A DNA stretch of 64,000 bases, taken from the NCBI GenBank assembly GCA_020852835.1, contig JADZAC010000002.1, positions 246 through 64,245 of the forward strand. Direction: 5' to 3'. Shown here in pieces: positions 1 to 64,000 of the stretch. Position 1 is the first letter of the stretch, and every line of letters starts with the position of its first letter. Source of the DNA: Flavobacteriales bacterium. GTDB taxonomy: Bacteria; Bacteroidota; Bacteroidia; Flavobacteriales_F; PHOS-HE28. Below the pieces are notes generated by a model that saw nothing but the letters and a program-made list of their open reading frames with translations, was not told the origin of the DNA and made no database searches. Position numbers and translations under genes: made by a program.

Positions 1-1103
1 ACCAGACCAGCACCTTCGAGCAGGAAGGGCCCGGCATCAACAAGGGCTTTGACTACAGCCGCACCAACAACCCCACGCGCCAAGCCTTCGAGCAACTGCT
101 CGCCGAGCTGGAGGGCGGCACGCGTGGCATCGCCTTCAGCAGCGGGCTCGCCGCCGTGGACGCGGTGTTGAAGCTGCTCAGCGCCGGCGACGAGATCATC
201 GCCGTGGACGACATCTACGGTGGCACCTACCGCGCGCTGCACACCATCTACAACTGGCTTGGCATCACCGTGAAGCACGTGGACACCAGCGATCCCGGCA
301 ACGTGCTCGAGGCCATCACGCCCAAGACGAAGCTGGTGTGGCTGGAAACGCCCACCAACCCCACGCTCAAGGTGAGCGACATCCGCGCCATCGCCTCCAT
401 CTCCAAGGCTTCCGGCGCGCTGCTGCTGGTGGACAACACCTTCGGCTCGCCCGTGGCGCAGCAACCGCTGAAGCTCGGCGCGGACATCGTGCTCCACAGC
501 ATCACCAAGTACATCGCCGGCCACAGCGACGTGATCGGCGGCGGCATCGTGGTGCGAGATCAGGAGCTTGGCGAGCGGATCAAGTACATCCAGAACGCCA
601 CCGGCGCGGTGCTGGGTCCGCAGGACAGCTGGCTCGCCATCCGCGGCGCGCAAACGCTGCACCTCCGCTACGAGCGCATCAGCCGCAGTGCGCAGCAGGT
701 GGCTGAGTTCCTGCAACAGCACCCGGCCGTGGCGGGCGTGAATTATCCCGGCCTGCGTACGCACCCCAACCACCTGGTGGCCCGCTCGCAGTCCGCTGCC
801 TTTGGCGGTGTGATCAGCTTCTGGCTGAAGGATGATCGCGAAGGGGCCGCCGTGCAACTGGTGAAGCACACCCGCCTGTTCACCTTGGCCGAAAGCCTGG
901 GCGGCGTGAAGAGCCTGCTGTGCGTGCCTGCGCGCATGACCCATGCCTCCGTGCCCCGCGAAGCCCGCATCGCCGCCGGCATCCACGACAGCCTCGTGCG
1001 CATCAGCATTGGCCTGGAGCACCCGGACGACCTGGTGGAAGACCTTGCCGGGGCCATCAGCGCAGCGGAGAATTGCTCCGTGGAACAAACCCTTCACGCC
1101 TGA
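1..1103 (+). CDS. Cys/Met-metabolism PLP-dependent enzyme (cystathionine gamma-synthase/beta-lyase family), 5' end outside window
   Basis: Frame 3 is open from nt 3 (QTSTFEQEGPGINKGFDYSRTNNPT...) and continuous with ORF 156..1103. PLP-lysine context SITKYIAGHSDV. Typical trans-sulfuration enzyme length and motifs. Confidence 0.85.
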   Translation, partial: QTSTFEQEGPGINKGFDYSRTNNPTRQAFEQLLAELEGGTRGIAFSSGLAAVDAVLKLLSAGDEIIAVDDIYGGTYRALHTIYNWLGITVKHVDTSDPGNVLEAITPKTKLVWLETPTNPTLKVSDIRAIASISKASGALLLVDNTFGSPVAQQPLKLGADIVLHSITKYIAGHSDVIGGGIVVRDQELGERIKYIQNATGAVLGPQDSWLAIRGAQTLHLRYERISRSAQQVAEFLQQHPAVAGVNYPGLRTHPNHLVARSQSAAFGGVISFWLKDDREGAAVQLVKHTRLFTLAESLGGVKSLLCVPARMTHASVPREARIAAGIHDSLVRISIGLEHPDDLVEDLAGAISAAENCSVEQTLHA

Positions 1104-1106
1104 TCC

Positions 1107-2291
1107 ATGAGCACTTCCCCATTGACCATCGGCACCTTCGGCCACGGCTGCGTGGGCCAGGGCTTTTTGGAACTGCTCAACGCCAACGGCGGCACGGCTG
1201 CACAGGTGAAGCACGTCTGCGTAAAGGATCGCCAACGCACCCGTGATGTGGGCACCGCGCGCCTCACCTACGAAGCGCTGGACATCCTCACCGATGAACA
1301 GGTCAGCACCATCGTGGAGCTCACCAACGACGCCGACCTCGCGCTGGACGTGATCCGCAAGGCGCTGCTCACCGGACGCAACGCCATCACCGCCAGCAAA
1401 AAGGTGGTGGCGGAGCACCTCGCGGAGCTCATCGCGTTGCAGCGTTCAACCGGCCGTTCCCTGCTATACGAAGCTTCGTGCGCAGCGAGCATCCCCGTGC
1501 TGCATGCGCTGGAGACGCACTTCAGCGGCGAACGCGTGGAGCGCATCGAGGGCATCCTCAACGGCACCACCAACTACATCCTCACCAGGATGGAGGAAGG
1601 CGCTTCGCCCGAAGATGCGCTGAGGCAGGCACAGGAGCAAGGCTTCGCGGAGACCGACCCCACTGCGGACCTGCGCGGCGATGATGCCCGCTACAAGCTC
1701 ACCATCCTGATGGCCCATGCCTTCGGCACGGTGGTGGAGCCCAAGCGGATCTTCCGTTGCGGCATCCGGCAACTGCACCAACAGGACATGGACCATGCGG
1801 CCTCCATCGGTTGCGTGGTGCGGGTAGTGGCCAGCGCCCAGCTTGTGAATGGAAAAGTGACGGCCCGCGTGCTGCCCACCTTCGTGCCCCGCAACAACGC
1901 TTTTGCCCAGGTGCGCAATGAATACAATGCCGTGCGCATCACCGGGCGGCATTCGGGCGAGCACCTGCTGCAAGGCAAGGGCGCGGGCCGCCTGCCCACG
2001 GGACTGGCCGTGCTCAGCGATGTGCAGCGCCTGGTGCGCGGCGGCGGCTATGCCTACGCCAAGGTGAACACGGACGCGCCGGTATTGTCCGATGGCCAGG
2101 AACGGCTGTCCATCTACCTGCGGCTGCCGGAAACCCACCAGGGGGCGATCCAGCATTTCGATCGGCTGCACAGCATCGAGGCCGGCGATGGCCACATCCG
2201 GATCACGGGAACCATCGCCTTGGCGGAACTGGCGGAACTGCTCGGTCAAGGCCGTGATGGCTTCCAAGTGATCGCGCTGCCTCATCTTTGA
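1107..2291 (+). CDS. hom: homoserine dehydrogenase
   Basis: 394 aa. N-terminal NAD-binding GxGxxG-like FGHGCVGQG. Central catalytic region and C-terminal ACT-like region. Lies 4 nt after the upstream stop. Confidence 0.85.
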   Translation: MSTSPLTIGTFGHGCVGQGFLELLNANGGTAAQVKHVCVKDRQRTRDVGTARLTYEALDILTDEQVSTIVELTNDADLALDVIRKALLTGRNAITASKKVVAEHLAELIALQRSTGRSLLYEASCAASIPVLHALETHFSGERVERIEGILNGTTNYILTRMEEGASPEDALRQAQEQGFAETDPTADLRGDDARYKLTILMAHAFGTVVEPKRIFRCGIRQLHQQDMDHAASIGCVVRVVASAQLVNGKVTARVLPTFVPRNNAFAQVRNEYNAVRITGRHSGEHLLQGKGAGRLPTGLAVLSDVQRLVRGGGYAYAKVNTDAPVLSDGQERLSIYLRLPETHQGAIQHFDRLHSIEAGDGHIRITGTIALAELAELLGQGRDGFQVIALPHL

Positions 2292-2303
2292 CAACTCCAG
2301 CTC

Positions 2304-2350
2304 CCTCAGCGGTCTCCCGAAGGGGACCCTGAGGTTGCAAGTTTTCCATT
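2304..2350 (+). terminator. GC-rich hairpin (ccctcag-c-ggtc-tccc gaa ggg(g)-gacc-ctgagg) followed by a T-rich tract ttgcaagttttccatttt; candidate intrinsic terminator or attenuator between hom and lysC
   Basis: Inverted repeat read directly from the sequence, 13 nt after the hom stop and 11 nt before the lysC ATG region. Confidence 0.45.
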
Positions 2351-2360
2351 TTGATCTGCA

Positions 2361-3617
2361 TTGATGAAAGTCTTCAAATTCGGCGGCGCCAGCGTGAAGG
2401 ATGCACAGGGCGTGCGCAATGTGGCGCGCGTGCTGGAGGCGTTCAAACAGGACGATCTCCTCATCGTGGTGAGCGCCATGGGCAAGACCACCAATGCGCT
2501 GGAAGAGGTGGTGAAGGCCTATCGCGAAGGGCGCAATGCGAAGCCGTTGATCCTGGCGTTACAGGGCATGCACGCATCCGCATTGGAAGAGGTGGCCCCG
2601 GAGGATGGTGATTCCTCGACGGCGTTGATGTTGTCTTTCGAGGCGCTGAAGCACTATGTCACGCAGCCCGTGCAACATGCGGAAGACCGCGATTACGACA
2701 TGATCGTGGCCTTCGGGGAGGTATGGAGCACGCTGATCGTAAGCGCCTACCTCAACGCCTCAGGTTTTGCGAACCAGTGGGTGGACGCCCGCAAGATCAT
2801 CACCACCGATGCGCGGCACCGCGCGGCCAACGTGAAGTGGGACCGGCTGGAAGAGAACTGCGCCACGCACCTGCCCTCGTTCGCCGCACAGCCGCACCGC
2901 ATCGTTACCCAAGGGTTCATCGGCAGCACGGAAGAGGGCATCACCACCACGCTGGGGCGCGAAGGCTCGGACTTCAGCGCGGCGATCTTCGCCTATGCCC
3001 TGGGCGCGGAGAGCGTCACCATTTGGAAGGATGTGCCCGGCATGTTCAACGCCGACCCCAACAAGTTCCCGGATACCAGGCTGCTCGCGCACATCAGCTA
3101 CAAGGAGGCCATCGAACTGAGCTACTTCGGCGCCAGCGTGATCCACCCGCGCACGTTGCAACCGCTCCAGCGCAAAGGCATCCCGCTCTACGTGCGCTCA
3201 TTCATCGACCTGTCCGCGCCGGGCAGCACCATCAGCGAGGCCACTGATCACGACACGCTGATCCCGTCCTTCATCGTGAAGCCGGACCAGCTGCTGTTGA
3301 GCATCACCCCGCGCGACCTCAGCTTCATCGTGGAAGAGAACCTCGGCGGCATCTTCAAGCTCTTCGCCGCGCGCAACGTGCGCATCGCGCTGATGCAGAA
3401 CAGCGCCGTGGCATTCACCGTGGCCGTGGACGACACGCCGCGCGCCCGCCAGCTGATCGAGGAGCTGGGCAAGGAGTACGAGGTGCGGTACAACGAAGGT
3501 TGCGAGCTGATCACCGTGCGCCACTTCGACGAGGCCACCTTGGCAAGCCTGTTGAAAGGCAAGGAGCCGCTGATCGAACAGCGCTCACGCGTTACGGCGC
3601 GGTACGTGGTGAAGTGA
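2361..3617 (+). CDS. lysC: aspartate kinase (monofunctional)
   Basis: 418 aa. N-terminal KFGGASV kinase motif. C-terminal tandem ACT-like regulatory region. Confidence 0.9.
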   Translation: MMKVFKFGGASVKDAQGVRNVARVLEAFKQDDLLIVVSAMGKTTNALEEVVKAYREGRNAKPLILALQGMHASALEEVAPEDGDSSTALMLSFEALKHYVTQPVQHAEDRDYDMIVAFGEVWSTLIVSAYLNASGFANQWVDARKIITTDARHRAANVKWDRLEENCATHLPSFAAQPHRIVTQGFIGSTEEGITTTLGREGSDFSAAIFAYALGAESVTIWKDVPGMFNADPNKFPDTRLLAHISYKEAIELSYFGASVIHPRTLQPLQRKGIPLYVRSFIDLSAPGSTISEATDHDTLIPSFIVKPDQLLLSITPRDLSFIVEENLGGIFKLFAARNVRIALMQNSAVAFTVAVDDTPRARQLIEELGKEYEVRYNEGCELITVRHFDEATLASLLKGKEPLIEQRSRVTARYVVK

Positions 3618-3640
3618 GAGGTGCCGAATAGATTCGCGCC

Positions 3641-4660
3641 ATGTTCGCACCGCGATCCCTAAGAGCCTGTGCAGCCGCTGCCTTGTTGCTTTGCTTTACG
3701 CTGAAGCCCGCCTATGGGCAAATGGACCGGGCCGACAGCCTGAAAGCCGTGATCGCGCAGCAGCGCGCCACTTTGGTACTAGCAGACAGCACCCGGGACC
3801 GGCAGGCCGGGTTCGAAGCCAGGATGCACCTGTCGGAACTGGTGGGGCGCAGCGAGGCGATCGCCTTGATGACGCAGGCAGCGGCCCTTGCCGACAGCAT
3901 GGACCGCCCGGACCTGGGTGCGATGGCGCATCGGCTGCTGTCCGGAAAGTGGGCAAGTGCAGGAGCGTTTGAGAAGGCGTATGTGGAAGTGGTTGCGGCT
4001 GATTCCCTGCAAATGCGGAGCGACCGGCGTGAGGCTGAACAGGATGCGGACCTCCGCGCGCGGGAGCTTCAGCGAATGGCGGGGGAACGCGACAGCTTGC
4101 TCCAGGTTTCCGCGGACCGCGACCGGCGCATGGCCCAGGCCATCCACGAGCTGCAGCAACGCACGGATGCCTGGATGTACGGCGCCTTGGCCGCCATGGC
4201 CATTGGCCTGCTTTTGCTGGTAGGCCTCTTGTACCGCCATGGCAGCATCACCGGCAGGTTGCGCGCCACCATTGCCGAGCTGCGCGCGGAAGTGGATGCG
4301 TTGAAAACGCGGGCGGCACGTGCAACGCAGGCACCGCAACCTAGGCCGCAACCGGAGGCGACCCCTGTGGCGGATGCGCTGAACCTCGCCGACGCGGGCA
4401 TGCAGGCCATGGCCGCCGGCAAGTTCCGCCAGGACGGACCCGAACGGTTGGCCACGCTGTTGGACGCCCGCCAGCGCGGCGATCACGACAAGGTGCTGCG
4501 CGTAGTCGCTTCGCTCAAGCCGCAGCTCCTGGGTTTTGATGCCGAGCGCTGCGCACCGCTCATCGCCCGCCTCAGGATCCCGGGCGCAGCCGGGGACCCG
4601 CTGCAATGGAATGCAGACCTCGACGCCTTGGAGGCCGCCGTGCGCGACTTGTTGAAATGA
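3641..4660 (+). CDS. hypothetical signal-peptide protein with one internal TM helix and coiled-coil-like charged regions
   Basis: N-terminal MFAPRSLRACAAAALLLCFTLKPAYGQ signal-like segment. Hydrophobic stretch YGALAAMAIGLLLLVGLLY. Composition is protein-like, unlike the antisense ORF 3779..4696. Confidence 0.5.
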   Translation: MFAPRSLRACAAAALLLCFTLKPAYGQMDRADSLKAVIAQQRATLVLADSTRDRQAGFEARMHLSELVGRSEAIALMTQAAALADSMDRPDLGAMAHRLLSGKWASAGAFEKAYVEVVAADSLQMRSDRREAEQDADLRARELQRMAGERDSLLQVSADRDRRMAQAIHELQQRTDAWMYGALAAMAIGLLLLVGLLYRHGSITGRLRATIAELRAEVDALKTRAARATQAPQPRPQPEATPVADALNLADAGMQAMAAGKFRQDGPERLATLLDARQRGDHDKVLRVVASLKPQLLGFDAERCAPLIARLRIPGAAGDPLQWNADLDALEAAVRDLLK

Positions 4661-4673
4661 TCGGCCCGGGGCC

Positions 4674-5534
4674 TTACCCAACGGTACGGGCACCATGGTC
4701 CCGGAGCAGCCGCATGGCCAGCTCCGGCCGGTCCGTGATCAACCCGTCCACGCCCAAGGCGATCATGCGGCGCATGTCAGCCGCCTCATTCACCGTCCAG
4801 GTCAGCAGGCCCATGCCGCGTGACCGCACTTCGGCCACCACGGCAACATCGATCTGGTGGTGTTCCGGGCTGTAATACGCCGGCGTGAAATCCAGCAGGT
4901 GCAGGTTTTCCGCCATGCTTGCCCTGTTCTCCACCAACAGGGCCAAGGGGATCGAAGGGTCCGTCCGGTGCATTACTTCCAGGATGGCGGGGTCGAAGCT
5001 TTGCACCAGGCAATGCCCGTGCAGGCCGACCACATGGATCTCCTGCACCATGCGCTGCGCGAACACGGCCGGTGATGGCTGATAGGTGCCATACCAAGCA
5101 GGATCGCTTTTTACCTCAATGTTGAAGCGCGGCATGGGCATCGAATTTTCCGCGCACTCCCTGTGAACGTGCGCATGGACTTCGGTGAGCGTCGGCTTCC
5201 AGGTGGCAAAGGCGCCTGCAGGAAGCAGGTGGTAGCGCTGCACTTCCTCCACGGACATCTTGAAGATGTTCGCCGAACGACCTGCCTCCTCGCTCAGTGG
5301 CATCCCTGCGGGGCCGGTGCACGTGGCGGGGTCCATCCATGGTTCATGGCTCACCAGCACTTCGTTATCGCCGGTGATCACCACGTCCATCTCCAGCCAA
5401 TGGCAGCCGGTGCGCGCGGCCTCCAGGAAGGCCTTCACGGAATTGGCCGGGAAGGGGCCGCAACAGCCACGATGGCCATGGACCTCTGTGATCGCGGATG
5501 CATCCATCCTGCCCATCCTGTTCATCCTGTCCAC
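4674..5534 (-). CDS. glycerophosphodiester phosphodiesterase family protein
   Basis: HRG motif (EVHGHRG) and EMDV motif typical of the GDPD family. The start may be one of several Met between 5507 and 5534. Confidence 0.75.
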   Translation of the reverse strand: MDRMNRMGRMDASAITEVHGHRGCCGPFPANSVKAFLEAARTGCHWLEMDVVITGDNEVLVSHEPWMDPATCTGPAGMPLSEEAGRSANIFKMSVEEVQRYHLLPAGAFATWKPTLTEVHAHVHRECAENSMPMPRFNIEVKSDPAWYGTYQPSPAVFAQRMVQEIHVVGLHGHCLVQSFDPAILEVMHRTDPSIPLALLVENRASMAENLHLLDFTPAYYSPEHHQIDVAVVAEVRSRGMGLLTWTVNEAADMRRMIALGVDGLITDRPELAMRLLRDHGARTVG

Positions 5535-5543
5535 AGTATCCGT

Positions 5544-6494
5544 TCAAAACTTCCCCTCCTCGATGTCCCGAAGGATCTTGTCCGCAAGCACGTTGGCCAG
5601 TTTGAAGTAGCTCTCCTCCGTGATGCCCGCCACGTGCGGGCTCAGCAGCACCTTCTCGCAGGCTTTCAGCCGCTGGAGCGTTTCATTTCCGCGTGCATCA
5701 CGCAGGCCCTTCAAGGATCGTTCCTCGAACTCCAGCACGTCCAGGCAGGCGCCGCGCACCTTGCCTGCATCGATGGCGTCCAGCAGGGCGGCCGTATCAG
5801 TGATCGGACCGCGCGCAGTGTTGATGAACCACACCGGTTTGGCACAACGCGCGAAGAAGGCCGCATCGGCGTAATGTGTTGTTTCCGGCGTCAGTGGCAG
5901 GTGCAGGCTGATCACGTCGCAGCGCTCCTGCAGTTCATCCAGTACAACTTCCGCCACCTGTTCATTCCCGAAGCCGCTGCGGTACTTGTCGTGGGCCAGC
6001 ACCTTCACGCCAAAGCCATGCAGGCGCTGGGAAAAGGCGGTGCCCATCTGCCCGAAGCCGATGATGCCCACGGTGCTGCCGCAAAGCTCCCGGCCGCTGT
6101 TGGACACGCGGTCCCAGATGCCGTGGCGCACTTCGCGATCGGCCTTGGGCAGGTGGTTCATCAAGGCCAGGAGCATGCCCAAGGCATGTTCGGCCACGGC
6201 ATCGCGGTTGCCCTCCGGTGAGTTGTACAGCTTGATGCCGCGGGCGGCACATGCTTCTTTGTCGATGTTTTCCATCCCCGCACCGCAGCGCGCAATGAAG
6301 CGCAGCTTAGGAGCGTGCAGAAGCACTGCTTCATCGATCATCAGCCTGCTCCGTACCACCAGCCCTTCGGAATCATGCAGTTGGCGCAACAAGGCTTCGC
6401 CGGTGTACTCGCCCAGGTCCTCACAGGTGTGGCCTGCCACCGTGAGGCGGGTGCTTAGCACGGGGTGCACCGTGTCGATGAAATTGACCTTCAT
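5544..6494 (-). CDS. D-isomer-specific 2-hydroxyacid dehydrogenase (phosphoglycerate dehydrogenase-like)
   Basis: Real start MKVNFIDTV at 6494 (cat at 6492-6494). NAD-binding GFGQMGTA motif. The 499-aa ORF 5544..7043 is an in-frame upstream run-on through the mgtE antisense strand. Confidence 0.8.
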   Translation of the reverse strand: MKVNFIDTVHPVLSTRLTVAGHTCEDLGEYTGEALLRQLHDSEGLVVRSRLMIDEAVLLHAPKLRFIARCGAGMENIDKEACAARGIKLYNSPEGNRDAVAEHALGMLLALMNHLPKADREVRHGIWDRVSNSGRELCGSTVGIIGFGQMGTAFSQRLHGFGVKVLAHDKYRSGFGNEQVAEVVLDELQERCDVISLHLPLTPETTHYADAAFFARCAKPVWFINTARGPITDTAALLDAIDAGKVRGACLDVLEFEERSLKGLRDARGNETLQRLKACEKVLLSPHVAGITEESYFKLANVLADKILRDIEEGKF

Positions 6495-7885
6495 GAAAGG
6501 ATCTGCCAGAGGAACATGGAGGCAATGGAGAAGTAGATCACCAGGCCGGTAACGTCCACCACCGTGGCCACGAACGGCGCGGATGCGGCGGCGGGGTCCA
6601 TGCCCAGGCGCTTGAGCAGCAGCGGGAACAAGGAACCCACCAGGTTGCCCCAGAGCACTACGCCCACCAAGGAGAGGGCCACCACCAGGCCCACGAGCAT
6701 CCAGTGGGGGCCGTAGACGTTGACGAACTGGCTCCAGATGGCCACCCGCGTAAAGCCCACCACCGCCAGGATCAGGCCCAGGATGAGGCCCACGCTGGCT
6801 TCGCGACGGAAGATGCGCCACCACTCCTTCACAGTGATGTCGCCCAAGGCGAGGGCCCGGATGATGAGCGTGCTGGCCTGCGATCCGGTGTTGCCGCCGC
6901 TGGAGATGATCAGGGGCACGAAGAGCGCGAGCACCACCGCTTTTTCGATCTCGTCCATGTAAAAGCCCATGGCGGTGGCCGTGAAGCTCTCCCCGATGAA
7001 CAGCACGATGAGCCACCCCACGCGCTTCTTCACCATCTCCCACAGGCCGCTGCTGCTGTAGGAATATTCCAGGGCTTCCATGCCGGCCATGCGGTGGGCA
7101 TCCTCGGTTTCCTCCTCGCGGATCGCATCCACCACGTCGTCGATGGTGATGCGGCCCAGCAGCTTGCCGCGGTCGTCCACCACGGGCAAGATCACCAGGT
7201 CGTATTTCTCCATGATGCGGCTGGCCTCCTCCACGTGCTCATGCGCGCGTATGCTGATCACGCCGGGGTCGTAGACCTCCTTGACCGGCGCGCGCAGGCT
7301 GGTGGTGAGCAGGGCCTTGATGGGGATGGTGCCCACCAGGCGGTCGTGGTCGTCCACCACCAGGATCACATAGACGTCGTCCACATGTTCGGCATGGGTG
7401 CGCAGCACGCGCACGCAGTCCAGCATGCTGCTGCTGTCGTTCACCTTCACCAGTTCCTTGGCCATCAGGCCGCCGGCGGTGTGCTCGTCGTAGGTGAGCA
7501 GTTCGCTGATCTCCTTGCGCTGCGCCTCGTCTTCGATATTGGCCAGCACCTCGTCGCGCACTTCGTTGGGCAGCTCCGCGATCACGTCGGCGGCGTCGTC
7601 CGAGTCGATGTGCTCGATCAGTTCTTCGGCGATCTCCTTGCCGGTGTAGTTGCCCAGGAGCACGTCCCGCCGGTCTTCCGCCACTTCGAGCACCACTTCG
7701 GCGGCGAGCTCGGGCTCCAGCCGTTCAAAGAGGTATTGTGCTTCCTTGAGGTGGAGCTGGTCGAGGATCTCGGCGATGTCCGCCGGGTGCAGGTCCTTCA
7801 CGGCATCCAGCAGTTCTTGGTCGCGCTGCTGCGCGATATGCTCCTGGATCCGTTCCAGGTTGGCTTTGCTCAGGGTGAAGGTCAT
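6491..7885 (-). CDS. mgtE: magnesium transporter MgtE
   Basis: 464 aa with an N-terminal domain, tandem CBS domains and a C-terminal TM domain carrying GGNTGSQ. ATGA overlap with the downstream gene. Confidence 0.9.
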   Translation of the reverse strand: MTFTLSKANLERIQEHIAQQRDQELLDAVKDLHPADIAEILDQLHLKEAQYLFERLEPELAAEVVLEVAEDRRDVLLGNYTGKEIAEELIEHIDSDDAADVIAELPNEVRDEVLANIEDEAQRKEISELLTYDEHTAGGLMAKELVKVNDSSSMLDCVRVLRTHAEHVDDVYVILVVDDHDRLVGTIPIKALLTTSLRAPVKEVYDPGVISIRAHEHVEEASRIMEKYDLVILPVVDDRGKLLGRITIDDVVDAIREEETEDAHRMAGMEALEYSYSSSGLWEMVKKRVGWLIVLFIGESFTATAMGFYMDEIEKAVVLALFVPLIISSGGNTGSQASTLIIRALALGDITVKEWWRIFRREASVGLILGLILAVVGFTRVAIWSQFVNVYGPHWMLVGLVVALSLVGVVLWGNLVGSLFPLLLKRLGMDPAAASAPFVATVVDVTGLVIYFSIASMFLWQILS

Positions 7886-7940
7886 CGGGCCGTGCGGGGT
7901 AGAGGTTGCGCGGGGAGGCCCGCGAAACTACGCCAGCCGA

Positions 7941-8726
7941 TCAGGCGGCACTGCCCGGGGGGGCCGTGCAGGCGGCGGCCAGCTCCAGGAAGTCTTCCAC
8001 GGAGAGTTCCTCGGCGCGTTTGCGGGCGTACTGCTCCGGAAGCTTGCCGCCCAAGGGGGCGAAGTTCTTGAGCGCGTTGTGCAGGGTTTTCCTGCGTTGC
8101 CCGAAGGCGGCCTTCACCAAGGCGGTGAGGAGTTTTTCGCCCACGGGCAGCGAGGTGCGCCCGTTGCGGCGCATGCGGATCACCGCGCTGCGCACTTTGG
8201 GCGGCGGGATGAACGCATCGGCTTCCACGATGAACAGGGGTTCCACCGCGTACCAGAGCTGCGCCAGCACGCTGGTGATGCCATAGGTCCGGCTGCCCGG
8301 CCCCGCGCAGAGCCGGTCGGCCACTTCCTTCTGGAACATGCCCACCACTTCGGGCACGCTGTCCCGGTGCTCGAGCACTTTGAAGATGATCTGCGTGCTG
8401 ATGTTGTACGGGAAGTTGCCGATCACGGCCAGTGGCGGGGCGGCCACGGTGGGCAGGTCCAGCTGCAGCAGGTCGCCGTGCACCACCCGCAGCGCGGGCC
8501 ATTTGGCACGCAGGTGTGCCACGGACTCGGCATCCAGCTCAATGCAGGCCAGCTCGATGTCCGTGCGCTCCAGCAGGTGCGTGGTGAGGGCACCGGTGCC
8601 CGGGCCCACTTCCAGCACCCGCACATAGCCGCCGTGGAAGGTGAGGCTGTCCGCGATGCGCCGGGCGGCCTCCGCATCCTTGAGGAAGTGCTGGCCGAGG
8701 TGCTTTTTGGCGCGGACGAAGTTCAT
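7941..8726 (-). CDS. rsmA: 16S rRNA (adenine1518/1519-N6)-dimethyltransferase RsmA/KsgA
   Basis: Start MNFVRAKKHLGQHFL at 8726. SAM-binding VLEVGPGTGALT. The 500-aa ORF 7941..9443 is an N-terminal run-on artefact. Confidence 0.9.
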   Translation of the reverse strand: MNFVRAKKHLGQHFLKDAEAARRIADSLTFHGGYVRVLEVGPGTGALTTHLLERTDIELACIELDAESVAHLRAKWPALRVVHGDLLQLDLPTVAAPPLAVIGNFPYNISTQIIFKVLEHRDSVPEVVGMFQKEVADRLCAGPGSRTYGITSVLAQLWYAVEPLFIVEADAFIPPPKVRSAVIRMRRNGRTSLPVGEKLLTALVKAAFGQRRKTLHNALKNFAPLGGKLPEQYARKRAEELSVEDFLELAAACTAPPGSAA

Positions 8727-9031
8727 GCGGTATGGACCACCTCCAGCAGGGTGCGGAACGCGATGACCTTTCCGCCGTAGTATTTCTCGGTTTCCGCCCG
8801 CAGCCGGTCGGCATGGTTGGCCACGTATGCGTCGTATTCGCCCATGTTCGGGCAGGTGTATTGCACGGCGTAGGTGGTGCCGCTGTCTCCCTCGCTCAGC
8901 ACGCGGCAGATGCGGGCATCGAGGAAATGCCCGGTGGCCATCACGGCAGGCAGGTGGGTGTGGCGCATCCAGGCGAGCCACATCTCGTGCACTTCGCGAT
9001 CCACGCTGAGGGTGACGTTGTAGATGATCAT
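8723..9031 (-). CDS. DUF4286-like small conserved protein
   Basis: Start MIIYNVTLSVD at 9031, with ATGA overlap with the upstream TPR gene. About 102 aa. This family is commonly next to rsmA in Bacteroidota. Confidence 0.55.
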   Translation of the reverse strand: MIIYNVTLSVDREVHEMWLAWMRHTHLPAVMATGHFLDARICRVLSEGDSGTTYAVQYTCPNMGEYDAYVANHADRLRAETEKYYGGKVIAFRTLLEVVHTA

Positions 9032-10908
9032 GGGGCGGGACCGTTGAGGAACTGTTGCTCGGGCGTGTCCAGGTTGTCGTGGTCGCCGCGCAATCGCCGA
9101 TAGCGGTCGCGCGCGGCTGCCGTGAAGATGCTGCCGCTTTGCTCGAAGAGCAGCTTCTCGTACCACTTCTTGGCCTGTTCCTTGTCGTTGAGCTTGGTCT
9201 CGTAAAGTTTGCCAAGGTCGAACATGGCGTTGTCCACCAGGATGTCGTTGGGGAACTGTTCGAGCAGCTTTTCCAGGCAGGTGGCAGCGCCGGCGTAGTT
9301 GTGCCGGGCCATGGCAATGCGGTAGCGCTCGTAGAGCACGTCATCGCCCAGGTTGGAGAGGGGGAAGCGTGCGGTGAGCGTGTCCAGCGCCGCCAGGCAG
9401 CTGTCATAGCGGTGTTGCGCGGTGTACAGCTGGGCTTTGGCAAAGAGGTTCAGCGGGCTGTTCAGTGTGTCGGTGCCCAGGTTGTCGGTGATCAGCAGGG
9501 AGAGTTCGAGCGCATCGTTGGCGATGAGCTTGCTGGTGCTGGCCTTGAGCACGTCCAGCTGGGCCTTGGCCCAAAGGAAGTCGCCGGCATAGAAGCTCAC
9601 CTTGGCATTGCGCAGGCGCGCCTCATGGCCCAGTACGTCCTGCTTGAAGTCCAGGTCCACTTGGGAGTAGAGCAGGGAGGCTTCCCAGATGTCGCCGGCC
9701 AGCACATGGACATCGCCCAGTTGCAGCTTCAGTTCCGCCTGTTCCTTGCGGGCCAGGCCGGGCATGCGGATGGCGTCCTGCAGCAGGCTGTCCGCCCTGC
9801 CGGTGTTGTTGAGGTAAAAGGCTTCGAGCCGTGCTAGGCCGCTGACGAGCTTCATGGTGGCGGGCCCCCAGCCGAGTTCTTCCAGGGTGGAGGCATAGAG
9901 CTGGCGCAATTGCTCCAGCTGCCCGGGCGAGGGTTCGGGCTGTTCCTGCAATTGCACGTCCGAGGCGGTGACCAGCCCGATGCGGGCGGCGCCGTACCAA
10001 GGGCTGGTGCTGCCGAGGGAAACCACGTAGGCGTAACTTTTGGCGGCGGTGGCCCAGTCCTGGTTGTTCACGGCCATGTCGCCCAGGGCCATCAGGCGTT
10101 GGCCGCGCTCATTGAAACGTTTGTCCATGGCACGGCTTTGCACGAATGCGCCGTTGAGGTCCTTGCGTTGGATGTACACCCAGATGAGCAGTTCCTGGAA
10201 CAGGGTGTGATCCGGCATCTTTTGGATGCGCCGCAGCAGTTCGGTGCGCAGCAGGTCGGCGCGTTGGTCGGCGGAGGTGAAGTCGATGAAGCGTGCCAAG
10301 CCGTTCTGCACGGCCTGTTCATAGGCGGGGTTCACTTCCAGCAGGTCCAGGTAGTCGCTGATCATGCCGGGGAAATCGCCTTTGGAGGCGCGCAGGCTGG
10401 CGGTTTCGTAAAAGAAGCCGGTGCCGTTGTCCAGCATTTTTCGCCCCCGTTCGTACGCCTGCAGGGCGAGGTCCGGTTCGTTGTTGCGCAGGAAGGCGTT
10501 GGCCAGGTTGCGCACGGCGGCCTGGTCGGGCTGCAGGTCCTTGAGCGCTTTGGCGAATTGCAGTTCCGCCTTGGCCGTGTCGCCCTGGAGCTTCAGCACC
10601 ATGCCCAGGTCCACCAGGTACTGGGTGTCGCCGGCTTGTTTGCGCATGCGCTCCTTGGCCAGTTTTTCGGCGTGTTCGTAGTCTTTCACGCCCAAATAGG
10701 CCTTCAACAGCTGCTCATAGTAGAGGGTTGAAGGCTGGCGGCCGTAGAGCTTTTCGTAGTAGAGGATGGCCTTGGCGAACTCGCCCTGCCGCATGTACTC
10801 CGCGGCGAGCTGTTCATCGGTGCCTTGCTGTGCCCGCACGCGATCAGTGCCGCCAGCCAGCAGCAGCAGCACCAACAAGGAGCGCAGGATGCTTTGGGGC
10901 AGTTTCAT
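9028..10908 (-). CDS. secreted tetratricopeptide-repeat protein
   Basis: 626 aa. Signal peptide MKLPQSILRSLLVLLLLAGG...VRAQQ. Repeated TPR-like A/Y/L periodicity throughout. Confidence 0.7.
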   Translation of the reverse strand: MKLPQSILRSLLVLLLLAGGTDRVRAQQGTDEQLAAEYMRQGEFAKAILYYEKLYGRQPSTLYYEQLLKAYLGVKDYEHAEKLAKERMRKQAGDTQYLVDLGMVLKLQGDTAKAELQFAKALKDLQPDQAAVRNLANAFLRNNEPDLALQAYERGRKMLDNGTGFFYETASLRASKGDFPGMISDYLDLLEVNPAYEQAVQNGLARFIDFTSADQRADLLRTELLRRIQKMPDHTLFQELLIWVYIQRKDLNGAFVQSRAMDKRFNERGQRLMALGDMAVNNQDWATAAKSYAYVVSLGSTSPWYGAARIGLVTASDVQLQEQPEPSPGQLEQLRQLYASTLEELGWGPATMKLVSGLARLEAFYLNNTGRADSLLQDAIRMPGLARKEQAELKLQLGDVHVLAGDIWEASLLYSQVDLDFKQDVLGHEARLRNAKVSFYAGDFLWAKAQLDVLKASTSKLIANDALELSLLITDNLGTDTLNSPLNLFAKAQLYTAQHRYDSCLAALDTLTARFPLSNLGDDVLYERYRIAMARHNYAGAATCLEKLLEQFPNDILVDNAMFDLGKLYETKLNDKEQAKKWYEKLLFEQSGSIFTAAARDRYRRLRGDHDNLDTPEQQFLNGPAP

Positions 10909-11447
10909 GGGAGCAGCAGGGTATCAATGGCGGCCCGCCAGCGCTGCCGGTCGCTGATCAGGCGGTTGGTGAGCCGCACCAGGCTGTCGGTTTGGTGGTG
11001 GAGGGCGGTGGCCCACTGTTGCTCCATGGCCAACGCTTCACGGCGGCTCTCAGGGTCCAGCAGGCCCAGTTCCAGGTCGTGCCGCAGATCGGCCAGGCGG
11101 TTGGCGGAGCTGTCCAGCAGTGCATGCCCCGCGCGGCGTTCGGCCAGCAGGCGGGGCAGGCGCTCGGCCATGGCCCGGTGGTAATTGCCAAGCAGCTCGG
11201 CCTCGTGCGGCAGCAGGGTATCGCGGAAACGCGCCTCGATGCCCGCACGCTCCGCCGTGAAGCGGGCTCCCATGTGGTGCAGGGCATTGGTATCGGCCCG
11301 GTCCAGTACGGCGCGCATGCTGTCGGTGGCTATTATCATCCGTTCCACGGCGGCCAGCTCTTGGGGCGTGGCCCGGTGCGTGCATGCAGGAAGCATGCCG
11401 ACCGTGACCAACGCAACGAGCAGCACCGCTGGTACGGGCCTGGTCAT
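10905..11447 (-). CDS. hypothetical lipoprotein
   Basis: Signal peptide plus lipobox (VGMLPAC). Helical, Arg/Ala-rich. 4-nt overlaps on both sides. Confidence 0.5.
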   Translation of the reverse strand: MTRPVPAVLLVALVTVGMLPACTHRATPQELAAVERMIIATDSMRAVLDRADTNALHHMGARFTAERAGIEARFRDTLLPHEAELLGNYHRAMAERLPRLLAERRAGHALLDSSANRLADLRHDLELGLLDPESRREALAMEQQWATALHHQTDSLVRLTNRLISDRQRWRAAIDTLLLP

Positions 11448-12721
11448 TTTTTGGCGATCAGACTGAAACCGGTGTACGGGCGCAGCGCCGCCGGGATGCG
11501 GATGCCTTCCGGCCCCTGGTTGTTCTCCAGCAAGGCCGCCACGATGCGCGCCAGCGCCAGCGCACTGCCGTTCAAGGTGTGGGCCAGCTGCACTTTTTTG
11601 TCCGCACCGCGCATGCGCAGCTTGAGGCGGTTGCTCTGGTAGGTCTCGAAGTTGCTGATGGAGCTCACCTCCAGCCAGCGTTTCTGTGCACCGGCGTACA
11701 CCTCCATGTCGTAGGTGATGGCACTGGTGAAGCCCATGTCTCCCCCGCAGAGCAGCAGTTGCCGGTAGGGCAGTTCCAGCGCGTCCAGCAGTCCCTTCAC
11801 ATGGTTGGTCATGTCCTCCAACGCGGTGTTGCTGTTCTCGGGTGCCTCAATGCGCACGATCTCCACCTTGTCGAACTGGTGTACGCGGTTCAGGCCGCGC
11901 ACATCCTTGCCGTAGCTGCCGGCCTCCCGGCGGAAGCAGGGTGTGTGGCCCACGCGTTTGAGGGGCAGTTGGGCCGCGTCCACGATCGTATCGCGGAACA
12001 GGTTGGTGATGGGCACTTCGGCCGTGGGGATCAGGTACAGGTCATCGGCCGCGGCATGGTACATCTGCCCCTCCTTGTCCGGTAGTTGGCCCGTGGCGAA
12101 GGCGCTGTCGGCGTTCACCATCAGGGGGGGCATCACCTCCACGTAGCCCGCGTCAGCGGCCCGCTCCAGGAAGAAGGCGATGAGCGCGCGCTGCAGCTTG
12201 GCGCCCTGGCCGTGGTACACGGGGAAGCCGGCGCCGGTGAGCTTTACGCCGTCTTCCAGGCTGAAGAGGCCGTATTCGGCACCGAGCTCCCAGTGGGGCT
12301 TTGCGTTGGCGGGCAACTGCGGTAGTTCACCCTGTTGCATCACCGTCACATTGTCTTCCGGGGTTTTCCCATTGGGAACGCGCTCCTGGGGGGTGTTGGG
12401 GATGGCCCAGAGGTGTTCATCCAGCGCCTTTTCCGCCAGGGCCAGATCCTCCTTCAACCGGGCGATGCGCTCCTTGAGTTCGGCGGTTTTGGCCTTGGCG
12501 GCCTCAGCCTCCTCCCGCTTGCCGGTTTTCATCAGTTCGCCGATCACGCGGGCCTGCTCGTTCATGGCGGCCAGCTCGGTGTCCAATTTTTGCTGGGTGC
12601 CACGCCGGTGCTCATCCAGCGTGGCGGCCTTGCCCAGCAGCCCTTCCACATCGATGTTGCGTTTGCCCAAGCGTTTGCGGGCTTCTTCAGGATGGTTGCG
12701 CAGGAAGGCGGTTTCCAGCAT
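11444..12721 (-). CDS. serS: seryl-tRNA synthetase
   Basis: Start [15 protein letters not shown] at 12721. N-terminal coiled-coil arm. Class II aaRS core ([19 protein letters not shown]). The 592-aa ORF is a run-on. Confidence 0.92.
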
Positions 12722-12856
12722 GGGGACGATCTCGGTTGGAACGCGCGAAGGTAAGGAGCGGCGGGGGTGGGGGCTTTGCGGTGCCGGGCACGCCTTCATG
12801 GCCGCTGGTCCGGCCGAGCTGTAACCCCGTCGTAACTTTGGCATCCCATCCCTGGC

Positions 12857-13276
12857 ATGTCCGTAGTACACATCACCCGCCGCGAGCGCTTCAGTGCCGC
12901 GCACCGCTTGGGCCGCCCGGAATGGAGCGCGGAGCAGAATCTCGCCGTGTTCGGCAAGTGCGCCAACCCCAACTGGCACGGCCACAACTACGAGCTGTGG
13001 GTAACGGTGAAGGGCCCCACCGACCCCCAAACCGGTTTTGTGATCAACCTCTCCGACCTGAGCCGCTTGCTGCACCGGCACGTGATCGACCCCATGGACC
13101 ACAAAAACCTGGACCTGGACGTGCCTTTCCTCCAAGGCGTGGGCAGCACCACCGAAAACCTGGCGGTGGCCATTTGGAAGCAGCTCGAGCAGCCCGTGGC
13201 CGCCATTGGCGGTACCTTGCACTGCGTGAAGATCCAGGAAACGGAGAACAACAGCGTGGAATACTACGGCGAGTGA
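12857..13276 (+). CDS. queD: 6-carboxy-5,6,7,8-tetrahydropterin synthase / 6-pyruvoyl-tetrahydropterin synthase family (QueD/PTPS)
   Basis: 139 aa. CxxxHGH zinc motif ([13 protein letters not shown]). [10 protein letters not shown]-terminal motif. Confidence 0.85.
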
Positions 13277-13278
13277 AC

Positions 13279-13956
13279 ATGGCGGAGAAGGAAAAGAAAC
13301 GGACCAAGACCGCTGCCGGCGGTTCCGGCAATGGCTTGGCGGGTGAGGGGGGCACGGACGCCTACAAGCGTATAGACCACTTCGATCCCGCCGCCGTACA
13401 GCGCCTGAGCACTCACTATGCTGACATTCTGGCCGAACTGGGGGAAGACCCCCGGCGCGAAGGCTTGAAGCGCACGCCGGAGCGCGTGGCCAAGAGCTTG
13501 CAATACCTCACCCACGGCTACGATCTGGACCCCGCGGCCATCCTGCGCAAGGCCATGTTCCGCGAGGAGTACAGCCAGATGGTGCTGGTGAAGGACATCG
13601 AGGTGTACAGCCTGTGCGAGCACCACATGCTGCCCTTCTTCGGAAAGGCGCACGTGGCGTACATCCCCAAAGGCCAAATTGTCGGCCTCAGCAAGATCCC
13701 CCGGGTGGTTGACGCCTTTGCACGCCGTTTGCAGGTGCAGGAGCGCCTCACCAACGAGATCCGTGACTGCATCCAGCAAACCCTGCAGCCCATGGGCGTG
13801 GCCGTGGTGATCGAGGCCTCACACCTGTGCATGCAAATGCGCGGCATCCAGAAACAGAACAGCGTGACCACCACCTCTGCATTCACCGGCATCTTCCTCC
13901 AGGACCACCGTACCCGCGAGGAGTTCATTAAGCTCATCGCCTCCAAACTCCACTGA
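13279..13956 (+). CDS. folE: GTP cyclohydrolase I
   Basis: Start MAEKEKK at 13279 (frame 1, 2 nt after the queD stop). Conserved CEHHMLPF and [14 protein letters not shown] motifs. Confidence 0.9.
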
Positions 13957-13976
13957 AACAACAACCGAACAGCACC

Positions 13977-14720
13977 ATGTTCCGCAGTTCCCTCTCCAAC
14001 CTCGCACCCGAACAGCAGTTCCAACAAACCGTGGTGGCCAACCCCGATGATGTCCGCGCCTTCCTCGGCAAGGTGTTCACCTATATGACCCTGGCCCTGG
14101 CCATCAGTGGCGGCGTAGCCTATTGGTTCGGGCACGACATGAGCCTGCTCTCCCGCCTGATCAACTTCCAGACCGGCGGCATGACCATCCTCGGATGGGT
14201 GGTGATGCTGGCCCCGCTGGCCTTGGTCTTCGTGATGGGCGGCATGATCAACCGCCTCAGCGGCAGTGCGCTGCTCACCGTGTTCGTGGCCTATTCCGCC
14301 CTCACCGGCGCCAGCCTCTCCTTCATCTTCCTGGCCTACACCGCCACCTCCATCGCCACGGTCTTCTTCGTTACCGCCGCCGTGTTCGGCCTGATGGCCG
14401 TGGCCGGCTACACCACCAAAACGGACCTCACCAAGCTCGGCAGCATCCTGTTCATCGGCCTCATCGGCATCGTGATCGCGGGCCTGGTGAACATGTTCAT
14501 GAAAAGCGACACCATGGGCTACGTGATCAGCGTGCTGAGCGTGATCATCTTCACGGGCCTCACCGCCTACGACATGCAGCGCCTCAAGCAGCTTGGCGGC
14601 ACGGTGGTCAGCGGCACCGAAATGGCCCAGAAGATGGCCCTGATGGGCGCCCTGAGCCTCTACCTCGATTTCCTCAACCTCTTCTTGGCCCTGCTGCGCC
14701 TGTTCGGCAACAGGAAGTGA
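13977..14720 (+). CDS. Bax inhibitor-1/YccA family membrane protein
   Basis: 247 aa. Seven hydrophobic segments. C-terminal basic tail typical of the BI-1 family. Confidence 0.75.
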   Translation: MFRSSLSNLAPEQQFQQTVVANPDDVRAFLGKVFTYMTLALAISGGVAYWFGHDMSLLSRLINFQTGGMTILGWVVMLAPLALVFVMGGMINRLSGSALLTVFVAYSALTGASLSFIFLAYTATSIATVFFVTAAVFGLMAVAGYTTKTDLTKLGSILFIGLIGIVIAGLVNMFMKSDTMGYVISVLSVIIFTGLTAYDMQRLKQLGGTVVSGTEMAQKMALMGALSLYLDFLNLFLALLRLFGNRK

Positions 14721-14835
14721 TCACAACTGTCCCTTGGAAGGGTGGATGGGCCGCAGTGGCCTTTCCACCCTTCTATCTTCCCGGTGCGGCGATTGCCTGC
14801 ACTCCGCTATTTTCACGCCCGCAACAACGCCCACC

Positions 14836-15711
14836 ATGAACGCTTATGTCTTCCCCGGCCAAGGCAGCCAATTCCCCGGCATGGGGAAGGACCTTTACGA
14901 GAACGATGCCAACGCGCGCGTTTTCTTCGAGCATGCCAACAACATCCTGGGCTTCAACATCACCGATGTGATGTTCAGCGGCAGCGAAGAAGACCTCAAG
15001 CAAACCAGGGTGACCCAGCCGGCCATCTTTCTGCACAGCGTGATCAAGGCCAAAACCATGGGCGATGCCTTCCAGCCCGACATGGTGGCGGGGCACTCCC
15101 TGGGCGAATTCAGCGCGCTGGTGGCCGCCGGGGCCATGGAATTCAGCGATGGCCTGAAGCTGGTGGCGGCGCGTGCCAACGCCATGCAAAAGGCCTGCGA
15201 AGCCCAGCCGGGCACCATGGCCGCCATCCTCGGCATGGAAGATGAAAAGGTGGAAGAGATCTGTGCCGGAGTTGAAGGCGTGGTGGTGCCCGCCAACTAC
15301 AATTGCCCCGGGCAGTTGGTGATCAGCGGCACGGTGGAAGCGGTGAATGCCGCCTGTGAAGCCTTGAAAGCAGCCGGTGCCAAACGCGCTTTGCTGCTGC
15401 CCGTGGGCGGTGCCTTCCACAGCCCGCTGATGGAACCCGCCCGCGCCGAACTGGCCACGGCCATCGCCTACACGCCCATCGTGGACCCCCGCTGCCCCGT
15501 GTACCAGAACGTGGACGCCACTGGCCGCAAGGACCCCGCCCGCATCAAGGCCAACCTCATCGCCCAGCTCACCGCGCCCGTGCGCTGGACGCAAAGCATG
15601 CGCAATATGCTCGGCGCCGGTGCCCTCAACGTGATCGAATGCGGGCCGGGCAACGTGCTGCAGGGGCTGTTCAAGAAGGTGAGCAAGGAGGTGGCGACGA
15701 GCGCGGCGTAA
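14836..15711 (+). CDS. fabD: malonyl-CoA:ACP transacylase
   Basis: Start MNAYVFPGQGSQ at 14836. Active-site GHSLGE. The upstream in-frame extension from 14734 is not supported. Confidence 0.9.
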   Translation: MNAYVFPGQGSQFPGMGKDLYENDANARVFFEHANNILGFNITDVMFSGSEEDLKQTRVTQPAIFLHSVIKAKTMGDAFQPDMVAGHSLGEFSALVAAGAMEFSDGLKLVAARANAMQKACEAQPGTMAAILGMEDEKVEEICAGVEGVVVPANYNCPGQLVISGTVEAVNAACEALKAAGAKRALLLPVGGAFHSPLMEPARAELATAIAYTPIVDPRCPVYQNVDATGRKDPARIKANLIAQLTAPVRWTQSMRNMLGAGALNVIECGPGNVLQGLFKKVSKEVATSAA

Positions 15712-15731
15712 GGACCTTGTTCAGTGCCGCA

Positions 15732-16142
15732 CTACTGCTTGTTGCCGGCAAGGTGGACGCGCGTGCTGCCGGAGGGAGAGTAGAAGCTGTAGGTGTAGTC
15801 AATGCTTCCGGTGGAGGGGAAGCTCCCTGATCCATGGTTGTAGTAGCCGGTGAGGCTCGCATGTTCGTGCAGCAATGCTTGAAGTTCAAAGCTGGAACCT
15901 TTGATCTCAATGATGCCTGACCGGCTGCCGTTCAGCACGGCGCCAGCATCGGTATAGGTGGTATCGGTGATGAACCAATCCTGGCCCACCCCATGTGCGC
16001 CATGGACCTCGACCGTGAATGAGTAAGGCCCGATGTATTGACTGCGCAGATCAAAAGCGTCCTTGGTGCAACTGGATAAAACCAAGGCCATGCCGGCCAC
16101 CAACCACACGCTGCACAAGGACCCGGTCATTGCCTTCATCAT
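15732..16142 (-). CDS. small hypothetical lipoprotein
   Basis: Start MMKAM at 16142. Lipobox LVLSSC. Gly/Ser/Tyr-rich mature part. Convergent on fabD. Confidence 0.5.
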   Translation of the reverse strand: MMKAMTGSLCSVWLVAGMALVLSSCTKDAFDLRSQYIGPYSFTVEVHGAHGVGQDWFITDTTYTDAGAVLNGSRSGIIEIKGSSFELQALLHEHASLTGYYNHGSGSFPSTGSIDYTYSFYSPSGSTRVHLAGNKQ

Positions 16143-16269
16143 GCTCAACCGAAGGTAATGCCTCGGCTTTGCCAAAACAAGATGCAGGCTTGAACCATGC
16201 TGTGTGAGCATGCCGGTCCCGGGCAGCGTATCTTCGCCAAAGCGTGTCTTTTTGCCGATGGCGCACCCC

Positions 16270-17199
16270 ATGAAAGGTATTTTGGCCATGGGATTGCTGG
16301 GCTTGAGCCTGAGCACGGTTGCCCAGCACCCCTTTCCCACACCTGCGGACCAACCTGTGTGGAACGTGCTGGATTGCGGCACCATTGACGGGCTGTGGTG
16401 CAGCACGGTGCCGATCATGTACATCGATTCTGTTTCCGCTTGCGGACATGCTTATGGTCGCACCATAGTTGCTTACGAGGACACGCTATATGTGCGGAAC
16501 GACGGGCCGCGCACGGTTTTCCGCGTTGGTGCGAATTGCCTTGACAGGGAGTACCTGATGTACGATTATTCCTTGTCGGTGGGTGATACAGTGTACCCAA
16601 GCGGTCCTTTCATGGCCGGCTTGGGCGCCGATTCGGCTTGGTTCATTTTGGCAAGCATAGATACAGTGGTGCAGCAAGGCGTGCCCCGGAGGCGCTTTGG
16701 CATGAATTTCGACCTGAGCAATGGCACTGGTACGTGGGGGATGGGACAAATGGACTGGATCGAGGGGGTCGGTTCAACCACGCACCCTTTCTATGCAGGG
16801 ATGTGCCTCGTGGATTTCGTATGTGCCAAGTGGTATAAGCTTTTGTGTTACGACAGTGCATCGGTAAACCTATACTTGGACACCGTACTGAACACCTGTG
16901 ACACAGTGATCATACCCACCAGGATTGAGGAAGAGAGCCATGACAGAGGGGAAATGGCTGTATCGTGGGACCCGCTATCGCGCGAGTTGACCGTTCACCT
17001 CAACCCCTCACTGACTTCCGGCCAGATTCGGTTTATGCTGGTGGGCATGGACGGGAGCGTATTCCCGTTGCAAACTCCTATCCGGTCCGGAGCTGGGGAT
17101 TTTCGATTTCCTGCACGGAATCTCGCCGCCGGGATCTATGTGGTGCAGGTGGCAGGTGGCGGGAGCATGGTCGCCAGAGGGCGCGTGGTTGTCCAATGA
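16270..17199 (+). CDS. secreted protein with T9SS (Por) C-terminal sorting domain
   Basis: Signal peptide MKGILAMGLLGLSLSTVAQ. Cys-rich N-terminal domain. C-terminal ~80 aa matches the T9SS type A CTD pattern (…TVHLNPSLTSGQIRFMLVGMDGSVF…LAAGIYVVQV…). Confidence 0.7.
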   Translation: MKGILAMGLLGLSLSTVAQHPFPTPADQPVWNVLDCGTIDGLWCSTVPIMYIDSVSACGHAYGRTIVAYEDTLYVRNDGPRTVFRVGANCLDREYLMYDYSLSVGDTVYPSGPFMAGLGADSAWFILASIDTVVQQGVPRRRFGMNFDLSNGTGTWGMGQMDWIEGVGSTTHPFYAGMCLVDFVCAKWYKLLCYDSASVNLYLDTVLNTCDTVIIPTRIEEESHDRGEMAVSWDPLSRELTVHLNPSLTSGQIRFMLVGMDGSVFPLQTPIRSGAGDFRFPARNLAAGIYVVQVAGGGSMVARGRVVVQ

Positions 17200-17218
17200 T
17201 CCCACGCCTGAACAGGAA

Positions 17219-17257
17219 ACCCTGCAATTCTAAAATGCAATTTTACAATTGCAGGGT
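17219..17257. repeat. perfect 11-bp inverted repeat (accctgcaatt / aattgcagggt) with a 17-nt AT-rich loop; candidate bidirectional terminator or protein-binding palindrome
   Basis: Read directly from the sequence. Lies between convergent stops at 17199 and 17275. The TGCAATT motif occurs three times. Confidence 0.6.
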
Positions 17258-17274
17258 CTGCGCTGCCGGGTGTC

Positions 17275-18024
17275 CTACAGCTTCGCGTTCATCAACTTGC
17301 CGCCGTCGATCAGCTTGTGCAGGTACGGCGCTGTGCGCACGGCTTGCATGGCTTCGATGTGTTTCATGCCGTGGCAATCGCTGCCCAGCAGCTCGTACCA
17401 GCCCTTGTCCGTGATGCGTTCCGCGGCCTTCTGCACGGCGGGCCCGTAGGCGCCGCCCAAGGCAATGGTGTTCAGCTGGAAGAGCACTCCCCGGTCCTTG
17501 AGCTTTTCCATCATCCTCGTGTCCGCATGCCAGTAGGCATAGCGTTCCGGATGCGCCAGGACGGGGGTATAGCCCTGGGTTTGCATTTGGAACACGATGT
17601 CCAGCAACACCGAGGGCTCATTGATGAAGGCGAGTTCGAAGAGCAACATGTCCTGCCCGATGGTGAGCAAGTGCCTGCGGGCCACGCGCTCCTGGAGGTC
17701 GTGGTCCAGGTAATGCTCCGCCGCCGCTTGCACCTCCAGGGCAATACCCGCTGCTTGCGCCGCGCGGCGCAATTTTTCCAGGCCGCCCAGGATCACTTCC
17801 GGCGGATTGCGGTAGCCGTCCGCCATGCTGTGCGGCGTGGTCCACACCTTGCGGAAGCCGAGGTCTTCCATGGCGCGCAGCAGCTCCAGGCTGGCCTCCA
17901 CGGTGGGTGCGCCATCGTCGATGCCGGGGATGAAGTGCGAGTGCATGTCGCACTTCAGCACGCCGAAGTCCACCGGCGGAAGGTCGGGCTTCCGCTTGCC
18001 GAAGAGGTTGCTGATGATGCTCAT
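17275..18024 (-). CDS. PHP-family protein-tyrosine phosphatase (CpsB/CapC/YwqE-like)
   Basis: Start MSIISNLFGK at 18024, with ATGA overlap with rfbB. HSHFIPGIDDG metal-binding motif. Confidence 0.75.
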   Translation of the reverse strand: MSIISNLFGKRKPDLPPVDFGVLKCDMHSHFIPGIDDGAPTVEASLELLRAMEDLGFRKVWTTPHSMADGYRNPPEVILGGLEKLRRAAQAAGIALEVQAAAEHYLDHDLQERVARRHLLTIGQDMLLFELAFINEPSVLLDIVFQMQTQGYTPVLAHPERYAYWHADTRMMEKLKDRGVLFQLNTIALGGAYGPAVQKAAERITDKGWYELLGSDCHGMKHIEAMQAVRTAPYLHKLIDGGKLMNAKL

Positions 18025-19124
18025 CCGCGATCGCCGTACTGGGCCGCGTAGTAGTCCCGGTAGGCACCGGAGGTAACGGCCTGCAGCCACGGATCGTTCG
18101 CAAGGTACCAATCCACGGTCTGTTCCAGGCCCTGCTCAAAGGTGATGGACGGCTTCCAGCCCAGCTCGCGCCCGATCTTGGAGGCATCAATGGCGTAGCG
18201 CAGGTCGTGCCCGGCGCGGTCAGCGACGTAGGTGATCTGCTTGGCGCTTTCGCCCTTGGCGCGGCCCAGTTTGCGGTCCATGATGGAGCAGAGCAGCTGT
18301 ACCAGGTCGATGTTCTTCCACTCGTTGTGCCCGCCGATGTTGTACGTCTCGCCATTCACGCCTTGGTGGAAGATGACGTCGATGGCGCGGGCATGGTCCT
18401 CCACCCAGAGCCAATCGCGCACGTTTTCACCCTTGCCGTACACGGGCAGCGGCTTGCCGTTGCGCAGGTTGTGGATCATCAGCGGGATCAACTTCTCCGG
18501 GAATTGGTGGCTGCCGTAGTTGTTGCTGCAATTGCTGATCACGAAGGGCAGCTTGTACGTGTTGCCATAAGCGCGCACGAAGTGGTCGCTGGCGGCCTTG
18601 CTGGCGCTGTAAGGGCTTTGTGGGTCGTAGGGCGTGCTCTCGGTGAAGAAGCCACCATCGTGGAGCGAGCCGTACACTTCATCGGTGCTCACGTGGTAGA
18701 AACGGACCTCACCCCCAGCCCCTCTCCCAAGGAGAGGGGTGGAATGCGGAACAAGTCGATCCTTCCAGGCTTCCCGCGCGGCGTTCAACAGGTTTACCGT
18801 GCCGGTGACGTTCGTTTCCACGAAGGCCATGGGATCGCTGATGCTGCGGTCCACGTGGCTTTCGGCGGCCAAATGGATCACGCCGTCGGGCCGGTGCTCC
18901 GCGAAGACCTTGGCCATGGCCGCCGCATCGCGGATGTCCGCTTTGATGAAGCTGTAATTCGGTGCGCCCTGCACATCGCGCAGGTTCTCCAGGTTGCCTG
19001 CGTAGGTGAGCACGTCCAAGTTGAGGATGCGGTACTGCGGGTACTTCTTTGCAAAGAGCCGCACTACGTGGCTGCCGATGAAGCCGGCGCCGCCGGTGAT
19101 GAGGAGGGTGCGTGAAGCGGTCAT
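18021..19124 (-). CDS. rfbB: dTDP-glucose 4,6-dehydratase
   Basis: Start MTASRTLLITGGAGFIGS at 19124. Catalytic YSASK. Extended SDR fold. Confidence 0.88.
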   Translation of the reverse strand: MTASRTLLITGGAGFIGSHVVRLFAKKYPQYRILNLDVLTYAGNLENLRDVQGAPNYSFIKADIRDAAAMAKVFAEHRPDGVIHLAAESHVDRSISDPMAFVETNVTGTVNLLNAAREAWKDRLVPHSTPLLGRGAGGEVRFYHVSTDEVYGSLHDGGFFTESTPYDPQSPYSASKAASDHFVRAYGNTYKLPFVISNCSNNYGSHQFPEKLIPLMIHNLRNGKPLPVYGKGENVRDWLWVEDHARAIDVIFHQGVNGETYNIGGHNEWKNIDLVQLLCSIMDRKLGRAKGESAKQITYVADRAGHDLRYAIDASKIGRELGWKPSITFEQGLEQTVDWYLANDPWLQAVTSGAYRDYYAAQYGDRG

Positions 19125-19152
19125 TCTGCCGTAAAGTTGGCCCAGCGTGTGT

Positions 19153-19521
19153 TTATGGTTCCAGATGAATAACTGAAACCCGATCAATGTCCACTTCCAC
19201 TAAAAATCGCCCAACTGTGTTCAGTTGACGGAGGTGTTCCAAGTTGCCAAGGAGATGTGCGATCAGCACACTGGTTGGGATGTTGCCCAGATTTACCTTG
19301 ATGAGTTTGCGGGGCGATCGCTGTACGATGCACCTGCCCAGGAAGTCCGCGTCCTTGGTGATCAAGATCCGGTCTTGGAGATCGGCGGTCCGGGCGATGT
19401 CGGCATCCGGCGTATGCCAACGTTTGGGAAGCTGGTTTACATGGATGCAGTCGAAGCCGGCTTCCGCCAATCGCTTGGAGACCTGGAGCGATATATGCAC
19501 GTCACATAGAAAGCGCATCAC
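19153..19521 (-). CDS. DUF5615-family PIN-like toxin of a type II toxin-antitoxin pair
   Basis: 122 aa. Conserved partner of DUF433 proteins. 4-nt overlap with the upstream DUF433 gene. Locally reduced GC. Confidence 0.65.
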   Translation of the reverse strand: MMRFLCDVHISLQVSKRLAEAGFDCIHVNQLPKRWHTPDADIARTADLQDRILITKDADFLGRCIVQRSPRKLIKVNLGNIPTSVLIAHLLGNLEHLRQLNTVGRFLVEVDIDRVSVIHLEP

Positions 19522-19793
19522 GCCACGCCGCCCAGCGTCTGGCCGGAAACCATCAAACGCGCATAGTTAAGACTGGCGCGGATGTCCTCCTTTTCCAGTT
19601 CCTGGTGTTCGGAAATGATCTCTTCCGCGGTCATGCCGGAGCCAAGCAAGTCAATAATGACCTCCACGGGCCAGCGCATGCCCCGTATGCAAGGCTTGCC
19701 GTGGCAGATGGCGGGATCAATGGTGATGCGGCCGATGCCCGACTGTTCCATGCAGTAAAGGTAGTTCCGATATGCAATTTGGGCAACGCGCAC
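19518..19793 (-). CDS. DUF433-family antitoxin
   Basis: Hallmark ITIDPAICHGKPCIRGMRWPV motif. The start may be the internal Met MEQSGIG at 19751. Confidence 0.7.
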   Translation of the reverse strand: MRVAQIAYRNYLYCMEQSGIGRITIDPAICHGKPCIRGMRWPVEVIIDLLGSGMTAEEIISEHQELEKEDIRASLNYARLMVSGQTLGGVA

Positions 19794-19839
19794 CGGCGCG
19801 ATTGCCCTGCACGGCGGGTTGTTGTGGGATCATCGCCTG

Positions 19840-21096
<1,257 letters not shown>

Positions 21097-21121
21097 TTTG
21101 GCCTCCTTCTTTTTCAGTCGC

Positions 21122-22144
21122 TCAAACAGCACGCTCATCCCTTTTTTGATAGATCCGTTCAATGATGTCCACCACCTTCAAACCTTCCAGGGCGTTGGTG
21201 GTCATGGACGTTTTGTTCTTCAAGGTGTCCACCACGTTCTCGATGATGTAATGGTGGTTGCTGGCGCTGCCCTTGTATGCGCCGTAGTCGTTGGCCGGGT
21301 TGGTGGGCGGCAGCTCCGGCATGGTGTAGTCCTGCGCGTGGCACACTTCCACCTGGTCCATGTACTGTCCGCCGATCTTCACGCTGCCCTTGCTGCCGAT
21401 GATGGTGATGCTGCTCTCCAGGTTCTTGTCCCACACGCTTGTGGAGTAGTTCAGGCAGCCCATGCCGCCTTGGAGGAAACGGAAGTTCACCAGGCCGCTG
21501 TCCTCGAAGGCCGTGAGGTCCTTGTGGTTGAAATCGGCAAATCGCCCTTGGATATCGGTGATGTCGCCGAAGAGCCAGTACATGATGTCCACGAAATGGC
21601 TGAATTGGGTGAAGAGGGTGCCGCCGTCGAGCTCGGCGGTGCCTTTCCAGCTGCCGGCCTTGTAGTAGCGGGCATCGCGGTTCCAGTAGCAGTTCACCTG
21701 TACCAGGAAGATGTCGCCCAGGCGCTTCTGGTCCACCATCTCTTTGATCCACCGGCTGGGCGGGCTGTAGCGGTTCTGCATCACCCCGAAGAGGTGCTTG
21801 TGTTTCTGCAGCGCCTTGCCCAGCACGGCCTCGCAGTCCGCCTTGGAGAGGCCCATGGGCTTTTCGCACACCACGTGCTTGTTGTGTTCGAGGGCGGCCA
21901 GGCTAAGGGGCACATGCAGGCCGTTGGGGGTGCAGATGTTCACCACGTGCACCTCGGGCACGGTTTCCAGCATGGCATGGATGCTGGTGAAGTAGGGCGC
22001 GTCGAAGGCTTCGAGGCCCAGTTCCGCCCGCGGCTTGATGTCGCAGAGCGCCACCAGCCGGCTGCCCGGGTCGCGGGTGATCATTTCCGCATGCCGCTTG
22101 CCGATGTGGCCGCAGCCCACCACGGCGAAGTTCACTTTGTCCAT
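21122..22144 (-). CDS. Gfo/Idh/MocA-family oxidoreductase (WbpB-like UDP-sugar 3-dehydrogenase)
   Basis: Start MDKVNFAVVGCGHIGKRH at 22144. N-terminal Rossmann fold and a C-terminal alpha/beta domain. Confidence 0.75.
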   Translation of the reverse strand: MDKVNFAVVGCGHIGKRHAEMITRDPGSRLVALCDIKPRAELGLEAFDAPYFTSIHAMLETVPEVHVVNICTPNGLHVPLSLAALEHNKHVVCEKPMGLSKADCEAVLGKALQKHKHLFGVMQNRYSPPSRWIKEMVDQKRLGDIFLVQVNCYWNRDARYYKAGSWKGTAELDGGTLFTQFSHFVDIMYWLFGDITDIQGRFADFNHKDLTAFEDSGLVNFRFLQGGMGCLNYSTSVWDKNLESSITIIGSKGSVKIGGQYMDQVEVCHAQDYTMPELPPTNPANDYGAYKGSASNHHYIIENVVDTLKNKTSMTTNALEGLKVVDIIERIYQKRDERAV

Positions 22145-22152
22145 TCCCGGGG

Positions 22153-22728
22153 TCATGCTTTACGCGACACTTGGCCGCCTTTCAACTGGTAGTGTTGGCC
22201 ACTTTCCGGGCAGGTGGCATTGCCCTCGGCATCGAATTTCAGCTGGTGCCCGTACTCGCTCATCCAGCCGGTTTGCCGCGCGGGGTTGCCCACGACCAGC
22301 GCGTATGGCGGCACGGTTTTCGTTACCACCGCGCCGGCGCCGATGAATGCGAATTCGCCGATGTCATGGCCGCACACGATGGTGGCGTTGGCCCCGATGC
22401 TGGCGCCCCGCCCCACGTGCGTCCGGGCGTATTGGTCGCGGCGGTTCACCGCGCTGCGCGGATTGATCACGTTGGTGAACACGCAGCTGGGCCCCAGGAA
22501 CACGTCATCATCGCATTCCACGCCGGTGTAAAGGCTCACGTTGTTCTGCACCTTCACGTTGTTGCCCAGCTTAACGCCCGGGCTTACCACCACGTTCTGC
22601 CCGATGTTGCACCGCTCACCCAGGCTGCAGCCCGTCATCAGGTGGCTGAAGTGCCAGATGCGGGTGCCCGCACCGATGGTGCAGCCCTCGTCGATCACGG
22701 CCGTGGGGTGGGCGCTGTAGTTGCTCAT
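22153..22728 (-). CDS. left-handed beta-helix N-acetyltransferase (WbpD-like)
   Basis: 191 aa. Hexapeptide repeats ([LIV]GxxxxI…). Confidence 0.7.
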   Translation of the reverse strand: MSNYSAHPTAVIDEGCTIGAGTRIWHFSHLMTGCSLGERCNIGQNVVVSPGVKLGNNVKVQNNVSLYTGVECDDDVFLGPSCVFTNVINPRSAVNRRDQYARTHVGRGASIGANATIVCGHDIGEFAFIGAGAVVTKTVPPYALVVGNPARQTGWMSEYGHQLKFDAEGNATCPESGQHYQLKGGQVSRKA

Positions 22729-22825
22729 GGAAACGGAGCGCGAAAGTAAGGCCGTGGCGGTGACCCGCCACCGGGGGGCGCGAGTGGCGGGAGCACGGGT
22801 CGGGCACTAATTTTCCGCCCCTTGG

Positions 22826-23437
22826 ATGGATGCGCTCATCGCCCTGCTGGTGGCCGTTGCGGCCAGTTTCATCGGTTCGCTGCAAGCCGGGCTGGTGAAT
22901 ACCGCCGTGCTGGCGGCCACCTTGCGCCATGGGCGGAACGTGGCGCGCAGCACGGCATTGGGCGGGTCGTTGCCGGAGATCCTGTATGCGGGGCTGGCTT
23001 TCGTGGCGGCGAACAGGGTACTGGCCTATACGGAGCATTGGGGCATTACGCCCGGGCGCATCTCGGGCGTGGTGATGGTGGGGCTCGGGCTCTACATCGC
23101 TTTGGTGATGAAGCCCTTCCACATCAAGGAGGAAGTGCAGGTGCGCAGCGGGTTCCGCCGGGGGATGGTGCTGGGCTTGATGAACCCGCAGTTGGCCCTG
23201 TTCTGGTGCGGCGTGCGGCTGGCGATGGAAGCCATGGGCCTGCAAGCCTATGGGTGGGGAGCCTTGGCGGGCTTCAGCTTGGGTGCCTTCATCGGCGCCA
23301 TGGCCTTGCTGTTGCTGCTGATCCGCCTGGGGGGGCACATGCGTGAGCGGATGGCGGACAAGACGCTCATTCGCTTGTTCCGCGCGCTGGGCGTGGTGCT
23401 GGTGCTCGCCGGGGCATGGGCGTGGGTGGCCGGTTAG
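22826..23437 (+). CDS. LysE/RhtB-family amino-acid exporter
   Basis: 203 aa with six hydrophobic segments. The topology matches the LysE family. Confidence 0.65.
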   Translation: MDALIALLVAVAASFIGSLQAGLVNTAVLAATLRHGRNVARSTALGGSLPEILYAGLAFVAANRVLAYTEHWGITPGRISGVVMVGLGLYIALVMKPFHIKEEVQVRSGFRRGMVLGLMNPQLALFWCGVRLAMEAMGLQAYGWGALAGFSLGAFIGAMALLLLLIRLGGHMRERMADKTLIRLFRALGVVLVLAGAWAWVAG

Positions 23438-23467
23438 CGCCTGGTTGACCGGATCGCGAACGGATGC

Positions 23468-24286
23468 TTACGCCCGTGGGTGCAACAAGCCCAGCTTTTC
23501 CAGCGTGCCGTTGAGTGCTGCAAGCGGCCCGGGTGCCGGAGGTTCCACTTTCCAACACACATGCTGCAACCACTCCTGCGCCACCGCCGGGGTGAAACCC
23601 GCGTTCTGCATGACCAGTTCCACCGGGTGCGGGCCGCCCTTCAGCACGTCCGCTTCGCTGCGCAACACGGCCAGAGCCCGTTCAACAACTGCGGCATGGC
23701 GCTGCAGGAAGCCTGTGCCGGCCGTGATCACAAAGCCCGGCCACGGCGCGCGCACCACGTCCACGCACCGCATGACCCCCGCTTGCACCCAGCGCCGGGT
23801 GACGTACTGCTCCCAAAGAAAGATGACCGGGGGGCCTTGCTGCATGCGCTCGGCGGCCCCGGCCATGTTGTGCACCACCTCCAGGTCGGTTTCCAAGGGC
23901 CGCCAGCCCTGCTGTTCGGCATGCAGCAGGGCCATGATGTGGCTGCCACTGCCCATGCGGCTGATGGCGTAGGGGATGCCCCTAAGGTTTCCGGCTTCCA
24001 GATCCAAGCTTGCAGGCACATGAACGCCCCATGGCAAGGCGCTTTCCACAAAGCCGCTCACGATCCGGTGCGGGCCGCCGTTGAGGATGTCGCGCTGCGC
24101 GCCTTCGGTGACCAGCACGGCCATGTCCAGCTCGCCGTCGCGCAGCATTTGGCACATGCGCCCGGTACCCTCATGAACCACATGCCAGTGCAGGTCAATG
24201 CCCGCTTTGCGGAAGTGCCGCTTCTCCATGGCCAGGTGCCACGGAAGGTTGTAGGGCTCGGGCACGCCGGCCACTCGCAGTTTCAT
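23468..24286 (-). CDS. NMT1/THI5-like periplasmic-binding-protein-fold protein without signal peptide
   Basis: Start MKLRVAGVPEPYNLPWHLA at ATG 24286; the ORF track extends to GTG 24358. Similar to SsuA/NMT1 substrate-binding domains. Confidence 0.45.
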   Translation of the reverse strand: MKLRVAGVPEPYNLPWHLAMEKRHFRKAGIDLHWHVVHEGTGRMCQMLRDGELDMAVLVTEGAQRDILNGGPHRIVSGFVESALPWGVHVPASLDLEAGNLRGIPYAISRMGSGSHIMALLHAEQQGWRPLETDLEVVHNMAGAAERMQQGPPVIFLWEQYVTRRWVQAGVMRCVDVVRAPWPGFVITAGTGFLQRHAAVVERALAVLRSEADVLKGGPHPVELVMQNAGFTPAVAQEWLQHVCWKVEPPAPGPLAALNGTLEKLGLLHPRA

Positions 24287-24452
24287 TCCACGCAAAGTAC
24301 TGTGCACAGATCGGACAGATGGGAAGGCCTTGGTCCGAAGCTTGTCCACAGGTTGCACAGATGGGAAAGCCCTTCAACCGGCAGCGATCCGTGTGATCGG
24401 TGAAATCTGTGGAGGGTATTCGATCCGTGGATGGTATTCGCACCGTGCAACC

Positions 24453-25517
<1,065 letters not shown>

Positions 25518-25518
25518 G

Positions 25519-26850
25519 TCAGGCTTTGGCTTTGATGGGGGCGTTCACCGCTTGGCGGCCAATGCTCACGTAGTGGAAGCCTTGGTCCTTCATCTCTTCG
25601 AGGTCGTAAAGGTTGCGGCCGTCGAAGATGGTCTTCTCCTTCATCAGCTCTTCCATGCGGGCCAGTTCCGGGTTGCGGAACACGGCCCATTCGGTGGCGA
25701 TGATCAGGGCGTCGGCCCCCATGAGCGCGGTATACTCATCTTCCGCGAAGTTCACCTTGGCGCCAACGGCTTTCTTCACGTTGTCCATGGCCTCGGGATC
25801 GAACGCGGTGATGGTGGCGCCGGCCTTGGTCAGCGCTTCGATCATGTACAGGGCGGGCGCCTCGCGTATGTCGTCGGTGTCCGGCTTGAAGGCCAAGCCC
25901 CACAAGGCGAAGTGCTTGCCGCGGAGGTCGTCGCCGTAATGGGCCTTGATCTTGCGCACCAAGCTCGCCTTCTGGCGCTCGTTCACCTTCATCACGCTGT
26001 TGATGATCTCGAACTTGTAGCCCGCCTGGTCGCCGCTGTGGGCCAAGGCCAGTACATCCTTGGGGAAGCAGCTGCCGCCGTAGCCGATGCCCGGGAACAG
26101 GAAGCGCTTGCCGATGCGGCTGTCCGTGCCCAGGCCGATGCGCACCTTGTCCACATCGGCGCCAACGGCCTCGCAGAAGTTGGCGATCTCGTTCATGAAC
26201 GTGATCTTCATGGCCAGGAAGGCATTGGCGGCGTATTTGGTGAGCTCCGCGCTGCGCTCGTCCATGAAGAGGATGGGGTTGCCTTGCCGCACGAACGGCT
26301 TGTAGAGGTCTTCCATCAGCTTTTGCGCGCGGGCACTGCTGGTGCCCACCACCACGCGGTCGGGCTTCAGGAAGTCGTCCACGGCGAATCCCTCCCGCAG
26401 GAATTCCGGATTGCTCACCACGTCGAAGGGCACGCGGGCGTGCTTGGCCACCGCATCGCGCACCTTTTCCGCTGTGCCCACGGGCACGGTGCTCTTGTCC
26501 ACGATCACCTTGTAGTTCGTGATGATCTTGCCCAGTTCATCGGCCACCCCCAGCACATATTTCAGGTCGGCGCTGCCATCCTCGCCCGGTGGCGTGGGCA
26601 GCGCCAGGAAGATGATCTGGGCCTGGTCCACGGCTTCCTTCAGGCTGGTGGTGAAGGACAGGCGGCCTTGGCGGATGTTGCGTTCGAAAAGCACGTCCAA
26701 GAGCGGCTCGTAGATGGGCACGTGGCCTTCCTTGAGCCGTTTCACCTTTTCCTGGTCAATATCCACGCAGATCACGTGGTTGCCGGTTTCGGCGAAGCAG
26801 GTGCCTGAGACCAGGCCGACATATCCGGTTCCGATTACCGCTAGGTTCAT
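25519..26850 (-). CDS. ugd: UDP-glucose 6-dehydrogenase
   Basis: [12 protein letters not shown] start. Catalytic GGSCFPKD. 443 aa. Only 1 nt from the UXS start. Confidence 0.9.
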
Positions 26851-26905
26851 TGCTGGGGATGCAGGAACTGCCGCTTATGCGGTGATTTCCCTGTGTTTGT
26901 TTGGT

Positions 26906-28030
26906 TCAGTGGAAGAAGCTCCTCACCGCTTGGGTGATGTGTTGCAGTTGGCCCGCATCCAGCTCGGTGCTCATGGGCAGGGAAAGCACTTCCCGGGCCA
27001 GTTGCTCGGTGTTGGGCAGTGCACCCTGCGGATGTCGGCCGCCTTTGTACGCATGCTGCAGGTGGCAGGGTACAGGATAGTACACCATGGATGGAATTCC
27101 CTGGTTCTCAAGGTGTTTTTTCAAGACATCGCGCTTTCCTCCGGCCACCCGCAGGGTGTATTGGTGGAAAACATGGTTGCTGAAGGGGGAGCGTTCGGGC
27201 AGGGTGAGCTCCGCGATGCCGGCGAAGGCCTGGTCATATGCGGCCGCCGCGCTGTTCCGGGCGCGGGCGTACTCGTCCAAGTGCCGCAGTTTGATGCGCA
27301 GTATGGCCGCTTGCAGCGAATCCAGCCGGCTGTTCACGCCCACCACCTCGTGGTAGTAGCGCTGCTCGCTGCCGTGGTTGCACACCCGGCGGATCTTGTG
27401 CGCAAGCTCATCGCTGTTGGTGAACAGGGCGCCACCGTCGCCGTAGCAGCCCAGGTTCTTGCTGGGGAAGAAGCTGGTGACGCCGATGTCGCCCATGGTG
27501 CCGCTCTTGCGCTTGCCGTTGGCCCCGCTGTGGTCGGCGCCAATGCTTTGGCAGGCATCTTCCACCAGGTACAAGTTGTACTCGCGGGCAATGGCCAGCA
27601 TGGCGTCCATGTCGGCACTTTGGCCGAACAGGTGCACCGGCACGATGGCCTTGGTCTTGGGGGTCACTTTGCGGGCCACATCGGCGGGGTCCAGGTTGAA
27701 GGTGCCCGGCAGCACATCGGCAAACACCGGAACCAGGCCCAGCAGGGCCAGTACCTCCACGGTGGCCACGAAGGTGAACGAGGCGGTGATCACTTCATCT
27801 CCAGGCTTCAGCCCCAAGGCCATCATGGCCACTTGCAGCCCATCGGTGCCGTTGGCGCAGCCGATCACATGCTTCACCTTCAGGTATTCCGCCAGCTCCT
27901 GCTCGAAGGCTTTCACTTGCGGGCCATTGATGAAGGCCGCCGTGCTGATCACTTCCTGCAATGCGGCGTCCACCTCGGGCTTGATCTTCTCATATTGGCC
28001 GACGAGGTCGACCATTTGGATGGCTTTCAT
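26906..28030 (-). CDS. DegT/DnrJ/EryC1/StrS-family sugar aminotransferase (WbpE-like)
   Basis: Start MKAIQMVDLVGQYEK at 28030. PLP-lysine context FFPSKNLG. The 693-aa ORF is a run-on artefact. Confidence 0.85.
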   Translation of the reverse strand: MKAIQMVDLVGQYEKIKPEVDAALQEVISTAAFINGPQVKAFEQELAEYLKVKHVIGCANGTDGLQVAMMALGLKPGDEVITASFTFVATVEVLALLGLVPVFADVLPGTFNLDPADVARKVTPKTKAIVPVHLFGQSADMDAMLAIAREYNLYLVEDACQSIGADHSGANGKRKSGTMGDIGVTSFFPSKNLGCYGDGGALFTNSDELAHKIRRVCNHGSEQRYYHEVVGVNSRLDSLQAAILRIKLRHLDEYARARNSAAAAYDQAFAGIAELTLPERSPFSNHVFHQYTLRVAGGKRDVLKKHLENQGIPSMVYYPVPCHLQHAYKGGRHPQGALPNTEQLAREVLSLPMSTELDAGQLQHITQAVRSFFH

Positions 28031-28144
28031 GTACCGGTTCGGGCTTCTGTGCCCGGCCAACGGCGCGCGGGCGGCGCGAAGGTAAGCTGCGGTGCAAAGC
28101 GCCTGCATGCCTGCACAACCGGCCACGGCTAACTTCGCCTCCCC

Positions 28145-28903
28145 ATGAAGCTCAATTCCCTGTTCCTCCCCTTTGCCCTGCTGGCCGGTATGGTGCCCTG
28201 CAGGGCCCAAAGCGGCATTCAGGACACCTCCATCACCTTGGTCCCGCTCACCATCAGCTACGCCTACCAGCTGCCCAGCGGTGAAATGGCCCAACGCTTC
28301 GGCGCCAACAGCAACCTGGGGTTCAGCGCATCGGTCAAGTTCAAGAACAACTATTCCCTGGGCCTGGAGGGCGGATACCTCTTCGGTAACAAGGTGAACG
28401 AGCGCAATGTGTTGCGCGAAATGACCACCACCAACGGGGTGATCGTGAACCAGGATGGTGACCCGGCCAACGTTCTTTTCTTCGAACGCGGCTACACGGT
28501 GATGGCCTTTGCGGGCAAGGTGATCCCCATTGCCGGGCCCAACCCCAACAGCGGTATCCTGCTCAAGCTCGGCGGCGGCTACCTGGCGCACAAGCTGCTC
28601 ATACAGCACCAGAACGATGTGCTGCCAGCCCTGGAAGGCGATTACCTCAAGGGCTACGACCGGTTGTCGGCAGGGCCGGTGGGCATGTTCTTTGCCGGCT
28701 ACCAGCACCTCGGCAACAACCGCTTCATCAATTTTATGGTCGGCTTTGAACTGCAGGTGGCGTTCACCCGTTCGCTGCGCCCGTACAATTTCGATTCGGG
28801 AAGGGCCGACAACGACACCCATGTGGACGGCCTCAGCGGCTTGCGCTTCGGTTGGACTTTCCCCATTTACAAGACGCGCGACACCCGTGAATACTACCGC
28901 TGA
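28145..28903 (+). CDS. hypothetical secreted/outer-membrane protein
   Basis: Signal peptide MKLNSLFLPFALLAGMVPCRAQ. Alternating amphipathic beta-strand-like pattern. C-terminal aromatic residue. Confidence 0.45.
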   Translation: MKLNSLFLPFALLAGMVPCRAQSGIQDTSITLVPLTISYAYQLPSGEMAQRFGANSNLGFSASVKFKNNYSLGLEGGYLFGNKVNERNVLREMTTTNGVIVNQDGDPANVLFFERGYTVMAFAGKVIPIAGPNPNSGILLKLGGGYLAHKLLIQHQNDVLPALEGDYLKGYDRLSAGPVGMFFAGYQHLGNNRFINFMVGFELQVAFTRSLRPYNFDSGRADNDTHVDGLSGLRFGWTFPIYKTRDTREYYR

Positions 28904-30168
28904 TGCCCTTGCTGTACGACTTGGGCATCGGGGCATACCATGCGGCCATCCGGCTTGCGGCGGCATGGAACCCGAAGGCCAAGGCATGGGTGCAAGGCAG
29001 GAAGGAATGCTGGGACCGGCTGGAACAGGCGGCCCCGCAACTGCATGGCTGCCTGTGGATGCATTGCGCCAGCGTGGGCGAGTTTGAACAGGGCAGGCCC
29101 GTGCTGGAGGCCATCAAGGCACATCGCCCGGAGCTGCCGGTGCTGCTCACCTTCTTCAGCCCAAGCGGATACCAAGCGCGGAAGAACGAGCCGCTGGCCA
29201 CGCACGTGGAGTACTTGTCGCCGGACGGCGCCGCCAACGCGGAGAGGCTGTTGGCCCTGGTGAACCCCGTTGCGGCCGTTTTCGTGAAGTACGAGTTCTG
29301 GTATCACCACCTGCACGCCCTGCAGCGCAGGAAGGTGCCGGTGTTCCTCATTTCTGCCCTGTTCCGCAAGGACCAACCCTTTTTCCGGTGGTACGGCGGC
29401 GCATGGCGCAGCATGCTGGGCTGCTTCAAGCAGATCTTCACGCAGGATGAAGCTTCCTTGAAGCTGCTTGAGGGCATTGGCGTAGGGCATGCAGCGGTGG
29501 GCGGTGATGCACGGTTCGACCGTGTAGCGGCCATTGCGGCAGGCCAGGAGGAATTGCCCTTGGCCCGGGCCTTCGCCGGCAATGGCCCAGTGCTGGTGTG
29601 CGGCAGCACCTGGCCCAAGGATGAGGCGCTCCTAGCCGGGGCGCTGCGCGGCATGGGTGCGGGTGCGCCCAAGTGCATGGCCGTGCCGCATGAGCTGCAC
29701 GAGGCACAACTGGCCGCCATCGAACGCGATTTCCCCAAACCGCTGGCCCGCTGGAGCGAATTGGAGCAAAGCCCGGTGCTTAACGTGGAAACCATGCTGG
29801 GCGCAACGCCGCAGGGCACGTTGCTGGTGGACCGCATGGGCCTGTTGGCACGCCTGTACCGCTACGGCAGCGTGGCATACGTGGGCGGCGGGTTCACGGA
29901 CGGCATCCACAGCGTACTGGAAGCAGCGGCTTGGGGCGTACCGGTGATCGTGGGACCGCGGCACAAAAAATTTCCCGAAGTGCAGGGGCTGATCGAGGCG
30001 GGGGCAGGGCTGGAGGTGCGGAACTCGGCCGAATTGCAGGCGGCGCTAGGCTGTTGGCTAAAGGATCCTCAGGCGCTGAGGAGAGCTTCCGAGGCAGCGG
30101 CCCGCTATGTGAACGAGCGGAAAGGCGGGGCTGGGCGGGTGGCAGGCACGGTATTGGCGGCAATTTGA
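28903..30168 (+). CDS. kdtA: 3-deoxy-D-manno-octulosonic acid (Kdo) transferase
   Basis: 421 aa. N-terminal HCASVGE motif and GT-B C-terminal domain. Confidence 0.85.
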   Translation: MPLLYDLGIGAYHAAIRLAAAWNPKAKAWVQGRKECWDRLEQAAPQLHGCLWMHCASVGEFEQGRPVLEAIKAHRPELPVLLTFFSPSGYQARKNEPLATHVEYLSPDGAANAERLLALVNPVAAVFVKYEFWYHHLHALQRRKVPVFLISALFRKDQPFFRWYGGAWRSMLGCFKQIFTQDEASLKLLEGIGVGHAAVGGDARFDRVAAIAAGQEELPLARAFAGNGPVLVCGSTWPKDEALLAGALRGMGAGAPKCMAVPHELHEAQLAAIERDFPKPLARWSELEQSPVLNVETMLGATPQGTLLVDRMGLLARLYRYGSVAYVGGGFTDGIHSVLEAAAWGVPVIVGPRHKKFPEVQGLIEAGAGLEVRNSAELQAALGCWLKDPQALRRASEAAARYVNERKGGAGRVAGTVLAAI

Positions 30169-30178
30169 ATGGATGCGT

Positions 30179-30221
30179 GATGGACGCCGATGGACGCATT
30201 CCGCGTCCATCGGCGTCCATC
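30179..30221. repeat. perfect 19-bp inverted repeat (gatggacgccgatggacgc / gcgtccatcggcgtccatc) with a 5-nt loop; built from three tandem ATGGAyGC units plus their inverted complements
   Basis: Read directly from the sequence. Sits between the convergent kdtA and MazG-like genes. The predicted stem is very stable. Confidence 0.7.
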
Positions 30222-30231
30222 TGGGTCCTCG

Positions 30232-30585
30232 CTACCTCAACTTCGGGTTCTCTCCGTGCCGCTGCGCATCGCGGCTGGTGCGCTTTTCCATTTTCTTCCG
30301 CCACGCAGCCTGCAGATCGGTGTTGGTTTGGTTGGCGATGCACAGGGTGACGAAGAGCACGTCAGCCAGCTCTTCACCGAGGTCCTTGCCCTTGTCGCTC
30401 TCCTTTTCACTTTGCTCCCCGTAGCGCCGGGCCATGATGCGGCCCACTTCGCCCACTTCCTCGCTGAGGATGGCCATGTTGGTGAGCTCGTTGAAGTAGC
30501 GCACGCCCACCGTTGTGATCCACCCCTCCACCTCGCGTTGCAAGGTGGCCACTTCGTCGCCTGCTGTTCCCGGTCTTCCTTCCAT
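30232..30585 (-). CDS. MazG-like nucleoside triphosphate pyrophosphohydrolase (small, all-alpha)
   Basis: Start MEGRPGTAG at 30585. EEVGEV…ELADVL motifs. The 230-aa ORF is a run-on. Confidence 0.65.
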   Translation of the reverse strand: MEGRPGTAGDEVATLQREVEGWITTVGVRYFNELTNMAILSEEVGEVGRIMARRYGEQSEKESDKGKDLGEELADVLFVTLCIANQTNTDLQAAWRKKMEKRTSRDAQRHGENPKLR

Positions 30586-30599
30586 GGCGTTTGGAATTT

Positions 30600-31052
30600 T
30601 CACTCTTTCAATTTGCTGTCGATCACGATGGTCACCGGCCCGTCGTTCACCAGTTCCACCTGCATGTCGGCGCCGAACTCGCCGCTGCGCACGTGGTTGT
30701 GCACCAGCACGCTGAAGAGCTGCTTGGCACGCAGGTAAAGTGGAATGGCTTCCTCCGGGCGCGCCGCGCGGATGTAGCTGGGCCGGTTTCCCTTGCGGGT
30801 GCTGGCGTGCAGGGTGAATTGGCTCACCACCATCAATTCGCCCTGGGCCTCGTTGATGTCCAAGTTCATTACGCCTTCCGCATCCGCGAAGAGCCGCATG
30901 CGCGCCACTTTGCCGCAGAGCCATTCCAGGTCCTCGGCCGTATCGCCTGCTTCGATCCCCAGCAACACCAACAAGCCCTTGGAAATGTGCGCATGCTCGG
31001 TGCCGCCAATATGTACCGAGGCTTCCCGCACCCGTTGCACCACGGCACGCAT
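30600..31052 (-). CDS. dtd: D-aminoacyl-tRNA deacylase
   Basis: Start MRAVVQRV at 31052. Signature SQFTL and C-terminal NDGPVT. Confidence 0.88.
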   Translation of the reverse strand: MRAVVQRVREASVHIGGTEHAHISKGLLVLLGIEAGDTAEDLEWLCGKVARMRLFADAEGVMNLDINEAQGELMVVSQFTLHASTRKGNRPSYIRAARPEEAIPLYLRAKQLFSVLVHNHVRSGEFGADMQVELVNDGPVTIVIDSKLKE

Positions 31053-31873
31053 CAGTAGGCGTTCTTCTTCAGCACGGCTTCCTTGTTCGCAGGCTTGCCT
31101 TCCAGCGGTTTGCCGCTTACCGCGTCCAGCCAGGTGCCGTACATGGAATTGGGCAGCATGATGAAGTAACGCTCCAGGGTGTCGCGTTGTGCGTCCACCA
31201 GCGGCTTGCCATGGTCCACGCTGCGGTTCTTGAAGCACTCGTCGAAGTCGCGCAGCTGGTCGCCGGCCAGCAGGGCGATGTAGTGCGATGCGGCCACTTG
31301 GGCACGCCTTGTGGTTTTGTCGCTGGTGCCGTGCATCAGTATCACGTGGGCAGTGTCCACCATGGGAAAGCCTTCGCTGGCCAGGTTCAGCAGGGTGGGC
31401 CCGAGCTCATCCGTTTCACGGTTGCTGATGTAAAACACTTCGCAGCTGCGTTGAGCGGCGTAGTTCAGGAACTCCACCGCGCCGGGCAGGGCCTTGGCGC
31501 TTGCCTTGGCGGTCCATTGCTTCCAGGTATCCGGGGAATACGTGCGGCCCCTCGCGGCGTTGGTCACTTGGTAGGGGCTGTTGTCCAGCACGGTCTCATC
31601 GATGTCCACGATCACCGCCGGGGGCAGCGTGTGCGGCCGCGCCAGGTTGGCGTCCAACCGGATCTTGGCCAGCTCATAGCCCTGCTGATAGAGGCGGTAC
31701 ACCTCGGCGGACATGTTCTGGTAGATGGTGGCATCCACGTTCTGTTGGGCGAGTTGGGCGGCTGAGGGCAGCTGCGGCAGCTGCGTGGCCACCGGGGATC
31801 GTGTGCGGCAGCCGATCGCCAAGAACAGAAGCAGGAAAACGCCAGGTTGGATGTGCTTGTGCATGCTGTGCAT
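31052..31873 (-). CDS. 5'-nucleotidase/acid phosphatase, lipoprotein e(P4) family (HAD class B)
   Basis: Lipobox LAIGC. HAD motif DIDET. 1-nt overlap of its stop with the dtd start. Confidence 0.75.
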   Translation of the reverse strand: MHSMHKHIQPGVFLLLFLAIGCRTRSPVATQLPQLPSAAQLAQQNVDATIYQNMSAEVYRLYQQGYELAKIRLDANLARPHTLPPAVIVDIDETVLDNSPYQVTNAARGRTYSPDTWKQWTAKASAKALPGAVEFLNYAAQRSCEVFYISNRETDELGPTLLNLASEGFPMVDTAHVILMHGTSDKTTRRAQVAASHYIALLAGDQLRDFDECFKNRSVDHGKPLVDAQRDTLERYFIMLPNSMYGTWLDAVSGKPLEGKPANKEAVLKKNAY

Positions 31874-31987
31874 CAGATGGGCAAAGAAACGGGTTCCATG
31901 CAGTCGTGGAAACCTGCCGGGTTGCAGGGCCCCTGACCCCCATCAGTTCAGCACCTCCTTGCCCCCCTGTACCTTTGCCTCCCGAAA

Positions 31988-33862
31988 ATGGACACAACCA
32001 CAACGCTTCCGCCCAAGAAGGTGGAGGCACGCGATAAGGTGGTGATCCTCTTCGCCGGCGACAGCGGCGATGGGATCCAGCTCACCGGTGCGCAATTCAC
32101 CGAATCCAATGCGCTCTTCGGCAACGATGTAAGCACGTTCCCCAACTACCCGGCCGAGATCCGTGCGCCACAAGGCACTCTGGCCGGCGTCAGCGGCTTC
32201 CAGCTCCACTTCGGCAGCGTGGACGTCTTTACCCCCGGCGACACCTGCGATGTGCTGGTGGTGATGAACGCCGCCTCGCTCAAGGCCAACCTCGGCAAGC
32301 TCAAGAACGGCGGCATCATCATTGCCAACAGCGACGGCTTTGATGCCAAGAACCTGCGCCTGGCGGGCTATCCGGATGAGGAGAACCCGCTCACCGACGG
32401 CAGCTTGGACAACTACGTGCTCAACAGCGTGGACATCACCAAGTTGACGCGCAACGCGCTGGAAGGCACCGCGCTGGGCATGAAGGAGAAGGACCGCAGC
32501 AAGAACATGTTCGTGCTGGGCTTCATCCACTGGATGTACAGCCGCAAGCTGGACCGTTCGCGCGCCTTCCTGGCCAACAAGTTCAAGAACAAGCCCGAAC
32601 TGCTGGAAGCCAACCTGCGCGTGCTTCAGGCCGGCTACAACTTCGGCGACACCAGCGAGACCTTCACCACGCGCTTCGAGGTGAAGCCCGCGCCCATGCC
32701 GCAGGGCAACTACCGCAACATCACCGGCAACCAAGGCATCGCCATCGGCCTGATCGCCGCTGCCCAGAAGTCAGGTTTGGAGCTGTTCTACGGCAGCTAT
32801 CCCATCACGCCTGCCAGCGACATCCTGCACGAGCTCTCGCGCAACAAGCATTTCGGCGTGAAGACCTTCCAGGCGGAGGACGAGATCGCCGCCGTGTGCG
32901 CGGCCATCGGCGCCAGCTACGGCGGGGCGCTGGGAACGACCGCCAGCAGCGGGCCGGGCATCGCCCTCAAGGGTGAAGCCCTCGGCCTGGCCTGCATGCT
33001 GGAGATCCCCCTGGTGGTGGTGAACGTGCAACGCGGCGGACCCAGTACGGGCATGCCCACGAAAACCGAACAGGCCGACCTGTGGCAGGCCTTGAATGGC
33101 CGCAACGGTGAGGCGCCCATCCCGGTGATCGCCGCCAGCAGCCCCACCGACTGCTTCGAAATGGCCTTTGAAGCCGTGAAGCTCGCCGTGGAGCACATGA
33201 CTCCCGTGATCCTGCTCAGCGACGGCTACATCGCCAACGGCGCGGAACCTTGGCGCTACCCGGAAGCCAAGGACCTGCGGCCCGTCCATCCGCCATTCGC
33301 CACGGAGCGCGATACCGGTGATGCAGCGCCCTTCCTGCCCTACGACCGCGATGAGCGCGGTGTGCGCCCATGGGCCATCCCCGGCATGAAGGGCCTGCAG
33401 CACCGCATCGGCGGCATCGAAAAGGAGGACAAGACCGGCAACATCAGCTACGACCCGAAGAACCACGAACTGATGGTGCGCCTGCGCGCCGAAAAGGTGC
33501 AGCGCATCGCCGACACCTACCGGCCCATCCGCTTGGACAGCGGGCCATCGGAAGGTGAACTGCTGATCGTGGGCTGGGGTTCCACCTACGGCGCTATCCG
33601 CACAGCCGCATTGGAACTGCAGCAGGAAGGCTACAGCGTGGCGCACGTCCACTTGCGCCACATGTTCCCCATGAACAAGGGCCTTCGCGGCCTGCTGAAG
33701 AACTACAAGAAAGTGCTGGTGCCCGAAATGAACAGCGGACAGCTGCGCCAACTGCTGCGCGCGGAATACTTGGTGGATGCGCAGGGATTGAACAAGATCC
33801 AGGGAATGCCGTTCACCGCCGCCGAGATCCGCAAGGGCGTACTTGATCTTTTGAACCCATGA
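31988..33862 (+). CDS. korA: 2-oxoglutarate:ferredoxin oxidoreductase alpha subunit
   Basis: 624 aa with POR/OFOR domains. Confidence 0.85.
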   Translation: MDTTTTLPPKKVEARDKVVILFAGDSGDGIQLTGAQFTESNALFGNDVSTFPNYPAEIRAPQGTLAGVSGFQLHFGSVDVFTPGDTCDVLVVMNAASLKANLGKLKNGGIIIANSDGFDAKNLRLAGYPDEENPLTDGSLDNYVLNSVDITKLTRNALEGTALGMKEKDRSKNMFVLGFIHWMYSRKLDRSRAFLANKFKNKPELLEANLRVLQAGYNFGDTSETFTTRFEVKPAPMPQGNYRNITGNQGIAIGLIAAAQKSGLELFYGSYPITPASDILHELSRNKHFGVKTFQAEDEIAAVCAAIGASYGGALGTTASSGPGIALKGEALGLACMLEIPLVVVNVQRGGPSTGMPTKTEQADLWQALNGRNGEAPIPVIAASSPTDCFEMAFEAVKLAVEHMTPVILLSDGYIANGAEPWRYPEAKDLRPVHPPFATERDTGDAAPFLPYDRDERGVRPWAIPGMKGLQHRIGGIEKEDKTGNISYDPKNHELMVRLRAEKVQRIADTYRPIRLDSGPSEGELLIVGWGSTYGAIRTAALELQQEGYSVAHVHLRHMFPMNKGLRGLLKNYKKVLVPEMNSGQLRQLLRAEYLVDAQGLNKIQGMPFTAAEIRKGVLDLLNP

Positions 33863-34890
33863 GCACTCCACAGCCTGCGGCCCCCGCGCCGAAGATCAGT
33901 TACGCCAGCGACCAACAAGTGCGCTGGTGCCCCGGTTGCGGCGACTATTCCATTCTCAAGCAAGTGGAAAGCGTGCTGCAGCATCACGGCCGACCGAAGG
34001 AAGAGATCGTCTTCATCAGCGGTATCGGGTGCTCCTCGCGCTTCCCGTATTACTTGGACACCTACGGCATGCACGGCATCCACGGGCGCGCACCGGCCAT
34101 CGCCAGCGGCCTGCGCAGCGTGCAGCCCGACCTCAGTGTTTGGCTGATCACCGGCGACGGCGATTCGCTCAGCATTGGCGGCAACCACCTGATCCACCTG
34201 CTGCGCCGCAATGTGGACATCAACGTGCTGCTCTTCAACAACGAGATCTACGGCCTCACCAAGGGCCAGTACTCGCCCACCTCGCCCGAAGGCGCCGTGA
34301 CGCGCAGCACGCCCATGGGCAGCACCGACCACCCCTTCAACCCATTGGCCTTGTGCAAGGGTGCAGACGGCACTTTCCTGGCCCGCAGCATGGACCGGGA
34401 CCCCAAGCACCTGCGCGAAGTGCTGCTGCGCGCCGAGGCCCACCGCGGCACCAGTTTGGTGGAGATCTACCAGAACTGCAACGTGTTCAACGATGGTGCC
34501 TTCGAGATCTTCACGGAGAAGGCCGGCAAGGCACTGCACACGGTGTTCGTGGAGCACGGCAAACCCCTGCTTTTCGCCAACGGCACCAAGGGCATCAAGC
34601 TCGATGGGTTCACACCTGTGATCATCGACCTCACTGAAGGAAAGCACGGCGTGGACGAGGTGTGGGTGCACGACGAACGCGATTCCTTCAAGGCCAGCAT
34701 CCTGGTGCGCCTCTTCGACGACCCCCACAGGGAAGGCGCCCTGCCGCGCCCCTTCGGCGTGTTCTACGTGAACGACCGCCACACGCACGAAACGAAGATG
34801 AACGCCCAAGTGGCCTTGGCCAAGGAGAAGAGGGGCAACGGGAACCTGGATGCGCTGCTGCGCGGGGAGAACGTGTGGACGATCAATTGA
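33859..34890 (+). CDS. korB: 2-oxoglutarate:ferredoxin oxidoreductase beta subunit (TPP-binding)
   Basis: CPGCGD motif and GDG TPP-binding motif. ATGA overlap with korA. Confidence 0.85.
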   Translation: MSTPQPAAPAPKISYASDQQVRWCPGCGDYSILKQVESVLQHHGRPKEEIVFISGIGCSSRFPYYLDTYGMHGIHGRAPAIASGLRSVQPDLSVWLITGDGDSLSIGGNHLIHLLRRNVDINVLLFNNEIYGLTKGQYSPTSPEGAVTRSTPMGSTDHPFNPLALCKGADGTFLARSMDRDPKHLREVLLRAEAHRGTSLVEIYQNCNVFNDGAFEIFTEKAGKALHTVFVEHGKPLLFANGTKGIKLDGFTPVIIDLTEGKHGVDEVWVHDERDSFKASILVRLFDDPHREGALPRPFGVFYVNDRHTHETKMNAQVALAKEKRGNGNLDALLRGENVWTIN

Positions 34891-34928
34891 GGTTCTGATC
34901 CACCGGCTGGAACCCGGTGGCACATGAT

Positions 34929-35726
34929 CTATCGCAGGTGATTCGGTATCACGCACACCGGTATCGCATTCCACTTGTGCGCGTTGGCGGCGTGCAGCCG
35001 GTCATAGATGGCCAGCACCTCGCGTTGGCGCGGGGTGAGGCCGCTTACATTCGCTTCGGTCGCACTATCCCGCAGCGCCATGGCCCATTCCAGCTCGGGA
35101 TAGCTGGCGCCAAGCTGGTCTTCATCACTGCGGTCGTCGCCGAACAGGCCGTCGGTGGGCTTGGCTTGGAGGATGCTGTCCGCAATGCCCAGTGCTTTCG
35201 CCAGTGCGAACACTTCGCTCTTCATCAAGTCCGCAATGGGGCTGAGGTCCACGCCACCGTCGCCGTATTTGGTGTAGAAGCCCACGCCGAAGTCCTCCAC
35301 CTTGTTGCCGGTGCCGGCCACCAGTGAGCGGCGCATTCCTGCATGGAAGTATAAGGTGGTCATGCGCAGGCGGGCGCGGCTGTTGGCCAGGGCCAGGTGC
35401 AGCGCGGGGCTGTCCGGTTGCGACGGCAATGCCTGCGTGAGCGCATCAAATACCGGCGTAAGGTCCGTACGGACTTCCTCCACGTTGGGGAACTGCGCAC
35501 GCAGCCATGCAATGTGCTCCTGCGCACGGTCCACCTGCGAAGGCGCCTGATGGATGGGCATCTCCACACAGAGCATGGGCAGGCCGGTGCGGGCGCACAG
35601 CGTGCTGACCACCGCGCTGTCGATGCCGCCGCTGATACCTACGACGAAACCGTGCTGCTTGCTGGATATGCAGTAGTTGTGCAGCCAGGCGGTGATGTGG
35701 GAGATGGTGGCTTCGGCGTGGAGCAT
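34929..35726 (-). CDS. nadE: NH3-dependent NAD+ synthetase
   Basis: SGGIDS PP-loop. 265 aa. Confidence 0.88.
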   Translation of the reverse strand: MLHAEATISHITAWLHNYCISSKQHGFVVGISGGIDSAVVSTLCARTGLPMLCVEMPIHQAPSQVDRAQEHIAWLRAQFPNVEEVRTDLTPVFDALTQALPSQPDSPALHLALANSRARLRMTTLYFHAGMRRSLVAGTGNKVEDFGVGFYTKYGDGGVDLSPIADLMKSEVFALAKALGIADSILQAKPTDGLFGDDRSDEDQLGASYPELEWAMALRDSATEANVSGLTPRQREVLAIYDRLHAANAHKWNAIPVCVIPNHLR

Positions 35727-35791
35727 CAGGGTGCAAAGAAAAGCCCCGCTTCCCGAGGCCGGCAGGGAAGCGGGGCTTTCGGTTGAAGTGA

Positions 35792-36475
35792 TCAGAAGAA
35801 TACGCCCAAGGACAGCTCGAGGTAGCTCTGCTTGGCCTTCAGCTCCGTTTTGTTGCCTTGTGCGTCGGTGATCTCGTTGTCTTTGTTGATGTTGGTGAAG
35901 CCGTTGTTGTAGGTGACGCCCACCATCGCTGAAGTGTTTCCGCTGAAGTTGAACTCCAGGCCCGCGCCCACGATCAGCGAGGCTTTGAACAACTGGGTTT
36001 TGTCCATGATGTCCTCATCCGTGATACGGGTGATCTTACCGCCGGCATCCGGTTTGTCAAAGTCGGATTTGGCGCTGATGTTGAAGGCCGAACCGAAGCC
36101 GATCTGGCCATAGTAGGTCATGTAGCCGATCTCATTGGTCTTCAGTTTCAGGGTAAGCGGGAGCTCGATGTACTGGTACTTGGATTCGGTGCCCAAATTC
36201 TGGTTGCCGAAGGGATAGTTCGATTTGCCCCCCACGTTGTTCAGAAATAGGCCTGTGGCGAAGGCATAGTTCTGGTTGTCGCCGATCATAAAATCACCCA
36301 TCAGCCCGAAGGTGTACCCGAAGCGGGCCCCGTCGTTCTTCAGTTCCTTTGTATCAGGCTTGATCCACCCGAAATTCGGCGCCACCTTGATGCCAAAGCG
36401 GACGGACTTGTCCTGGGCTTGGGTGCTGGAGGCGGCAAGGACCAAGAGACAGAGGATGGCGGAGACCTTCTTCAT
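35792..36475 (-). CDS. outer-membrane beta-barrel protein (PorT/OmpA-like small barrel family)
   Basis: Start MKKVSAILCLLVLAASSTQAQ at 36475. C-terminal LGVFF aromatic terminus. Locally lower GC. Confidence 0.65.
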   Translation of the reverse strand: MKKVSAILCLLVLAASSTQAQDKSVRFGIKVAPNFGWIKPDTKELKNDGARFGYTFGLMGDFMIGDNQNYAFATGLFLNNVGGKSNYPFGNQNLGTESKYQYIELPLTLKLKTNEIGYMTYYGQIGFGSAFNISAKSDFDKPDAGGKITRITDEDIMDKTQLFKASLIVGAGLEFNFSGNTSAMVGVTYNNGFTNINKDNEITDAQGNKTELKAKQSYLELSLGVFF

Positions 36476-36495
36476 AGGTTTGCAGGCATTTTTGA

Positions 36496-37524
36496 ATGAT
36501 GGCCAAAGGTAAGAGCAGCGCCGTTCCCGTGGCGGCGATCGTGACATTAGCCGCTTGGGGGTGCGGCGGCGGACAAAAGCCGGTACCGGCCCTTGATCCG
36601 GTGGACACGAACATCCGCATTGAGCGGTTGGACCAGGACCTCTTCCGTGCCGCCAACGATCCCGGAGGCAATTTCAGCCTGAAGCTCTATGCCCACTACG
36701 GGGCCTTCTACAAGTTGTATGTGGAACAGGTGCTGCAGGCCGCAGCCTACAACGACCCCCGCCTGCCCATGGCCTTGATCCAGTTCACGCACGATCCGGA
36801 CTGGAGCCGGCTGCAACAGCTGGCGGACAGTATGTTGGGAAGCATGCAGGAGCAGGAGCAAGGGTTCAACGAAGCCTTTGGCCGGCTGAAAGCCCATTTC
36901 CCTGACAGCCTAATACCGCGCATCATTGCCTATAACTCCGGGTTCAACTACGGGGTGCTGCCTACCGACAGCGTGTTGGGCTTCGGCGTGGAATGGTTCG
37001 TGGGCAAGGAGAGCCCGGTGGTGCAGTACCTCTCACCGGAAATGTTTCCGCAGTACCGCAAGGACCGCATGCGCCCGGAAATGCTCGTGCCCAGTGTGGT
37101 GAAGGGTTGGCTGCAGGTCCACTATGCACGCGATGTACGTGGCGAGGACCTGCTTGCCAACCTGGTGGCGGTGGGCAAGGTGATGGCGCTGCTGGACGCG
37201 CTATTGCCGGAGACCGATGCCAGCTTGAAGTTCGCATTTACTCCGGCCCAGCTGAAGTGGTGCGAGGAGAATGAGTTCAACATATGGCGTGAACTGGTGG
37301 CCAAGGAGCAGTTGTATTCCAAGGACCCCAAGGTGATCGATCGCTTGCTCAATGATGGTCCATTCACCCCGGGCATGCCGCGCGAGAGCCCCGGGCACAT
37401 CGGTGAATGGATCGGGTTCCGCATGGTGGAGAGCTACCTGCGGGCCAATCCCAAGGTGACCTTTGCCGAACTTTTCGCCATGCATGAGCCCCAGGCCATT
37501 TTGAAGTATTACAAACCACGCTGA
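36496..37524 (+). CDS. gldB: gliding motility lipoprotein GldB
   Basis: Lipobox LAAWGC. ~340 aa. Conserved position downstream of nadE and upstream of gldC, as in Flavobacterium johnsoniae. Confidence 0.7.
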   Translation: MMAKGKSSAVPVAAIVTLAAWGCGGGQKPVPALDPVDTNIRIERLDQDLFRAANDPGGNFSLKLYAHYGAFYKLYVEQVLQAAAYNDPRLPMALIQFTHDPDWSRLQQLADSMLGSMQEQEQGFNEAFGRLKAHFPDSLIPRIIAYNSGFNYGVLPTDSVLGFGVEWFVGKESPVVQYLSPEMFPQYRKDRMRPEMLVPSVVKGWLQVHYARDVRGEDLLANLVAVGKVMALLDALLPETDASLKFAFTPAQLKWCEENEFNIWRELVAKEQLYSKDPKVIDRLLNDGPFTPGMPRESPGHIGEWIGFRMVESYLRANPKVTFAELFAMHEPQAILKYYKPR

Positions 37525-37540
37525 ATTCCCTTGCTGCCAC

Positions 37541-37876
37541 ATGAAGGAAACGGACATCACCATCCGGGTACACCTGGACGAAAACCACGTGCCGGAGAAC
37601 ATCGAATGGAAAGCCGATGACGGCGGGGGGGAAGGAGTGTCCAAGGCCATGTTGCTGAGCTTCTGGGATACCCAGGACCTGAATACCCTGCGGATCGACC
37701 TGTGGACGAAGGAGATGACCACCGACGAGATGAAGGCCTTCTTTCACCAGAACATCCTCACGCTGGCAGATACCTTCGAGCGTGCCACCAACGAAGAAAA
37801 AATGGCCGCCCAGATGCGCGATTTTGCCGCCTACTTCGCTGAGCACATGCTGCCCGAGTTGAGGAAAAAGTCTTGA
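37541..37876 (+). CDS. gldC: gliding motility-associated protein GldC
   Basis: 111-aa acidic cytoplasmic protein immediately downstream of gldB. Confidence 0.65.
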   Translation: MKETDITIRVHLDENHVPENIEWKADDGGGEGVSKAMLLSFWDTQDLNTLRIDLWTKEMTTDEMKAFFHQNILTLADTFERATNEEKMAAQMRDFAAYFAEHMLPELRKKS

Positions 37877-37945
37877 GCCTTGAAGCCCGGGGTTCTGGCT
37901 CACGACCTCAGGACTGATGGGCTCCCGACTTGCCAACTACCACCA

Positions 37946-38569
37946 TCAGCCATTCGGCCACCTTCCGTTCACCTCGGTGATGAACTCGAGCACTTCATCG
38001 CGCCCCTTGCCGGTTTCCGATGAGGTAATGATCATGTGCGGCAGGGTATGCCAGGTCTTCTTCAGCTCGCGCCGGTAGAGCGCCACGTTGCTCATCATGG
38101 CGGGTTGCTTCAGTTTGTCGCTCTTGGTGAAGAGGATGACGAAGGGGATTTCTTCTCCGCCCAGCCATTGGATCATCTCCAGGTCGTTCTGCTGGGGTTC
38201 CAGGCGCACGTCCACCAGGAGGAACACACACTGCAGGTTCTCGCGCTCCCGCAGATAGGTGCGCACCATTTGCTGCCATGCTGCCCGTTCGGCCTTGCTG
38301 ATCTTGGCAAAGCCATAGCCCGGGAGGTCGGCCAGCAACCAATGGGTCCGGCTCCCCTTCAACGCTTCCACTTTGAAGTGCTCCACATTCCGCGTTCGGC
38401 CCGGTGTGGTGCTCACGCGGGCCAACCGGTGGATGCCCACCAACATGTTGACCAATGAACTCTTGCCCACGTTGCTGCGCCCGATGAAAGCGAATTCCGG
38501 CAAGTCCGGCTTGGGCCAATGCTTCGCCTCGCGGCCGCTTCCGAGGTGCTCCGCATTCAGGTTATGCAT
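37946..38569 (-). CDS. engB: ribosome biogenesis GTP-binding protein YihA/EngB
   Basis: Start MHNLNAEHLG at 38569. G1 motif GRSNVGKSS and G4 motif TKSDK. Confidence 0.88.
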   Translation of the reverse strand: MHNLNAEHLGSGREAKHWPKPDLPEFAFIGRSNVGKSSLVNMLVGIHRLARVSTTPGRTRNVEHFKVEALKGSRTHWLLADLPGYGFAKISKAERAAWQQMVRTYLRERENLQCVFLLVDVRLEPQQNDLEMIQWLGGEEIPFVILFTKSDKLKQPAMMSNVALYRRELKKTWHTLPHMIITSSETGKGRDEVLEFITEVNGRWPNG

Positions 38570-38692
38570 GCTCGGGGGTTGCTGCCATCGGATGCTTGGT
38601 GATGTTCCGGTGGGCGATCTGTAACTGGTGAACCGTGATCGATGACCGGCGCTGTTCGCTGCCCCTGGTTTCCTGCCAAGGCGAACCACGGA

Positions 38693-39454
38693 CTATCCCA
38701 GTGTTTTCGCCAACCAAACGTCCAGTATGTTGTTGAACTCGGCGGGTTGTTCCATCATGGCCGCATGGCCGCACTGGTCGATCCAATGCAGTTCACTGTG
38801 GGGGATCAGGGTGTGGAATTCCTCGGCCACGTGCGGCGGGGTAATGGTATCCTGCCTGCCCCAGATCAGGCATACGGGCATCTTCAGCTTGGGCAGCTCG
38901 GCCGCCATGTTATGGCGTATGGCGCTTTTGGCCAACGAGAGGATGCGGATCAGTTTCGCCTTGTCATTGACCGTCTCAAAGCACTCGTCCACCAGTTCAT
39001 CGGTGGCGAACTTCGGGTCATGGAAGGTTACGGCCACTTTTTTACGGATGAACTCCTTGTCTTCGCGACGCGGAAAGCCACCGCCGAACGCATTTTCATA
39101 CAGGCCGCTGCTGCCGGTGAGGGTGAGGGTGCGCACTTGGTGGGGGGGACGGCTGCAATGCACCAAGGCCACATGGCCGCCCAAGGAGTTGCCCAGCAGG
39201 TTGATCTCCCGCAGGCCCAAGTGTTGGATGAACCTCCCCAGGAAATCCGCCAATGCCTTCACGTTGGTGTTGAGCATGGGAAGGGAGTACAACGGCAGGA
39301 TGGGCATTACCACGCGGTAGTTCCGAGAAAAATGGGCGGTGGTGTCGCCAAAGTTGCTCAAGGCCCCGAACAGGCCGTGCAAAAACAGCAGCGGCGGCCC
39401 TTCGCCCACATCGATGTATCGGAACTCCCCGGCCTCCTTCAGCGTTTGCCCCAT
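38693..39454 (-). CDS. alpha/beta-fold hydrolase
   Basis: Nucleophile elbow GNSLGG. Start MGQTLKEAG at 39454 (ORF track: 39511). Confidence 0.7.
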   Translation of the reverse strand: MGQTLKEAGEFRYIDVGEGPPLLFLHGLFGALSNFGDTTAHFSRNYRVVMPILPLYSLPMLNTNVKALADFLGRFIQHLGLREINLLGNSLGGHVALVHCSRPPHQVRTLTLTGSSGLYENAFGGGFPRREDKEFIRKKVAVTFHDPKFATDELVDECFETVNDKAKLIRILSLAKSAIRHNMAAELPKLKMPVCLIWGRQDTITPPHVAEEFHTLIPHSELHWIDQCGHAAMMEQPAEFNNILDVWLAKTLG

Positions 39455-39510
39455 GCTTTTTCGTGGATGCCCAAATGTAATTGCTGCTGACAAACTCGCC
39501 GTGCCATGCA

Positions 39511-41169
39511 CTAGCGCATGAGGAGCACGTACTTGTCGTTCCGGAACAATTCATGGGGGAACCAGCGGGCCGCCAAGGGCATCCGGGCCAACTGTGCCGG
39601 TTGTGCCAGCAGGTGGGTTACGCCGTATTGCGCCAATAGCCCGCCGGTGTCCGAACGGGGTTGTTCCAGGCCTTCCAATAACAAGGCATTGTCCTGCTCG
39701 CGCTGCTTTTGGTCCAGATAGGGGTTGCCCATGGTGCTGGCCGTGGCCACCACATGCCGCGCGGTGCACAGCATGGGCCACACACTGAGGTCCAGGTCGC
39801 ACAGCACCACGCCGTTCCACGGCACTTCCCGGCGGATCACTGCGGCAGCTTGGGCACCCGGTTGGTCGGCTTGGAAGGCCAGATCGCGGTTGCGCACGGC
39901 GATCACATCGCGCCGTGTGGCGTAGGAAGGGTACTTCAGGGTGCATCCTGTTGCGATCAGCAGGAAGAAGGCCATGACCAGGTCCGCGCGCGGCACTTCC
40001 CGTTGCGGGGAATGCCGCAGTTGGACCCGGCTCCAGGCCCATTGGCACAAGGCGGTGAAGGCCAACCCGGCGAAAATGGACAGCACGGCACTGGCGTAGA
40101 AATAGAAATGGAAGGTGGGCAGCAAGGCGGGCAGGTTGATGCCCATGTGCTTGTCCAGCACACTGATCGAATAGCTGTAAATGAACAGGCATGTGGCCAA
40201 TATGAGCCAGCTGAGCAGGATGGTGCGGGCACGCCTGGGGGTCCCGAGCTTGCCGGATCGCCGCAGCATCAGCACCAACCCTGCGGTACCGAACAGCATG
40301 AACCACGTGAGGTTGTGGTGGAGGAGCACTCCGATGTGCTGCCAGGTGAGCGCATAGTAGGTGAACAGGAAGCCTTCGCGGTTGGCCACATGCATGCCGC
40401 CCATGAGCAAGCGCCAAGTGAGCGGCATGCTGGCCAGCAGAAATCCGATGGCGGCAAAGAGGCAACTGGTAAGGCATAGGCGGAGCGTGCGGTTGTCCTT
40501 GTTCCGCCGCGCTTGTACAGCCTGGATACCGGTGAGCACGCCGATCATCAGCACGGCGATCATGGCCGGGGCCGCGTGGGCCAGGAAGGTGAGCCCCGCG
40601 CCCAGGCCCGCCACCAGTGCGGGGCCTTGCCGCCCGGTGCGGAAGGCCTTGTCGATGAGCATGAGCTCCACGTAGAAGAGGCTTTGGCTGAAGGAGACCG
40701 GGATCAAGCGGTGGCTGTAAGTGGCCACGACCCACCCGGGTTCCTGGCCTACGGCCCAGAACAAGTAGGCGGCGGTGGCGGCCACGGCGCGTACCGGCCC
40801 CAGCAATTGCCGGCACATGGCAAAAAAAGCAATGGGGGCGAGCAAGTTCGCGAAGGGCCCGAGGCGCACGATGAGGTGTGCCGCCGGCAAGCCGGTAATG
40901 GCGGTCAGCAGGGCTTCCAACCAGGTGATCAGCGGCGTGTACCACATGCCGCCGCCCAAATAGGTGGGGTCTTGCCCATAGTGCCCTTCCAATAGCGCTT
41001 GCACGAAGGCTTCGTCGCGGTGCAGGTCGATCGTGGCGCCGCGTTCCAGGCCGGCAACGGCCTTCCATGCGGGGAGAAAGGCCAAGGCCAGCATGAAGAG
41101 CAGCAGGAGCACGGCCATCCAGTTGATCTGCTGGTGCGCGCGCATGGACCGGTGCCACAACATGCTCAT
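39511..41169 (-). CDS. GT-C-fold polytopic membrane glycosyltransferase (ArnT/PMT/arabinofuranosyltransferase-like), putative polyprenyl-P-sugar-dependent transferase
   Basis: 552 aa with at least 11 hydrophobic helices. Acidic DE motif (HRDEAF) in the first extracytoplasmic loop. Soluble C-terminal ~150-aa domain. First gene downstream of the DprE/UbiA genes. Confidence 0.55.
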   Translation of the reverse strand: MSMLWHRSMRAHQQINWMAVLLLLFMLALAFLPAWKAVAGLERGATIDLHRDEAFVQALLEGHYGQDPTYLGGGMWYTPLITWLEALLTAITGLPAAHLIVRLGPFANLLAPIAFFAMCRQLLGPVRAVAATAAYLFWAVGQEPGWVVATYSHRLIPVSFSQSLFYVELMLIDKAFRTGRQGPALVAGLGAGLTFLAHAAPAMIAVLMIGVLTGIQAVQARRNKDNRTLRLCLTSCLFAAIGFLLASMPLTWRLLMGGMHVANREGFLFTYYALTWQHIGVLLHHNLTWFMLFGTAGLVLMLRRSGKLGTPRRARTILLSWLILATCLFIYSYSISVLDKHMGINLPALLPTFHFYFYASAVLSIFAGLAFTALCQWAWSRVQLRHSPQREVPRADLVMAFFLLIATGCTLKYPSYATRRDVIAVRNRDLAFQADQPGAQAAAVIRREVPWNGVVLCDLDLSVWPMLCTARHVVATASTMGNPYLDQKQREQDNALLLEGLEQPRSDTGGLLAQYGVTHLLAQPAQLARMPLAARWFPHELFRNDKYVLLMR

Positions 41170-41579
41170 GGCCGGGAGGGTGTTGAGGTGCGGACATAGT
41201 CCACGGCCTCATCGCGCTCTTCCTGGTCCAGCAGCAAGGGCGTGTCGCAGATGCGCATGCACAACCGCGGGCCCAGCAGGGTGCTGCGCATCCAAATGCG
41301 GCGGTCCCAGCGCGGATCTTCCGTGCGGACCAGCCGCTCCTGCGGGTCCCAATACCAGCGGCTGTGCACCGCAGGTTGCCCCGGCGGCCCCATCAGGTCC
41401 AAAGTGCCGTCCGCATGCAGCACCATCTGCCCGGGGGTGTTGCCCACGGGCAGCAGGAGCGGGGTGGCGCGTTGATAGGTGCCGGCCAGTTCAGCGCGGC
41501 CTACCGGCGGCCAGGCCCGGTGCACGGCGAATGCTCCGAGCAAAGCCAGTGCCGCGGCCATGAACGCGAAGCGGCGCAT
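41166..41579 (-). CDS. small membrane-anchored hypothetical protein translationally coupled to the GT-C gene
   Basis: N-terminal hydrophobic anchor MRRFAFMAAALALLGAFAV. ATGA overlap with the GT-C start. The start may instead be 41609. Confidence 0.45.
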   Translation of the reverse strand: MRRFAFMAAALALLGAFAVHRAWPPVGRAELAGTYQRATPLLLPVGNTPGQMVLHADGTLDLMGPPGQPAVHSRWYWDPQERLVRTEDPRWDRRIWMRSTLLGPRLCMRICDTPLLLDQEERDEAVDYVRTSTPSRP

Positions 41580-41619
41580 GATCCCCGTACTGGTGGGTGC
41601 GGTAGCCATGGTCGTGGGC

Positions 41620-42222
41620 TCAAGCGGGGGTGCTCCGGAAGGGTTTGTAGTGTTGTTGCGCGGCCAAGGCCATCATGGGCCGATCACTGGCCGTGTCGCC
41701 GAAGGCATGAATATAGTCCACTTTGTCCATGCCGATTAGGCCGCGGATCCGGCGGACCTTCTCCTCACCCTTGCAGTTCGGGGTGGCCAGGCGCCCGGTA
41801 TAGCGGCCCTCTTCCTGTTCCAGTTCCGTGGCGATGCAACCCAAGCGGTGCAGCTGGCACCAAGGTGCGGCCCATAGCGAACAGGAAGCGGTGACGATGA
41901 ACACTTCATGGCCTTGTTGCCGTAGCCCTGTGATGTGGTCCAAGGCGCCATCGCGCAGCAACTGCGGCATACGTTCCCGGGCGAAACGCGCGGCTTGCTG
42001 CGCCAGGCCGCCCACCAGCCGTGTGCCGAAGGCCTTCCGCACCAAGGTCCGCTTCGGAGCGTCTGCCGGTGCCAGCCGCAGGCGGGCCAGGCACCACAAC
42101 GGAAGCACACCGGCCAGCAGCCACCAGGTACGGGCCTTGCCCCGGGTGAAGTACAGGAACTCCAGCATGGTATCGGCCCGGGTGAGGGTGCCGTCCAGAT
42201 CGAACAGGGCGATGGTCCTCAC
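41620..42222 (-). CDS. HAD-IB-family phosphatase
   Basis: Motif I LFDLDGTLT. Motif IV GDTASD. Proposed GTG start at 42222 overlapping the TGA of the upstream gene (GTGA). The alternative ATG at 42321 would overlap 102 nt. Confidence 0.6.
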   Translation of the reverse strand: MRTIALFDLDGTLTRADTMLEFLYFTRGKARTWWLLAGVLPLWCLARLRLAPADAPKRTLVRKAFGTRLVGGLAQQAARFARERMPQLLRDGALDHITGLRQQGHEVFIVTASCSLWAAPWCQLHRLGCIATELEQEEGRYTGRLATPNCKGEEKVRRIRGLIGMDKVDYIHAFGDTASDRPMMALAAQQHYKPFRSTPA

Positions 42223-44336
42223 AGGTTGAGCCGTTTGAAGATCCCCTCGGGGAGCAGGGTGATGAAAAGCATGATCCAGCGCCAACGGCCCAGGACATAG
42301 ACGGTGTTGCGCTTTCGGCAATAAGCGCGGAAGATGCCTTGCGCCGCCTGTTGCGCCGTGGCTGTGAGCGGGGCTGGCAGAGGCAGGCCCTCGGTCATGC
42401 GGGTGCGTACGAAGCCGGGCTTTACCGTGAGCACATGCACCCCGGAGCGGTGCAGCCGGTTGCGCAAGCCGCTGAGGTACGCCGTGAGCCCTGCTTTGGC
42501 GCTTCCATAAAAGTAGTTGCTGGCGCGGCCGCGGTCACCGGCCACCGATGAAATGCCGATGATGGTGCCGCACCCGCGTTGCTCCAGGTCGCGGGCGGCC
42601 TCTTCCAGGATGCTCACGGCTCCGGTGTAGTTCACGGCCATGGCACGCAAGCCTTCGGTCGGGTCTTCCTGTGCAGCGGCTTGGTCCGGCAGCAGGCCGA
42701 AGGCGCATACTACGATGCCGGGCCGTGGATCGAGCGCGGCATAGCAAGCTGCATGCCCTGAGGTGTCCTCGGCATCGAAAGGCACCACCACGCATTCGCC
42801 GCCGGTTTCCGCTTGGATCGCTTCGCACAGGTTCCGGCCTTGTTCGCTGTTGCGCAGGGCCAGTACCAGCGGATGGCCCCGGCGTGCAAATTCACGCGCC
42901 AGCGCGCCGGCCATGCCCGAGCCGGCGCCCAAGACCAGCACCCGCCGCGGATCGAACCCGGCGGTGGCGGGGGCAGGGCCCAGCAATCCGAGCCGTTCGG
43001 AGAGGGCCGTGCTGAACCGGCCTTGCCCGTAAACGGCGGCGATCCGCCGGAATTCTTCCAACCGCGGGTAGGTCTGCTGCAGCATGGCGGCGGACATGCG
43101 CGCGTCCTTGGCCAGGTAGATCCGGCCGCCGGCTGCGGCCACGCGCCGGTCCAGGCGGTCCAGCGCTTCCAGCGTGCCGGTGCGCAGCGGGATGTCCAAG
43201 GCCAGTGTATAGCCTTCCATGGGGAAGCTCATCGGCGAAGTGGCCGATCCGGGGCCAAACCGCTTGAGCACCGCCAAGAAGCTCACCATGCCGTGTTTGC
43301 GCAGTTCCTCCAGCACCTCGCCCATCACCCTCCGCCCGTCTTTCAACGGCACCACGAATTGGTATTGCACAAAGCCGCGCCTGCCGTAGATCTTGTTCCA
43401 TTCGCCCACGGCATCCAGCGGATGGAAGTAGGGGGCGTAGTGCACCAGCGTGTCTTTGCCGCTGCCGTCCGCCTTGAGGTGGTAGAGCAGGTTGAAGATG
43501 CGCACGGTGAATGGCGAGAGCACGAACCCCGGGAAGAAGAACGGTACCTTGACGAGGGTTTTGCCATGCGGGCGCAGCGGCTCGCGGGAGGCCTTGCCAT
43601 TCAGCTCGGAGGCTTCGGCGTGCTCGCCCAGCAGGAGCACGGAGCGGCCTTGGTGGCGGCCTTGGGCCATCAGGTCGATCCATGCCACGTTGTAGGTGCT
43701 GTGCCGGTGCTCCTCGAATTTGGCGAACAAGTCGTCCAAGTCGCGGCATTTGATGCTGCGTTGCCGGATGTAGGCCGAGGTGACGGGCCGGAGCTGGATC
43801 ACGGCCTCCAGGATGAAGCCCGTGAGGCCCATGCCGCCGCAGGTGGCCCGGAACAGGTCGGCGTGCATGGCGGGCGAGCACATCACCTGTTGGCCATCAC
43901 CGGTAAGCAGGGTGATCGAGGTTACGAATGCCGAGAAGCTGCCGTGCACGTGGTGGTTCTTGCCGTGGATGTCCCCGGCGATGGCCCCGCCGATGCTCAC
44001 CTGCCGGGTGCCGGGGGTTACCGGCAGAAAGAAGCCTTGCGGCACGATCCGCAGCAGGACTTCGTCCAGCAACAGGCCGGCGCTGCAACGCAGGGTGCAC
44101 GCGGCCTTGTCCAGCTCAAACACATCCTCCAGCCCGGCGCCGGCCATCATGCGGCGGCCCAAGGAGGCATCCCCGTAGGAGCGCCCGTTGCCGCGGGGTG
44201 CCAGGGCCGCACCCTTGGCCACGAGTTGCCGGGCATCGCGCTGCCCGCGCGGCCACCACACGGTGCCTGTTTGTTGCGGGAACAGGCCCCAGTTGCTCCA
44301 CTTGCCGTGCTCAGATCGCATAGAGGATGATGGCAA
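42219..44336 (-). CDS. fused FAD-linked oxidase (DprE1-like, N-terminal) and short-chain dehydrogenase/reductase (DprE2-like, C-terminal)
   Basis: 705 aa. The N-terminal ~440 aa carry the FAD-binding PCMH-type motif GNGRSYGD and an oxidase fold. The C-terminal ~250 aa carry a Rossmann fold (VLVLGAGSGMAG) and catalytic YGSAKAG (YxxxK). The start is 44336 or 44321. Confidence 0.7.
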   Translation of the reverse strand: MPSSSMRSEHGKWSNWGLFPQQTGTVWWPRGQRDARQLVAKGAALAPRGNGRSYGDASLGRRMMAGAGLEDVFELDKAACTLRCSAGLLLDEVLLRIVPQGFFLPVTPGTRQVSIGGAIAGDIHGKNHHVHGSFSAFVTSITLLTGDGQQVMCSPAMHADLFRATCGGMGLTGFILEAVIQLRPVTSAYIRQRSIKCRDLDDLFAKFEEHRHSTYNVAWIDLMAQGRHQGRSVLLLGEHAEASELNGKASREPLRPHGKTLVKVPFFFPGFVLSPFTVRIFNLLYHLKADGSGKDTLVHYAPYFHPLDAVGEWNKIYGRRGFVQYQFVVPLKDGRRVMGEVLEELRKHGMVSFLAVLKRFGPGSATSPMSFPMEGYTLALDIPLRTGTLEALDRLDRRVAAAGGRIYLAKDARMSAAMLQQTYPRLEEFRRIAAVYGQGRFSTALSERLGLLGPAPATAGFDPRRVLVLGAGSGMAGALAREFARRGHPLVLALRNSEQGRNLCEAIQAETGGECVVVPFDAEDTSGHAACYAALDPRPGIVVCAFGLLPDQAAAQEDPTEGLRAMAVNYTGAVSILEEAARDLEQRGCGTIIGISSVAGDRGRASNYFYGSAKAGLTAYLSGLRNRLHRSGVHVLTVKPGFVRTRMTEGLPLPAPLTATAQQAAQGIFRAYCRKRNTVYVLGRWRWIMLFITLLPEGIFKRLNL

Positions 44337-45210
44337 AGGTGAGCAGCCAGCCCAGGATGATCAAGCGGATGGGCCGGTCCTTGAAGACCAGCTTGGAGGG
44401 GTCGCCGGTGCGTTGTTCCACCAGGGTGAGCTGGAAATAGCGCATCATGCCCAGCACCACGAAGCCGCTGGTGATGTACACTTTGTCCGAGCCCAGCCTC
44501 CCGGTAACCTCGCTGCTCACGGTGTACATGATGTAGGACTGTACCACCAAGGCGGCCAGTGTGATCATGCTGGCGTCTACGAAGGGCAGGTTGTAGCCGC
44601 GCAGGCTGGGGCGCAGCTCCTTGCCGCCGCCGGATTGCACTAGGTCATCCCGCCGTTTGGCCAAGGCAAGGAACAGTGCCAGCAGGAAAGTGATCAGCTC
44701 GATCCATTCCGAAACCGGCACCCGGGCCAAGATGCCGCCGGCATGGACGCGCAACAGGAAACCGGCGGCGATGATGGCCACGTCCACGATGGGCACGTGT
44801 TTGAGCCACAAGGAGTAGAGCACGTTCATGGCCATGTAGGCCGCCAAAACCCAAGCGAAACGCGGCTCCACCAGCCATGCGCCCCACAAGGCGGCCAGCG
44901 CCAGCAGGCCACTGATCCACGGTACATGGGCCGGGTCCACTTCACCCGAGGCGATGGGGCGCAGGCGCTTCACCGGGTGCAGGCGGTCCTGCTCCATGTC
45001 GCGCAGGTCGTTGAGCAGGTATACGGCCGAGGCGGCCAGGCTGAAACAGAAGAAGCCCAGTACCGTGCGCTCCAACACGGCTTCCCGGGTGATCGCCTCA
45101 CCGAAGAACGCGGGAAAGAACACAAAGGCGTTCTTGATCCATTGCTGCACGCGGAGCATGCGCAGCAAGGTGCCGGACCTGAAGGAGCCGTGGGCGTTCT
45201 GTGATCCCAT
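44311..45210 (-). CDS. UbiA-family polyprenyl-phosphate phosphoribosyltransferase-like prenyltransferase
   Basis: Start MGSQNAHG at 45210 (cat at 45208-45210). Asp-rich motif NDLRDMEQD. 8-9 TM helices. The 457-aa ORF is a run-on into the mraZ promoter region. Confidence 0.7.
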   Translation of the reverse strand: MGSQNAHGSFRSGTLLRMLRVQQWIKNAFVFFPAFFGEAITREAVLERTVLGFFCFSLAASAVYLLNDLRDMEQDRLHPVKRLRPIASGEVDPAHVPWISGLLALAALWGAWLVEPRFAWVLAAYMAMNVLYSLWLKHVPIVDVAIIAAGFLLRVHAGGILARVPVSEWIELITFLLALFLALAKRRDDLVQSGGGKELRPSLRGYNLPFVDASMITLAALVVQSYIMYTVSSEVTGRLGSDKVYITSGFVVLGMMRYFQLTLVEQRTGDPSKLVFKDRPIRLIILGWLLTFAIILYAI

Positions 45211-45468
45211 CCGAGTGGACCAAAGTAAGGGAGTGCGGGACTGCGGCCCATGGCGGGCCCATGCCATAGCGGTGGTGCGCCCGGGAACAACCCGGTGGGG
45301 CACCGGGAGGACTTGTCTGAAACCCGCGTCTGATGCGCCTTTCATCGGTGCCCCGTCCGGATCGTTCCCGTTGTGGATAACCTTGGAAGTTGATTTTTGC
45401 CCCACTTTCACCCACAAGCAATTTTCATTGATTTTGCTGGAGATCATGTTCAATCGAAAGGAACCTGC

Positions 45469-45525
45469 TATGTTTGTCGAGCAATAGTTTTGAACAAAGT
45501 GGGTTAAAGGGTAGTAAAGTGGGCC
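45469..45525 (+). promoter_or_regulatory. candidate mraZ/dcw promoter: two Bacteroidota-type -7 motifs TAnnTTTG (tatgtttg at 45469-45476, tagttttg at 45485-45492), followed by three GGG-containing repeats with ~10-bp periodicity (candidate MraZ box)
   Basis: Motifs read directly in the only AT-rich stretch of the window, 45-100 nt upstream of the mraZ ATG at 45569. Confidence 0.45.
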
Positions 45526-45568
45526 AACGGGCCTACTTTCGCAGCCACGAGGCCCCCGATGAACATTC

Positions 45569-46045
45569 ATGCTCAACCTGCTCGGCGAATTCGATGTGCG
45601 GCTGGACGCCAAGGGGCGCCTGGTGCTGCCTTCCGCGCTGAAGAAGCAGTTGGCCGGATCGCTCCCGAATGGCTTCGTGATCAACCGCGACGTGTTCCGG
45701 CCATGCCTGGTGCTCTATCCGCACCACGTGTGGGAGCAGACCAGCCGCATGCTGGGTCGGCTCAACCGGTTCGTGGAGAAGAACATGGAGTTCATTCGGC
45801 GCTTCACCTCCGGGGCCACGCACCTGGAGCTGGATGGCAGCGGCCGCCTGTTGCTGCCCAAGCCGTTGATGGACGACCCCAAGCTGGGCAAGGACCTCAA
45901 GCTCGTGTGCCTGGGCGACCGGGTGGAAGTGTGGAGCAAGGACGGTTATGCGCGGATGCGCCGCGAGAAGGTGGATCTCTCTGCCTTGGCGGAGGAAGTG
46001 ATGGGCAGCCTGGGCAATGACGACGCCCCTGGCCCCATATCATGA
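45569..46045 (+). CDS. mraZ: transcriptional regulator MraZ
   Basis: 158 aa with duplicated MraZ/SpoVT-AbrB-like halves. First gene of the dcw cluster. Confidence 0.9.
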   Translation: MLNLLGEFDVRLDAKGRLVLPSALKKQLAGSLPNGFVINRDVFRPCLVLYPHHVWEQTSRMLGRLNRFVEKNMEFIRRFTSGATHLELDGSGRLLLPKPLMDDPKLGKDLKLVCLGDRVEVWSKDGYARMRREKVDLSALAEEVMGSLGNDDAPGPIS

Positions 46046-46931
46046 GCCCGTATTGCTCCAGCAGAGCGTGGATGCCCTCGCCATCAAGCCCGGCGGGACC
46101 TATGTGGACGTGACCTTTGGCGGTGGCGGGCACAGTCGCGCCATCCTCGCGCGCTTGGGCCCGGGCGGCGTCCTGGTGGCCTTCGACCGCGACAGCGATG
46201 CCAAGCGCAACGCGCCCGCCGATCCGCGCTTCACGCTGGTGGCCTCCGATTTCCGCTGGATCGCCAACCACCTCCGCTTCCTGGGCAAGCTGCCCGTGGA
46301 CGGCCTGCTGGCCGACCTGGGCGTAAGCAGCCATCAGTTTGATACGGCCGGGCGCGGCTTCAGCTTCCGCTTTGATGCGCCCTTGGACATGCGCATGAAC
46401 CAGCTGGCACGGCGCACCGCCGCCGATCTGCTCAACGGTTCCGATGAGCAGGGCCTGGCCGATATGCTGCGCAAGTATGGCGAGGTGGCCCAGGCCGGCC
46501 GGGTGGCGCGCACCATCGTGGCGGCACGCAACGTAAGGCCGGTGCGCACCACCGGGGAGCTGGTGGAACTGCTGCGGCCGCTGGCCCGCCGAGGCGAGGA
46601 GCACGGCTTCCTGGCCCAAGTGTTCCAGGCATTGCGCATTGCCGTGAACGAGGAGCTGTCCGCGCTCGAGCAGCTCCTGCTTGCCAGCCCTTCGGTGATC
46701 CGGCCTGGCGGCCGCCTGGTGGTGATCAGCTACCACAGCTTGGAAGACCGCCTGGTGAAGAACTGGATGAAAACCGGAAGCCTGGACGGGCGCGAGGAGA
46801 AGGACGTGTACGGCAACAGCCTGCGGCCCTTCAGTCCCGTGGGCAACAAGGCGGTGCAAGCCTCGGCGGAAGAGGTCCTCAACAACCCCCGTGCGCGCAG
46901 CGCCCGGATGCGAACAGCGGTACGCCAGTGA
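46017..46931 (+). CDS. rsmH: 16S rRNA (cytosine1402-N4)-methyltransferase RsmH/MraW
   Basis: YHEPVLL N-terminus. SAM-binding DVTFGGGGHS. Confidence 0.9.
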   Translation: MTTPLAPYHEPVLLQQSVDALAIKPGGTYVDVTFGGGGHSRAILARLGPGGVLVAFDRDSDAKRNAPADPRFTLVASDFRWIANHLRFLGKLPVDGLLADLGVSSHQFDTAGRGFSFRFDAPLDMRMNQLARRTAADLLNGSDEQGLADMLRKYGEVAQAGRVARTIVAARNVRPVRTTGELVELLRPLARRGEEHGFLAQVFQALRIAVNEELSALEQLLLASPSVIRPGGRLVVISYHSLEDRLVKNWMKTGSLDGREEKDVYGNSLRPFSPVGNKAVQASAEEVLNNPRARSARMRTAVRQ

Positions 46932-47329
46932 ACAAGCGCAAGGACATACCCGCCGAAACCGCGGCCCGCCCGGCCACGGGCCGCACCTTCTCCCGCGGCC
47001 TGGTGAATGTGCTCAATGGCACCTTCCTCACCAAGGAAAAGGTGTTGGCCAACATGCCCTTCCTGCTGTTCACGGCCGGCCTGATGCTCTTCTACATCGG
47101 CTACGGATACTGGACCGAGCGCACCGTGCGCGACCTGGACCGCACCAGCAGCGAGCTCAAAGAGATGCGTTCGGAGTACATCACCGTGCGCAGCCTGCTG
47201 GAGCGCACCGAGCGCCAGAGCCAAGTGGCCGACGACATCAGCGGCATCGGCCTGCGCGAAAGCCGCGTGCCGCCCATGCGGATCACCGTTGACAAGGACC
47301 AACTGGAGGCCCTGCACTCTGCCCAATGA
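46928..47329 (+). CDS. ftsL: cell-division protein FtsL-like (single TM plus coiled coil)
   Basis: 133 aa with one TM helix (FLLFTAGLMLFYIGYGYW). Position between rsmH and ftsI. Confidence 0.7.
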   Translation: MNKRKDIPAETAARPATGRTFSRGLVNVLNGTFLTKEKVLANMPFLLFTAGLMLFYIGYGYWTERTVRDLDRTSSELKEMRSEYITVRSLLERTERQSQVADDISGIGLRESRVPPMRITVDKDQLEALHSAQ

Positions 47330-49440
47330 GCACCCCCAACCCATACCGCCTGCGCCTTACCGTGGTGTATACGGTGCTCATCCTCTTCGGAGCCGCCATT
47401 GCCGTGAAGCTCTTCAGCATCCAGCTGCTCGAAGGCGACAAGTGGCGTGCCCGGGCCGAAGAAGTGGCCACCGCCATGCGCACCGTGCGCTCCGAACGCG
47501 GGCACATCTTCAGCGACGACGGCCGCCTGCTGGCCACCAGCGTGCCCGAGTACGAGATCCGCATGGACATGCAGGCCGACGGGCTCACCGATGAGCTCTT
47601 CAGCGCCCATGTGGATTCGCTCAGCTGGGAGCTCTCCCGCCTCTTCGGCGACCGCTCCATGCCCGAGTACCGCAGGAGCCTCGTGGACGCCCATGCCCGC
47701 GGCGACCGCTACTTCCTGGTGAAACGCCGCTGCGACCACGAGCAACTGCAGGCCATGCGCCGCATGCCCCTGTTCCGGTTGGGGCGCAACAAGAGCGGCC
47801 TGATCGCCGAAAAGCACATGGTGCGCATCAGGCCCTTCGGCCGGTTGGCCTCCCGCACCGTGGGCTATTTGCTCAAGGACAGCACGGCCATCGGCATTGA
47901 AGCGGGTTACAGCCAATGGCTGAAAGGTGTTTCCGGCCTGCGCCTGGAACGCCGGCTCACCGGCGGCATTTGGATGCCCGTGGACGGCGGCGAGGGACAG
48001 GAGCCCATTGCCGGCAGCGATGTGCACACCACCATCGACATGAACTTGCAGGACGTTGCCGACAATGCCTTGGCCACGCAGCTCAAGCGCAATGGCGCAC
48101 ACCATGGATGCGTGGTGGTGATGGAAACGCAAACAGGCTACATCAAGGCCATCAGCAACCTCACTCTCCAGGCCGACAGCACCTACGTGGAGGATTACAA
48201 CTATGCCGTGGGCGCCAGCACCGAGCCGGGCAGCACCTTCAAGACGGCCGCCCTGATGGTGGCCTTGGATGACGGGCGCGTTTCGCTTGGCCAAGAGGTG
48301 GACACCCGTGACGGCAAAGTGCGGTTCTACGACCGTTGGATGCGCGATTCCCACGAGGGCGGCTATGGCAGGATCACCTTGGGCAAGGCGTTGGAGGTGA
48401 GCAGCAACACCGGCATTTCACAGGCCATTGACAAAGCCTACAAGAGCGACCCCAAGCGGTTCGTGGAGGGGTTGCGCGAGCTCGGCTTCGGCAGCACCTT
48501 GGGCATACGCCTGCCCGGCGAGGGCGTGCCCGTGCTCCGGGGGCCGGAAGACAAAAAACTCTGGAGCGGCACCAGCCTGCCGTGGATGAGCATCGGCTAT
48601 GAGGTGAGCGTCACGCCCCTGCGCATCCTCACCTTCTACAACGCCATCGCCAACGGCGGCCGCATGGTGCAGCCGCAGTTCGTCAGCTCCATCTCCCGCG
48701 AGGGCAAGGTGGTGGAGCGTTTCCCGCCCGTGGTGCTCAAGGACCGCATTTGCGCCGCCAACACCCTCGACCAGTTGAAGGGAGTGCTGCAAAACGTGGT
48801 GGACTCCGGCACCGCCATCAACCTGCGCAGTGCGCATTTCCGCATCGCCGGCAAAACGGGCACCGCGCAGATCGCTGCCGACAAGGCCGGCTACAAGGTG
48901 AACGGCATCAGCTACCAAGCCTCCTTCGTGGGCTATTTCCCGGCCGATGCCCCGCGCTATACCTGCATCGTGGTGGTGAGCTCGCCCACCATGCGCGGCG
49001 TATACGGAAACGTGGTGGCCGGGCCCGTGTTCCGCGAGATCGCCGACAAGATCTACAGCAACCGCCTGGAAATGCAGACCAAGCTGGCCACGACCGATAC
49101 CGTGTTCCGCACCCCGGTGTCCTTCGGAGGCCTGCGCAGCGACATGGTCGCCGTGTATGACGGACTGAAGGTGCCCGTGCAGATCGAAGGCGAAAGCGAG
49201 TGGGTTTCCACCACCGCCTCGGACAGCCTGGTGGAGATCACCCCGCGCGCCGTTCCCGAGGCCGGTTCGGCCATGGTGCCCAATGTGCTGGGCATGGGCC
49301 TGCGCGATGCCCTCTTCATCCTGGAGAACCGCGGCCTGCGCGTGCGCCTCTCCGGCAGCGGCATGGTCAAGCGCCAATCTCCCGCCCCCGGAACCCGGTT
49401 CACCAAGGGAACCACCGTAACCCTGGAACTCGCCATATGA
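47326..49440 (+). CDS. ftsI: peptidoglycan D,D-transpeptidase FtsI (PBP3-like class B PBP)
   Basis: STFK, SSN and KTGT motifs. 704 aa with an N-terminal TM helix. ATGA overlap with murE. Confidence 0.9.
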   Translation: MSTPNPYRLRLTVVYTVLILFGAAIAVKLFSIQLLEGDKWRARAEEVATAMRTVRSERGHIFSDDGRLLATSVPEYEIRMDMQADGLTDELFSAHVDSLSWELSRLFGDRSMPEYRRSLVDAHARGDRYFLVKRRCDHEQLQAMRRMPLFRLGRNKSGLIAEKHMVRIRPFGRLASRTVGYLLKDSTAIGIEAGYSQWLKGVSGLRLERRLTGGIWMPVDGGEGQEPIAGSDVHTTIDMNLQDVADNALATQLKRNGAHHGCVVVMETQTGYIKAISNLTLQADSTYVEDYNYAVGASTEPGSTFKTAALMVALDDGRVSLGQEVDTRDGKVRFYDRWMRDSHEGGYGRITLGKALEVSSNTGISQAIDKAYKSDPKRFVEGLRELGFGSTLGIRLPGEGVPVLRGPEDKKLWSGTSLPWMSIGYEVSVTPLRILTFYNAIANGGRMVQPQFVSSISREGKVVERFPPVVLKDRICAANTLDQLKGVLQNVVDSGTAINLRSAHFRIAGKTGTAQIAADKAGYKVNGISYQASFVGYFPADAPRYTCIVVVSSPTMRGVYGNVVAGPVFREIADKIYSNRLEMQTKLATTDTVFRTPVSFGGLRSDMVAVYDGLKVPVQIEGESEWVSTTASDSLVEITPRAVPEAGSAMVPNVLGMGLRDALFILENRGLRVRLSGSGMVKRQSPAPGTRFTKGTTVTLELAI

Positions 49441-50900
49441 AACCGCTCAAGGACATCCTCTACCGCACCCAGCTGGAACAGGTGGTGGGCGACACCTCGG
49501 CGGCCATCGCCCGGATCACCTTCGACAGCCGGGAGGCCGGCCCCCATACCGCCTTTGTGGCCGTGCGAGGCGCCCAGGCCGATGGGCACAAGTTCATAAG
49601 CAAGGCGGTGGAGCTGGGGGCGGCGGCCATCATCTGCGAAGACCTCCCCAAGCAGTGCGTGGAAGGAGTGACCTATGTGCGCGTGGCCGACAGCCGCCAT
49701 GCACTGGCCATCATGGCCGGCAATTTCTTCGGCCACCCCGACCGCCAGCTCACCCTCACCGGCATCACCGGCACCAACGGCAAGACCAGCGTGGCCACCT
49801 TGCTTTACAAGCTCTTCGGGGCCCTGGGGCACAAATGCGCGCTCATTTCCACCGTGGAGATCCGCATCGGTGATGCCGTGGTGCCCGCCACCCATACCAC
49901 GCCCGACCCGCTGCGCCTCCACGCGCTGTTCGCGGAGATGGCCGCAGCGGGAGTCACCCACTGCTTCATGGAAGTGAGCAGCCATGCCGTGGTGCAGGAA
50001 CGCATCGCCGGGCTGCACTTCGCCTTGGGCGTGTTCACCAACATCACCCACGACCACCTGGACTACCACGGCACCTTCGATGCATACATCCAGGCCAAGA
50101 AAGGCTTCTTCGACGCGCTGCCTGCCGGGGCTTCGGCCTTGGTGAACGCCGATGATGTGCACGGCGCGGTGATGCTGCAGAACACCAAGGCCGCCAAGTG
50201 CACCTACGCCGTGCGCAACCTGGCGGACCACCGGGCGCGCATCATCGAGAACCAGCTTACCGGCCTGCAGCTCAACATCGACGGGCGCGACATGTACTCC
50301 CGGCTTGTGGGAGAATTCAATGCCAGCAACCTGTTGGCCGTTTACGCAGCCGCCGTGCTGCTCGGCGGGCAGCCCGTGGAGGTGCTTACCGCGCTCAGCG
50401 CCTTGGAACCGCCGCCGGGCCGCTTCCAGGTGGTGCGCGGCCAAGGCGGCGTGATCGGCATCGTTGATTATGCGCACACGCCCGATGCGCTCAAGAACGT
50501 TCTCAACACCATCGGTGCCGTATGCGGCGACCGTGAACGGGTGATCACCGTGGTGGGCTGCGGCGGAGACCGCGATCGCGCCAAGCGGCCGGTGATGGCG
50601 GCCATTGCCGCCGCCATGAGCCGCAGCGTGGTGCTCACCAACGACAATCCGCGCAGCGAGGACCCCCTGGCCATCATCGACGACATGCGCAAAGGCCTGC
50701 TGCCGGCCGACCTCGCAAGGGTGTTCGTGAACACCGACCGCCGCGAGGCCATCCGCCAGGCCGTGGCCATGGCCGCGCCCGGGGAGGTGGTGCTCCTGGC
50801 CGGCAAAGGCCATGAGAACTACCAGGAGGTCCGCGGCGTGCGCCACCATTTCAACGATGTGGAGGTGTTGAAGGAAACCCTTGAACTGTTGCGGAAATAA
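49437..50900 (+). CDS. murE: UDP-N-acetylmuramoyl-L-alanyl-D-glutamate--2,6-diaminopimelate ligase
   Basis: Start MKPLKDIL at 49437. [11 protein letters not shown]-loop. DNPR motif consistent with meso-DAP specificity. Confidence 0.9.
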
Positions 50901-52147
50901 TGCTGTACCACCTCATCAACTGGCTCCAGCTCACCTTCCCCGGCAGCGGTGTGTTCGGCTACATCAGCTTCCGCGCGGGCATGGCCCTGATCATCTCCCT
51001 GATGATCTCCCTCTGGTGGGGCAAGGGCATCATTCGCCTGCTGCAGCGCAAGCAGGTGGGAGAGATCGTCCGCGACCTCGGCCTGCAGGGCCAGTCGGAG
51101 AAGCAGGGCACGCCCACCATGGGCGGCCTCATCATCATCGCCGGCACCATCGTGCCCACCCTCCTCTTCGCCCGCCTGGACAACGTGTACATCCTGCTGA
51201 TGATGCTCGCCATGCTGTGGCTGGGCACCATCGGGTTCATCGACGATTACATCAAGGTCTTCAAGAAGGACAAGCGCGGGCTGGCGGGAACCTTTAAGGT
51301 GATCGGCCAGGTGGGCATCGGCCTGGTGATCGGCCTTACCGTGTATTTCCATCCCTCCATCCGCACCAAGGTGGAAGTGCCGCAGGTGCTTGCCGAGCAG
51401 TTCGACCCTTCGGAAGTGAGCATGTTCACCGAGGATGACGGCACGGCGCACTACCTGCTGGACCGCAAGCAGCCCAACACCACCATCCCCTTCGTGAAGG
51501 GCAACGAGCTCAACTACTCCTCGGTGATGGGCGTGTTCGGCAGGGAGGCCCGCAAGTACACCTGGGTGCTCTATGTGCTGGTGGTGGTGTTCATCATTAC
51601 CGCCGTGAGCAACGGGGCCAACATCACCGACGGCATCGACGGGCTGGCCGCCGGCACCAGCGCCATCATCGTGCTGGCACTAGGCGTGCTCACCTACATC
51701 GGCGGCAACATCATCTTCTCCCAGTACCTCAACGTGATGTACATCCCCGGCATCGGCGAGCTGGTGGTGTTCATCGGCGCGCTGCTGGGCGCATGCATCG
51801 GGTTCCTCTGGTACAACGCCTATCCCGCCCAGGTCTTCATGGGCGATACCGGCAGCCTGGCCTTGGGCGGCGTGATCGCCGCACTGGCCATCCTGGTGCG
51901 CAAGGAACTGCTGATCCCCGTGCTCTGCGGCGTGTTCCTGGTGGAGAACCTGAGCGTGATGCTCCAAGTATCCTGGTTCAAGTACACGCGCCGCAAGTAC
52001 GGTGAGGGCCGCAGGATCTTCAAGATGTCGCCCCTGCACCACCACTACCAGAAGCTGGGCTACCACGAAAGCAAGATCGTGACCCGCTTCTGGATCGTGG
52101 GCGTGATGCTCGCCGTGGCCACCCTCGTAACCCTGAAACTGCGATGA
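50900..52147 (+). CDS. mraY: phospho-N-acetylmuramoyl-pentapeptide transferase
   Basis: 415 aa with multiple TM helices and MraY motifs (NxxNxxDGxDGL). Confidence 0.92.
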
Positions 52148-53478
52148 ACGAACTGGTGATCTTGGGCGCGCAGGAAAGCGGGGTGGGAGCGGCCGTGCTG
52201 GCGAAAAAGCTGGGCATCCCCGTGTTCGTGAGCGACGCCGGCCTGATCCCCCCGGCCTTCAGCGCGCGCTTGGACGAGGCCGGCATCGCCTATGAGCAAG
52301 GCGGCCACACGGTGAACCGCATATTGGCCGCCGCAGAAGTGGTGAAGAGCCCGGGCATCCCCGAAACCGCTTCGGTGGTGAAGGCCTTGCGCAACAAGGG
52401 CGTGCCGGTGATCGCCGAGGTGGAGTTCGCCGCGCGCCACGTCAACGTGCCCATCATCGGCATCACCGGCAGCAACGGCAAGACCACCACCACCCTGCTG
52501 GTGCACCACATCCTGCGCAAGGCCGGCATGAACGCCGGGCTCGCCGGAAACGTGGGCACCTCCTTCGCCGGGCTGGTGGCCAAGGAACGCCACGACATCC
52601 TGGTGCTTGAGCTGAGCAGCTTCCAATTGGACGGCACGCAAACGCTCAAGCCCCATATCGCCGTGCTCACCAACATCACCCCGGACCACCTGGACCGCTA
52701 CGACAACCGCATGGAGAATTATGTGGACAGCAAGTTCCGCATCACCATGAACCAGGGCCCGGATGACCACTTCATCTACTGCGCCGACGACCCTCAGACC
52801 CGTGAAGGCCTCAAACGCCACAACGTATTGGCGCGCCAATGGCCCTTCTCCATCCGCACCTCCGTGGATCAAGGCGGGTACCTGCAAAACGACCTCCTCC
52901 ACGTCCACACCAACCAATCAACCTTCACCATGAGCATCCTGGAACTCGCCCTGCAAGGCAAGCACAACGTGTACAATTCACTGGCCGCGAGCATTGCCGC
53001 CCGCGTGCTCGATGTGCGCAGCGACGTGGTGCGCGATGCCCTTGCCGATTTCCGCAATGTGGAGCACCGCCTGGAGCGCGTGGGCGTGGTCAACGGCGTG
53101 GAGTTCATCAACGACTCCAAGGCCACCAACGTCAACAGCACCTGGTTCGCACTGGAAAGCATGGAAAAGCCGGTGATCTGGGTGATGGGCGGCGTGGACA
53201 AGGGCAACGACTACAGCGAGCTGCGCGACCTGGCGCGCCGCAAGGTGAAGGCCATCATCTGCCTGGGCGTGGACAACGCCAAGATCATGCAGGCATTTGG
53301 CGACATCGTGGCCGACATCACCGAGGTGGATTCCGCCGAAAAGGCCGTGAACAAAGGTTACGAGCTGGGCGAGCCCGGCGATGTGGTGCTCCTCAGCCCG
53401 GCGTGCGCCAGCTTCGATCTGTTCGAGAACTACGAGGACCGTGGCCGCAAGTTCAAGGCCGCGGTGCGCGCATTGTGA
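52144..53478 (+). CDS. murD: UDP-N-acetylmuramoylalanine--D-glutamate ligase
   Basis: [12 protein letters not shown]-loop. C-terminal [10 protein letters not shown]. Confidence 0.92.
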
Positions 53479-53504
53479 ACCATGGACCAAGGAGCACCCA
53501 GGAC

Positions 53505-53999
53505 ATGAACACCACCAGCACCTCCGACCTGGCGAAGCGCCTGCTGGCCCTGCGCGGTGCCGCAGCAGTTCCGGCAACGCGGCCGGGCGCGGCACCGCGC
53601 ACCGTGGCCATTGCCGGTGTGGAGTACATCGATGACAGCCGCAGCACCTTCCTGGATGCCGCCCTGTTTTCCATCCTCGACCTGGGCAAGCCCCTGGTGT
53701 GGATCGCGGACGCCGCCACGCTCCCGGCCATCGATGGGCGCCTGTTGGCCTTCATGGGCGAACAGGTGGACGCTGCCGTGTTCTACGGTACCCCGGACCC
53801 CGAGAAGGCACAGGCCCTCGGATCCGGACCGGGGTGCGTGTACTTCGCGGACAGCCTGCGCACAGCCGTCTTCACGGCCCGTGAACTGGCAGTGCCCGGT
53901 GGCCGGGTGCTGTTCAGCCCCGCCTGCCCCGCCACCTGCGGCCTGGCCAACCAGGCCGAACGCAGCGCCGAGTTCAGGCGCGCATTGAACGATCTCTGA
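53505..53999 (+). CDS. orphan ORF homologous only to the C-terminal domain of MurD (Mur-ligase C-domain paralog; possible degenerate duplication or pseudogene)
   Basis: By eye it aligns to the murD C-terminus: GVEYIDDSRST vs [11 protein letters not shown]; KPLVWIA vs KPVIWVM; PGGRVLFSPACPATCG vs [15 protein letters not shown]. There is no N-terminal or central ATP-binding domain. Occupies the 545-nt gap between murD and ftsW. Confidence 0.6.
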   Translation: MNTTSTSDLAKRLLALRGAAAVPATRPGAAPRTVAIAGVEYIDDSRSTFLDAALFSILDLGKPLVWIADAATLPAIDGRLLAFMGEQVDAAVFYGTPDPEKAQALGSGPGCVYFADSLRTAVFTARELAVPGGRVLFSPACPATCGLANQAERSAEFRRALNDL

Positions 54000-54023
54000 C
54001 CGACGAGTGAAGCGCGCACGGCC

Positions 54024-55202
54024 ATGAACCAACTCCTCGACCGCCACCTGAAAGGCGACCGCACCATCTGGGTGGTGGCCCTGCTGTTGGGCATCACCAG
54101 CCTGTTGGCCGTGTACAGCGCTTCCTCCTGGATGGGCTGGCGGGACCATGGCGGAACCTTCCGGATCTTGGTCAAGCATGCCCTGATGCTGGCCGGCGCG
54201 GGCGGGATCATGTACGCCTCCAGCCGCCTGCGCTACACCGTTTATTCCAAGCTGGCGCAGATCTTCCTTTGGGCTACCGTGGCCTTGCTGGTGCTCACCC
54301 TGCTCATCGGCACCAATGTGAACGGTGCCTCGCGCTGGTTGGCCATTCCGGGCGTGGGCATCACCTTCCAGACCAGTGACCTGGCGCGGGTGGTGATCAT
54401 TGCGTACCTGGCACGTGTACTGGGCCGGCAGCATGATGAGCCATGGACCTTCCGCGACGTGCTGCTGCGCTTGCTGTTGCCCGTGGGTGCCGTGTGCGGG
54501 GCCATCCTTCCGGCCAACTTCTCCACGGCCGCCCTCTTGCTGGCCACCTGCATGGTGCTGATGTTCATCGGCCGGGTGCCCGTGAAGCACCTCCTGGGCA
54601 TCTGCGGCATGGCGGCCTCCGCTTTCGGCCTGTTGCTGCTGCTCTCCAAGGCCAATCCCGATCTGTTGCCCCGCCTGCAAACCTGGCAATCCCGTCTGGA
54701 GAACCACGGGGGCAGCGACCGCGACGCCAACTACCAGGTGAACAAGGCCAAGATCGCCATTGTGCACGGCGGATTCCTGCCGAACGGCCCGGGCACCGGC
54801 ACCTCGCGCAACTACATGCCCCATCCGGAAAGCGACATGATCTACGCCTTCATCATCGAAGAGTACGGCTCCATCCTGGGCGGGTTGGGCCTGCTGTTGC
54901 TTTACCTCATCCTGCTCTCGCGCGCCATGCGCATCGCCAACCGCTGCGACAGGCCCTTCGGCTCGCTGGTGGCCGTCGGCCTGGCGTTGAGCCTGGTGAT
55001 GCAAGCCTTGGTGAACATGGCCGTGGGCGTGAACCTGGTGCCCGTTACCGGCCAGCCGCTGCCGCTGGTGAGCATGGGCGGCACCAGCATGTGGTTCACC
55101 TGCTTGTCCATCGGCATCATCCTCAGCGTGAGCCGCAGCGTGTACGACGCGCAGGCCGCTGCCAAGAGCGAACGCCCCGCAACCACTGCCCATGCAGCCT
55201 AG
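54024..55202 (+). CDS. ftsW: FtsW (SEDS-family peptidoglycan glycosyltransferase/lipid II flippase)
   Basis: 392 aa with 10 TM helices. SEDS motifs. Confidence 0.9.
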   Translation: MNQLLDRHLKGDRTIWVVALLLGITSLLAVYSASSWMGWRDHGGTFRILVKHALMLAGAGGIMYASSRLRYTVYSKLAQIFLWATVALLVLTLLIGTNVNGASRWLAIPGVGITFQTSDLARVVIIAYLARVLGRQHDEPWTFRDVLLRLLLPVGAVCGAILPANFSTAALLLATCMVLMFIGRVPVKHLLGICGMAASAFGLLLLLSKANPDLLPRLQTWQSRLENHGGSDRDANYQVNKAKIAIVHGGFLPNGPGTGTSRNYMPHPESDMIYAFIIEEYGSILGGLGLLLLYLILLSRAMRIANRCDRPFGSLVAVGLALSLVMQALVNMAVGVNLVPVTGQPLPLVSMGGTSMWFTCLSIGIILSVSRSVYDAQAAAKSERPATTAHAA

Positions 55203-56313
55203 GATCTTGATCAGCGGAGGAGGCACGGGCGGGCACATCTTCCCGGCCATCGCCATTGCCGATGCACTCAAGCAGCGGGTGCCCGATGCCCGTTTCCTCT
55301 TCGTGGGTGCCGAGGGCAAGATGGAGATGGAGAAGGTGCCTGCTGCGGGGTATGCCATTACGGGCCTGCCCGTACGCGGCTTCCAGCGCGGGGCGCCGTG
55401 GAAGAACATCGGGCTGCCTTGGCGGCTGCTGCGCAGCATGTGGCAGGCCCGGCGCATCGTGCGCACCTTCAGGCCGCACGTGGCCGTGGGCGTGGGCGGC
55501 TATGCCAGCGGGCCGGTGCTGGCCGCGGCACAGCGCGCGGGCGTGCCCACGCTCATCCAGGAGCAGAACAGCCATGCCGGTGCCACCAACCGCCTGCTGG
55601 CCAAACGGGCTGCCTCCATCTGCGTGGCCTATGCCGGCATGGAGCGCTATTTCCCCAAGGATAAGATCCGCCTCACCGGCAACCCCGTACGGCAGGACAT
55701 GGTGCGCCTGGCCGGCAAACGGCCCATCGGGCTCGGGCATTTCCAATTGCGGGGGGATGCGCCCGTGGTGCTCGTTACCGGCGGAAGCCTGGGCGCGCGC
55801 GGCATCAACCTGGGCATCGAGGCCGCCTTGGAGCAGTTGCGCGATGCGGGCGTGCAGCTCATCTGGCAAACCGGCGGCCCGTTCCACAGCAAGGCCCTGG
55901 AAGCCGTTCGCCGCACCGGCTTTGCCGATGCCCGTGTGCCGGCCTTCATCGACCGCATGGACCTGGCCTATGCCGTGGCCGATGTGGTGGTGGCCCGCGC
56001 CGGTGCCATCAGCGTAAGCGAGCTCTGCCTCACCCAACGGCCTGCCATCCTGGTGCCGCTGCCCACGGCCGCCGAAGACCACCAGACCAGCAATGCGCGC
56101 GCCCTGGCCGAGCGCGGCGCTGCGGTGCTGGTGAAGGATGCGGATGCCGCGGCCAGGCTCGGCGGCGAGATCTTGCGCCTGGTCGCCGACCCTGCGGAAC
56201 GCGATCGCCTGCGCACGGCCATGGCCGCAATGGGCATGGACAATGCGGCGGAGGCCATTGCTGCGGAGGTGCTCCGTTTGGCCGCATTCAACCCCATCGC
56301 CAATCCCCAGTGA
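55192..56313 (+). CDS. murG: undecaprenyldiphospho-muramoylpentapeptide beta-N-acetylglucosaminyltransferase
   Basis: GGTGGH N-terminal motif. GT28 family. Confidence 0.92.
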   Translation: MQPRILISGGGTGGHIFPAIAIADALKQRVPDARFLFVGAEGKMEMEKVPAAGYAITGLPVRGFQRGAPWKNIGLPWRLLRSMWQARRIVRTFRPHVAVGVGGYASGPVLAAAQRAGVPTLIQEQNSHAGATNRLLAKRAASICVAYAGMERYFPKDKIRLTGNPVRQDMVRLAGKRPIGLGHFQLRGDAPVVLVTGGSLGARGINLGIEAALEQLRDAGVQLIWQTGGPFHSKALEAVRRTGFADARVPAFIDRMDLAYAVADVVVARAGAISVSELCLTQRPAILVPLPTAAEDHQTSNARALAERGAAVLVKDADAAARLGGEILRLVADPAERDRLRTAMAAMGMDNAAEAIAAEVLRLAAFNPIANPQ

Positions 56314-57701
56314 TCATGGACATGAAACGCCCGGACCTGCTCTATTTCATCGGCATCGGCGGCATCGGCATGAGCGGCCTGGCACGGTATTTCCGCCGCC
56401 ACGGGGCCGCGGTGGCCGGCTATGACAAAACCCCCGGGGAAGTGGCCGTGCAGCTTGCCCAGGAAGGCATTGATGTGAGCTACAGCACCGATGTGCGCAA
56501 CATCCCCGCCGAGTTCCGCGAGGCCGATCCCGCGCGCGTCATGGTGGTGCGCACCCCGGCGGTGCCCTTGGACAACCCGCTGATCGCCTTCTGGCAGCAA
56601 CGCGGCGCCGCCATCCACAAGCGCAGCGAGGTGCTTGGCCTGGTCACCCGCGACCGGCGCACCTTGGCCGTGGCCGGCACCCACGGAAAAACCACCGTGA
56701 GCACCATGCTGGCCCACTTGCTCACGCAGGCCGGGATCCCGTGCAACGCCTTCCTCGGTGGCATCAGCGCCAACTACGACACCAACGTACTGCTCAACTC
56801 CAAGGCCGTGCTCAACGTGGTGGAAGCCGATGAATACGACCGCAGTTTCCTCGCCCTGCACCCCGATGAAGCCGTGATCACCGCCATGGACCCCGATCAC
56901 CTGGACATCTACGGCGATGCGGAAAAGATGTACCGCTCCTATGCCGATTTCGCCGCGTTGGTGAAAGGGCGCATGTTCGTGCACCACCGCGTGATGGAGC
57001 GCCTGCTGCAGCATGCCTCCGTGCTCCGCGATGCCGTGCCCTACGGCCTGGACAGCCCTGCCGGGCCCCATGCCGAGAACATTGCCGTGAGCGACGGCAG
57101 CTACCATTTCGACCTGGTGGCCGGCGAGACCGTGCTGCGCGGCCTCACCTTGGGCATGCCCGGCAGGCACAATGTGGAGAATGCGGTGGCCGCGGCATCC
57201 ATGGCGCTGCATGCCGGGGCCGCTCCTGAGGCCATACGCAAGGGCTTGGCGAGCTTCCAAGGGGTACGGCGCCGCTTTGAGCTGCGTGCCCGTACCGCGA
57301 AGAGCATCTTCATCGATGATTACGCCCACCATCCCACCGAACTGGAGGCCTGCATCCGCAGCGTGCGCGAGCTCTATCCCGGCCGCAAGATCACCGGCAT
57401 CTTCCAGCCCCACCTCTACAGCCGCACGCGCGATCTGGCAGCGGACTTTGCCCGCAGCCTGGCCCTGCTCGATGAACTGATCCTGCTGGAGATCTATCCG
57501 GCCCGCGAAGAACCGTTGCCCGGGATCACCTCGGCCTGGCTGCTGGAACAGATCAAAGGGACTAACAGCGTGCTGTGCACAAAGGAGCAGCTGTTGCCGC
57601 TTTTGCAAGCCCGCGATGTGGACATCTTGCTGGCCCTTGGAGCGGGTGACATCGACCGCCTGGTGCCGGCCATTGCAACCATGTTGAACGCCAAGGAATG
57701 A
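56310..57701 (+). CDS. murC: UDP-N-acetylmuramate--L-alanine ligase
   Basis: GIGGIGMSGLA and GTHGKTT motifs. Confidence 0.92.
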   Translation: MIMDMKRPDLLYFIGIGGIGMSGLARYFRRHGAAVAGYDKTPGEVAVQLAQEGIDVSYSTDVRNIPAEFREADPARVMVVRTPAVPLDNPLIAFWQQRGAAIHKRSEVLGLVTRDRRTLAVAGTHGKTTVSTMLAHLLTQAGIPCNAFLGGISANYDTNVLLNSKAVLNVVEADEYDRSFLALHPDEAVITAMDPDHLDIYGDAEKMYRSYADFAALVKGRMFVHHRVMERLLQHASVLRDAVPYGLDSPAGPHAENIAVSDGSYHFDLVAGETVLRGLTLGMPGRHNVENAVAAASMALHAGAAPEAIRKGLASFQGVRRRFELRARTAKSIFIDDYAHHPTELEACIRSVRELYPGRKITGIFQPHLYSRTRDLAADFARSLALLDELILLEIYPAREEPLPGITSAWLLEQIKGTNSVLCTKEQLLPLLQARDVDILLALGAGDIDRLVPAIATMLNAKE

Positions 57702-58504
57702 GCAGAGCAAAACATATCCTTCGGCTTGCGGCCATCCTGGGCGCCGGTGCGGCCTTGATGGCCTTGCTGGGCTTTGTGGAGCACCGTGCGGAACAGGTGG
57801 CCGTCCGTGAAGTGCGGGTGCAGGTGCGCGCCGCCGCAGAGGTGCATTTCACCGATGCCGAAGCCTTGAAGCTCGAAGTGGACAAAGCCACGGGCCCCGT
57901 GATCGGCACCTCCGTGAACGACCTGGACGAAACCGCCATTGAACGGCACTTGCGCGCGATCCCCAGCTTGGCCGACGCCGATGTGTACCATACCATGGAC
58001 GGCGTGCTGCATGTGCGGGCCCGCCAGCGGCAGCCCATTGTGCGCGTGGTGAACGCCGACGGCACGGGCTTTTACATCGACCGCGACGGCTGGACCATGC
58101 CCCTGGACCCCAACTACACCGCCCGGGTGATGGCCGTGACCGGCCAACTGGCCGAGCCCTTCGCAAACCGCCCGCCCGTGAACCTGGTCCACGCGCCGGA
58201 CAGCCTCTTCCGGCACCTGCACAGCCGTGCCATCCACGCCATGGCGCGCACCATCAGCCAAGATCCCTTTTGGAGCGCCCTGTTCCCCCAAGCGGTCATG
58301 GATGCCGATGGCGAGATCACGCTGATCCCCGGCGTGGGCATGATGCGCATCCGCATTGGCGATGGCAGCCACCTGCAACAGCGCCTGGCCAAGCTCCGGC
58401 TCTTCTACCAGCAAGGAATCCCCCAAACCGATTGGCGCATGTACAGCACAATCGACCTGCGCTTCAACGACCAGGTAGTGTGCGCCAAACGCCCCGCCTT
58501 CTGA
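57698..58504 (+). CDS. ftsQ: cell-division protein FtsQ/DivIB
   Basis: N-terminal TM helix plus a POTRA-like domain. Conserved position in the dcw cluster. Confidence 0.8.
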   Translation: MSRAKHILRLAAILGAGAALMALLGFVEHRAEQVAVREVRVQVRAAAEVHFTDAEALKLEVDKATGPVIGTSVNDLDETAIERHLRAIPSLADADVYHTMDGVLHVRARQRQPIVRVVNADGTGFYIDRDGWTMPLDPNYTARVMAVTGQLAEPFANRPPVNLVHAPDSLFRHLHSRAIHAMARTISQDPFWSALFPQAVMDADGEITLIPGVGMMRIRIGDGSHLQQRLAKLRLFYQQGIPQTDWRMYSTIDLRFNDQVVCAKRPAF

Positions 58505-58549
58505 TCACGACCAACACGCAAGCATCGGCCCCAACGCCAACTGACGAAC

Positions 58550-59833
58550 ATGGAGAACAACGAGGAAATTGTAGCCGGCCTTGATATCGGCACCACCAAG
58601 ATCGCCTGCATCGTGGGTCGCAAGAACGAGCAGGGCAAGCTGGAGATCATGGGCATGGGCAAGAGCCGCAGCGACGGTGTGACCCGCGGGGTGGTCACCA
58701 ACATCCAGCGCACCGTGGACAGCATCAAGGCGGCCGTGCAAGAGGCCGAGAACAGTGCCAACGTGCAGATCACCACCGTGAACGTGGGCATCGCCGGCCA
58801 GCACATCCGCAGCATGCACCACCGCGGCATGATCACCCGCAAAAGCCTGGAGGAGGAGATCCGCCAAACCGACATCGACCAGCTGATCGACAGCATGTAC
58901 AGCCTGGCCATGCTGCCCGGCGAAGAGATCATCCACGTGCTGCCCCAGGAGTACATCGTGGACAATGAGCAGGGGATCAAGGACCCCATCGGCATGAGCG
59001 GCGCGCGCCTGGAGGCCAATTTCCACATCATCACCGGCCAGGTCACCGCCGCGCGCAACATCAACAAGTGCGTGGCCCGCGCCAACCTCGATGTCACCGA
59101 ACTCATCCTGGAGCCCTTGGCCAGTTCGGACGCGGTGCTGTGCGCCGAAGAGAAGGAGGCGGGCGTGGTGCTGGTGGACATCGGCGGCGGAACCACCGAC
59201 ATCGCCATCTTCAGCGACCAGATCATCCGCCACACCGCCGTGATCCCTTTCGGCGGCAACGTCATCACCGACGACATCAAGATGGGCTGCGCCATCCTGC
59301 GCGACCAGGCGGAGCTGCTCAAGAGCCGGTTCGGCAGCGCCTTGGCCAGCGAGAACAAGGAGAACGAGGTGGTATGCATACCCGGCCTGCGCGGTCGCGA
59401 GCCCAAGGAGATCAGCCTGAAGAACCTCGCCAACATCATCCAGTGCCGCATGGAGGAGATCCTCGAACATGTCTACTTCGAGATCAAGAACAGCGGCTTG
59501 GAGAAACAGCTCAGCGGCGGCATCGTGCTCACCGGAGGCGGTGCCCAGCTCAAGCACCTGCGCCAGCTCACCGAGTATGTCACGGGCATGAGCACCCGCA
59601 TCGGCTACCCCAGTGAGCACCTCGCCAACAGCAAGGTGGAAGCCGTTACCAGCCCCCTTTTCGCCACGGGTGTCGGCCTGGTGCTGCGCGGCTTCGACTA
59701 CCTCGAGCGCCACCGCGAGCAGCCGCGGCAACCCGGATCCAAGGTGACCACCCACAGCCAATCCCGCGTGGGCAGCTTCTTCAGCAAGGTCCTCAACAGC
59801 GCCAGCGACATCCTGCGCGACGATGAAGCTTGA
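58550..59833 (+). CDS. ftsA: cell-division protein FtsA
   Basis: Actin-like ATPase motifs (GLDIGTTKI, DIGGGTTD). Confidence 0.92.
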   Translation: MENNEEIVAGLDIGTTKIACIVGRKNEQGKLEIMGMGKSRSDGVTRGVVTNIQRTVDSIKAAVQEAENSANVQITTVNVGIAGQHIRSMHHRGMITRKSLEEEIRQTDIDQLIDSMYSLAMLPGEEIIHVLPQEYIVDNEQGIKDPIGMSGARLEANFHIITGQVTAARNINKCVARANLDVTELILEPLASSDAVLCAEEKEAGVVLVDIGGGTTDIAIFSDQIIRHTAVIPFGGNVITDDIKMGCAILRDQAELLKSRFGSALASENKENEVVCIPGLRGREPKEISLKNLANIIQCRMEEILEHVYFEIKNSGLEKQLSGGIVLTGGGAQLKHLRQLTEYVTGMSTRIGYPSEHLANSKVEAVTSPLFATGVGLVLRGFDYLERHREQPRQPGSKVTTHSQSRVGSFFSKVLNSASDILRDDEA

Positions 59834-59873
59834 ACCTTCCCCCCAACCCTGAACCCCGATAATCCCGTACCCG

Positions 59874-61460
59874 ATGAAATTCGACCTTCCCTCCGAGCTT
59901 TCCTCCATCATCAAAGTGATCGGTGTGGGCGGCGGTGGCGGCAATGCCGTGAACCACATGCACGCCCAAGGCATCCGCGGCGTGGATTTCCTGATCTGCA
60001 ACACCGACAAGCAGGCGCTGGACATGAGCCCCGTGCCGGTAAAGCTCCAGTTGGGCGCCGCCCTTACCGAAGGATTGGGGGCCGGCAGCAAGCCTGAGCG
60101 CGGCGCCGCTGCCGCCCTGGAAAGCATTGAGGAGATCCGCGAACTGCTCACGCCCCGCACCAAGATGCTCTTCGTGACCGCCGGCATGGGCGGCGGCACG
60201 GGCACCGGAGCCGCTCCCGTGGTGGCCCGGGCCGCACGTGACATGGGCATCCTCACCGTGGGCATTGTCACCATGCCCTTCCAGTTCGAAGGGCGCAAGC
60301 GCATGCAGCAGGCCACCCAGGGCATCGAGGAAATGCGCCAGGCCGTGGATACGCTCATCGTGATCAACAACGACCGCCTGCGCGACCTCTACGGCAACCT
60401 GGGCATGGATGATGCCTTCGGCCATGCCGACAATGTGCTCTCCACCGCTGCCCGCGGCATCGCCGAAGTGATCATGAAGGAAGGCAAGGTGAACGTGGAC
60501 TTCGAGGACGTGCGCACGGTGATGTCCGGCAGCGGCGTGGCCCTCATGGGCATGGCCGAGGCCGAAGGTGAAGACCGCGCGCTGCATGCCGTGCGCGAGG
60601 CGCTCTCTTCCCCCTTGCTCAACGACAACGATATCAAGGGAGCCAAGTACGTGCTGCTCAACATCGCACTGGGCACCCGCTCGATCTCCATGGATGAAAT
60701 GAGCAGCATCACCGACCATATCCAGGATGCTTCCGGAAGCTCCGCCGATGTGATCTGGGGTTATTGCACCGATGAGGCCCTGGGCGAGAAGATCCGGGTA
60801 ACGGTGATCGCCACCGGCTTCAACCAGAACGAGCTCACGGCCACCTTGGAACAGCGGTTGCCCGAGAAGAAGGTGAACAGCTTGGAGAGCGACCTGCCCA
60901 CCATGATCACCGCGCCCATCACCGATCCGCTCCAAGGCGTGGCGCCGATGGCACAGGTGGTGGATGCTGCTGCGAATGAACCCTACCTGAAGCCGGTGGA
61001 AGCGGTGAACCAGCAGCCTGTGCTGCCGTTCCTGCCCGAACCGGCCCGGCCTGTCCAGCCCAAACAGGAACCGGCCACGCAACCCCTCAATGAGAAGGTG
61101 GTGCATGAGCTGACCGAACTGGAGGTGCCGGTGAGGCCCGGACCAGGAGCGGGCACGGTGGGCAGCGTGTTCGTGGAGCAAGGCCAGGTGCAGGTCTCAC
61201 CGGCCGAACAGCAGGTCCGCACCGAGCAGCGGCTGGCCCAGTTGCGGGAATCCTCCTTGCGCCTGCGCACCCCGAACGGGCTGGCCGAAATGGAACGGGA
61301 ACCGGCCTACAAGCGCAAGCAGGTGCAGCTTTCCGAAGGACCGCACAGCACCGACAGCAACGTGAGCCGCTTCACCCTTTCGGAAAGCACCAACGAGGCC
61401 GGTGAACGGCGCACGGAACTGCGCCGCAACAACCCGTTCCTGCACGATAACGTGGATTAA
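59874..61460 (+). CDS. ftsZ: cell-division GTPase FtsZ with long C-terminal linker
   Basis: Tubulin signature GVGGGGGNAV. 528 aa. The C-terminal ~180 aa are a P/Q/E-rich linker ending in NPFLHDNVD. Confidence 0.95.
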   Translation: MKFDLPSELSSIIKVIGVGGGGGNAVNHMHAQGIRGVDFLICNTDKQALDMSPVPVKLQLGAALTEGLGAGSKPERGAAAALESIEEIRELLTPRTKMLFVTAGMGGGTGTGAAPVVARAARDMGILTVGIVTMPFQFEGRKRMQQATQGIEEMRQAVDTLIVINNDRLRDLYGNLGMDDAFGHADNVLSTAARGIAEVIMKEGKVNVDFEDVRTVMSGSGVALMGMAEAEGEDRALHAVREALSSPLLNDNDIKGAKYVLLNIALGTRSISMDEMSSITDHIQDASGSSADVIWGYCTDEALGEKIRVTVIATGFNQNELTATLEQRLPEKKVNSLESDLPTMITAPITDPLQGVAPMAQVVDAAANEPYLKPVEAVNQQPVLPFLPEPARPVQPKQEPATQPLNEKVVHELTELEVPVRPGPGAGTVGSVFVEQGQVQVSPAEQQVRTEQRLAQLRESSLRLRTPNGLAEMEREPAYKRKQVQLSEGPHSTDSNVSRFTLSESTNEAGERRTELRRNNPFLHDNVD

Positions 61461-61464
61461 GGCC

Positions 61465-61920
61465 ATGGACCTGCAGCAGCGCATCGATGCCGACATCAAG
61501 GCCGCCATGCTGGCCCGCGACAAGGACCGCCTGAACGTGCTCCGCGCCATCAAGAGCGCCCTGTTGCTGGAGCTGACCAAGGAGGGTGGATCGCATGTGC
61601 TGGCCGAGGAGGCCGGCCTGCGGATCCTCCAAAAACTGCATAAGCAGCGCGCGGAGGCGGCTGCGATCTACCACCAGCAAGGCCGCACGGACCTGGCCGC
61701 CGAAGATGAGGCCCAGGCCAAGGTGATCGAGGCCTACCTGCCGGCGCGCCTCAACGCGGAGCAGGTGCAGGCAGCGGTACAGGCAGTGCTATCGGAGATC
61801 GGCGCCACGTCCATGGCCGACATGGGCCGCGCCATGAAAGCGGTGAACGCCCGATTGGCCGGCAAGGCCGATGGTGCCGTCATTGCCGCGGCGGTAAAGG
61901 CAGTGCTCAGCCCGGGCTGA
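61465..61920 (+). CDS. GatB/YqeY-domain protein
   Basis: Start MDLQQRIDADIKAAM at 61465, 4 nt after the ftsZ stop. The ORF track reports an upstream GTG at 61402. Confidence 0.8.
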   Translation: MDLQQRIDADIKAAMLARDKDRLNVLRAIKSALLLELTKEGGSHVLAEEAGLRILQKLHKQRAEAAAIYHQQGRTDLAAEDEAQAKVIEAYLPARLNAEQVQAAVQAVLSEIGATSMADMGRAMKAVNARLAGKADGAVIAAAVKAVLSPG

Positions 61921-61945
61921 GCGGAAGTACAGGGTAGGGAACGGT

Positions 61946-61984
61946 GGCGGCGTGCGTTGAAGAACGTGCGTCGCCGCTGTTTTG
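61946..61984 (+). terminator. GC-rich hairpin (ggcggcg…cgccgc) followed by TGTTTTGG; candidate intrinsic terminator of the dcw/yqeY transcript
   Basis: Read directly from the sequence. Lies between yqeY (+) and the convergent response regulator gene. Confidence 0.5.
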
Positions 61985-62000
61985 GGCCTTGGGCCCCGTG

Positions 62001-62714
62001 TTAGACCACCTGCAGCTTGAAGCCGATGCCATGCACGTTCACGATGCGTACGCGGTCATCGTGGCGCAGGTATTTGCGCAGCCGGCTGATGAACACGTCC
62101 AGGCTGCGCCCCAGGAAATAGCTGTCGTCGCCCCATACCATGTTCAACAAAAGCTCGCGCGGCAGCACCTGGTCCGGCTGCATGGCCAGCAGCCGCAACA
62201 CGGCGGCTTCCTTCTTGGTAAGCCGCCGTTCTTCCGCGGGGTGGGAGAGGGTCTTGTTCCGATCGTCGAAGGTGAACTCCCCGATGGTGAACACCTCGCG
62301 ATCCTGGCCATCGTGCCCCTTGTTGCGCGTGCGCCGCAGGATCGCCTCGATCCGCAGCACCAGTTCATCGATGCTGAACGGCTTGGTGATGTAGTCGTCG
62401 CCCCCGGCCTTGAAGCCGGCGATGCGGTCTTCCGGCTGCCCCTTGGCCGTAAGAAAGATGATGGGCACCTTCTGGTCGGTGATGCGCATGTCCTGCGCCA
62501 GGCTGATGCCGTCCTTCTGGGGCAGCATCACGTCCAACAGGCACAGGTCGTACCGGTTGGCGTTGAAGTGCATCAGGCCTTCTTTGCCGTCGCGGAACAG
62601 GTGCACGTCGTAGCCGTGGCGCGTGAGGCCGTCCTGCACCACGAAACCCAGGTTCTCGTCATCCTCCACATAGAGCAAGGTGCCCTTGGCCCCGCCAGTG
62701 TTTTCCTTTTTCAT
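62001..62714 (-). CDS. OmpR-family two-component response regulator
   Basis: Start MKKENTGG at 62714. Receiver domain with LLDVMLP. C-terminal winged-helix trans_reg_C domain. Confidence 0.88.
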   Translation of the reverse strand: MKKENTGGAKGTLLYVEDDENLGFVVQDGLTRHGYDVHLFRDGKEGLMHFNANRYDLCLLDVMLPQKDGISLAQDMRITDQKVPIIFLTAKGQPEDRIAGFKAGGDDYITKPFSIDELVLRIEAILRRTRNKGHDGQDREVFTIGEFTFDDRNKTLSHPAEERRLTKKEAAVLRLLAMQPDQVLPRELLLNMVWGDDSYFLGRSLDVFISRLRKYLRHDDRVRIVNVHGIGFKLQVV

Positions 62715-64000
62715 GTTGTTGGGTTGTTCGCTGCGGTTTTGTCCAAGGGGAGATCCACGGTGAAGGTGCTTCCCTTGCCCAAGGTGCTGGCCACATGCAC
62801 CCTGCCACCGTGCGCACGCACCGTTTCGGCCACGTAGTGCAAGCCCAGGCCGAAGCCTTTCACGTTGTGCACGTTGCCGGTGTGCACCCGGAAGAAGCGC
62901 TCGAATATGTTCCGCAGGTCTTCCTTGCGGATCCCGATGCCCTGATCGGCCACTGCGATCACCAGGTCGTTGGCCGTGTTGCTGGTGGTGATGTGCACGC
63001 ACGGCTCCCCTTTGGCGTATTTCACGGCGTTGTCCACCAGGTTGAAGAGCACATTGCCCAGGTGCACGCGGTCGCCGGTCACCAGGGGGTTCGCCGCGCG
63101 CAGGTCCAAGCTGCAGGTTCCGCCGTGCTGCTGCAGCAACAGTTCAAAGGAGGCCACCGTCTCCCGGAGCAGGTCGTGCATGTTCACCGGTTCGCGCTCC
63201 AGTTTTTGCATGCCCTCATCCATGGTGGCCAGTTGCAGCACCCGTTCCACCTGCTGCCGCAGGCGTTCGTTCTCCGTGTGGATGATCCGTGCGTAGTTCT
63301 GCAACCGCTTCGGCTCCTGCGCGATGCCCGGCTCGCTGAGCACCGCGCTGCTCAACGCAATGGTGCTGATCGGGGTCTTCAGCTCATGGGTCATGTTGCC
63401 GATGAAGTCGTTCTTCATTTCCCCCAGCCGCTTTTGCCGCAGGATCACCCACATGCTGTACGCGAAAAAGGCGAAGACAATGAACGCCACCGCCGCAGGG
63501 TACAACCAATTGAGGGTTTCCGCCTTGGGCTGCGGCGGGGTGGAGGAGGCGCGCCGAGGGAAGTATACCCCGAAGTAGTGCCCGTCCTTGTCCAGTTTGA
63601 GCAATCGGCTGTGGCGGGCGGAATCTGCCGGCAGGCTGTCGCCCAGGCTCACGTAGTTGCCGTAAACGATGCTGTCCGTGAAGCAGTCATAGATGCCGTA
63701 CTCGAAGTCTTCGTTGATGTTGCGCCGTTTGAACTCCTGTTCCAACAGCGATTCCAGCAGGTACGGGTGGATCGTATCATTGATGCTGACCACGAAGTAG
63801 TTGGGCCGCTCCTGCTTCACCGCATCGAACAGGTCGCTCGGGTCCTTGGTGATCGAAAGGATCCGTTCGGTGACATCGGTGAGCGCTATGGTAACGCGGT
63901 CGTTGAACTGCTTGTCCAATTGTGCCTGGTGCTGCTGTTGCAAAAGCACCTGCTCCCGCTCGTAGCGCTGCGCCCGGCCCAACCACATCAACTGGGTGGC
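62711..64000 (-). CDS. sensor histidine kinase (5' end may lie beyond window)
   Basis: H-box MTHELKTP, N-box DNAVKYA, G1 DQGIGI, G2 GFGLGL. Two hydrophobic segments flank a periplasmic domain. The ORF is still open at nt 64000 on the minus strand. ATGA overlap with the regulator. Confidence 0.85.
   Translation of the reverse strand, partial: ATQLMWLGRAQRYEREQVLLQQQHQAQLDKQFNDRVTIALTDVTERILSITKDPSDLFDAVKQERPNYFVVSINDTIHPYLLESLLEQEFKRRNINEDFEYGIYDCFTDSIVYGNYVSLGDSLPADSARHSRLLKLDKDGHYFGVYFPRRASSTPPQPKAETLNWLYPAAVAFIVFAFFAYSMWVILRQKRLGEMKNDFIGNMTHELKTPISTIALSSAVLSEPGIAQEPKRLQNYARIIHTENERLRQQVERVLQLATMDEGMQKLEREPVNMHDLLRETVASFELLLQQHGGTCSLDLRAANPLVTGDRVHLGNVLFNLVDNAVKYAKGEPCVHITTSNTANDLVIAVADQGIGIRKEDLRNIFERFFRVHTGNVHNVKGFGLGLHYVAETVRAHGGRVHVASTLGKGSTFTVDLPLDKTAANNPTT

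Follow-up and report, generated by a model that had tools for sequence, protein, structure and literature searches.

Gene content and genomic contexts of the locus

The operon comes from an uncultured Flavobacteriales MAG and consists of five co-oriented genes, all on the minus strand (Table 1), within a 64-kb window, by which we mean the whole stretch of DNA analysed. The tight packing and common orientation of these genes had been noted in an earlier reading of the sequence alone (hereafter the sequence-only reading), and both are confirmed along with the coordinates. The attribution to a Bacteroidota genome is likewise backed by two proteins encoded in the window, GldB and GldC, and by the Flavobacteriales names of the closest homologues. 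Overlaps between neighbouring operon genes measure 4–26 nt: the GTG start of the HAD gene overlaps the stop codon of the gene upstream (GTGA junction) and the ATG start of the GT-C gene does the same (ATGA junction). The fused oxidase/SDR ORF probably starts at ATG 44321 and not at TTG 44336, because a database protein 100% identical to it is 700 aa long.

Table 1. Features of the operon and the evidence on which each assignment rests
Feature	Coordinates	Strand	Size, start or evidence
Polyprenyl-phosphate 5-phosphoribosyltransferase (UbiA superfamily, Rv3806c/PPPRS type)	44311..45210	-	299 aa; profiles and PDB phmmer
Fused oxidase/SDR, whole ORF	42219..44336	-	start probably ATG 44321
DprE1-like FAD oxidase domain (approximate residues 40-452 of the fusion)	42981..44219	-	NF053785, 4aut
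DprE2-like SDR reductase domain (approximate residues 462-705 of the fusion)	42222..42953	-	NF053786, PRK07102, 21gq_C
HAD-IB phosphatase, predicted polyprenyl-P-ribose-5-phosphate phosphatase (PRP-type)	41620..42222	-	200 aa; TIGR01490
Bitopic partner protein	41166..41609	-	147 aa; predicted TM helix and beta-barrel
GT-C-fold membrane glycosyltransferase, unannotated family	39511..41169	-	552 aa; AlphaFold fold comparison

In the window the operon is flanked by dcw genes, a hydrolase gene and gliding-motility genes. The five-gene set is repeated in at least four different contexts among Flavobacteriales MAGs, its neighbours being dcw genes in the window and at locus L084, Cupin_8 and GH3 genes at L086, an aminotransferase gene at L091, L092 and L095, and DUF5679 and SRAP genes at L094. 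The overlapping start and stop codons, together with a gene order repeated in four unrelated contexts, place the arrangement beyond chance.

These contexts give no ground for deducing function from the dcw neighbourhood, as had been attempted: dcw genes adjoin the operon in just two cases, the window and the closely related L084, and not at L086, L091, L094 or L095. As to the LPS/O-antigen genes that had been reported nearby, nucleotide-sugar and Kdo-transferase genes were located 10–22 kb off; they are not conserved neighbours, and the function deduced from them is unsupported. The operon is neither embedded in nor adjoins a polysaccharide locus (the closest sugar genes are at least 10 kb away), and this position outside any such locus is a new feature. 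A T9SS cargo gene had also been placed in the vicinity; no Por_Secre_tail domain was found among the window ORFs scanned. Searches for a flippase gene (GtrA, SMR, MATE) found none in the operon or in the scanned ORFs of the window, and none (MATE, SMR/GtrA-type) at L084, L086, L091, L094 or L095; L088, by contrast, has an SMR-like gene. That no flippase is encoded at the locus is also new.

Enzymes of the predicted donor pathway

The UbiA protein, whose sequence includes LLNDLRDMEQDR, was most similar to the decaprenyl-phosphate phosphoribosyltransferase models NF008977 (E = 9.8e-69; 232.0 bits, cut-off 234) and NF008978 (206.8 bits, cut-off 207), falling less than 2 bits short of both cut-offs. 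In the NCBIfam profile search the three DPPRS models gave E-values of 1e-47 to 1e-68, and other prenyltransferase models 5e-14 or weaker, except for the HAD-UbiA fusion model NF006088 (2.6e-57). Among PDB sequences searched with phmmer, solved Rv3806c (8j8j) matched residues 15–293 with E = 4.7e-42; the next UbiA structure was 4tq3 (8e-7). The NDxxDxxxD motif reads NDLRDMEQD and aligns with NDVRDVEAD of Rv3806c. Residues of this motif, located in cytoplasmic loop II, are needed for the activity of ORF15 and Rv3806c (PMC11127046). The L084 orthologue is also 299 aa long. It appears, as the sequence-only reading had it, that the protein is of the Rv3806c type, since it groups with Rv3806c over its full length and away from quinone, haem, chlorophyll and archaeal-lipid prenyltransferases; by homology it would be a PPPRS, with a predicted PRPP-dependent transfer of ribose-5-phosphate.

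The phosphatase scores 118 bits against TIGR01490 (HAD-IB; cut-off 98) and has the motifs DLDGT (DxDxT nucleophile type) and GDTASD; it aligns weakly (E = 3.9e-5) with PRK08238, a HAD-UbiA fusion model, over the HAD portion at the model's N-terminus. One gene separates it from the PPPRS gene. A HAD gene adjoins UbiA-DprE1/E2 in 10 other loci (L001, L015, L024, L031, L033, L034, L079, L084, L086 and L093). Acidimicrobiia, which belong to Actinomycetota, also have a HAD gene beside the cassette. A HAD-family phosphoribose phosphatase is moreover a standard part of three-component pentofuranose systems (Kelly et al. 2024, PMC11127046), whose survey includes a split phosphatase gene in one phage example. 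The earlier view of the HAD enzyme as a further departure from the actinobacterial scheme is thus unsupported.

The oxidase half of the fused protein covers positions 32–449 of the 449 of DprE1 model NF053785 (E = 1.2e-125), with 420 bits, below the equivalog cut-off of 500, and its alignment with M. smegmatis DprE1 (4aut; E = 1.4e-84) reaches the last residue of the latter. In that alignment DIHGKNHH and the AKD lysine are kept; the Cys targeted by benzothiazinones is Ala. The reductase half matches DprE2 model NF053786 (E = 4.1e-59; 200 bits, below the cut-off of 250) and PRK07102 (298 bits, above the cut-off of 267). Its best SDR in the PDB is solved DprE2 (21gq_C; E = 2.6e-32, runner-up 2.6e-15), and it possesses a glycine-rich NAD(P) motif (GAGSGMAG) and a YxxxK-type catalytic motif (YGSAK). 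The identification of the FAD oxidase/SDR as DprE1-DprE2 is upheld by the end-to-end DprE1 alignment, which includes the C-terminal substrate domain; the oxidase half is a divergent, fused homologue of DprE1. The fused protein has no signal peptide and would therefore be cytoplasmic. For each donor enzyme, the best match was the characterised mycobacterial counterpart, over the full length and with catalytic motifs intact.

The oxidase-reductase might nonetheless have another substrate or product, so that the lipid-linked sugar would not be arabinofuranose and the donor would be polyprenyl-P-ribofuranose, a keto form or another epimer. The scores of both DprE domains below their NCBIfam equivalog cut-offs speak for this, as do related systems that make xylofuranose with other epimerases and the acceptance of more than one pentofuranose by the Citrobacter GT-C (PMC11127046). 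We consider it highly improbable, given the full-length alignments to DprE1 and DprE2 with their catalytic motifs kept, the DprE1/E2 homologues in candidate systems of surveyed Araf-containing glycans (Kelly et al. 2024, PMC11127046), the requirement for DprE1 and DprE2 in D-Araf glycosylation of P. aeruginosa pilins (bioRxiv 10.1101/2020.04.19.049825) and the presence of both half-reactions in one polypeptide, which fits complete epimerisation.

The UbiA-DprE1/E2(-HAD) cassette is also found in Roseivirgaceae, Cyclobacteriaceae, Aquirufa, Chitinophagales, Chishuiella, Sediminibacterium, Phnomibacter and on a Chondrinema plasmid. Chishuiella is a cultured carrier, and the phosphoribosyltransferase of the Chondrinema plasmid has already been named by RefSeq. 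Such a system had been called unexpected in Bacteroidota, a statement that the occurrence of the cassette in several other members of the phylum does not support. The core of the sequence-only reading holds; its novelty was overstated because of these cassettes and of the three-component systems already described (Kelly et al. 2024, PNAS).

The GT-C protein, its partner and their link to the cassette

No Pfam or NCBIfam family was matched by the 552-aa membrane protein (no Pfam match at E up to 5), and a profile of its family matched no PDB sequence at E up to 10. Its AlphaFold model (pLDDT 86, called a confident prediction) has a GT-C fold, with a multi-span membrane domain, a first periplasmic loop bearing conserved acidic residues and a periplasmic C-terminal alpha/beta domain (residues about 420–552). 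The closest solved structure by structural alignment is AftA, a DPA-dependent arabinofuranosyltransferase (14% identity). Conserved residues of the first periplasmic loop are D48, R51, D52 and D67, of which the first three are kept in 86–99% of 142 family members; the D48/R51/D52 cluster resembles the catalytic pair of AftA, D128/R132 (PMC10265970). The 'DE' motif described earlier for this loop is present as D52-E53, with D52 retained family-wide and E53 not conserved.

Membership of GT85 (AftA) by sequence was rejected (no GT85, Emb (GT53) or AftD Pfam match, in addition to the 14% identity), as was a GT83/GT39-like assignment (ArnT, PMT_2, PMT): the window protein matches neither PF13231 nor PF02366, and 1 of 22 relatives has a PMT_2 match (E = 0.0068). 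In GT136 (Citrobacter ORF12), for which ArnT is nearest by sequence, 11 TM helices are combined with a beta-rich C-terminal carbohydrate-binding module (PMC11127046), an architecture from which that of the 552-aa protein differs. The family comprises about 960 clusters at 50% identity, from Bacteroidota, Chloroflexota, Acidobacteriota and other phyla, and is new in being unannotated, with no Pfam/NCBIfam model. Also new is the conserved lipocalin-like partner of the GT-C. This 147-aa protein matched no family; an N-in transmembrane helix (residues about 7–32) precedes a predicted periplasmic eight-stranded lipocalin/avidin-like beta-barrel.

Cassette-linked GT-Cs occur throughout the family's Flavobacteriales clade. 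At L091, L094 and L095 the HAD phosphatase is joined via a TM helix to the partner-protein domain in one polypeptide (blastp E = 6e-10). This fusion, present in one lineage, ties the donor pathway physically to the GT-C module; from it and the recurring gene set we argue that the genes work together. If they were instead two independent modules lying side by side, the cassette would feed another transferase, and the partner and GT-C would use another donor, e.g. polyprenyl-P-hexose. Each module does occur without the other. The partner and GT-C pair has no cassette within 10 kb at L081, L085 and L087 (GCA_026129465.1 and GCA_031371785.1 are lineages with a pair lacking an adjacent cassette), and more distant GT-C family members have none nearby at L083, L089 and L090. 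The cassette lies beside unrelated GT-Cs in L093 (PMT_2), Chondrinema (GT39 and DUF2723) and Chishuiella (a 502-aa protein), and this GT-C family was found at none of 80 GTDB loci around DprE1/E2. Because of the cassette-free members, the GT-C family as a whole is not tied to arabinofuranose. For the operon itself, however, independence of the modules is quite unlikely: the junctions have overlapping start and stop codons, the five-gene order persists in four unrelated contexts, the fusion unites both modules and no second GT-C is nearby in the window.

The recurrent phosphatase::TM::barrel fusion also points to a partner that couples donor synthesis with transfer. A broader proposal, tentative and in our view doubtful, is that the 552-aa GT-C and its bitopic partner represent a new CAZy-level GT-C family in which the partner links cytoplasmic donor synthesis to periplasmic transfer and could spare a dedicated flippase. 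Were such coupling true, an environmental Flavobacteriales clade would have a previously unrecognised D-arabinofuranose-containing envelope glycoconjugate.

Predicted pathway and comparison with known systems

Profile searches, homology to solved structures, fold comparison and conserved synteny support reading the operon as a GT-C transferase together with a DPA-type pathway to a lipid-linked arabinofuranose donor; this core of the sequence-only reading withstood every computable test proposed for refuting it. We propose, with a probability of roughly 0.7, that the five genes constitute a single operon whose function is extracytoplasmic D-arabinofuranosylation, making it a variant among the 'three-component' pentofuranose systems. 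The predicted steps are: (i) on the cytoplasmic face, the UbiA-family enzyme would move ribose-5-phosphate from PRPP to polyprenyl phosphate, presumably undecaprenyl phosphate; (ii) the HAD-IB phosphatase would take off the 5-phosphate; (iii) the cytoplasmic fused DprE1-DprE2 would oxidise and re-reduce C2', giving polyprenyl-P-D-arabinofuranose (these three steps by homology); (iv) a housekeeping flippase, or else the transferase complex, may flip the donor across the membrane, with no gene assigned to this step; and (v) the GT-C, acting with its membrane-anchored lipocalin-like partner, would pass arabinofuranose to a periplasmic acceptor by means of the Asp/Arg cluster of its first loop, as fold, conserved residues and synteny suggest. 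Counted against the pathway were the lack of a flippase gene, the UbiA, DprE1 and DprE2 scores below equivalog cut-offs and the existence of cassette-free pairs.

As acceptor, our first guess would be a polysaccharide or a glycan of the LPS type. The GT-C might alternatively arabinosylate Ser/Thr or other residues of proteins, as TfpW does on P. aeruginosa pilins, with the small protein in a TfpX-like accessory role; in Pseudomonas the same donor genes are indeed used, along with an interacting GT-C and accessory protein (bioRxiv 10.1101/2020.04.19.049825). Protein glycosylation seems unlikely, however, since in none of the examined contexts does the operon include a pilin gene or another obvious substrate gene, the family alignment shows a conserved C-terminal N-P-Y motif in place of a WWDYG-type oligosaccharyltransferase motif, and the alpha/beta C-terminal domain is common to the polysaccharide-modifying GT-Cs AftA, AftD and ArnT (PMC10265970). 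In a third scheme, lipid A or the LPS core would receive a pentofuranose in the manner of ArnT, altering surface charge or packing without decorating a polymer. This would suit an operon that, like lipid A modification operons, stands alone outside an O-antigen/EPS locus; there is a Kdo transferase gene at a distance of some 10 kb, and the lipocalin-like partner could bind lipid. The scheme is very unlikely given the missing PMT_2/ArnT sequence match (no more than 1 of 22 family members reaches E = 0.007), the better structural matches to AftA and oligosaccharyltransferases, and the absence of Kdo-transferase proximity at L086, L091 and L094.

The established systems with a matching scheme are the three-component extracytoplasmic pentofuranose systems, such as ORF15/ORF14/ORF12 of Citrobacter youngae O1/O2 with auxiliary epimerases (Kelly et al. 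2024, PMC11127046). They combine a UbiA-type PPPRS and HAD phosphoribose phosphatase, a GT-C for periplasmic transfer and, for Araf, DprE1/E2 homologues, and the operon likewise encodes PPPRS and PRP, GT-C and DprE1/E2 homologues together. It differs in missing a canonical flippase gene (MATE/SMR/GtrA), in a GT-C with no detectable ArnT-like sequence relation and an alpha/beta C-terminal domain instead of the beta-rich module of ORF12 (GT136), in its added lipocalin-like partner, in the fusion of DprE1 and DprE2, and in standing alone, whereas the published systems lie inside the O-antigen or EPS locus of the modified glycan. Bacteroidota are not represented among the published examples (PMC11127046).

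With the mycobacterial/corynebacterial DPA pathway (Rv3806c, Rv3807c, DprE1, DprE2; Aft/Emb) the operon shares a homologous first enzyme and both epimerase subunits, and its GT-C has AftA as best structural match, with an Asp/Arg pair on the first long periplasmic loop. Unlike in that pathway, the phosphatase is HAD-IB and not PAP2, the epimerase is one polypeptide with alanine for the benzothiazinone-target cysteine, a GtrA-like Rv3789 counterpart is missing and undecaprenyl phosphate probably takes the place of decaprenyl phosphate as the lipid.

In the pilin D-arabinofuranosylation system of P. aeruginosa Pa5196/PA7 (PsPA7_6246-6249 with TfpW and TfpX), donor and transferase genes are unlinked, the transferase lies beside the pilin gene and a GtrA-like gene is present, whereas here one operon holds the genes, with neither a substrate gene nor a GtrA-like gene. 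Like the pathway predicted here, that of P. aeruginosa is a Gram-negative route to a D-Araf donor, with PPPRS, DprE1 and DprE2, and its GT-C is accompanied by a small accessory protein, a role that our partner protein may share. The native host of the Pa5196/PA7 system does not require a dedicated flippase, and the components interact as a complex (bioRxiv 10.1101/2020.04.19.049825).

Gene layout and the predicted enzymes of donor synthesis

Third-position GC is high in all five minus-strand ORFs of the operon, which are closely packed (see the table). The divergent mraZ gene, the head of the dcw cluster, lies 358 bp from the first gene of the operon, and genes for GldB and GldC are found just downstream. 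The source is an uncultured Flavobacteriales bacterium; an NCBI protein from a MAG with this name shows 100% identity to the fused oxidase/SDR. A sigma-70 promoter scan found none, with a tool whose coverage excludes Bacteroidota promoters, and terminator predictions were at shuffle level.

Coordinates of the operon genes, of their neighbours in the window and of compared features in other contigs
Feature	Sequence	Coordinates	Remark
UbiA-family prenyltransferase	window	44311..45210	26-nt overlap with the fused gene; 11 nt if start is the ATG at 44321
Fused DprE1-DprE2 (oxidase/SDR)	window	42219..44336	overlaps the HAD gene within GTGA
HAD phosphatase	window	41620..42222	10-nt gap to the partner gene
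Lipocalin-like partner, 147 aa	window	41166..41609	overlaps the GT-C gene within ATGA
GT-C protein, 552 aa	window	39511..41169	
Alpha/beta hydrolase	window	38693..39511	rejected as sixth operon member
Nucleotide-sugar/envelope gene block	window	17275-30168	
DUF433/DUF5615 pair	window	19153-19793	toxin-antitoxin-like
ORFs without Pfam/NCBIfam match	window	3641-4660, 15732-16424, 16204-17199, 61944-62837	sizeable
HAD::TM::lipocalin-like barrel fusion	L091	12100-13134	
HAD::TM::lipocalin-like barrel fusion	L094	10100-11140	
HAD::TM::lipocalin-like barrel fusion	L095	10100-11143	
Cassette in polysaccharide locus	L079	7108-15950	Chishuiella changwenlii DSM 27989
Cassette beside PMT_2-family GT-C	L093	7474-12681	Bacteroidota-like genome (2.27-Mb contig)
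Pentofuranose system	L088	898-5419	MT837543.1
Tandem GT-C-family paralogues	L090	7837-11177	558 and 555 aa

The alpha/beta hydrolase gene follows the GT-C gene in the window and in its close relative L084 only. The adjacency to the dcw cluster, which the sequence-only reading had offered as a functional clue, is confined to the same two sequences and was discarded as such; nor was the T9SS cargo gene that it placed nearby found among the scanned window ORFs. Elsewhere in the window, nucleotide-sugar and envelope genes form a block that resembles a pathway to a di-N-acetylated uronic acid. Besides two UDP-glucose/GDP-mannose dehydrogenase-family genes, the block has genes for a CpsB-like phosphatase, an NDP-sugar dehydratase, an epimerase, a GFO/MocA oxidoreductase, a hexapeptide acetyltransferase, a Kdo transferase and a DegT aminotransferase, and the DUF433/DUF5615 pair is inserted among its sugar-nucleotide genes.

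In a profile scan, the UbiA protein matched three decaprenyl-phosphate phosphoribosyltransferase models with E-values of 1e-47 to 1e-68, and other prenyltransferase models at 5e-14 or weaker, except for the HAD-UbiA fusion model NF006088 (2.6e-57). The solved Rv3806c structure aligns with residues 15-293 (E = 4.7e-42), NDLRDMEQD standing opposite NDVRDVEAD; the Citrobacter enzyme and its mycobacterial counterpart both need residues of the NDxxDxxxD motif to be active (PMC11127046). The protein is 2 bits short of the NCBIfam equivalog cut-off. By the profile models and the structure alignment it is thus nearer to Rv3806c-type phosphoribosyltransferases than to other prenyltransferases, as had been proposed.

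The assignment of the oxidase half to the DprE1 type also held: residues 40-452 of the 705-aa fused protein match DprE1 end to end (NCBIfam model, E = 1.2e-125; M. smegmatis DprE1, 1.4e-84), and both DIHGKNHH of the FAD site and the lysine of AKD are retained. Residues 462-705 match DprE2 (E = 4.1e-59; solved DprE2, 2.6e-32). Since both domains score under the curated equivalog cut-offs, they are treated here as divergent homologues, and isofunctionality is not taken as proven. The fused protein has no signal peptide and its reductase half requires NAD(P)H; epimerisation would therefore be expected in the cytoplasm, which bears on the debated cellular site of this step. Cys394 of M. smegmatis DprE1, the residue to which benzothiazinones attach covalently in the mycobacterial enzyme, is replaced by an alanine in the window protein (GYTLALD versus GWNVCVD), and the enzyme would be naturally insensitive to these compounds.

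The third enzyme is a HAD-IB phosphatase (TIGR01490 above cut-off; DLDGT and GDTASD motifs present) with weak similarity to the HAD portion of PRK08238, a model of HAD-UbiA fusions. A phosphatase of this family had been regarded as a departure from the actinobacterial scheme; it is the norm outside Mycobacteriales, and accompanies the cassette (UbiA, fused DprE1-DprE2 and HAD) in Acidimicrobiia too. The homology behind the predicted donor steps is strong.

The predicted membrane transferase and its family

No Pfam or NCBIfam match was obtained for the 552-aa protein, even at E-values up to 5 across 22 relatives (one relative reached E = 0.0068 for PMT_2), or, at the same limit, for the small protein in scans of the two collections. 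The profile of the GT-C family gave chance matches only against PDB sequences, and a tblastn search of plasmids gave none. A Foldseek comparison agrees with a GT-C fold for the 552-aa protein; such a fold points to a GT-C using a lipid-phosphate-linked sugar, and does not by itself specify donor or acceptor. The positive charges of the N-terminus place it, by prediction, in the cytoplasm and the loop following TM1 in the periplasm. Across 142 diverse relatives, conservation is 86-99% for the loop residues D48, R51, D52 and D67; H198, H354, R490 and the N-P-Y motif at 482-484 are conserved as well. The corresponding loop of AftA has its catalytic Asp128 held in place by Arg132 (PMC10265970).

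A word-indexed search retrieved 39 relatives, all of them from Flavobacteriales MAGs and annotated as hypothetical. In an exhaustive HMMER search with the family profile, 963 cluster representatives reached E ≤ 1e-3 (470 of these ≤ 1e-30), Chloroflexota and Vicinamibacteria proteins among them, and again all 'hypothetical'. The family is large and is named in no database; it makes a concrete candidate for recognition as a new family of glycosyltransferases, and its predicted catalytic loop is open to mutation. One contig, L090, carries two family members in tandem beside RodA/PBP-type genes, with no cassette nearby.

Linkage of the cassette, the partner protein and the predicted transferase

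The five-gene order is kept in L084, with the same neighbours as in the window, and in L086, with other neighbours. A four-gene version, again in different surroundings, is found in L091/L092, L094 and L095 (UbiA, DprE1-DprE2, a HAD protein of 344-347 aa and a GT-C that matches the family HMM with E of about 1e-200). The long HAD of these loci is the phosphatase joined through a transmembrane helix to a partner-protein domain, the window's small protein matching residues 225-313 of the L091 fusion in blastp (E = 6e-10). The fusion is therefore a bitopic protein with a cytoplasmic phosphatase and a periplasmic barrel, which fixes the topology; it connects the GT-C module with the donor pathway, and suggests how donor synthesis and transfer may be organised across the membrane.

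Homologues of the partner protein lie directly upstream of the GT-C gene in all Flavobacteriales loci examined (L084, L085, L086, L087 and L081/82). In L085, L087 and L081 the pair has no cassette within 10 kb, and comparison of homology match lists found no DprE1-DprE2 on those three contigs. In a neighbour-joining tree, cassette-linked GT-Cs are spread across the Flavobacteriales clade, with the unlinked ones of L085 and L087 nested among them. More distant members (L083, L089 and L090) are also unlinked to a cassette, and the family was absent from all 80 GTDB loci that were retrieved with DprE1/E2 at their centre. What links donor and GT-C is the operon structure, its recurrence and a gene fusion. 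The most likely function of the operon, with a probability of roughly 70%, is in our view to make polyprenyl-P-D-arabinofuranose, from which a dedicated complex of GT-C and partner would transfer the sugar to a periplasmic acceptor.

Distribution and relation to known systems

The view that such a pathway is not expected in Bacteroidota does not stand. Roseivirgaceae, Cyclobacteriaceae, Aquirufa, Chitinophagales and Chishuiella all have the cassette, and Sediminibacterium and Phnomibacter are among the named sources of homologues; a 73%-identical homologue is already labelled decaprenylphospho-ribofuranose 2-oxidase by JGI, and RefSeq names a decaprenyl-phosphate phosphoribosyltransferase adjoining DprE1/E2 homologues on a Chondrinema litorale plasmid. 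On this plasmid (NZ_CP111066.1) the cassette is accompanied by acyltransferases, a DUF2723 protein and two proteins of the GT39 family. The Chishuiella cassette is part of a GT1/acetyltransferase/GT2/EpsG polysaccharide locus and is followed by an unannotated 502-aa protein without family, and in L093 the cassette lies beside a PMT_2-family GT-C. Since the cassette is found with several unrelated GT-Cs, it is a mobile donor module for which the present GT-C family is one of several recipients. The clade of the window has no member in culture; Chishuiella and Chondrinema are cultured Bacteroidota and are usable as experimental proxies. The L093 locus is flanked by T9SS-tailed (Por_Secre_tail) proteins.

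A tblastn search of phages with UbiA gave one match, in a putatively viral sequence from a human faecal sample (L088, 'UNVERIFIED: Bacteriophage sp.'). It encodes a compact canonical pentofuranose system: a UbiA 43% identical to that of the window, an NAD-dependent epimerase, a HAD as a protein of its own, an SMR/EamA-like transporter of 118 aa and a DUF6044 protein of 565 aa, which may represent another unrecognised GT-C family. As DprE1/E2 are absent, the sugar is probably ribo- or xylofuranose.

Mycobacteria, whose D-arabinofuranose pathway is a major drug target, and a few Proteobacteria are the best-known bacteria with this sugar in their envelopes. From the locus and its relatives it seems that Flavobacteriales of freshwater and wastewater type, as yet uncultured, also make a lipid-linked D-Araf donor, and that they pass it to a transferase family without a name in any database. 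Literature searches on DprE1/DprE2 in Bacteroidetes, or on D-arabinofuranose in Flavobacterium, found nothing.

Three-component systems for extracytoplasmic pentofuranose addition were established by Kelly et al. 2024 (PMC11127046). They combine a polyprenyl phosphoribose synthase of UbiA type, which has a HAD phosphatase domain, with a MATE or SMR flippase and a GT-C (founding family GT136); auxiliary epimerases are added, and these are DprE1/E2 homologues where the sugar is Araf. They were stated to be widespread, including in glycans of unknown structure; the examples listed come from Proteobacteria, Actinobacteria, Bacillus and phage, with none from Bacteroidota (PMC11127046). In contrast to these, the window operon stands outside any glycan locus, its epimerase is a fused DprE1-DprE2, and its GT-C comes from another family, so far unannotated, whose C-terminal domain is of the AftA/AglB-like alpha/beta type in place of a carbohydrate-binding module. 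The operon also encodes a conserved lipocalin-like partner, fused to the phosphatase in some relatives, and lacks a flippase gene, GtrA, SMR and MATE genes being absent from the operon, the scanned window ORFs and the related loci examined. The P. aeruginosa pilin system offers precedents in its accessory TfpX, dispensable GtrA-like component and cytoplasmic DprE1, and its donor enzymes form a complex with the GT-C (bioRxiv 10.1101/2020.04.19.049825). The locus is a variant of the three-component systems and does not represent a different kind; the concept is already published, with widespread occurrence predicted, and it is the transferase family, the partner protein and the fusion that are undescribed and testable.

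Follow-up and report, generated by a model that had tools for sequence, protein, structure and literature searches.

A natural DprE1-DprE2 fusion in a predicted lipid-linked arabinofuranose operon of Flavobacteriales

Gene content of the module

The window, a 64,000-nucleotide stretch of contig JADZAC010000002.1 from a Flavobacteriales genome (GenBank assembly GCA_020852835.1), was found to carry a gene in which a DprE1-like flavoenzyme and a DprE2-like SDR are joined in one polypeptide. The features of this gene and its neighbours are as follows.

44311..45210, minus strand: UbiA-family polyprenyl-phosphate phosphoribosyltransferase, DPPR/PPPR synthase-like (NCBIfam, Pfam UbiA)
42219..44321, minus strand: fused DprE1-DprE2 gene, 700 aa from the ATG at 44321, stop codon at 42219-42221
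42981..44219, minus strand: DprE1-like FAD-dependent oxidase domain, residues 35-447 in the 700-aa numbering (profiles, structures, invariant columns)
42954..42980, minus strand: inter-domain linker GPAPATAGF, preceded by the last DprE1-homologous residues (…SERLGLL) and followed by the DprE2 homology
42222..42953, minus strand: DprE2-like SDR domain with the Gly-rich Rossmann motif GAGSGMAG and an N-S-Y-K tetrad (profiles, structure alignment)
42222..42284, minus strand: C-terminal hydrophobic/amphipathic tail WRWIMLFITLLPEGIFKRLNL, aligning with the tail of M. tuberculosis DprE2 (alignment, hydropathy)
41620..42222, minus strand: HAD-IB family phosphatase, 200 aa from a GTG (TIGR01490, 117 bits)
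41166..41609, minus strand: 147-aa protein bearing a single hydrophobic segment near its N-terminus, homologous to the C-terminal part of a longer HAD protein at locus L085
39511..41169, minus strand: 552-aa polytopic membrane protein with a predicted GT-C fold (AF2, Foldseek)
38693..39511, minus strand: alpha/beta-hydrolase gene abutting the GT-C gene (Pfam Abhydrolase_1), of uncertain membership in the module

The lipid-linked-sugar context assumed in the initial annotation agrees with these surroundings, as the UbiA-type phosphoribosyltransferase and HAD phosphatase genes overlap the two ends of the fusion and the GT-C gene lies downstream. The stop codon of the UbiA gene runs over the ATG of the fusion (11-nt overlap) and the start of the HAD gene over its stop codon (GTGA, 4-nt overlap), and judging by these overlaps the fusion is predicted to be translationally coupled to both. 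The start of the UbiA gene is uncertain, at ATG 45210 or 45159, and the listed 457-aa ORF from 45684 is over-extended; its product scored 207.0 bits against the decaprenyl-phosphate phosphoribosyltransferase model NF008978 (cut-off 207) and 230.1 bits against NF008977 (cut-off 234). The HAD gene, which would provide the phosphoribose 5-phosphatase step, also follows the fusion at loci L081, L083, L084 and L085, and the gene order UbiA, fusion, HAD, GT-C is kept in L081, L084 and L085. The 147-aa protein matched no Pfam or NCBIfam family; it aligned by BLASTP with residues 225-313 of the L085 protein (L085:11100-12134; E 6e-11). The alpha/beta-hydrolase gene is not beside the module in L081, L084 or L085. 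No MATE, SMR or GtrA-like flippase was found among the six operon ORFs examined, nor did a MATE or SMR/GtrA-like one adjoin the module in L081, L084 or L085.

Continuity of the reading frame

An ORF of 705 aa starting from a TTG (42219..44336, minus strand) had been described initially, and it is present without interruption, both of the motifs given for it occurring in the translation (within RGNGRSYGD and FYGSAKAG). The TTG at 44336 is an alternative start, and the ATG at 44321 is likely to be the correct one; the identical protein MCC6838603.1 (P0001, named 'SDR family oxidoreductase [Flavobacteriales bacterium]' by NCBI) is called as 700 aa from this ATG.

As the source is a metagenome-assembled genome, and as one assembly has a protein of a related cluster in two pieces of 274 and 250 aa (MBK7288221, MBK7288220), the single frame might be suspected to stem from a sequencing or assembly frameshift or from an artificially lost stop codon. 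However, the identical 700-aa protein is encoded without differences on 20 contigs of up to 283 kb, and unbroken fused ORFs were also seen on direct reading of six other, independent assemblies (L021, L081, L082, L083, L084 and L085), some with contigs of 2-4 Mb. The same architecture was found in 89 of the best 120 90%-identity clusters, the clade members share a conserved linker, and the structure model is confident across the junction. A protein with 79% identity (P0002) aligned to the fusion over residues 1-700 of both. The continuous frame is thus confirmed as real, and the probability of an artefact is negligible.

The DprE1-like half

The N-terminal half is collinear with DprE1 from end to end, the substrate-binding domain included. 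A PCMH-type FAD-binding domain is present at residues 39-154 of the 705-aa ORF (Pfam FAD_binding_4, PF01565; 1.9e-16, 60.4 bits against a cut-off of 26.4), and residues 40-451 matched positions 32-449 of the 449 in the NCBIfam DprE1 model NF053785 (1.2e-125). Among solved structures, M. smegmatis DprE1 (4aut, 1.4e-84) was aligned up to its last residue, and Foldseek comparison with DprE1 crystal structures gave TM scores of 0.86-0.93, normalised to the target. Identity to M. tuberculosis DprE1 was about 31-33%, and the equivalog cut-off of NF053785 was missed (420.2 bits against 500). This score marks the DprE1 half as a diverged relative that falls beyond the curated equivalog of the actinobacteria.

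The equivalents of His132 and Lys418 of M. tuberculosis DprE1 are kept, the segments DIHGKNHH and AKD aligning with that enzyme, and H119 and K405 (700-aa numbering) do not vary among 80 fused homologues. The fusion has Ala at the position of M. tuberculosis Cys387, the residue of benzothiazinone attachment ('TLALD' against 'NICVD'), and this Ala (A374) is kept almost throughout the fused family; Cys387 is the covalent site of the drug and governs sensitivity to it, not catalysis.

The DprE2-like half and its C-terminal tail

Pfam adh_short was matched at residues 465-649 of the 705-aa ORF (2.3e-29), and residues 462-704 correspond to positions 7-251 of the 252 in the NCBIfam DprE2 model NF053786 (4.1e-59). 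When the C-terminal half alone was compared, M. tuberculosis DprE2 (21gq_C) was matched at 4e-33 with its residues 8-252 of 254 aligned, and in a full-length search of the PDB DprE2 scored 2.6e-32 and the SDR ranked after it 2.6e-15. The equivalog cut-off of NF053786 was missed (200.2 bits against 250), and the best SDR model, the generic PRK07102, was passed (298.1 against 267). The signature stretches GAGSGMAG, NYT, SSVAG and YGSAK are all present. The N-S-Y-K tetrad, on which the initial annotation had let its case depend, was found intact in this half as N564, S592, Y605 and K609 (700-aa numbering), invariant in 80 fused homologues. The boundaries fall at about 40-452 for the DprE1 homologue and about 462-705 for the DprE2 homologue, so that the proposed natural fusion is borne out by two domains that are each covered end to end and by an intact tetrad.

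The tail WRWIMLFITLLPEGIF of the fusion matches the M. tuberculosis DprE2 C-terminus FRYVMMVLRHIPRSIFRKL residue for residue and is conserved alike in both. In the structure model it forms two short helices (678-689 and 692-697), and its W680 and P691 hardly vary among the fused homologues. As it aligns with the C-terminus of a stand-alone DprE2, the tail is best read as an ancestral conserved DprE2 element, not particular to the fusion. The earlier suggestion that it serves as a special membrane anchor was therefore not upheld. A membrane-spanning anchor gained with the fusion and holding the enzyme at the membrane could be imagined from the hydrophobic stretch WRWIMLFITLL and from the substrate being a membrane lipid, but is very improbable: stand-alone M. 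tuberculosis DprE2 has the same tail, the PRK07102 and DprE2 profiles match it up to their final positions, no 19-residue Kyte-Doolittle window reaches the TM level (maximum 1.47 over the full chain and 1.15 in the tail), and the hydrophobic run of about 12 residues is interrupted by Pro and Glu. A peripheral interfacial role is possible, but it would then be common to all DprE2 proteins.

Recurrence and origin of the fusion

The fused architecture is already common in public databases and is no one-off. About 21 fused 50%-identity clusters were found among 2,372 strong relatives, about 99% of the family clusters being unfused, and the fused forms are scattered across the DprE1 tree. In the actinobacterial relatives DprE1 and DprE2 are encoded by two separate, adjacent genes, in agreement with the initial annotation. 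In unfused relatives DprE1 ends with '…RLGL*' and the ATG of DprE2 follows directly, often in the same frame, such that 61 of the 74 adjacent unfused pairs at the sampled loci are one stop codon away from fusion; many fused linkers retain a relic Met of the old DprE2 start (Met-Lys/Asn). As unfused pairs are often separated by a single in-frame stop codon, fusion by stop loss would be easy, and the fusion most likely arose when the stop codon separating adjoining in-frame dprE1 and dprE2 genes was lost, an event that probably happened more than once. Other fusions in the pathway, UbiA-DprE1 and HAD-UbiA, were seen elsewhere. A literature search found no paper describing a DprE1-DprE2 fusion, which is an architectural variant of the known pathway that leaves the known chemistry unchanged.

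Linker, structure model and channelling

The alignment ends of the two halves leave a linker of about 9 residues, and across the family the distance from the DprE1 'RL' motif to the Rossmann glycine is also short, in most cases 11 or 20 residues. In the AF2 model (pLDDT 93.3, pTM 0.84; linker pLDDT 84-85) the fused chain is predicted as a confident single rigid body. The separate DprE1 and DprE2 proteins have been purified together as an active complex (PMC9993113), and entries for the complex are present in the PDB (21gq, 21gr, 21gt, 43fx). The fusion would fix the 1:1 stoichiometry and the proximity of two enzymes known to associate when separate, and it is plausible that it also channels the keto intermediate, which fits the short linker and the single-body model.

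It is possible, though we consider it the lesser option, that the fusion has no role in kinetic channelling and ensures only co-expression, 1:1 stoichiometry and the folding stability of a DprE2 domain that behaves poorly by itself, the keto intermediate being embedded in the membrane by its lipid tail and diffusing between the sites as in the two-protein complex. The complex of the separate proteins eases, without solving, a problem reported for Mt-DprE2 (PMC9993113). Fused and unfused states interconvert freely on the tree, which together with the predominance of unfused clusters argues against a strong selective advantage of the fusion, and the two states lie a single stop codon apart. Conversely, the fixed short linkers and the confident single-body model suggest a defined geometry, and the fusion has been kept in large clades of the Bacteroidota, even at identities as low as about 36%.

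The GT-C membrane protein

The 552-aa protein matched no Pfam or NCBIfam family, and each of its 39 homologues is a Flavobacteriales protein annotated as hypothetical; the one found in synteny at L085 shares 42% identity. Its AF2 model (pLDDT 90.4, pTM 0.90) was matched by Foldseek best, by TM score, to the mycobacterial arabinofuranosyltransferase AftA (8if8, 0.65/0.61) and then to the STT3/AglB/PglB/ArnT families, with a probability of 1.00, and D48, R51 and D52 in its first loop are invariant. From the modelled fold it appears to be a GT-C glycosyltransferase whose family had no earlier annotation, and it may act as the lipid-linked-pentofuranose transferase. The likeness to AftA lies in the GT-C fold and the lipid-phosphate-linked donors, with a sequence identity of only 13-14%, and as STT3, ArnT and PglB gave similar E-values the donor and acceptor are not readable from the fold.

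Proposed reaction

[quoted passage not shown] The DprE1-like half would then oxidise the C2'-OH of the polyprenyl-phosphate-linked ribofuranose to the 2'-keto intermediate, which the attached DprE2-like SDR would reduce with NAD(P)H, presumably to polyprenyl-phospho-D-arabinofuranose. After flipping, the GT-C glycosyltransferase would move the pentofuranose onto an envelope acceptor. A cytoplasmic location of the fusion is suggested by the absence of a signal peptide or TM segment in hydropathy analysis, by the need for NAD(P)H and by the coupling to the PRPP-using and HAD enzymes. On the sequence evidence, it is quite probable that the gene encodes a single-chain polyprenyl-phospho-beta-D-ribofuranose 2'-epimerase of the cytoplasmic face, in a translationally coupled operon for a lipid-linked arabinofuranose donor. 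As both halves score below the equivalog cut-offs they are regarded as diverged relatives, and the substrate lipid and the regiochemistry are assumed. We know of no report of D-arabinofuranose glycans from this Flavobacteriales lineage.

The use of another lipid-linked sugar or the formation of a product other than arabinofuranose, by action at another carbon or on a polyprenyl-phosphate sugar other than ribose, appears unlikely. Such an enzyme would agree with the missed DprE1 and DprE2 equivalog thresholds, with a generic best SDR model and with the modest identity to M. tuberculosis DprE1, and related systems make Xylf with other epimerases (PMC11127046). Yet the DprE1 homology extends from end to end with the catalytic residues retained, DprE2 is by far the closest solved SDR, the coupled phosphoribosyltransferase reaches or nearly reaches the cut-offs of the decaprenyl-phosphate phosphoribosyltransferase models, and reduction of a 2'-keto ribose can yield only ribo or arabino products.

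Comparison with known systems

The 2'-epimerase reading places the fusion beside the decaprenylphosphoryl-ribose 2'-epimerase of M. tuberculosis, DprE1 (Rv3790) and DprE2 (Rv3791), in which the two folds, their order and the catalytic residues are the same, although there the two are separate proteins and here one polypeptide with a linker. The host also differs, being a Gram-negative member of the Bacteroidota with a probably different carrier lipid, as does the 5-phosphatase, the putative one of the fusion operon being HAD-type and that of M. tuberculosis of the unrelated Rv3807c type (PMC11127046).

Kelly et al. (2024) described a pathway of PPPRS, phosphatase, flippase and GT-C transferase, with DprE1/E2 homologues where arabinofuranose is added (PMC11127046), and by analogy the operon matches an arabinofuranose version of this 'three-component pentofuranose' glycosylation system. 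The Citrobacter youngae O1/O2 systems likewise have a UbiA-like polyprenyl phosphoribose synthase, a HAD-family phosphatase and a GT-C transferase, and in systems of this type too an auxiliary cytoplasmic epimerase sets which pentofuranose is added (PMC11127046). In C. youngae, however, the HAD domain is fused to the synthase (ORF15), whereas in the Flavobacteriales operon these two are separate and DprE1 and DprE2 are fused, and the C. youngae epimerase is a single GalE-like SDR leading to Xylf (PMC11127046). The operon further differs from the three-component systems in having no MATE/SMR flippase among its six ORFs and a GT-C protein of no recognisable sequence family. The words 'fused' and 'fusion' do not occur in that paper (PMC11127046).

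A D-arabinofuranose pathway of a Gram-negative bacterium is that of pilin glycosylation in P. aeruginosa Pa5196/PA7 (PsPA7_6246-6249 and TfpW), which as here comprises Rv3806c, DprE1 and DprE2 homologues and a GT-C transferase. Its DprE1 is a cytoplasmic protein that interacts with DprE2 (bioRxiv 10.1101/2020.04.19.049825), but the two are separate proteins, a GtrA-like hub/flippase candidate is present, and the acceptor is pilin.

Tentatively, and with a chance that we place slightly below even, this Flavobacteriales lineage and several Bacteroidota groups may add D-arabinofuranose to an envelope glycan or protein by a compacted pathway with the epimerase as a single-chain metabolon at the cytoplasmic face, the transferase founding an undescribed GT-C family. 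If so, the DprE1-DprE2, UbiA-DprE1 and HAD-UbiA fusions would be 'Rosetta stone' evidence that the entire lipid-linked arabinofuranose donor pathway works as a single assembly at the cytoplasmic face, which would bear on where DprE1 is located in mycobacteria, a matter of dispute. Among tuberculosis drug targets DprE1 is a leading one, and DprE2 has been difficult to work with outside the complex; a fused single chain could express more easily for studies of the coupled reaction and of the DprE1-DprE2 interface. The side of epimerisation in mycobacteria is still debated (Kelly et al. 2024, PMC11127046), and the absent signal peptide and the NAD(P)H dependence of the fusion would be independent comparative evidence for the cytoplasmic face. 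The operon would also carry pentofuranose side-chain glycosylation systems into the Bacteroidota, flag an unannotated GT-C family and point to arabinofuranose-containing glycans where none are known. At locus L082 the module lies within a Wzx/Wzy polysaccharide locus.

Domain composition of the fused protein

The gene fusing the FAD oxidase DprE1 with the short-chain dehydrogenase (SDR) DprE2 was recovered from the ORF listing of the window as follows:

42219..44336, (-), fused DprE1-DprE2 ORF, 705 aa

Both the FAD-oxidase and the SDR motifs quoted in the initial annotation were found in this ORF. Pfam places FAD_binding_4 at residues 39-154 and adh_short at residues 465-649. The NCBIfam model for DprE1 matches residues 40-451 with model positions 32-449 of 449 (E 1.2e-125) and that for DprE2 matches residues 462-704 with model positions 7-251 of 252 (E 4.1e-59), the two domains being joined by a linker of about 9 residues, GPAPATAGF. 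The curated NCBIfam equivalog cut-offs were not reached (420 against 500 for DprE1, 200 against 250 for DprE2), and that of the generic SDR model PRK07102 was exceeded (298 against 267). Among solved structures, the N-terminal half matches Mycobacterium smegmatis DprE1 to its last residue (1.4e-84) and the C-terminal half aligns with residues 8-252 of the 254 of M. tuberculosis DprE2 (4e-33); in a full-length search, the next-best SDR after DprE2 gave only 2.6e-15. The His (DIHGKNHH) and Lys (AKD) of DprE1 are retained and the SDR tetrad N-S-Y-K is complete. Ala takes the position of Cys387, to which benzothiazinones attach, and predicts resistance to these drugs. Each of these positions is invariant or almost invariant across 80 aligned fused homologues. 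Reading the gene as a natural fusion of DprE1 with DprE2, placed in a lipid-linked sugar pathway, is sound, and its predicted chemistry is that of the mycobacterial epimerase converting DPR to DPA (lipid-linked ribose to arabinose).

Two candidate start codons are present, TTG at 44336 and ATG at 44321. The former falls within the upstream UbiA gene, while the latter gives an 11-nt overlap with the TGA of that gene (44311-44313). NCBI likewise starts its record of this protein at the ATG (MCC6838603.1, identical in sequence and named 'SDR family oxidoreductase', from a Flavobacteriales MAG), which makes it 700 aa long. Long spurious ORFs lie over the gene in other frames, for example 42813..44330 (+), 505 aa, on the opposite strand. 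These are expected because the DNA is about 66% G+C, and in the window gene status cannot rest on ORF length alone.

Distribution of the fusion

The identical 700-aa protein was found on 20 contigs. The fused ORF was also read without interruption in six other assemblies: Aquirufa (L021), L082 (a contig of Sediminibacterium type), L083 (a metagenome contig of actinobacterial type), L081 and L084 (contigs of 4.4 Mb and 2.3 Mb) and L085 (a contig of 720 kb). An assembly artefact was therefore rejected. In the cluster of the related protein P0023, one MAG has fragments of 274 and 250 aa (MBK7288221.1 and MBK7288220.1) whereas every other member has 700 aa; a frameshift or a contig problem, not a natural split, probably accounts for the fragments.

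Of the best 120 clusters at 90% identity, 89 are 665-742 aa long and include both domains, down to 36% identity. A HMMER search of 1.84 billion 50%-identity representatives returned 2,372 relatives at E <= 1e-30, and about 21 full-length fusions were seen among the best 150 of these, so that the fused architecture recurs but is confined to a minority of about 1% of clusters. In Mycobacterium, Corynebacterium and Streptomyces, tblastn matches that seemed to span the full length were each two neighbouring genes. Fused DprE1-DprE2 proteins are already abundant in sequence databases, though poorly named.

Predicted structure and C-terminal tail

AlphaFold2 modelling of the 700 residues (80-sequence alignment) gave a mean pLDDT of 93.3 and a pTM of 0.84, with the linker at pLDDT 84-85. 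Such a pTM in a two-domain chain implies that the relative orientation of the domains, as modelled, is defined. The modelled N-terminal half superimposes on DprE1 crystal structures with TM-scores (normalised to the target) of 0.86-0.93. Channelling of the keto intermediate, as initially proposed, is unproven. Solved PDB entries with both M. tuberculosis DprE1 and DprE2 chains exist (21gq, 21gr, 21gt and 43fx, in a 2026 PDB copy), for which no paper was found in the literature searched.

The hydrophobic tail had been proposed as a possible membrane anchor, an idea that is wrong as stated. In the alignment, WRWIMLFITLLPEGIFKRL of the fusion lies opposite FRYVMMVLRHIPRSIFRKL of the separate M. 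tuberculosis DprE2 protein, both SDR profiles extend over the tail to the last position, and it is an ordinary DprE2 C-terminus. No 19-residue window of the fusion reaches the transmembrane hydropathy threshold (maximum 1.47 overall and 1.15 in the tail), no N-terminal signal peptide was found, and the model shows the tail as a pair of short helices. A position on the membrane surface is possible, but it would be common to all DprE2 proteins and would not stem from the fusion.

Origin of the fusion

In unfused relatives, DprE1 ends in '…RLGL*' and the ATG of DprE2 follows 0-12 nt further on; the junction is TAA|ATG in a Roseivirgaceae MAG (L001, 2418-2423) and in Mycobacterium helveticum (L044, 9249-9254). 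Among 74 unfused pairs sampled from several phyla, including Mycobacterium, 70 have both genes in the same frame and 61 have a single stop codon between them, a proportion that is not to be generalised since the locus ranking favours same-frame pairs. Read-through of the stop in such pairs would yield a fused protein.

The fused linkers fall into two main length classes, of 11 and 20 residues, and many keep a relic Met-Lys/Asn at the former DprE2 start (e.g. QQMKKHVFLIL, SKRFMKNVLIL). In a neighbour-joining tree of the DprE1 domain, without support values, the fused proteins form large Bacteroidota clades, and single fused proteins also stand beside unfused Streptomyces-, Verrucomicrobia- and Binatia/alphaproteobacterial-type sequences. 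Taken with the differing linker classes and the distance of one codon, this scattered pattern is most economically read as several independent fusions (or fissions).

Genes surrounding the fusion

The fusion belongs to an operon of six tightly packed genes on one strand. Its other members are:

start ~45210 or 45159 (not 45684), TGA 44311-44313, (-), UbiA-family gene, scores reaching or nearly reaching the cut-offs of the models for decaprenyl-phosphate phosphoribosyltransferase
41620..42222, (-), HAD-IB phosphatase, GTG start overlapping the TGA of the fusion
41166..41609, (-), single-TM protein, 147 aa, after HAD-IB
39511..41169, (-), polytopic membrane protein, 552 aa, GT-C by model
last of the six genes, (-), alpha/beta hydrolase

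The 147-aa ORF has its match in a C-terminal stretch (225-313) of a HAD protein of 344 aa (L085:11100-12134, E 6e-11), and HAD and TM domain are therefore one protein in that relative. In the window the two ORFs are separate, 10 nt apart, through either a genuine split or a frameshift in this assembly.

Neither Pfam nor NCBIfam gave a match for the 552-aa protein. Only 39 relatives were found in the database, all 'hypothetical', all from Flavobacteriales and on the same contigs as the fusion; D48, R51 and D52 of the first loop are invariant. The protein was confidently modelled as a GT-C (membrane glycosyltransferase fold) protein (pLDDT 90.4, pTM 0.90), with AftA, an arabinosyltransferase of mycobacteria, giving the best TM-scores (0.65/0.61) and STT3, AglB, ArnT and PglB coming next, and may represent an undescribed GT-C family.

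Just downstream of the operon is an EngB/YsxC-like ribosome-biogenesis GTPase (MMR_HSR1, 6e-20; 37946..38689, (-)), the ORF probably being over-extended at its N-terminus. A division/cell-wall (dcw) cluster diverges from the operon:

45569..~61460, (+), dcw cluster: mraZ-like (45569), rsmH-like (46017), a small ftsL-like ORF, a penicillin-binding protein (47326) and further long ORFs

Relation to known systems

Extracytoplasmic pentofuranose glycosylation by a three-component pathway involves a polyprenyl phosphoribose synthase, HAD phosphatase, flippase and GT-C, joined by DprE1/E2 homologues where arabinofuranose (Araf) is added (Kelly et al. 2024, PMC11127046). The operon as a whole matches this pathway, but here the two epimerase enzymes form one chain, the HAD phosphatase and the synthase do not, the GT-C belongs to an unannotated family and no flippase gene is among the six ORFs. 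Fused epimerases are not mentioned in PMC11127046 or its supplement, and no description of a DprE1-DprE2 fusion was found in the full-text literature searched, where subscription journals are thinly covered and an earlier mention is possible. In architecture, the fusion is a variant of a two-enzyme epimerase already known, within a pathway type that is also known. As comparative evidence, it speaks for an epimerase that is cytoplasmic and physically coupled, and it may be a tractable single-chain model for the tuberculosis drug-target complex. Its operon points to undescribed Araf glycans in Bacteroidota, and also to a new GT-C family there.

L081, L084 and L085 share the gene order UbiA, fusion, HAD, GT-C, and none of them keeps the dcw cluster beside the module. 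The GT-C is PMT_2-type in L081 and L084, and in L085 it is of the same family as the 552-aa protein (42% identity). In L082 the module is within a Wzx/Wzy/Wzi polysaccharide locus with no separate HAD gene; its 445-aa UbiA protein (L082:6662-7999) shows weak similarity to HAD at its N-terminus (E 1e-4), resembling NCBIfam PRK08238 and C. youngae ORF15. The representative search also returned another type of fusion in this pathway: P0268 (799 aa), in which a UbiA prenyltransferase domain (37-191) precedes a DprE1-like FAD domain (335-762).

Follow-up and report, generated by a model that had tools for sequence, protein, structure and literature searches.

In the window analysed here, a 64,000-nt stretch of contig JADZAC010000002.1 from a Flavobacteriales bacterium, the genes murD and ftsW are separated by a gap of 545 nt, which runs from the TGA stop codon of murD, ending at 53478, to the start of ftsW at 54024. 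A first-pass annotation of this DNA had placed a 164-aa ORF in the gap, and we confirmed its coordinates. The frame, which we refer to as gene X, comprises 164 codons closed by a TGA stop at 53997-53999, and its product has a computed mass of 17.1 kDa and a pI of 5.1 (Table 1). The ORF list gave a longer frame at 52839..53999 (386 aa), the 5' portion of which is merely an open alternative frame over murD; judging from the sequence, the true start of X is the ATG at 53505, which matches the starts of its orthologs. The AAGGAG upstream of this codon may serve as a putative ribosome-binding site. GC3 is 0.835 in the frame of X, compared with 0.84-0.93 in the neighbouring genes and 0.69 and 0.56 in the shifted frames. 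An Rfam scan of the whole window returned no match, and the gap therefore holds no known RNA element. The GC-rich DNA of the window also carries many long spurious ORFs.

Table 1. Features of the murD-ftsW region and of gene X, in coordinates of the window
Feature	Coordinates	Strand	Residues	Remarks
murD	52144..53478	+		TIGR01087 and Pfam matches; own C-domain intact
murD-X spacer, 26 nt	53479..53504	+		AAGGAG at 53489-53494, 10 nt 5' of the X ATG (sequence read)
Gene X	53505..53999	+	164 aa	Separate cistron; stand-alone paralog of the MurD linker and C-terminal domain
N-terminal helix of X, DLAKRLLALRGA	53526..53561	+	8-19	DSSP on the model
DDSRST	53631..53648	+	43-48	Counterpart of MurD NDSKAT
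WIADAATLPAID	53700..53735	+	66-77	Degenerate counterpart of the MurD W-x-x-GGxDKGNDY loop
Best-conserved block, LRTAVFTARELAVPGGRVLFSPACPA	53856..53933	+	118-143	Helix, strand, SPAC motif
C-terminal helix of X, ANQAERSAEFRRALNDL	53946..53996	+	148-164	Counterpart of MurD NYExRGxxFKxAV
ftsW	54024..55202	+	392 aa	Downstream neighbour, 24 nt past the X stop codon

BLASTP of X against the adjacent MurD aligned X residues 32-161 with MurD residues 312-441, ungapped over 130 residues (28% identity, 47% positives, E=1e-16 for this single comparison), and the alignment includes the three motif pairs that the first-pass annotation had matched by eye to the C-terminal end of MurD. The NCBIfam murD model TIGR01087 matched X (E=5e-14) across model positions 314-439 of 441 only, and with 52.2 bits X falls below the curated cutoff of 211.95 bits, a whole-protein score, and so is not a MurD equivalog by this model; the adjacent MurD passes it with 406.7 bits over residues 5-442 and has the Pfam matches MurD-like_N, Mur_ligase_M, and Mur_ligase_C. 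The Pfam Mur_ligase_C model PF02875 gave X a sub-threshold score (13.9 bits, E=0.097; gathering threshold 28.4), and a precomputed PF02875 match is present in more MurD-like members of the X family. In agreement with the earlier reading that X has neither a P-loop nor a central domain, its 164 aa have no match to MurD-like_N or Mur_ligase_M and no GxxGKT sequence. Searched with a profile of the X family, the PDB gave hits to MurD chains alone (7sy9, E=4e-19, chain residues 301-447), and an AF2 model of X (pLDDT 79.8, pTM 0.78) found MurD C-domains as its best Foldseek matches (7sy9, E=5e-7, TMq 0.67, probability 1.00), so that both homology and fold place X among C-terminal alpha/beta domains of the PF02875 type. 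From these comparisons and the predicted model, the case that X is a MurD C-domain homolog with the same predicted fold is solid. The homology covers the whole domain as well as the linker and helix in front of it (E. coli residues ~278-437), and the shared motifs are (N/D)DSxxT, Trp341 (in the local MurDs), SPAC, and NxxERG..F. Unlike MurD, X is a stand-alone protein that lacks the UDP-binding and ATPase domains, and its GGxDK loop, which in MurD contains Lys348, is degenerate. Residues conserved specifically in the X family are Phe322, Asp324, Leu327, Arg391, Phe395, Arg398, Glu399, Phe409, Pro414, and Gly416.

Stand-alone homologs of X numbered 52, with lengths of 124-175 aa, and a scan of GTDB species-representative genomes with patterns specific to the high-GC X subgroup yielded 85 stretches that encode a relative, 80 of which were fetched as loci. 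The carriers seen are uncultured Flavobacteriales/Bacteroidota MAGs or metagenome contigs, and many of the MAG names point to activated sludge and lakes. All 88 related loci have X placed between murD and ftsW. The complete frame is readable in 87 of these, where it is intact and encodes 158-177 aa, while locus L072 begins at a contig end. The spacer between murD and X measures -4 to 44 nt, except in L056, where the murD match is fragmentary, and the sequence upstream of X varies. We rejected a frameshift or read-through extension of MurD, as all three frames of X relative to murD occur among the loci, stops intervene, each ortholog starts at an ATG of its own, and the gap lengths differ. No curated model describes the family, which we define here as a separate cistron of 160-190 aa after an intact murD and before ftsW. 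The 164-aa X of the window, 26 nt after murD and 24 nt before ftsW, has this layout, as do L001-L088, L089-L091, L094, L098 (where the contig stops after X), and L099.

A wider, more MurD-like tier of X genes is found at this position in MAGs whose names are Salibacteraceae, Crocinitomicaceae, or Flavobacteriales, with the context checked in four cases. These low-GC members (e.g., P0067, P0259, and MBT4774497.1) encode 163-190 aa, follow an intact murD, precede ftsW where the contig is long enough, and have usually lost Lys348, and in a neighbor-joining (NJ) tree they form one clade with the group from the window. Unlike the X of the window, they retain the MurD-like HRLE, NDSKAT, Trp327, and EAV helix, while the high-GC subgroup to which the window belongs is a strongly derived branch (STFLDA, LRTAVFxARELA, ACPSG). 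The X proteins and the MurDs of the clade have in common a deletion at E. coli positions 334-335, a 3-residue insertion after 385, and Trp341, and in the NJ tree the high-GC X sequences are monophyletic and nested in the low-GC X sequences, beside MurD C-domains of the Bacteroidota type. Because of these common indels and the position of X in the tree, an origin from the local murD is supported, by a tandem duplication of its 3' end in the ancestor of one group of Flavobacteriales, as is the partial duplication that the first-pass annotation had suggested. The duplicated part begins with the helix that closes the central domain and runs through the murD stop codon, and it has been inherited within the dcw cluster since. 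In one lineage (L095/L096), a 182-aa gene for a C-domain is all that the murD slot contains. Many 182-aa proteins that begin with MSI(H/Y)DLALQGKHN and retain GGVDKGNDY resemble further members of the family but were rejected, as the context checked, that of L093, shows a C-terminal fragment of a true MurD. The assembly is frameshifted there, and the fragment was called from a Met that is conserved in these MurDs (~residue 263); all sequences of this type were left out.

The dN/dS ratio of X, calculated by the Nei-Gojobori method and restricted to close pairs, was 0.04-0.28, and in most of the same pairs that of the MurD C-domain was 0.02-0.14; distant pairs gave an apparent omega of 0.5-1.3, which is unreliable because dS saturates under the strong GC3 bias. 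Pairwise distances of X and MurD are correlated (r=0.73), with X evolving 2.1-2.4 times faster. The sequence evidence makes a solid case that X is a conserved protein-coding gene under purifying selection. The view that X is decaying after a tandem duplication, or is an ORF that arose by chance in GC-rich DNA, would be in keeping with this faster evolution, with the loss of substrate residues described below, and with the abundance of spurious long ORFs, but it is hardly credible for a frame that stays intact at constant length and position in the 87 readable loci and in distant low-GC relatives, has a dN/dS well below 1, keeps a C-terminal third as conserved as that of MurD, and shows frame-specific GC3. 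The last property together with the low-GC homologs led us to reject a chance ORF. The pseudogene-like relic that the first-pass annotation had offered as one explanation does not hold up either, given an intact ORF that is always found between murD and ftsW, its low dN/dS, and a family that reaches into distant low-GC lineages.

It could also be that only the translation of X matters, as a spacer or a translational coupling device that sets the level of FtsW, and that the protein itself is dispensable. In every locus that extends far enough ftsW is the next gene after X, mostly starting 5-30 nt from the X stop codon and in L006-L008 overlapping it by 4 nt, and we counted in favour of this explanation that the level of FtsW in E. 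coli is 20-25% of that of the Mur proteins (PMC10214165). However, X is retained in several loci where ftsW is 100-570 nt away, and also in L039, where another ORF has been inserted. The constraint on X moreover acts at the amino acid level, as seen in the dN/dS of close pairs, the invariant motifs, and a foldable domain, and a role for translation alone is thus very improbable.

Constraint is distributed unevenly along the protein. The DLAKRLLALRGA helix is the homolog of the helix that ends the MurD central domain, and its Arg17 corresponds to MurD Arg289, a position that is Arg in 100% of X sequences and in 99% of the MurDs of the clade. The DDSRST motif keeps the equivalents of Asp317 (Asp44) and Thr321 (Thr48), with Arg in place of Lys319, and across 84 X sequences its columns hold Asp in 99% (Asp317), Ser in 95% (Ser318), Arg in 80% or Lys in 10%, and Thr in 99% (Thr321). 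In the WIADAATLPAID segment, Leu73 occupies the position of the D-Glu-binding Lys348. The most frequent residues of this column in X are Ala (27%), Asp (25%), Glu (11%), and Val (8%), with Lys outside the top four, whereas the MurDs of the clade have Lys in 84% and His in 16% and conserve the following G-N-D-Y (E. coli 349-352) at 94-100%. The 84 high-GC (tier-1) sequences have lost the GGxDK loop with its Lys348, a loss that usually extends to the wider tier, and columns 344-356, which form the amino acid pocket, are the least conserved stretch of X. By contrast with the middle of the protein, including the Lys348 loop, where conservation is 0.37-0.55, the C-terminal third reaches 0.82-0.85 and matches MurD. 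The mean top-residue frequency over residues 117-142 is 0.82 in X and 0.80 in MurD, and for the ANQAERSAEFRRALNDL helix the values are 0.85 and 0.90. Within the LRTAVFTARELAVPGGRVLFSPACPA block, where the AF2 pLDDT is 91-95, residues F123, A125, E127, L128, A129, L136, and P139 are invariant in the family.

The constraint centres on LRTAVFxARELAxxGxxVLFSPACP...AExxRAVxDL and DDSRSTFLDA, and we use as the family signature the retention of the Arg289 equivalent, (N/D)DS(K/R)xT, Trp341, VLFSPAC, and ERG..F together with the loss of the GGxDK Lys. The window's X carries R17, D43-D-S-R-S-T48, W66, V135-L-F-S-P-A-C141, E152-R, and F157, with L73 at 348; E152-R is followed by Ser, at a position held by Gly in the family. 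The lineages of P0037, P0039, and P0062 have lost the DSRST and SPAC motifs and nonetheless keep the gene, and the constrained surface therefore differs across the family.

In MurD, D-Glu is bound by Thr321, Lys348, Ser415, Leu416, and Phe422, with Lys348 pairing with the alpha-carboxylate of D-Glu, and ADP is contacted by Arg302 and Asp317 (PMC9780078). Apart from Thr48 and Asp44, the X of the window has lost this set: it has Leu73 at 348, Ala143 at 415, Thr144 at 416, Gln150 at 422, and Ala29 at 302, and an equivalent of His301 is missing as well. With these residues gone, the suggestion in the first-pass annotation that X binds the incoming amino acid or competes for substrate finds no support for this copy. 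Its other suggestion, a domesticated stand-alone Mur-ligase C-domain, is supported by the indels shared with the local MurDs and by the tree.

X might still use the former substrate cleft for another small molecule, such as a nucleotide, a UDP-MurNAc-peptide, or an amino acid other than free D-Glu, and it would then serve as a precursor sensor, buffer, or competitor. Several conserved residues of X, namely Asp317, Ser318, Thr321, the SPAC motif, and Arg425, line the substrate cleft in MurD, and at the family level SPAC is kept at 94-100%, Ser415 at 90%, Tyr/Phe422 at 76%, and His301 at 90%, in addition to the frequencies given above for Asp317, Ser318, and Thr321. The low-GC tier retains HRLE and NDSKAT in nearly MurD-like form, and some of its members keep Ser415 and Tyr422. 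These conserved cleft residues make a small-molecule ligand conceivable, above all for the MurD-like members. However, the ATP and UMA sites of MurD are built mostly from the N-terminal and central domains, which X lacks; the Lys348 loop is gone as described; the window's copy has no equivalents of His301, Arg302, Ser415, Leu416, and Phe422; and P0037 and P0039 retain the gene after losing both DSRST and SPAC. Overall we consider a small-molecule binder possible but unlikely.

Less likely again is that X is a catalytic module acting in trans, the subunit of a split enzyme that docks on the N-terminal and central domains of MurD or another Mur-type ligase and confers a second amino acid specificity. 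It would fit this idea that X begins exactly at the last helix of the central domain and the inter-domain linker, and that the HR/DS(K/R)xT face that closes over the ATP site is kept at the family level, and the C-domain-only gene of L095/L096 hints that a lone C-domain is tolerated or even useful there. The adjacent MurD, however, is complete and has a conserved C-domain, and because that C-domain is already tethered, a free copy in the form of X would need to compete with it. No partner lacking a C-domain was seen, the pocket columns 344-356 are variable with no new conserved state, and Arg302 is absent from the window's X. Complementation of a defective MurD was rejected, as nothing is missing from the upstream MurD, which has conserved C-domain motifs.

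The reading we favour, with a probability of roughly 0.5, is that X is a domesticated MurD C-domain without catalytic activity, which exerts its effect by contacting proteins of the Mur-ligase/divisome machinery. A mechanism of this kind is suggested by the missing domains, the lost ligand residues, and the constraint on the C-terminal third. X would keep the fold of the MurD C-domain while no longer being part of a ligase, and would thus represent a non-catalytic "pseudo-domain" in the machinery of peptidoglycan precursors and the divisome. One option is that it mimics the MurD C-domain and docks on a Mur-ligase partner; another is that it is an adaptor that joins the cytoplasmic Mur enzymes to FtsW, MurG, or MraY, in which case it could adjust how much precursor is supplied at the septum or confine the supply to that site. 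That X has a regulatory or adaptor function is plausible. The narrower proposal, that X is a dedicated regulatory or adaptor subunit, a C-domain mimic that binds a Mur ligase, FtsW, MurG, or MraY and so couples precursor synthesis to the septal peptidoglycan polymerase, is tentative.

The evidence for a Mur-ligase complex and for a link between precursor synthesis and the divisome consists mainly of gene order, natural fusions, and micromolar affinities in vitro (PMC10214165). Here, one lineage keeps an extra, isolated Mur-ligase domain under purifying selection at the junction between a cytoplasmic (murD) and a membrane (ftsW) gene. If X binds a partner, it would point to a directly testable interaction surface of MurD or FtsW, and ligand binding would make it a new sensor of precursors. 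Should the adaptor reading prove true, X would be, for the Mur ligase family, the first "pseudo-domain" regulator to be described as a protein of its own, and would offer natural access to the Mur enzyme complex that has long been postulated. Full-text searches of the literature found no description of a stand-alone MurD C-domain, nor of a gene between murD and ftsW in Bacteroidota. Members of the family are currently annotated as "hypothetical protein", "glutamate ligase domain-containing protein" (the low-GC members carry one or the other of these two), or, wrongly, "MurD", and a specific family model would mend these labels.

Some known systems offer points of comparison, and we counted them in favour of the protein-contact reading, as cases in which C-domains or homologs of Mur ligases serve as modules for contact with other proteins. 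The MurT/GatD chains 6gs2 and 6h5e are among the Foldseek neighbours of the X model, as weak matches (ranks 39-40, E ~4e-3). The C-domain of MurT is of the Mur-ligase type, and its main job is to hold the partner protein GatD rather than the incoming amino acid. Unlike X, it remains attached to a Mur-ligase central domain and contributes to catalysis, and no GatD-like gene adjoins X. Chains of the plastid-encoded RNA polymerase (8qma_O, 8r6s_Q, and 9epc_Q) also appear among the structural neighbours, at ranks 31, 37, and 48. We take this subunit to be the MurE-like PAP11, a Mur-ligase homolog that has been retained for a structural, non-enzymatic role. It is an analogy and no relative, as PAP11 is a eukaryotic, full-length Mur-ligase homolog in an unrelated complex. 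Natural chimeras of MurD and FtsW also exist (PMC10214165), in which the C-terminus of MurD is sometimes joined to FtsW, the very protein whose gene is next after X. These are fusions of complete enzymes and X is an isolated, unfused extra domain, but they show that the C-terminal region of a Mur ligase can form a protein-protein interface.

The first-pass annotation had pointed to an unusually large gap between murD and ftsW holding a 164-aa frame, and both were recovered: the gap measures 545 nt in the window, and the frame, here called X, opens with its own start codon. The X frame has a GC3 of 0.835, compared with 0.84-0.93 in the neighbouring genes and 0.69 and 0.56 in the other two frames. 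Two mechanical ORFs also cross the region, but they show no sign of being genes and are typical of the window's 63% GC DNA. No Rfam family reached its gathering score anywhere in window positions 1-64000.

Features at the murD-ftsW junction (window coordinates)
Feature	Coordinates	Remark
murD	52144..53478	
X	53505 (ATG) to 53999	164-codon frame
ftsW	54024..55202	
386-aa mechanical ORF	52839-53999 (+)	the two ORFs between them overlap murD, X and ftsW in other frames or on the opposite strand
678-aa mechanical ORF	53430-55466 (-)	as above

BLASTP aligned X residues 32-161 with residues 312-441 of the adjacent MurD without gaps (28% identity, E=1e-16), and the curated MurD model TIGR01087 matched X over model positions 314-439 of 441 only (E=5e-14). 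A PDB search with a profile of X homologs returned only MurD chains (top 7sy9, E=4e-19, chain residues 301-447). The AlphaFold2 model, built with 51 homologs, is an alpha/beta domain (pLDDT 79.8, pTM 0.78) whose best Foldseek matches were all MurD C-domains (7sy9, E=5e-7, TMq 0.67). Based on the alignments, the profile match and the model fold, X covers the inter-domain linker and the complete C-terminal domain of MurD, preceded by the final helix of the central domain. This bears out the earlier view of the frame as a paralog of the C-terminal end of MurD only, without a central domain, as X has neither a UDP-binding nor an ATPase domain. X alone cannot be a ligase, and it falls outside the MurD enzymes by score (52 bits against the TIGR01087 cutoff of 212), domains and key residues. 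Pfam Mur_ligase_C (PF02875), used alone, scores 13.9 bits, below its threshold of 28.4, although X is clearly homologous and shares the fold; X belongs to an uncurated family.

In the MurD C-domain, ADP is contacted by Arg302 and Asp317, and D-Glu by Thr321, Lys348, Ser415, Leu416 and Phe422, with Lys348 pairing with the D-Glu alpha-carboxylate (PMC9780078). We adopted the literature numbering after verifying the E. coli MurD sequence against PDB 8v8w, and scored residue columns over the high-GC group, to which the window's X belongs.

Residue columns in the high-GC group, 84 non-redundant X sequences (E. coli MurD numbering)
Column	State in X
His301	kept 90%
Arg302	kept 56%
Asp317	kept 99%
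Ser318	kept 95%
Lys319	Arg in 80%
Thr321	kept 99%
Lys348	Lys outside the four commonest; Ala, Asp, Glu, Val lead
Gly-Asn-Asp-Tyr after Lys348	variable, against 94-100% conservation in MurDs of the clade
Ser410-Pro411-Ala412-Cys413	kept 94-100%
Ser415	kept 90%
Arg425	kept 98%

The window's X is among the most derived members, with Gly28/Ala29 at His301/Arg302, Leu73 at Lys348, Ala143 at Ser415, Thr144 at Leu416 and Gln150 at Phe422, and is without most of the MurD residues that hold D-Glu and ADP. That X binds a small molecule through a residual cleft is unlikely, less so for the low-GC members that resemble MurD; a catalytic module acting in trans is less probable again. Residues 117-164 (LRTAVFTARELAVPGGRVLFSPACP...AERSAEFRRALNDL) are as conserved as their MurD counterpart (mean top-residue frequency 0.82-0.85 versus 0.80-0.90), while residues 70-116 are relaxed (0.37-0.55). 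Phe322, Asp324, Leu327, Arg391, Phe395, Arg398, Glu399, Phe409, Pro414 and Gly416 are newly fixed in the high-GC group, a pattern that looks more like new constraint than decay.

Among 5.8 billion proteins searched, 52 X homologs came up, all stand-alone (124-175 aa, 37-93% identical), and 85 stretches encoding a relative turned up in genomes scanned at one per GTDB species, the listed records all being uncultured Flavobacteriales/Bacteroidota MAGs. X lies between murD and ftsW in 88/88 loci fetched with the first search and the GTDB scan, and its ORF is intact (158-177 aa) in all 87 that are readable in full; the remaining locus, L072, opens at the edge of its contig and is missing the X start. 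The interval from the murD stop to the X start is -4 to 44 nt, with the exception of L056 (531 nt), where the murD match is fragmentary. All three frames of X relative to murD occur across the loci, which excludes murD read-through or frameshifting as its source; X is an independent cistron. In close genome pairs, where dS is unsaturated, dN/dS (Nei-Gojobori) is 0.04-0.28 for X, and 0.02-0.14 for the MurD C-domain in most of those pairs. Pairwise distances of X and MurD are correlated (r=0.73), with X evolving 2.1-2.4 times faster, which fits vertical co-inheritance under a weaker but real constraint. X is thus a conserved gene; the earlier suggestion of a pseudogene-like relic runs against the intact ORF, the fixed slot and the dN/dS values, and is hardly credible. 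A role as a translational spacer for ftsW is contradicted by the protein-level constraint and is very improbable.

The X stop lies 5-30 nt from the ftsW start in most other loci and 100-250 nt in L038, L040, L047, L055, L057, L060, L062, L065, L071, L074 and L033. In the MAG locus L039 the gap is 567 nt and holds a 152-aa ORF (4532-4990) whose product may resemble four-helix-bundle / 23S rRNA intervening-sequence proteins, with X still intact. The X lineages P0037 (L001), P0039 and P0062 are without the DSRST and SPAC motifs (MELSAGAT and FCPDGP in P0037) yet retain an intact ORF with the LRTAVFxARELA helix; between P0037 and the window, the adjacent MurDs are 88% identical, X only 48%.

When 1.8 billion cluster representatives were searched exhaustively by HMM, a second tier of stand-alone proteins (163-190 aa) from low-GC organisms emerged, named by NCBI 'glutamate ligase domain-containing protein [Salibacteraceae bacterium]' or 'hypothetical protein' (Flavobacteriales or Crocinitomicaceae bacteria) and labelled MurD by JGI. 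In 4/4 contexts examined (P0067, P0259, P0088, P0082), an intact murD (437-447 aa) precedes X, and ftsW follows wherever the contig is long enough, that of P0088 stopping just past X. A neighbour-joining tree built on the C-domain region, only indicative on such long branches, places the high-GC X group as a monophyletic branch within the low-GC X group and gives the true MurD C-domains from these genomes a clade of their own. Compared with E. coli MurD, X and the local MurDs share a deletion at 334-335, a three-residue insertion after 385, and Trp341. The simplest history is the one first proposed, a tandem duplication of the murD 3' end, here single, old and partial, followed by divergence.

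Many 182-aa database entries starting MSI(H/Y)DLALQGKHN and keeping GGVDKGNDY can be mistaken for stand-alone C-domain genes and were rejected as family members. They start at a Met shared by these MurDs, about residue 263, and the L093 case (4345-5549, P0297), examined in its context, represents the C-terminal part of a true MurD; that assembly is frameshifted and its mraY is split as well. P0207, P0212, P0214 and P0215 ('cyanophycin synthetase, partial' per NCBI) carry the same signature, judged by sequence alone. In a metagenomic organism with a longest contig of 50-200 kb (L095 and L096, both 5001-5549, P0106), a 182-aa C-domain gene, its product with HN changed to IQ and Lys319 and Lys348 to Arg, is all that occupies the murD slot. 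As mraY ends at 4999 and ftsW follows this gene, a full murD would not fit; either murD is split or has moved elsewhere, or a remnant is all that survives. Full-length MurDs of L003, L004, L044, L055, L058, L059, L064, L065, L070, L071, L074 and L080 have His at Lys348 (GGEEHGNDY), and P0097, P0104 and P0124 have Asp/Ala/Asn; all show a correlated Ala414 to Lys change (SPACKSFD), and the D-Glu-binding Lys may have moved within the pocket.

Annotation pipelines label the X family 'hypothetical', 'glutamate ligase domain-containing' or, wrongly, 'MurD', and our full-text literature search found no description of it. X is a free-standing and apparently non-catalytic C-domain of the Mur-ligase type that holds a constant position in the dcw cluster; it would somewhat surprise cell-wall specialists and offers something concrete on which to test the idea of a Mur complex. 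What it does is inference throughout, and every carrier seen is uncultured. Our preferred reading, at a probability of roughly 0.5 with its variants included, is that X has no catalytic role and serves the Mur/divisome machinery as an adaptor or as a mimic of the MurD C-domain. Such a protein would work through protein contacts and would be expressed from the shared operon, where its gene stands between the block's final cytoplasmic ligase gene and ftsW. MurT/GatD and plastid RNA-polymerase subunit chains, examples of Mur-ligase domains or homologs that serve to bind a partner, are among the structural neighbours of the X model. A further precedent is provided by natural MurD-FtsW fusions (PMC10214165).
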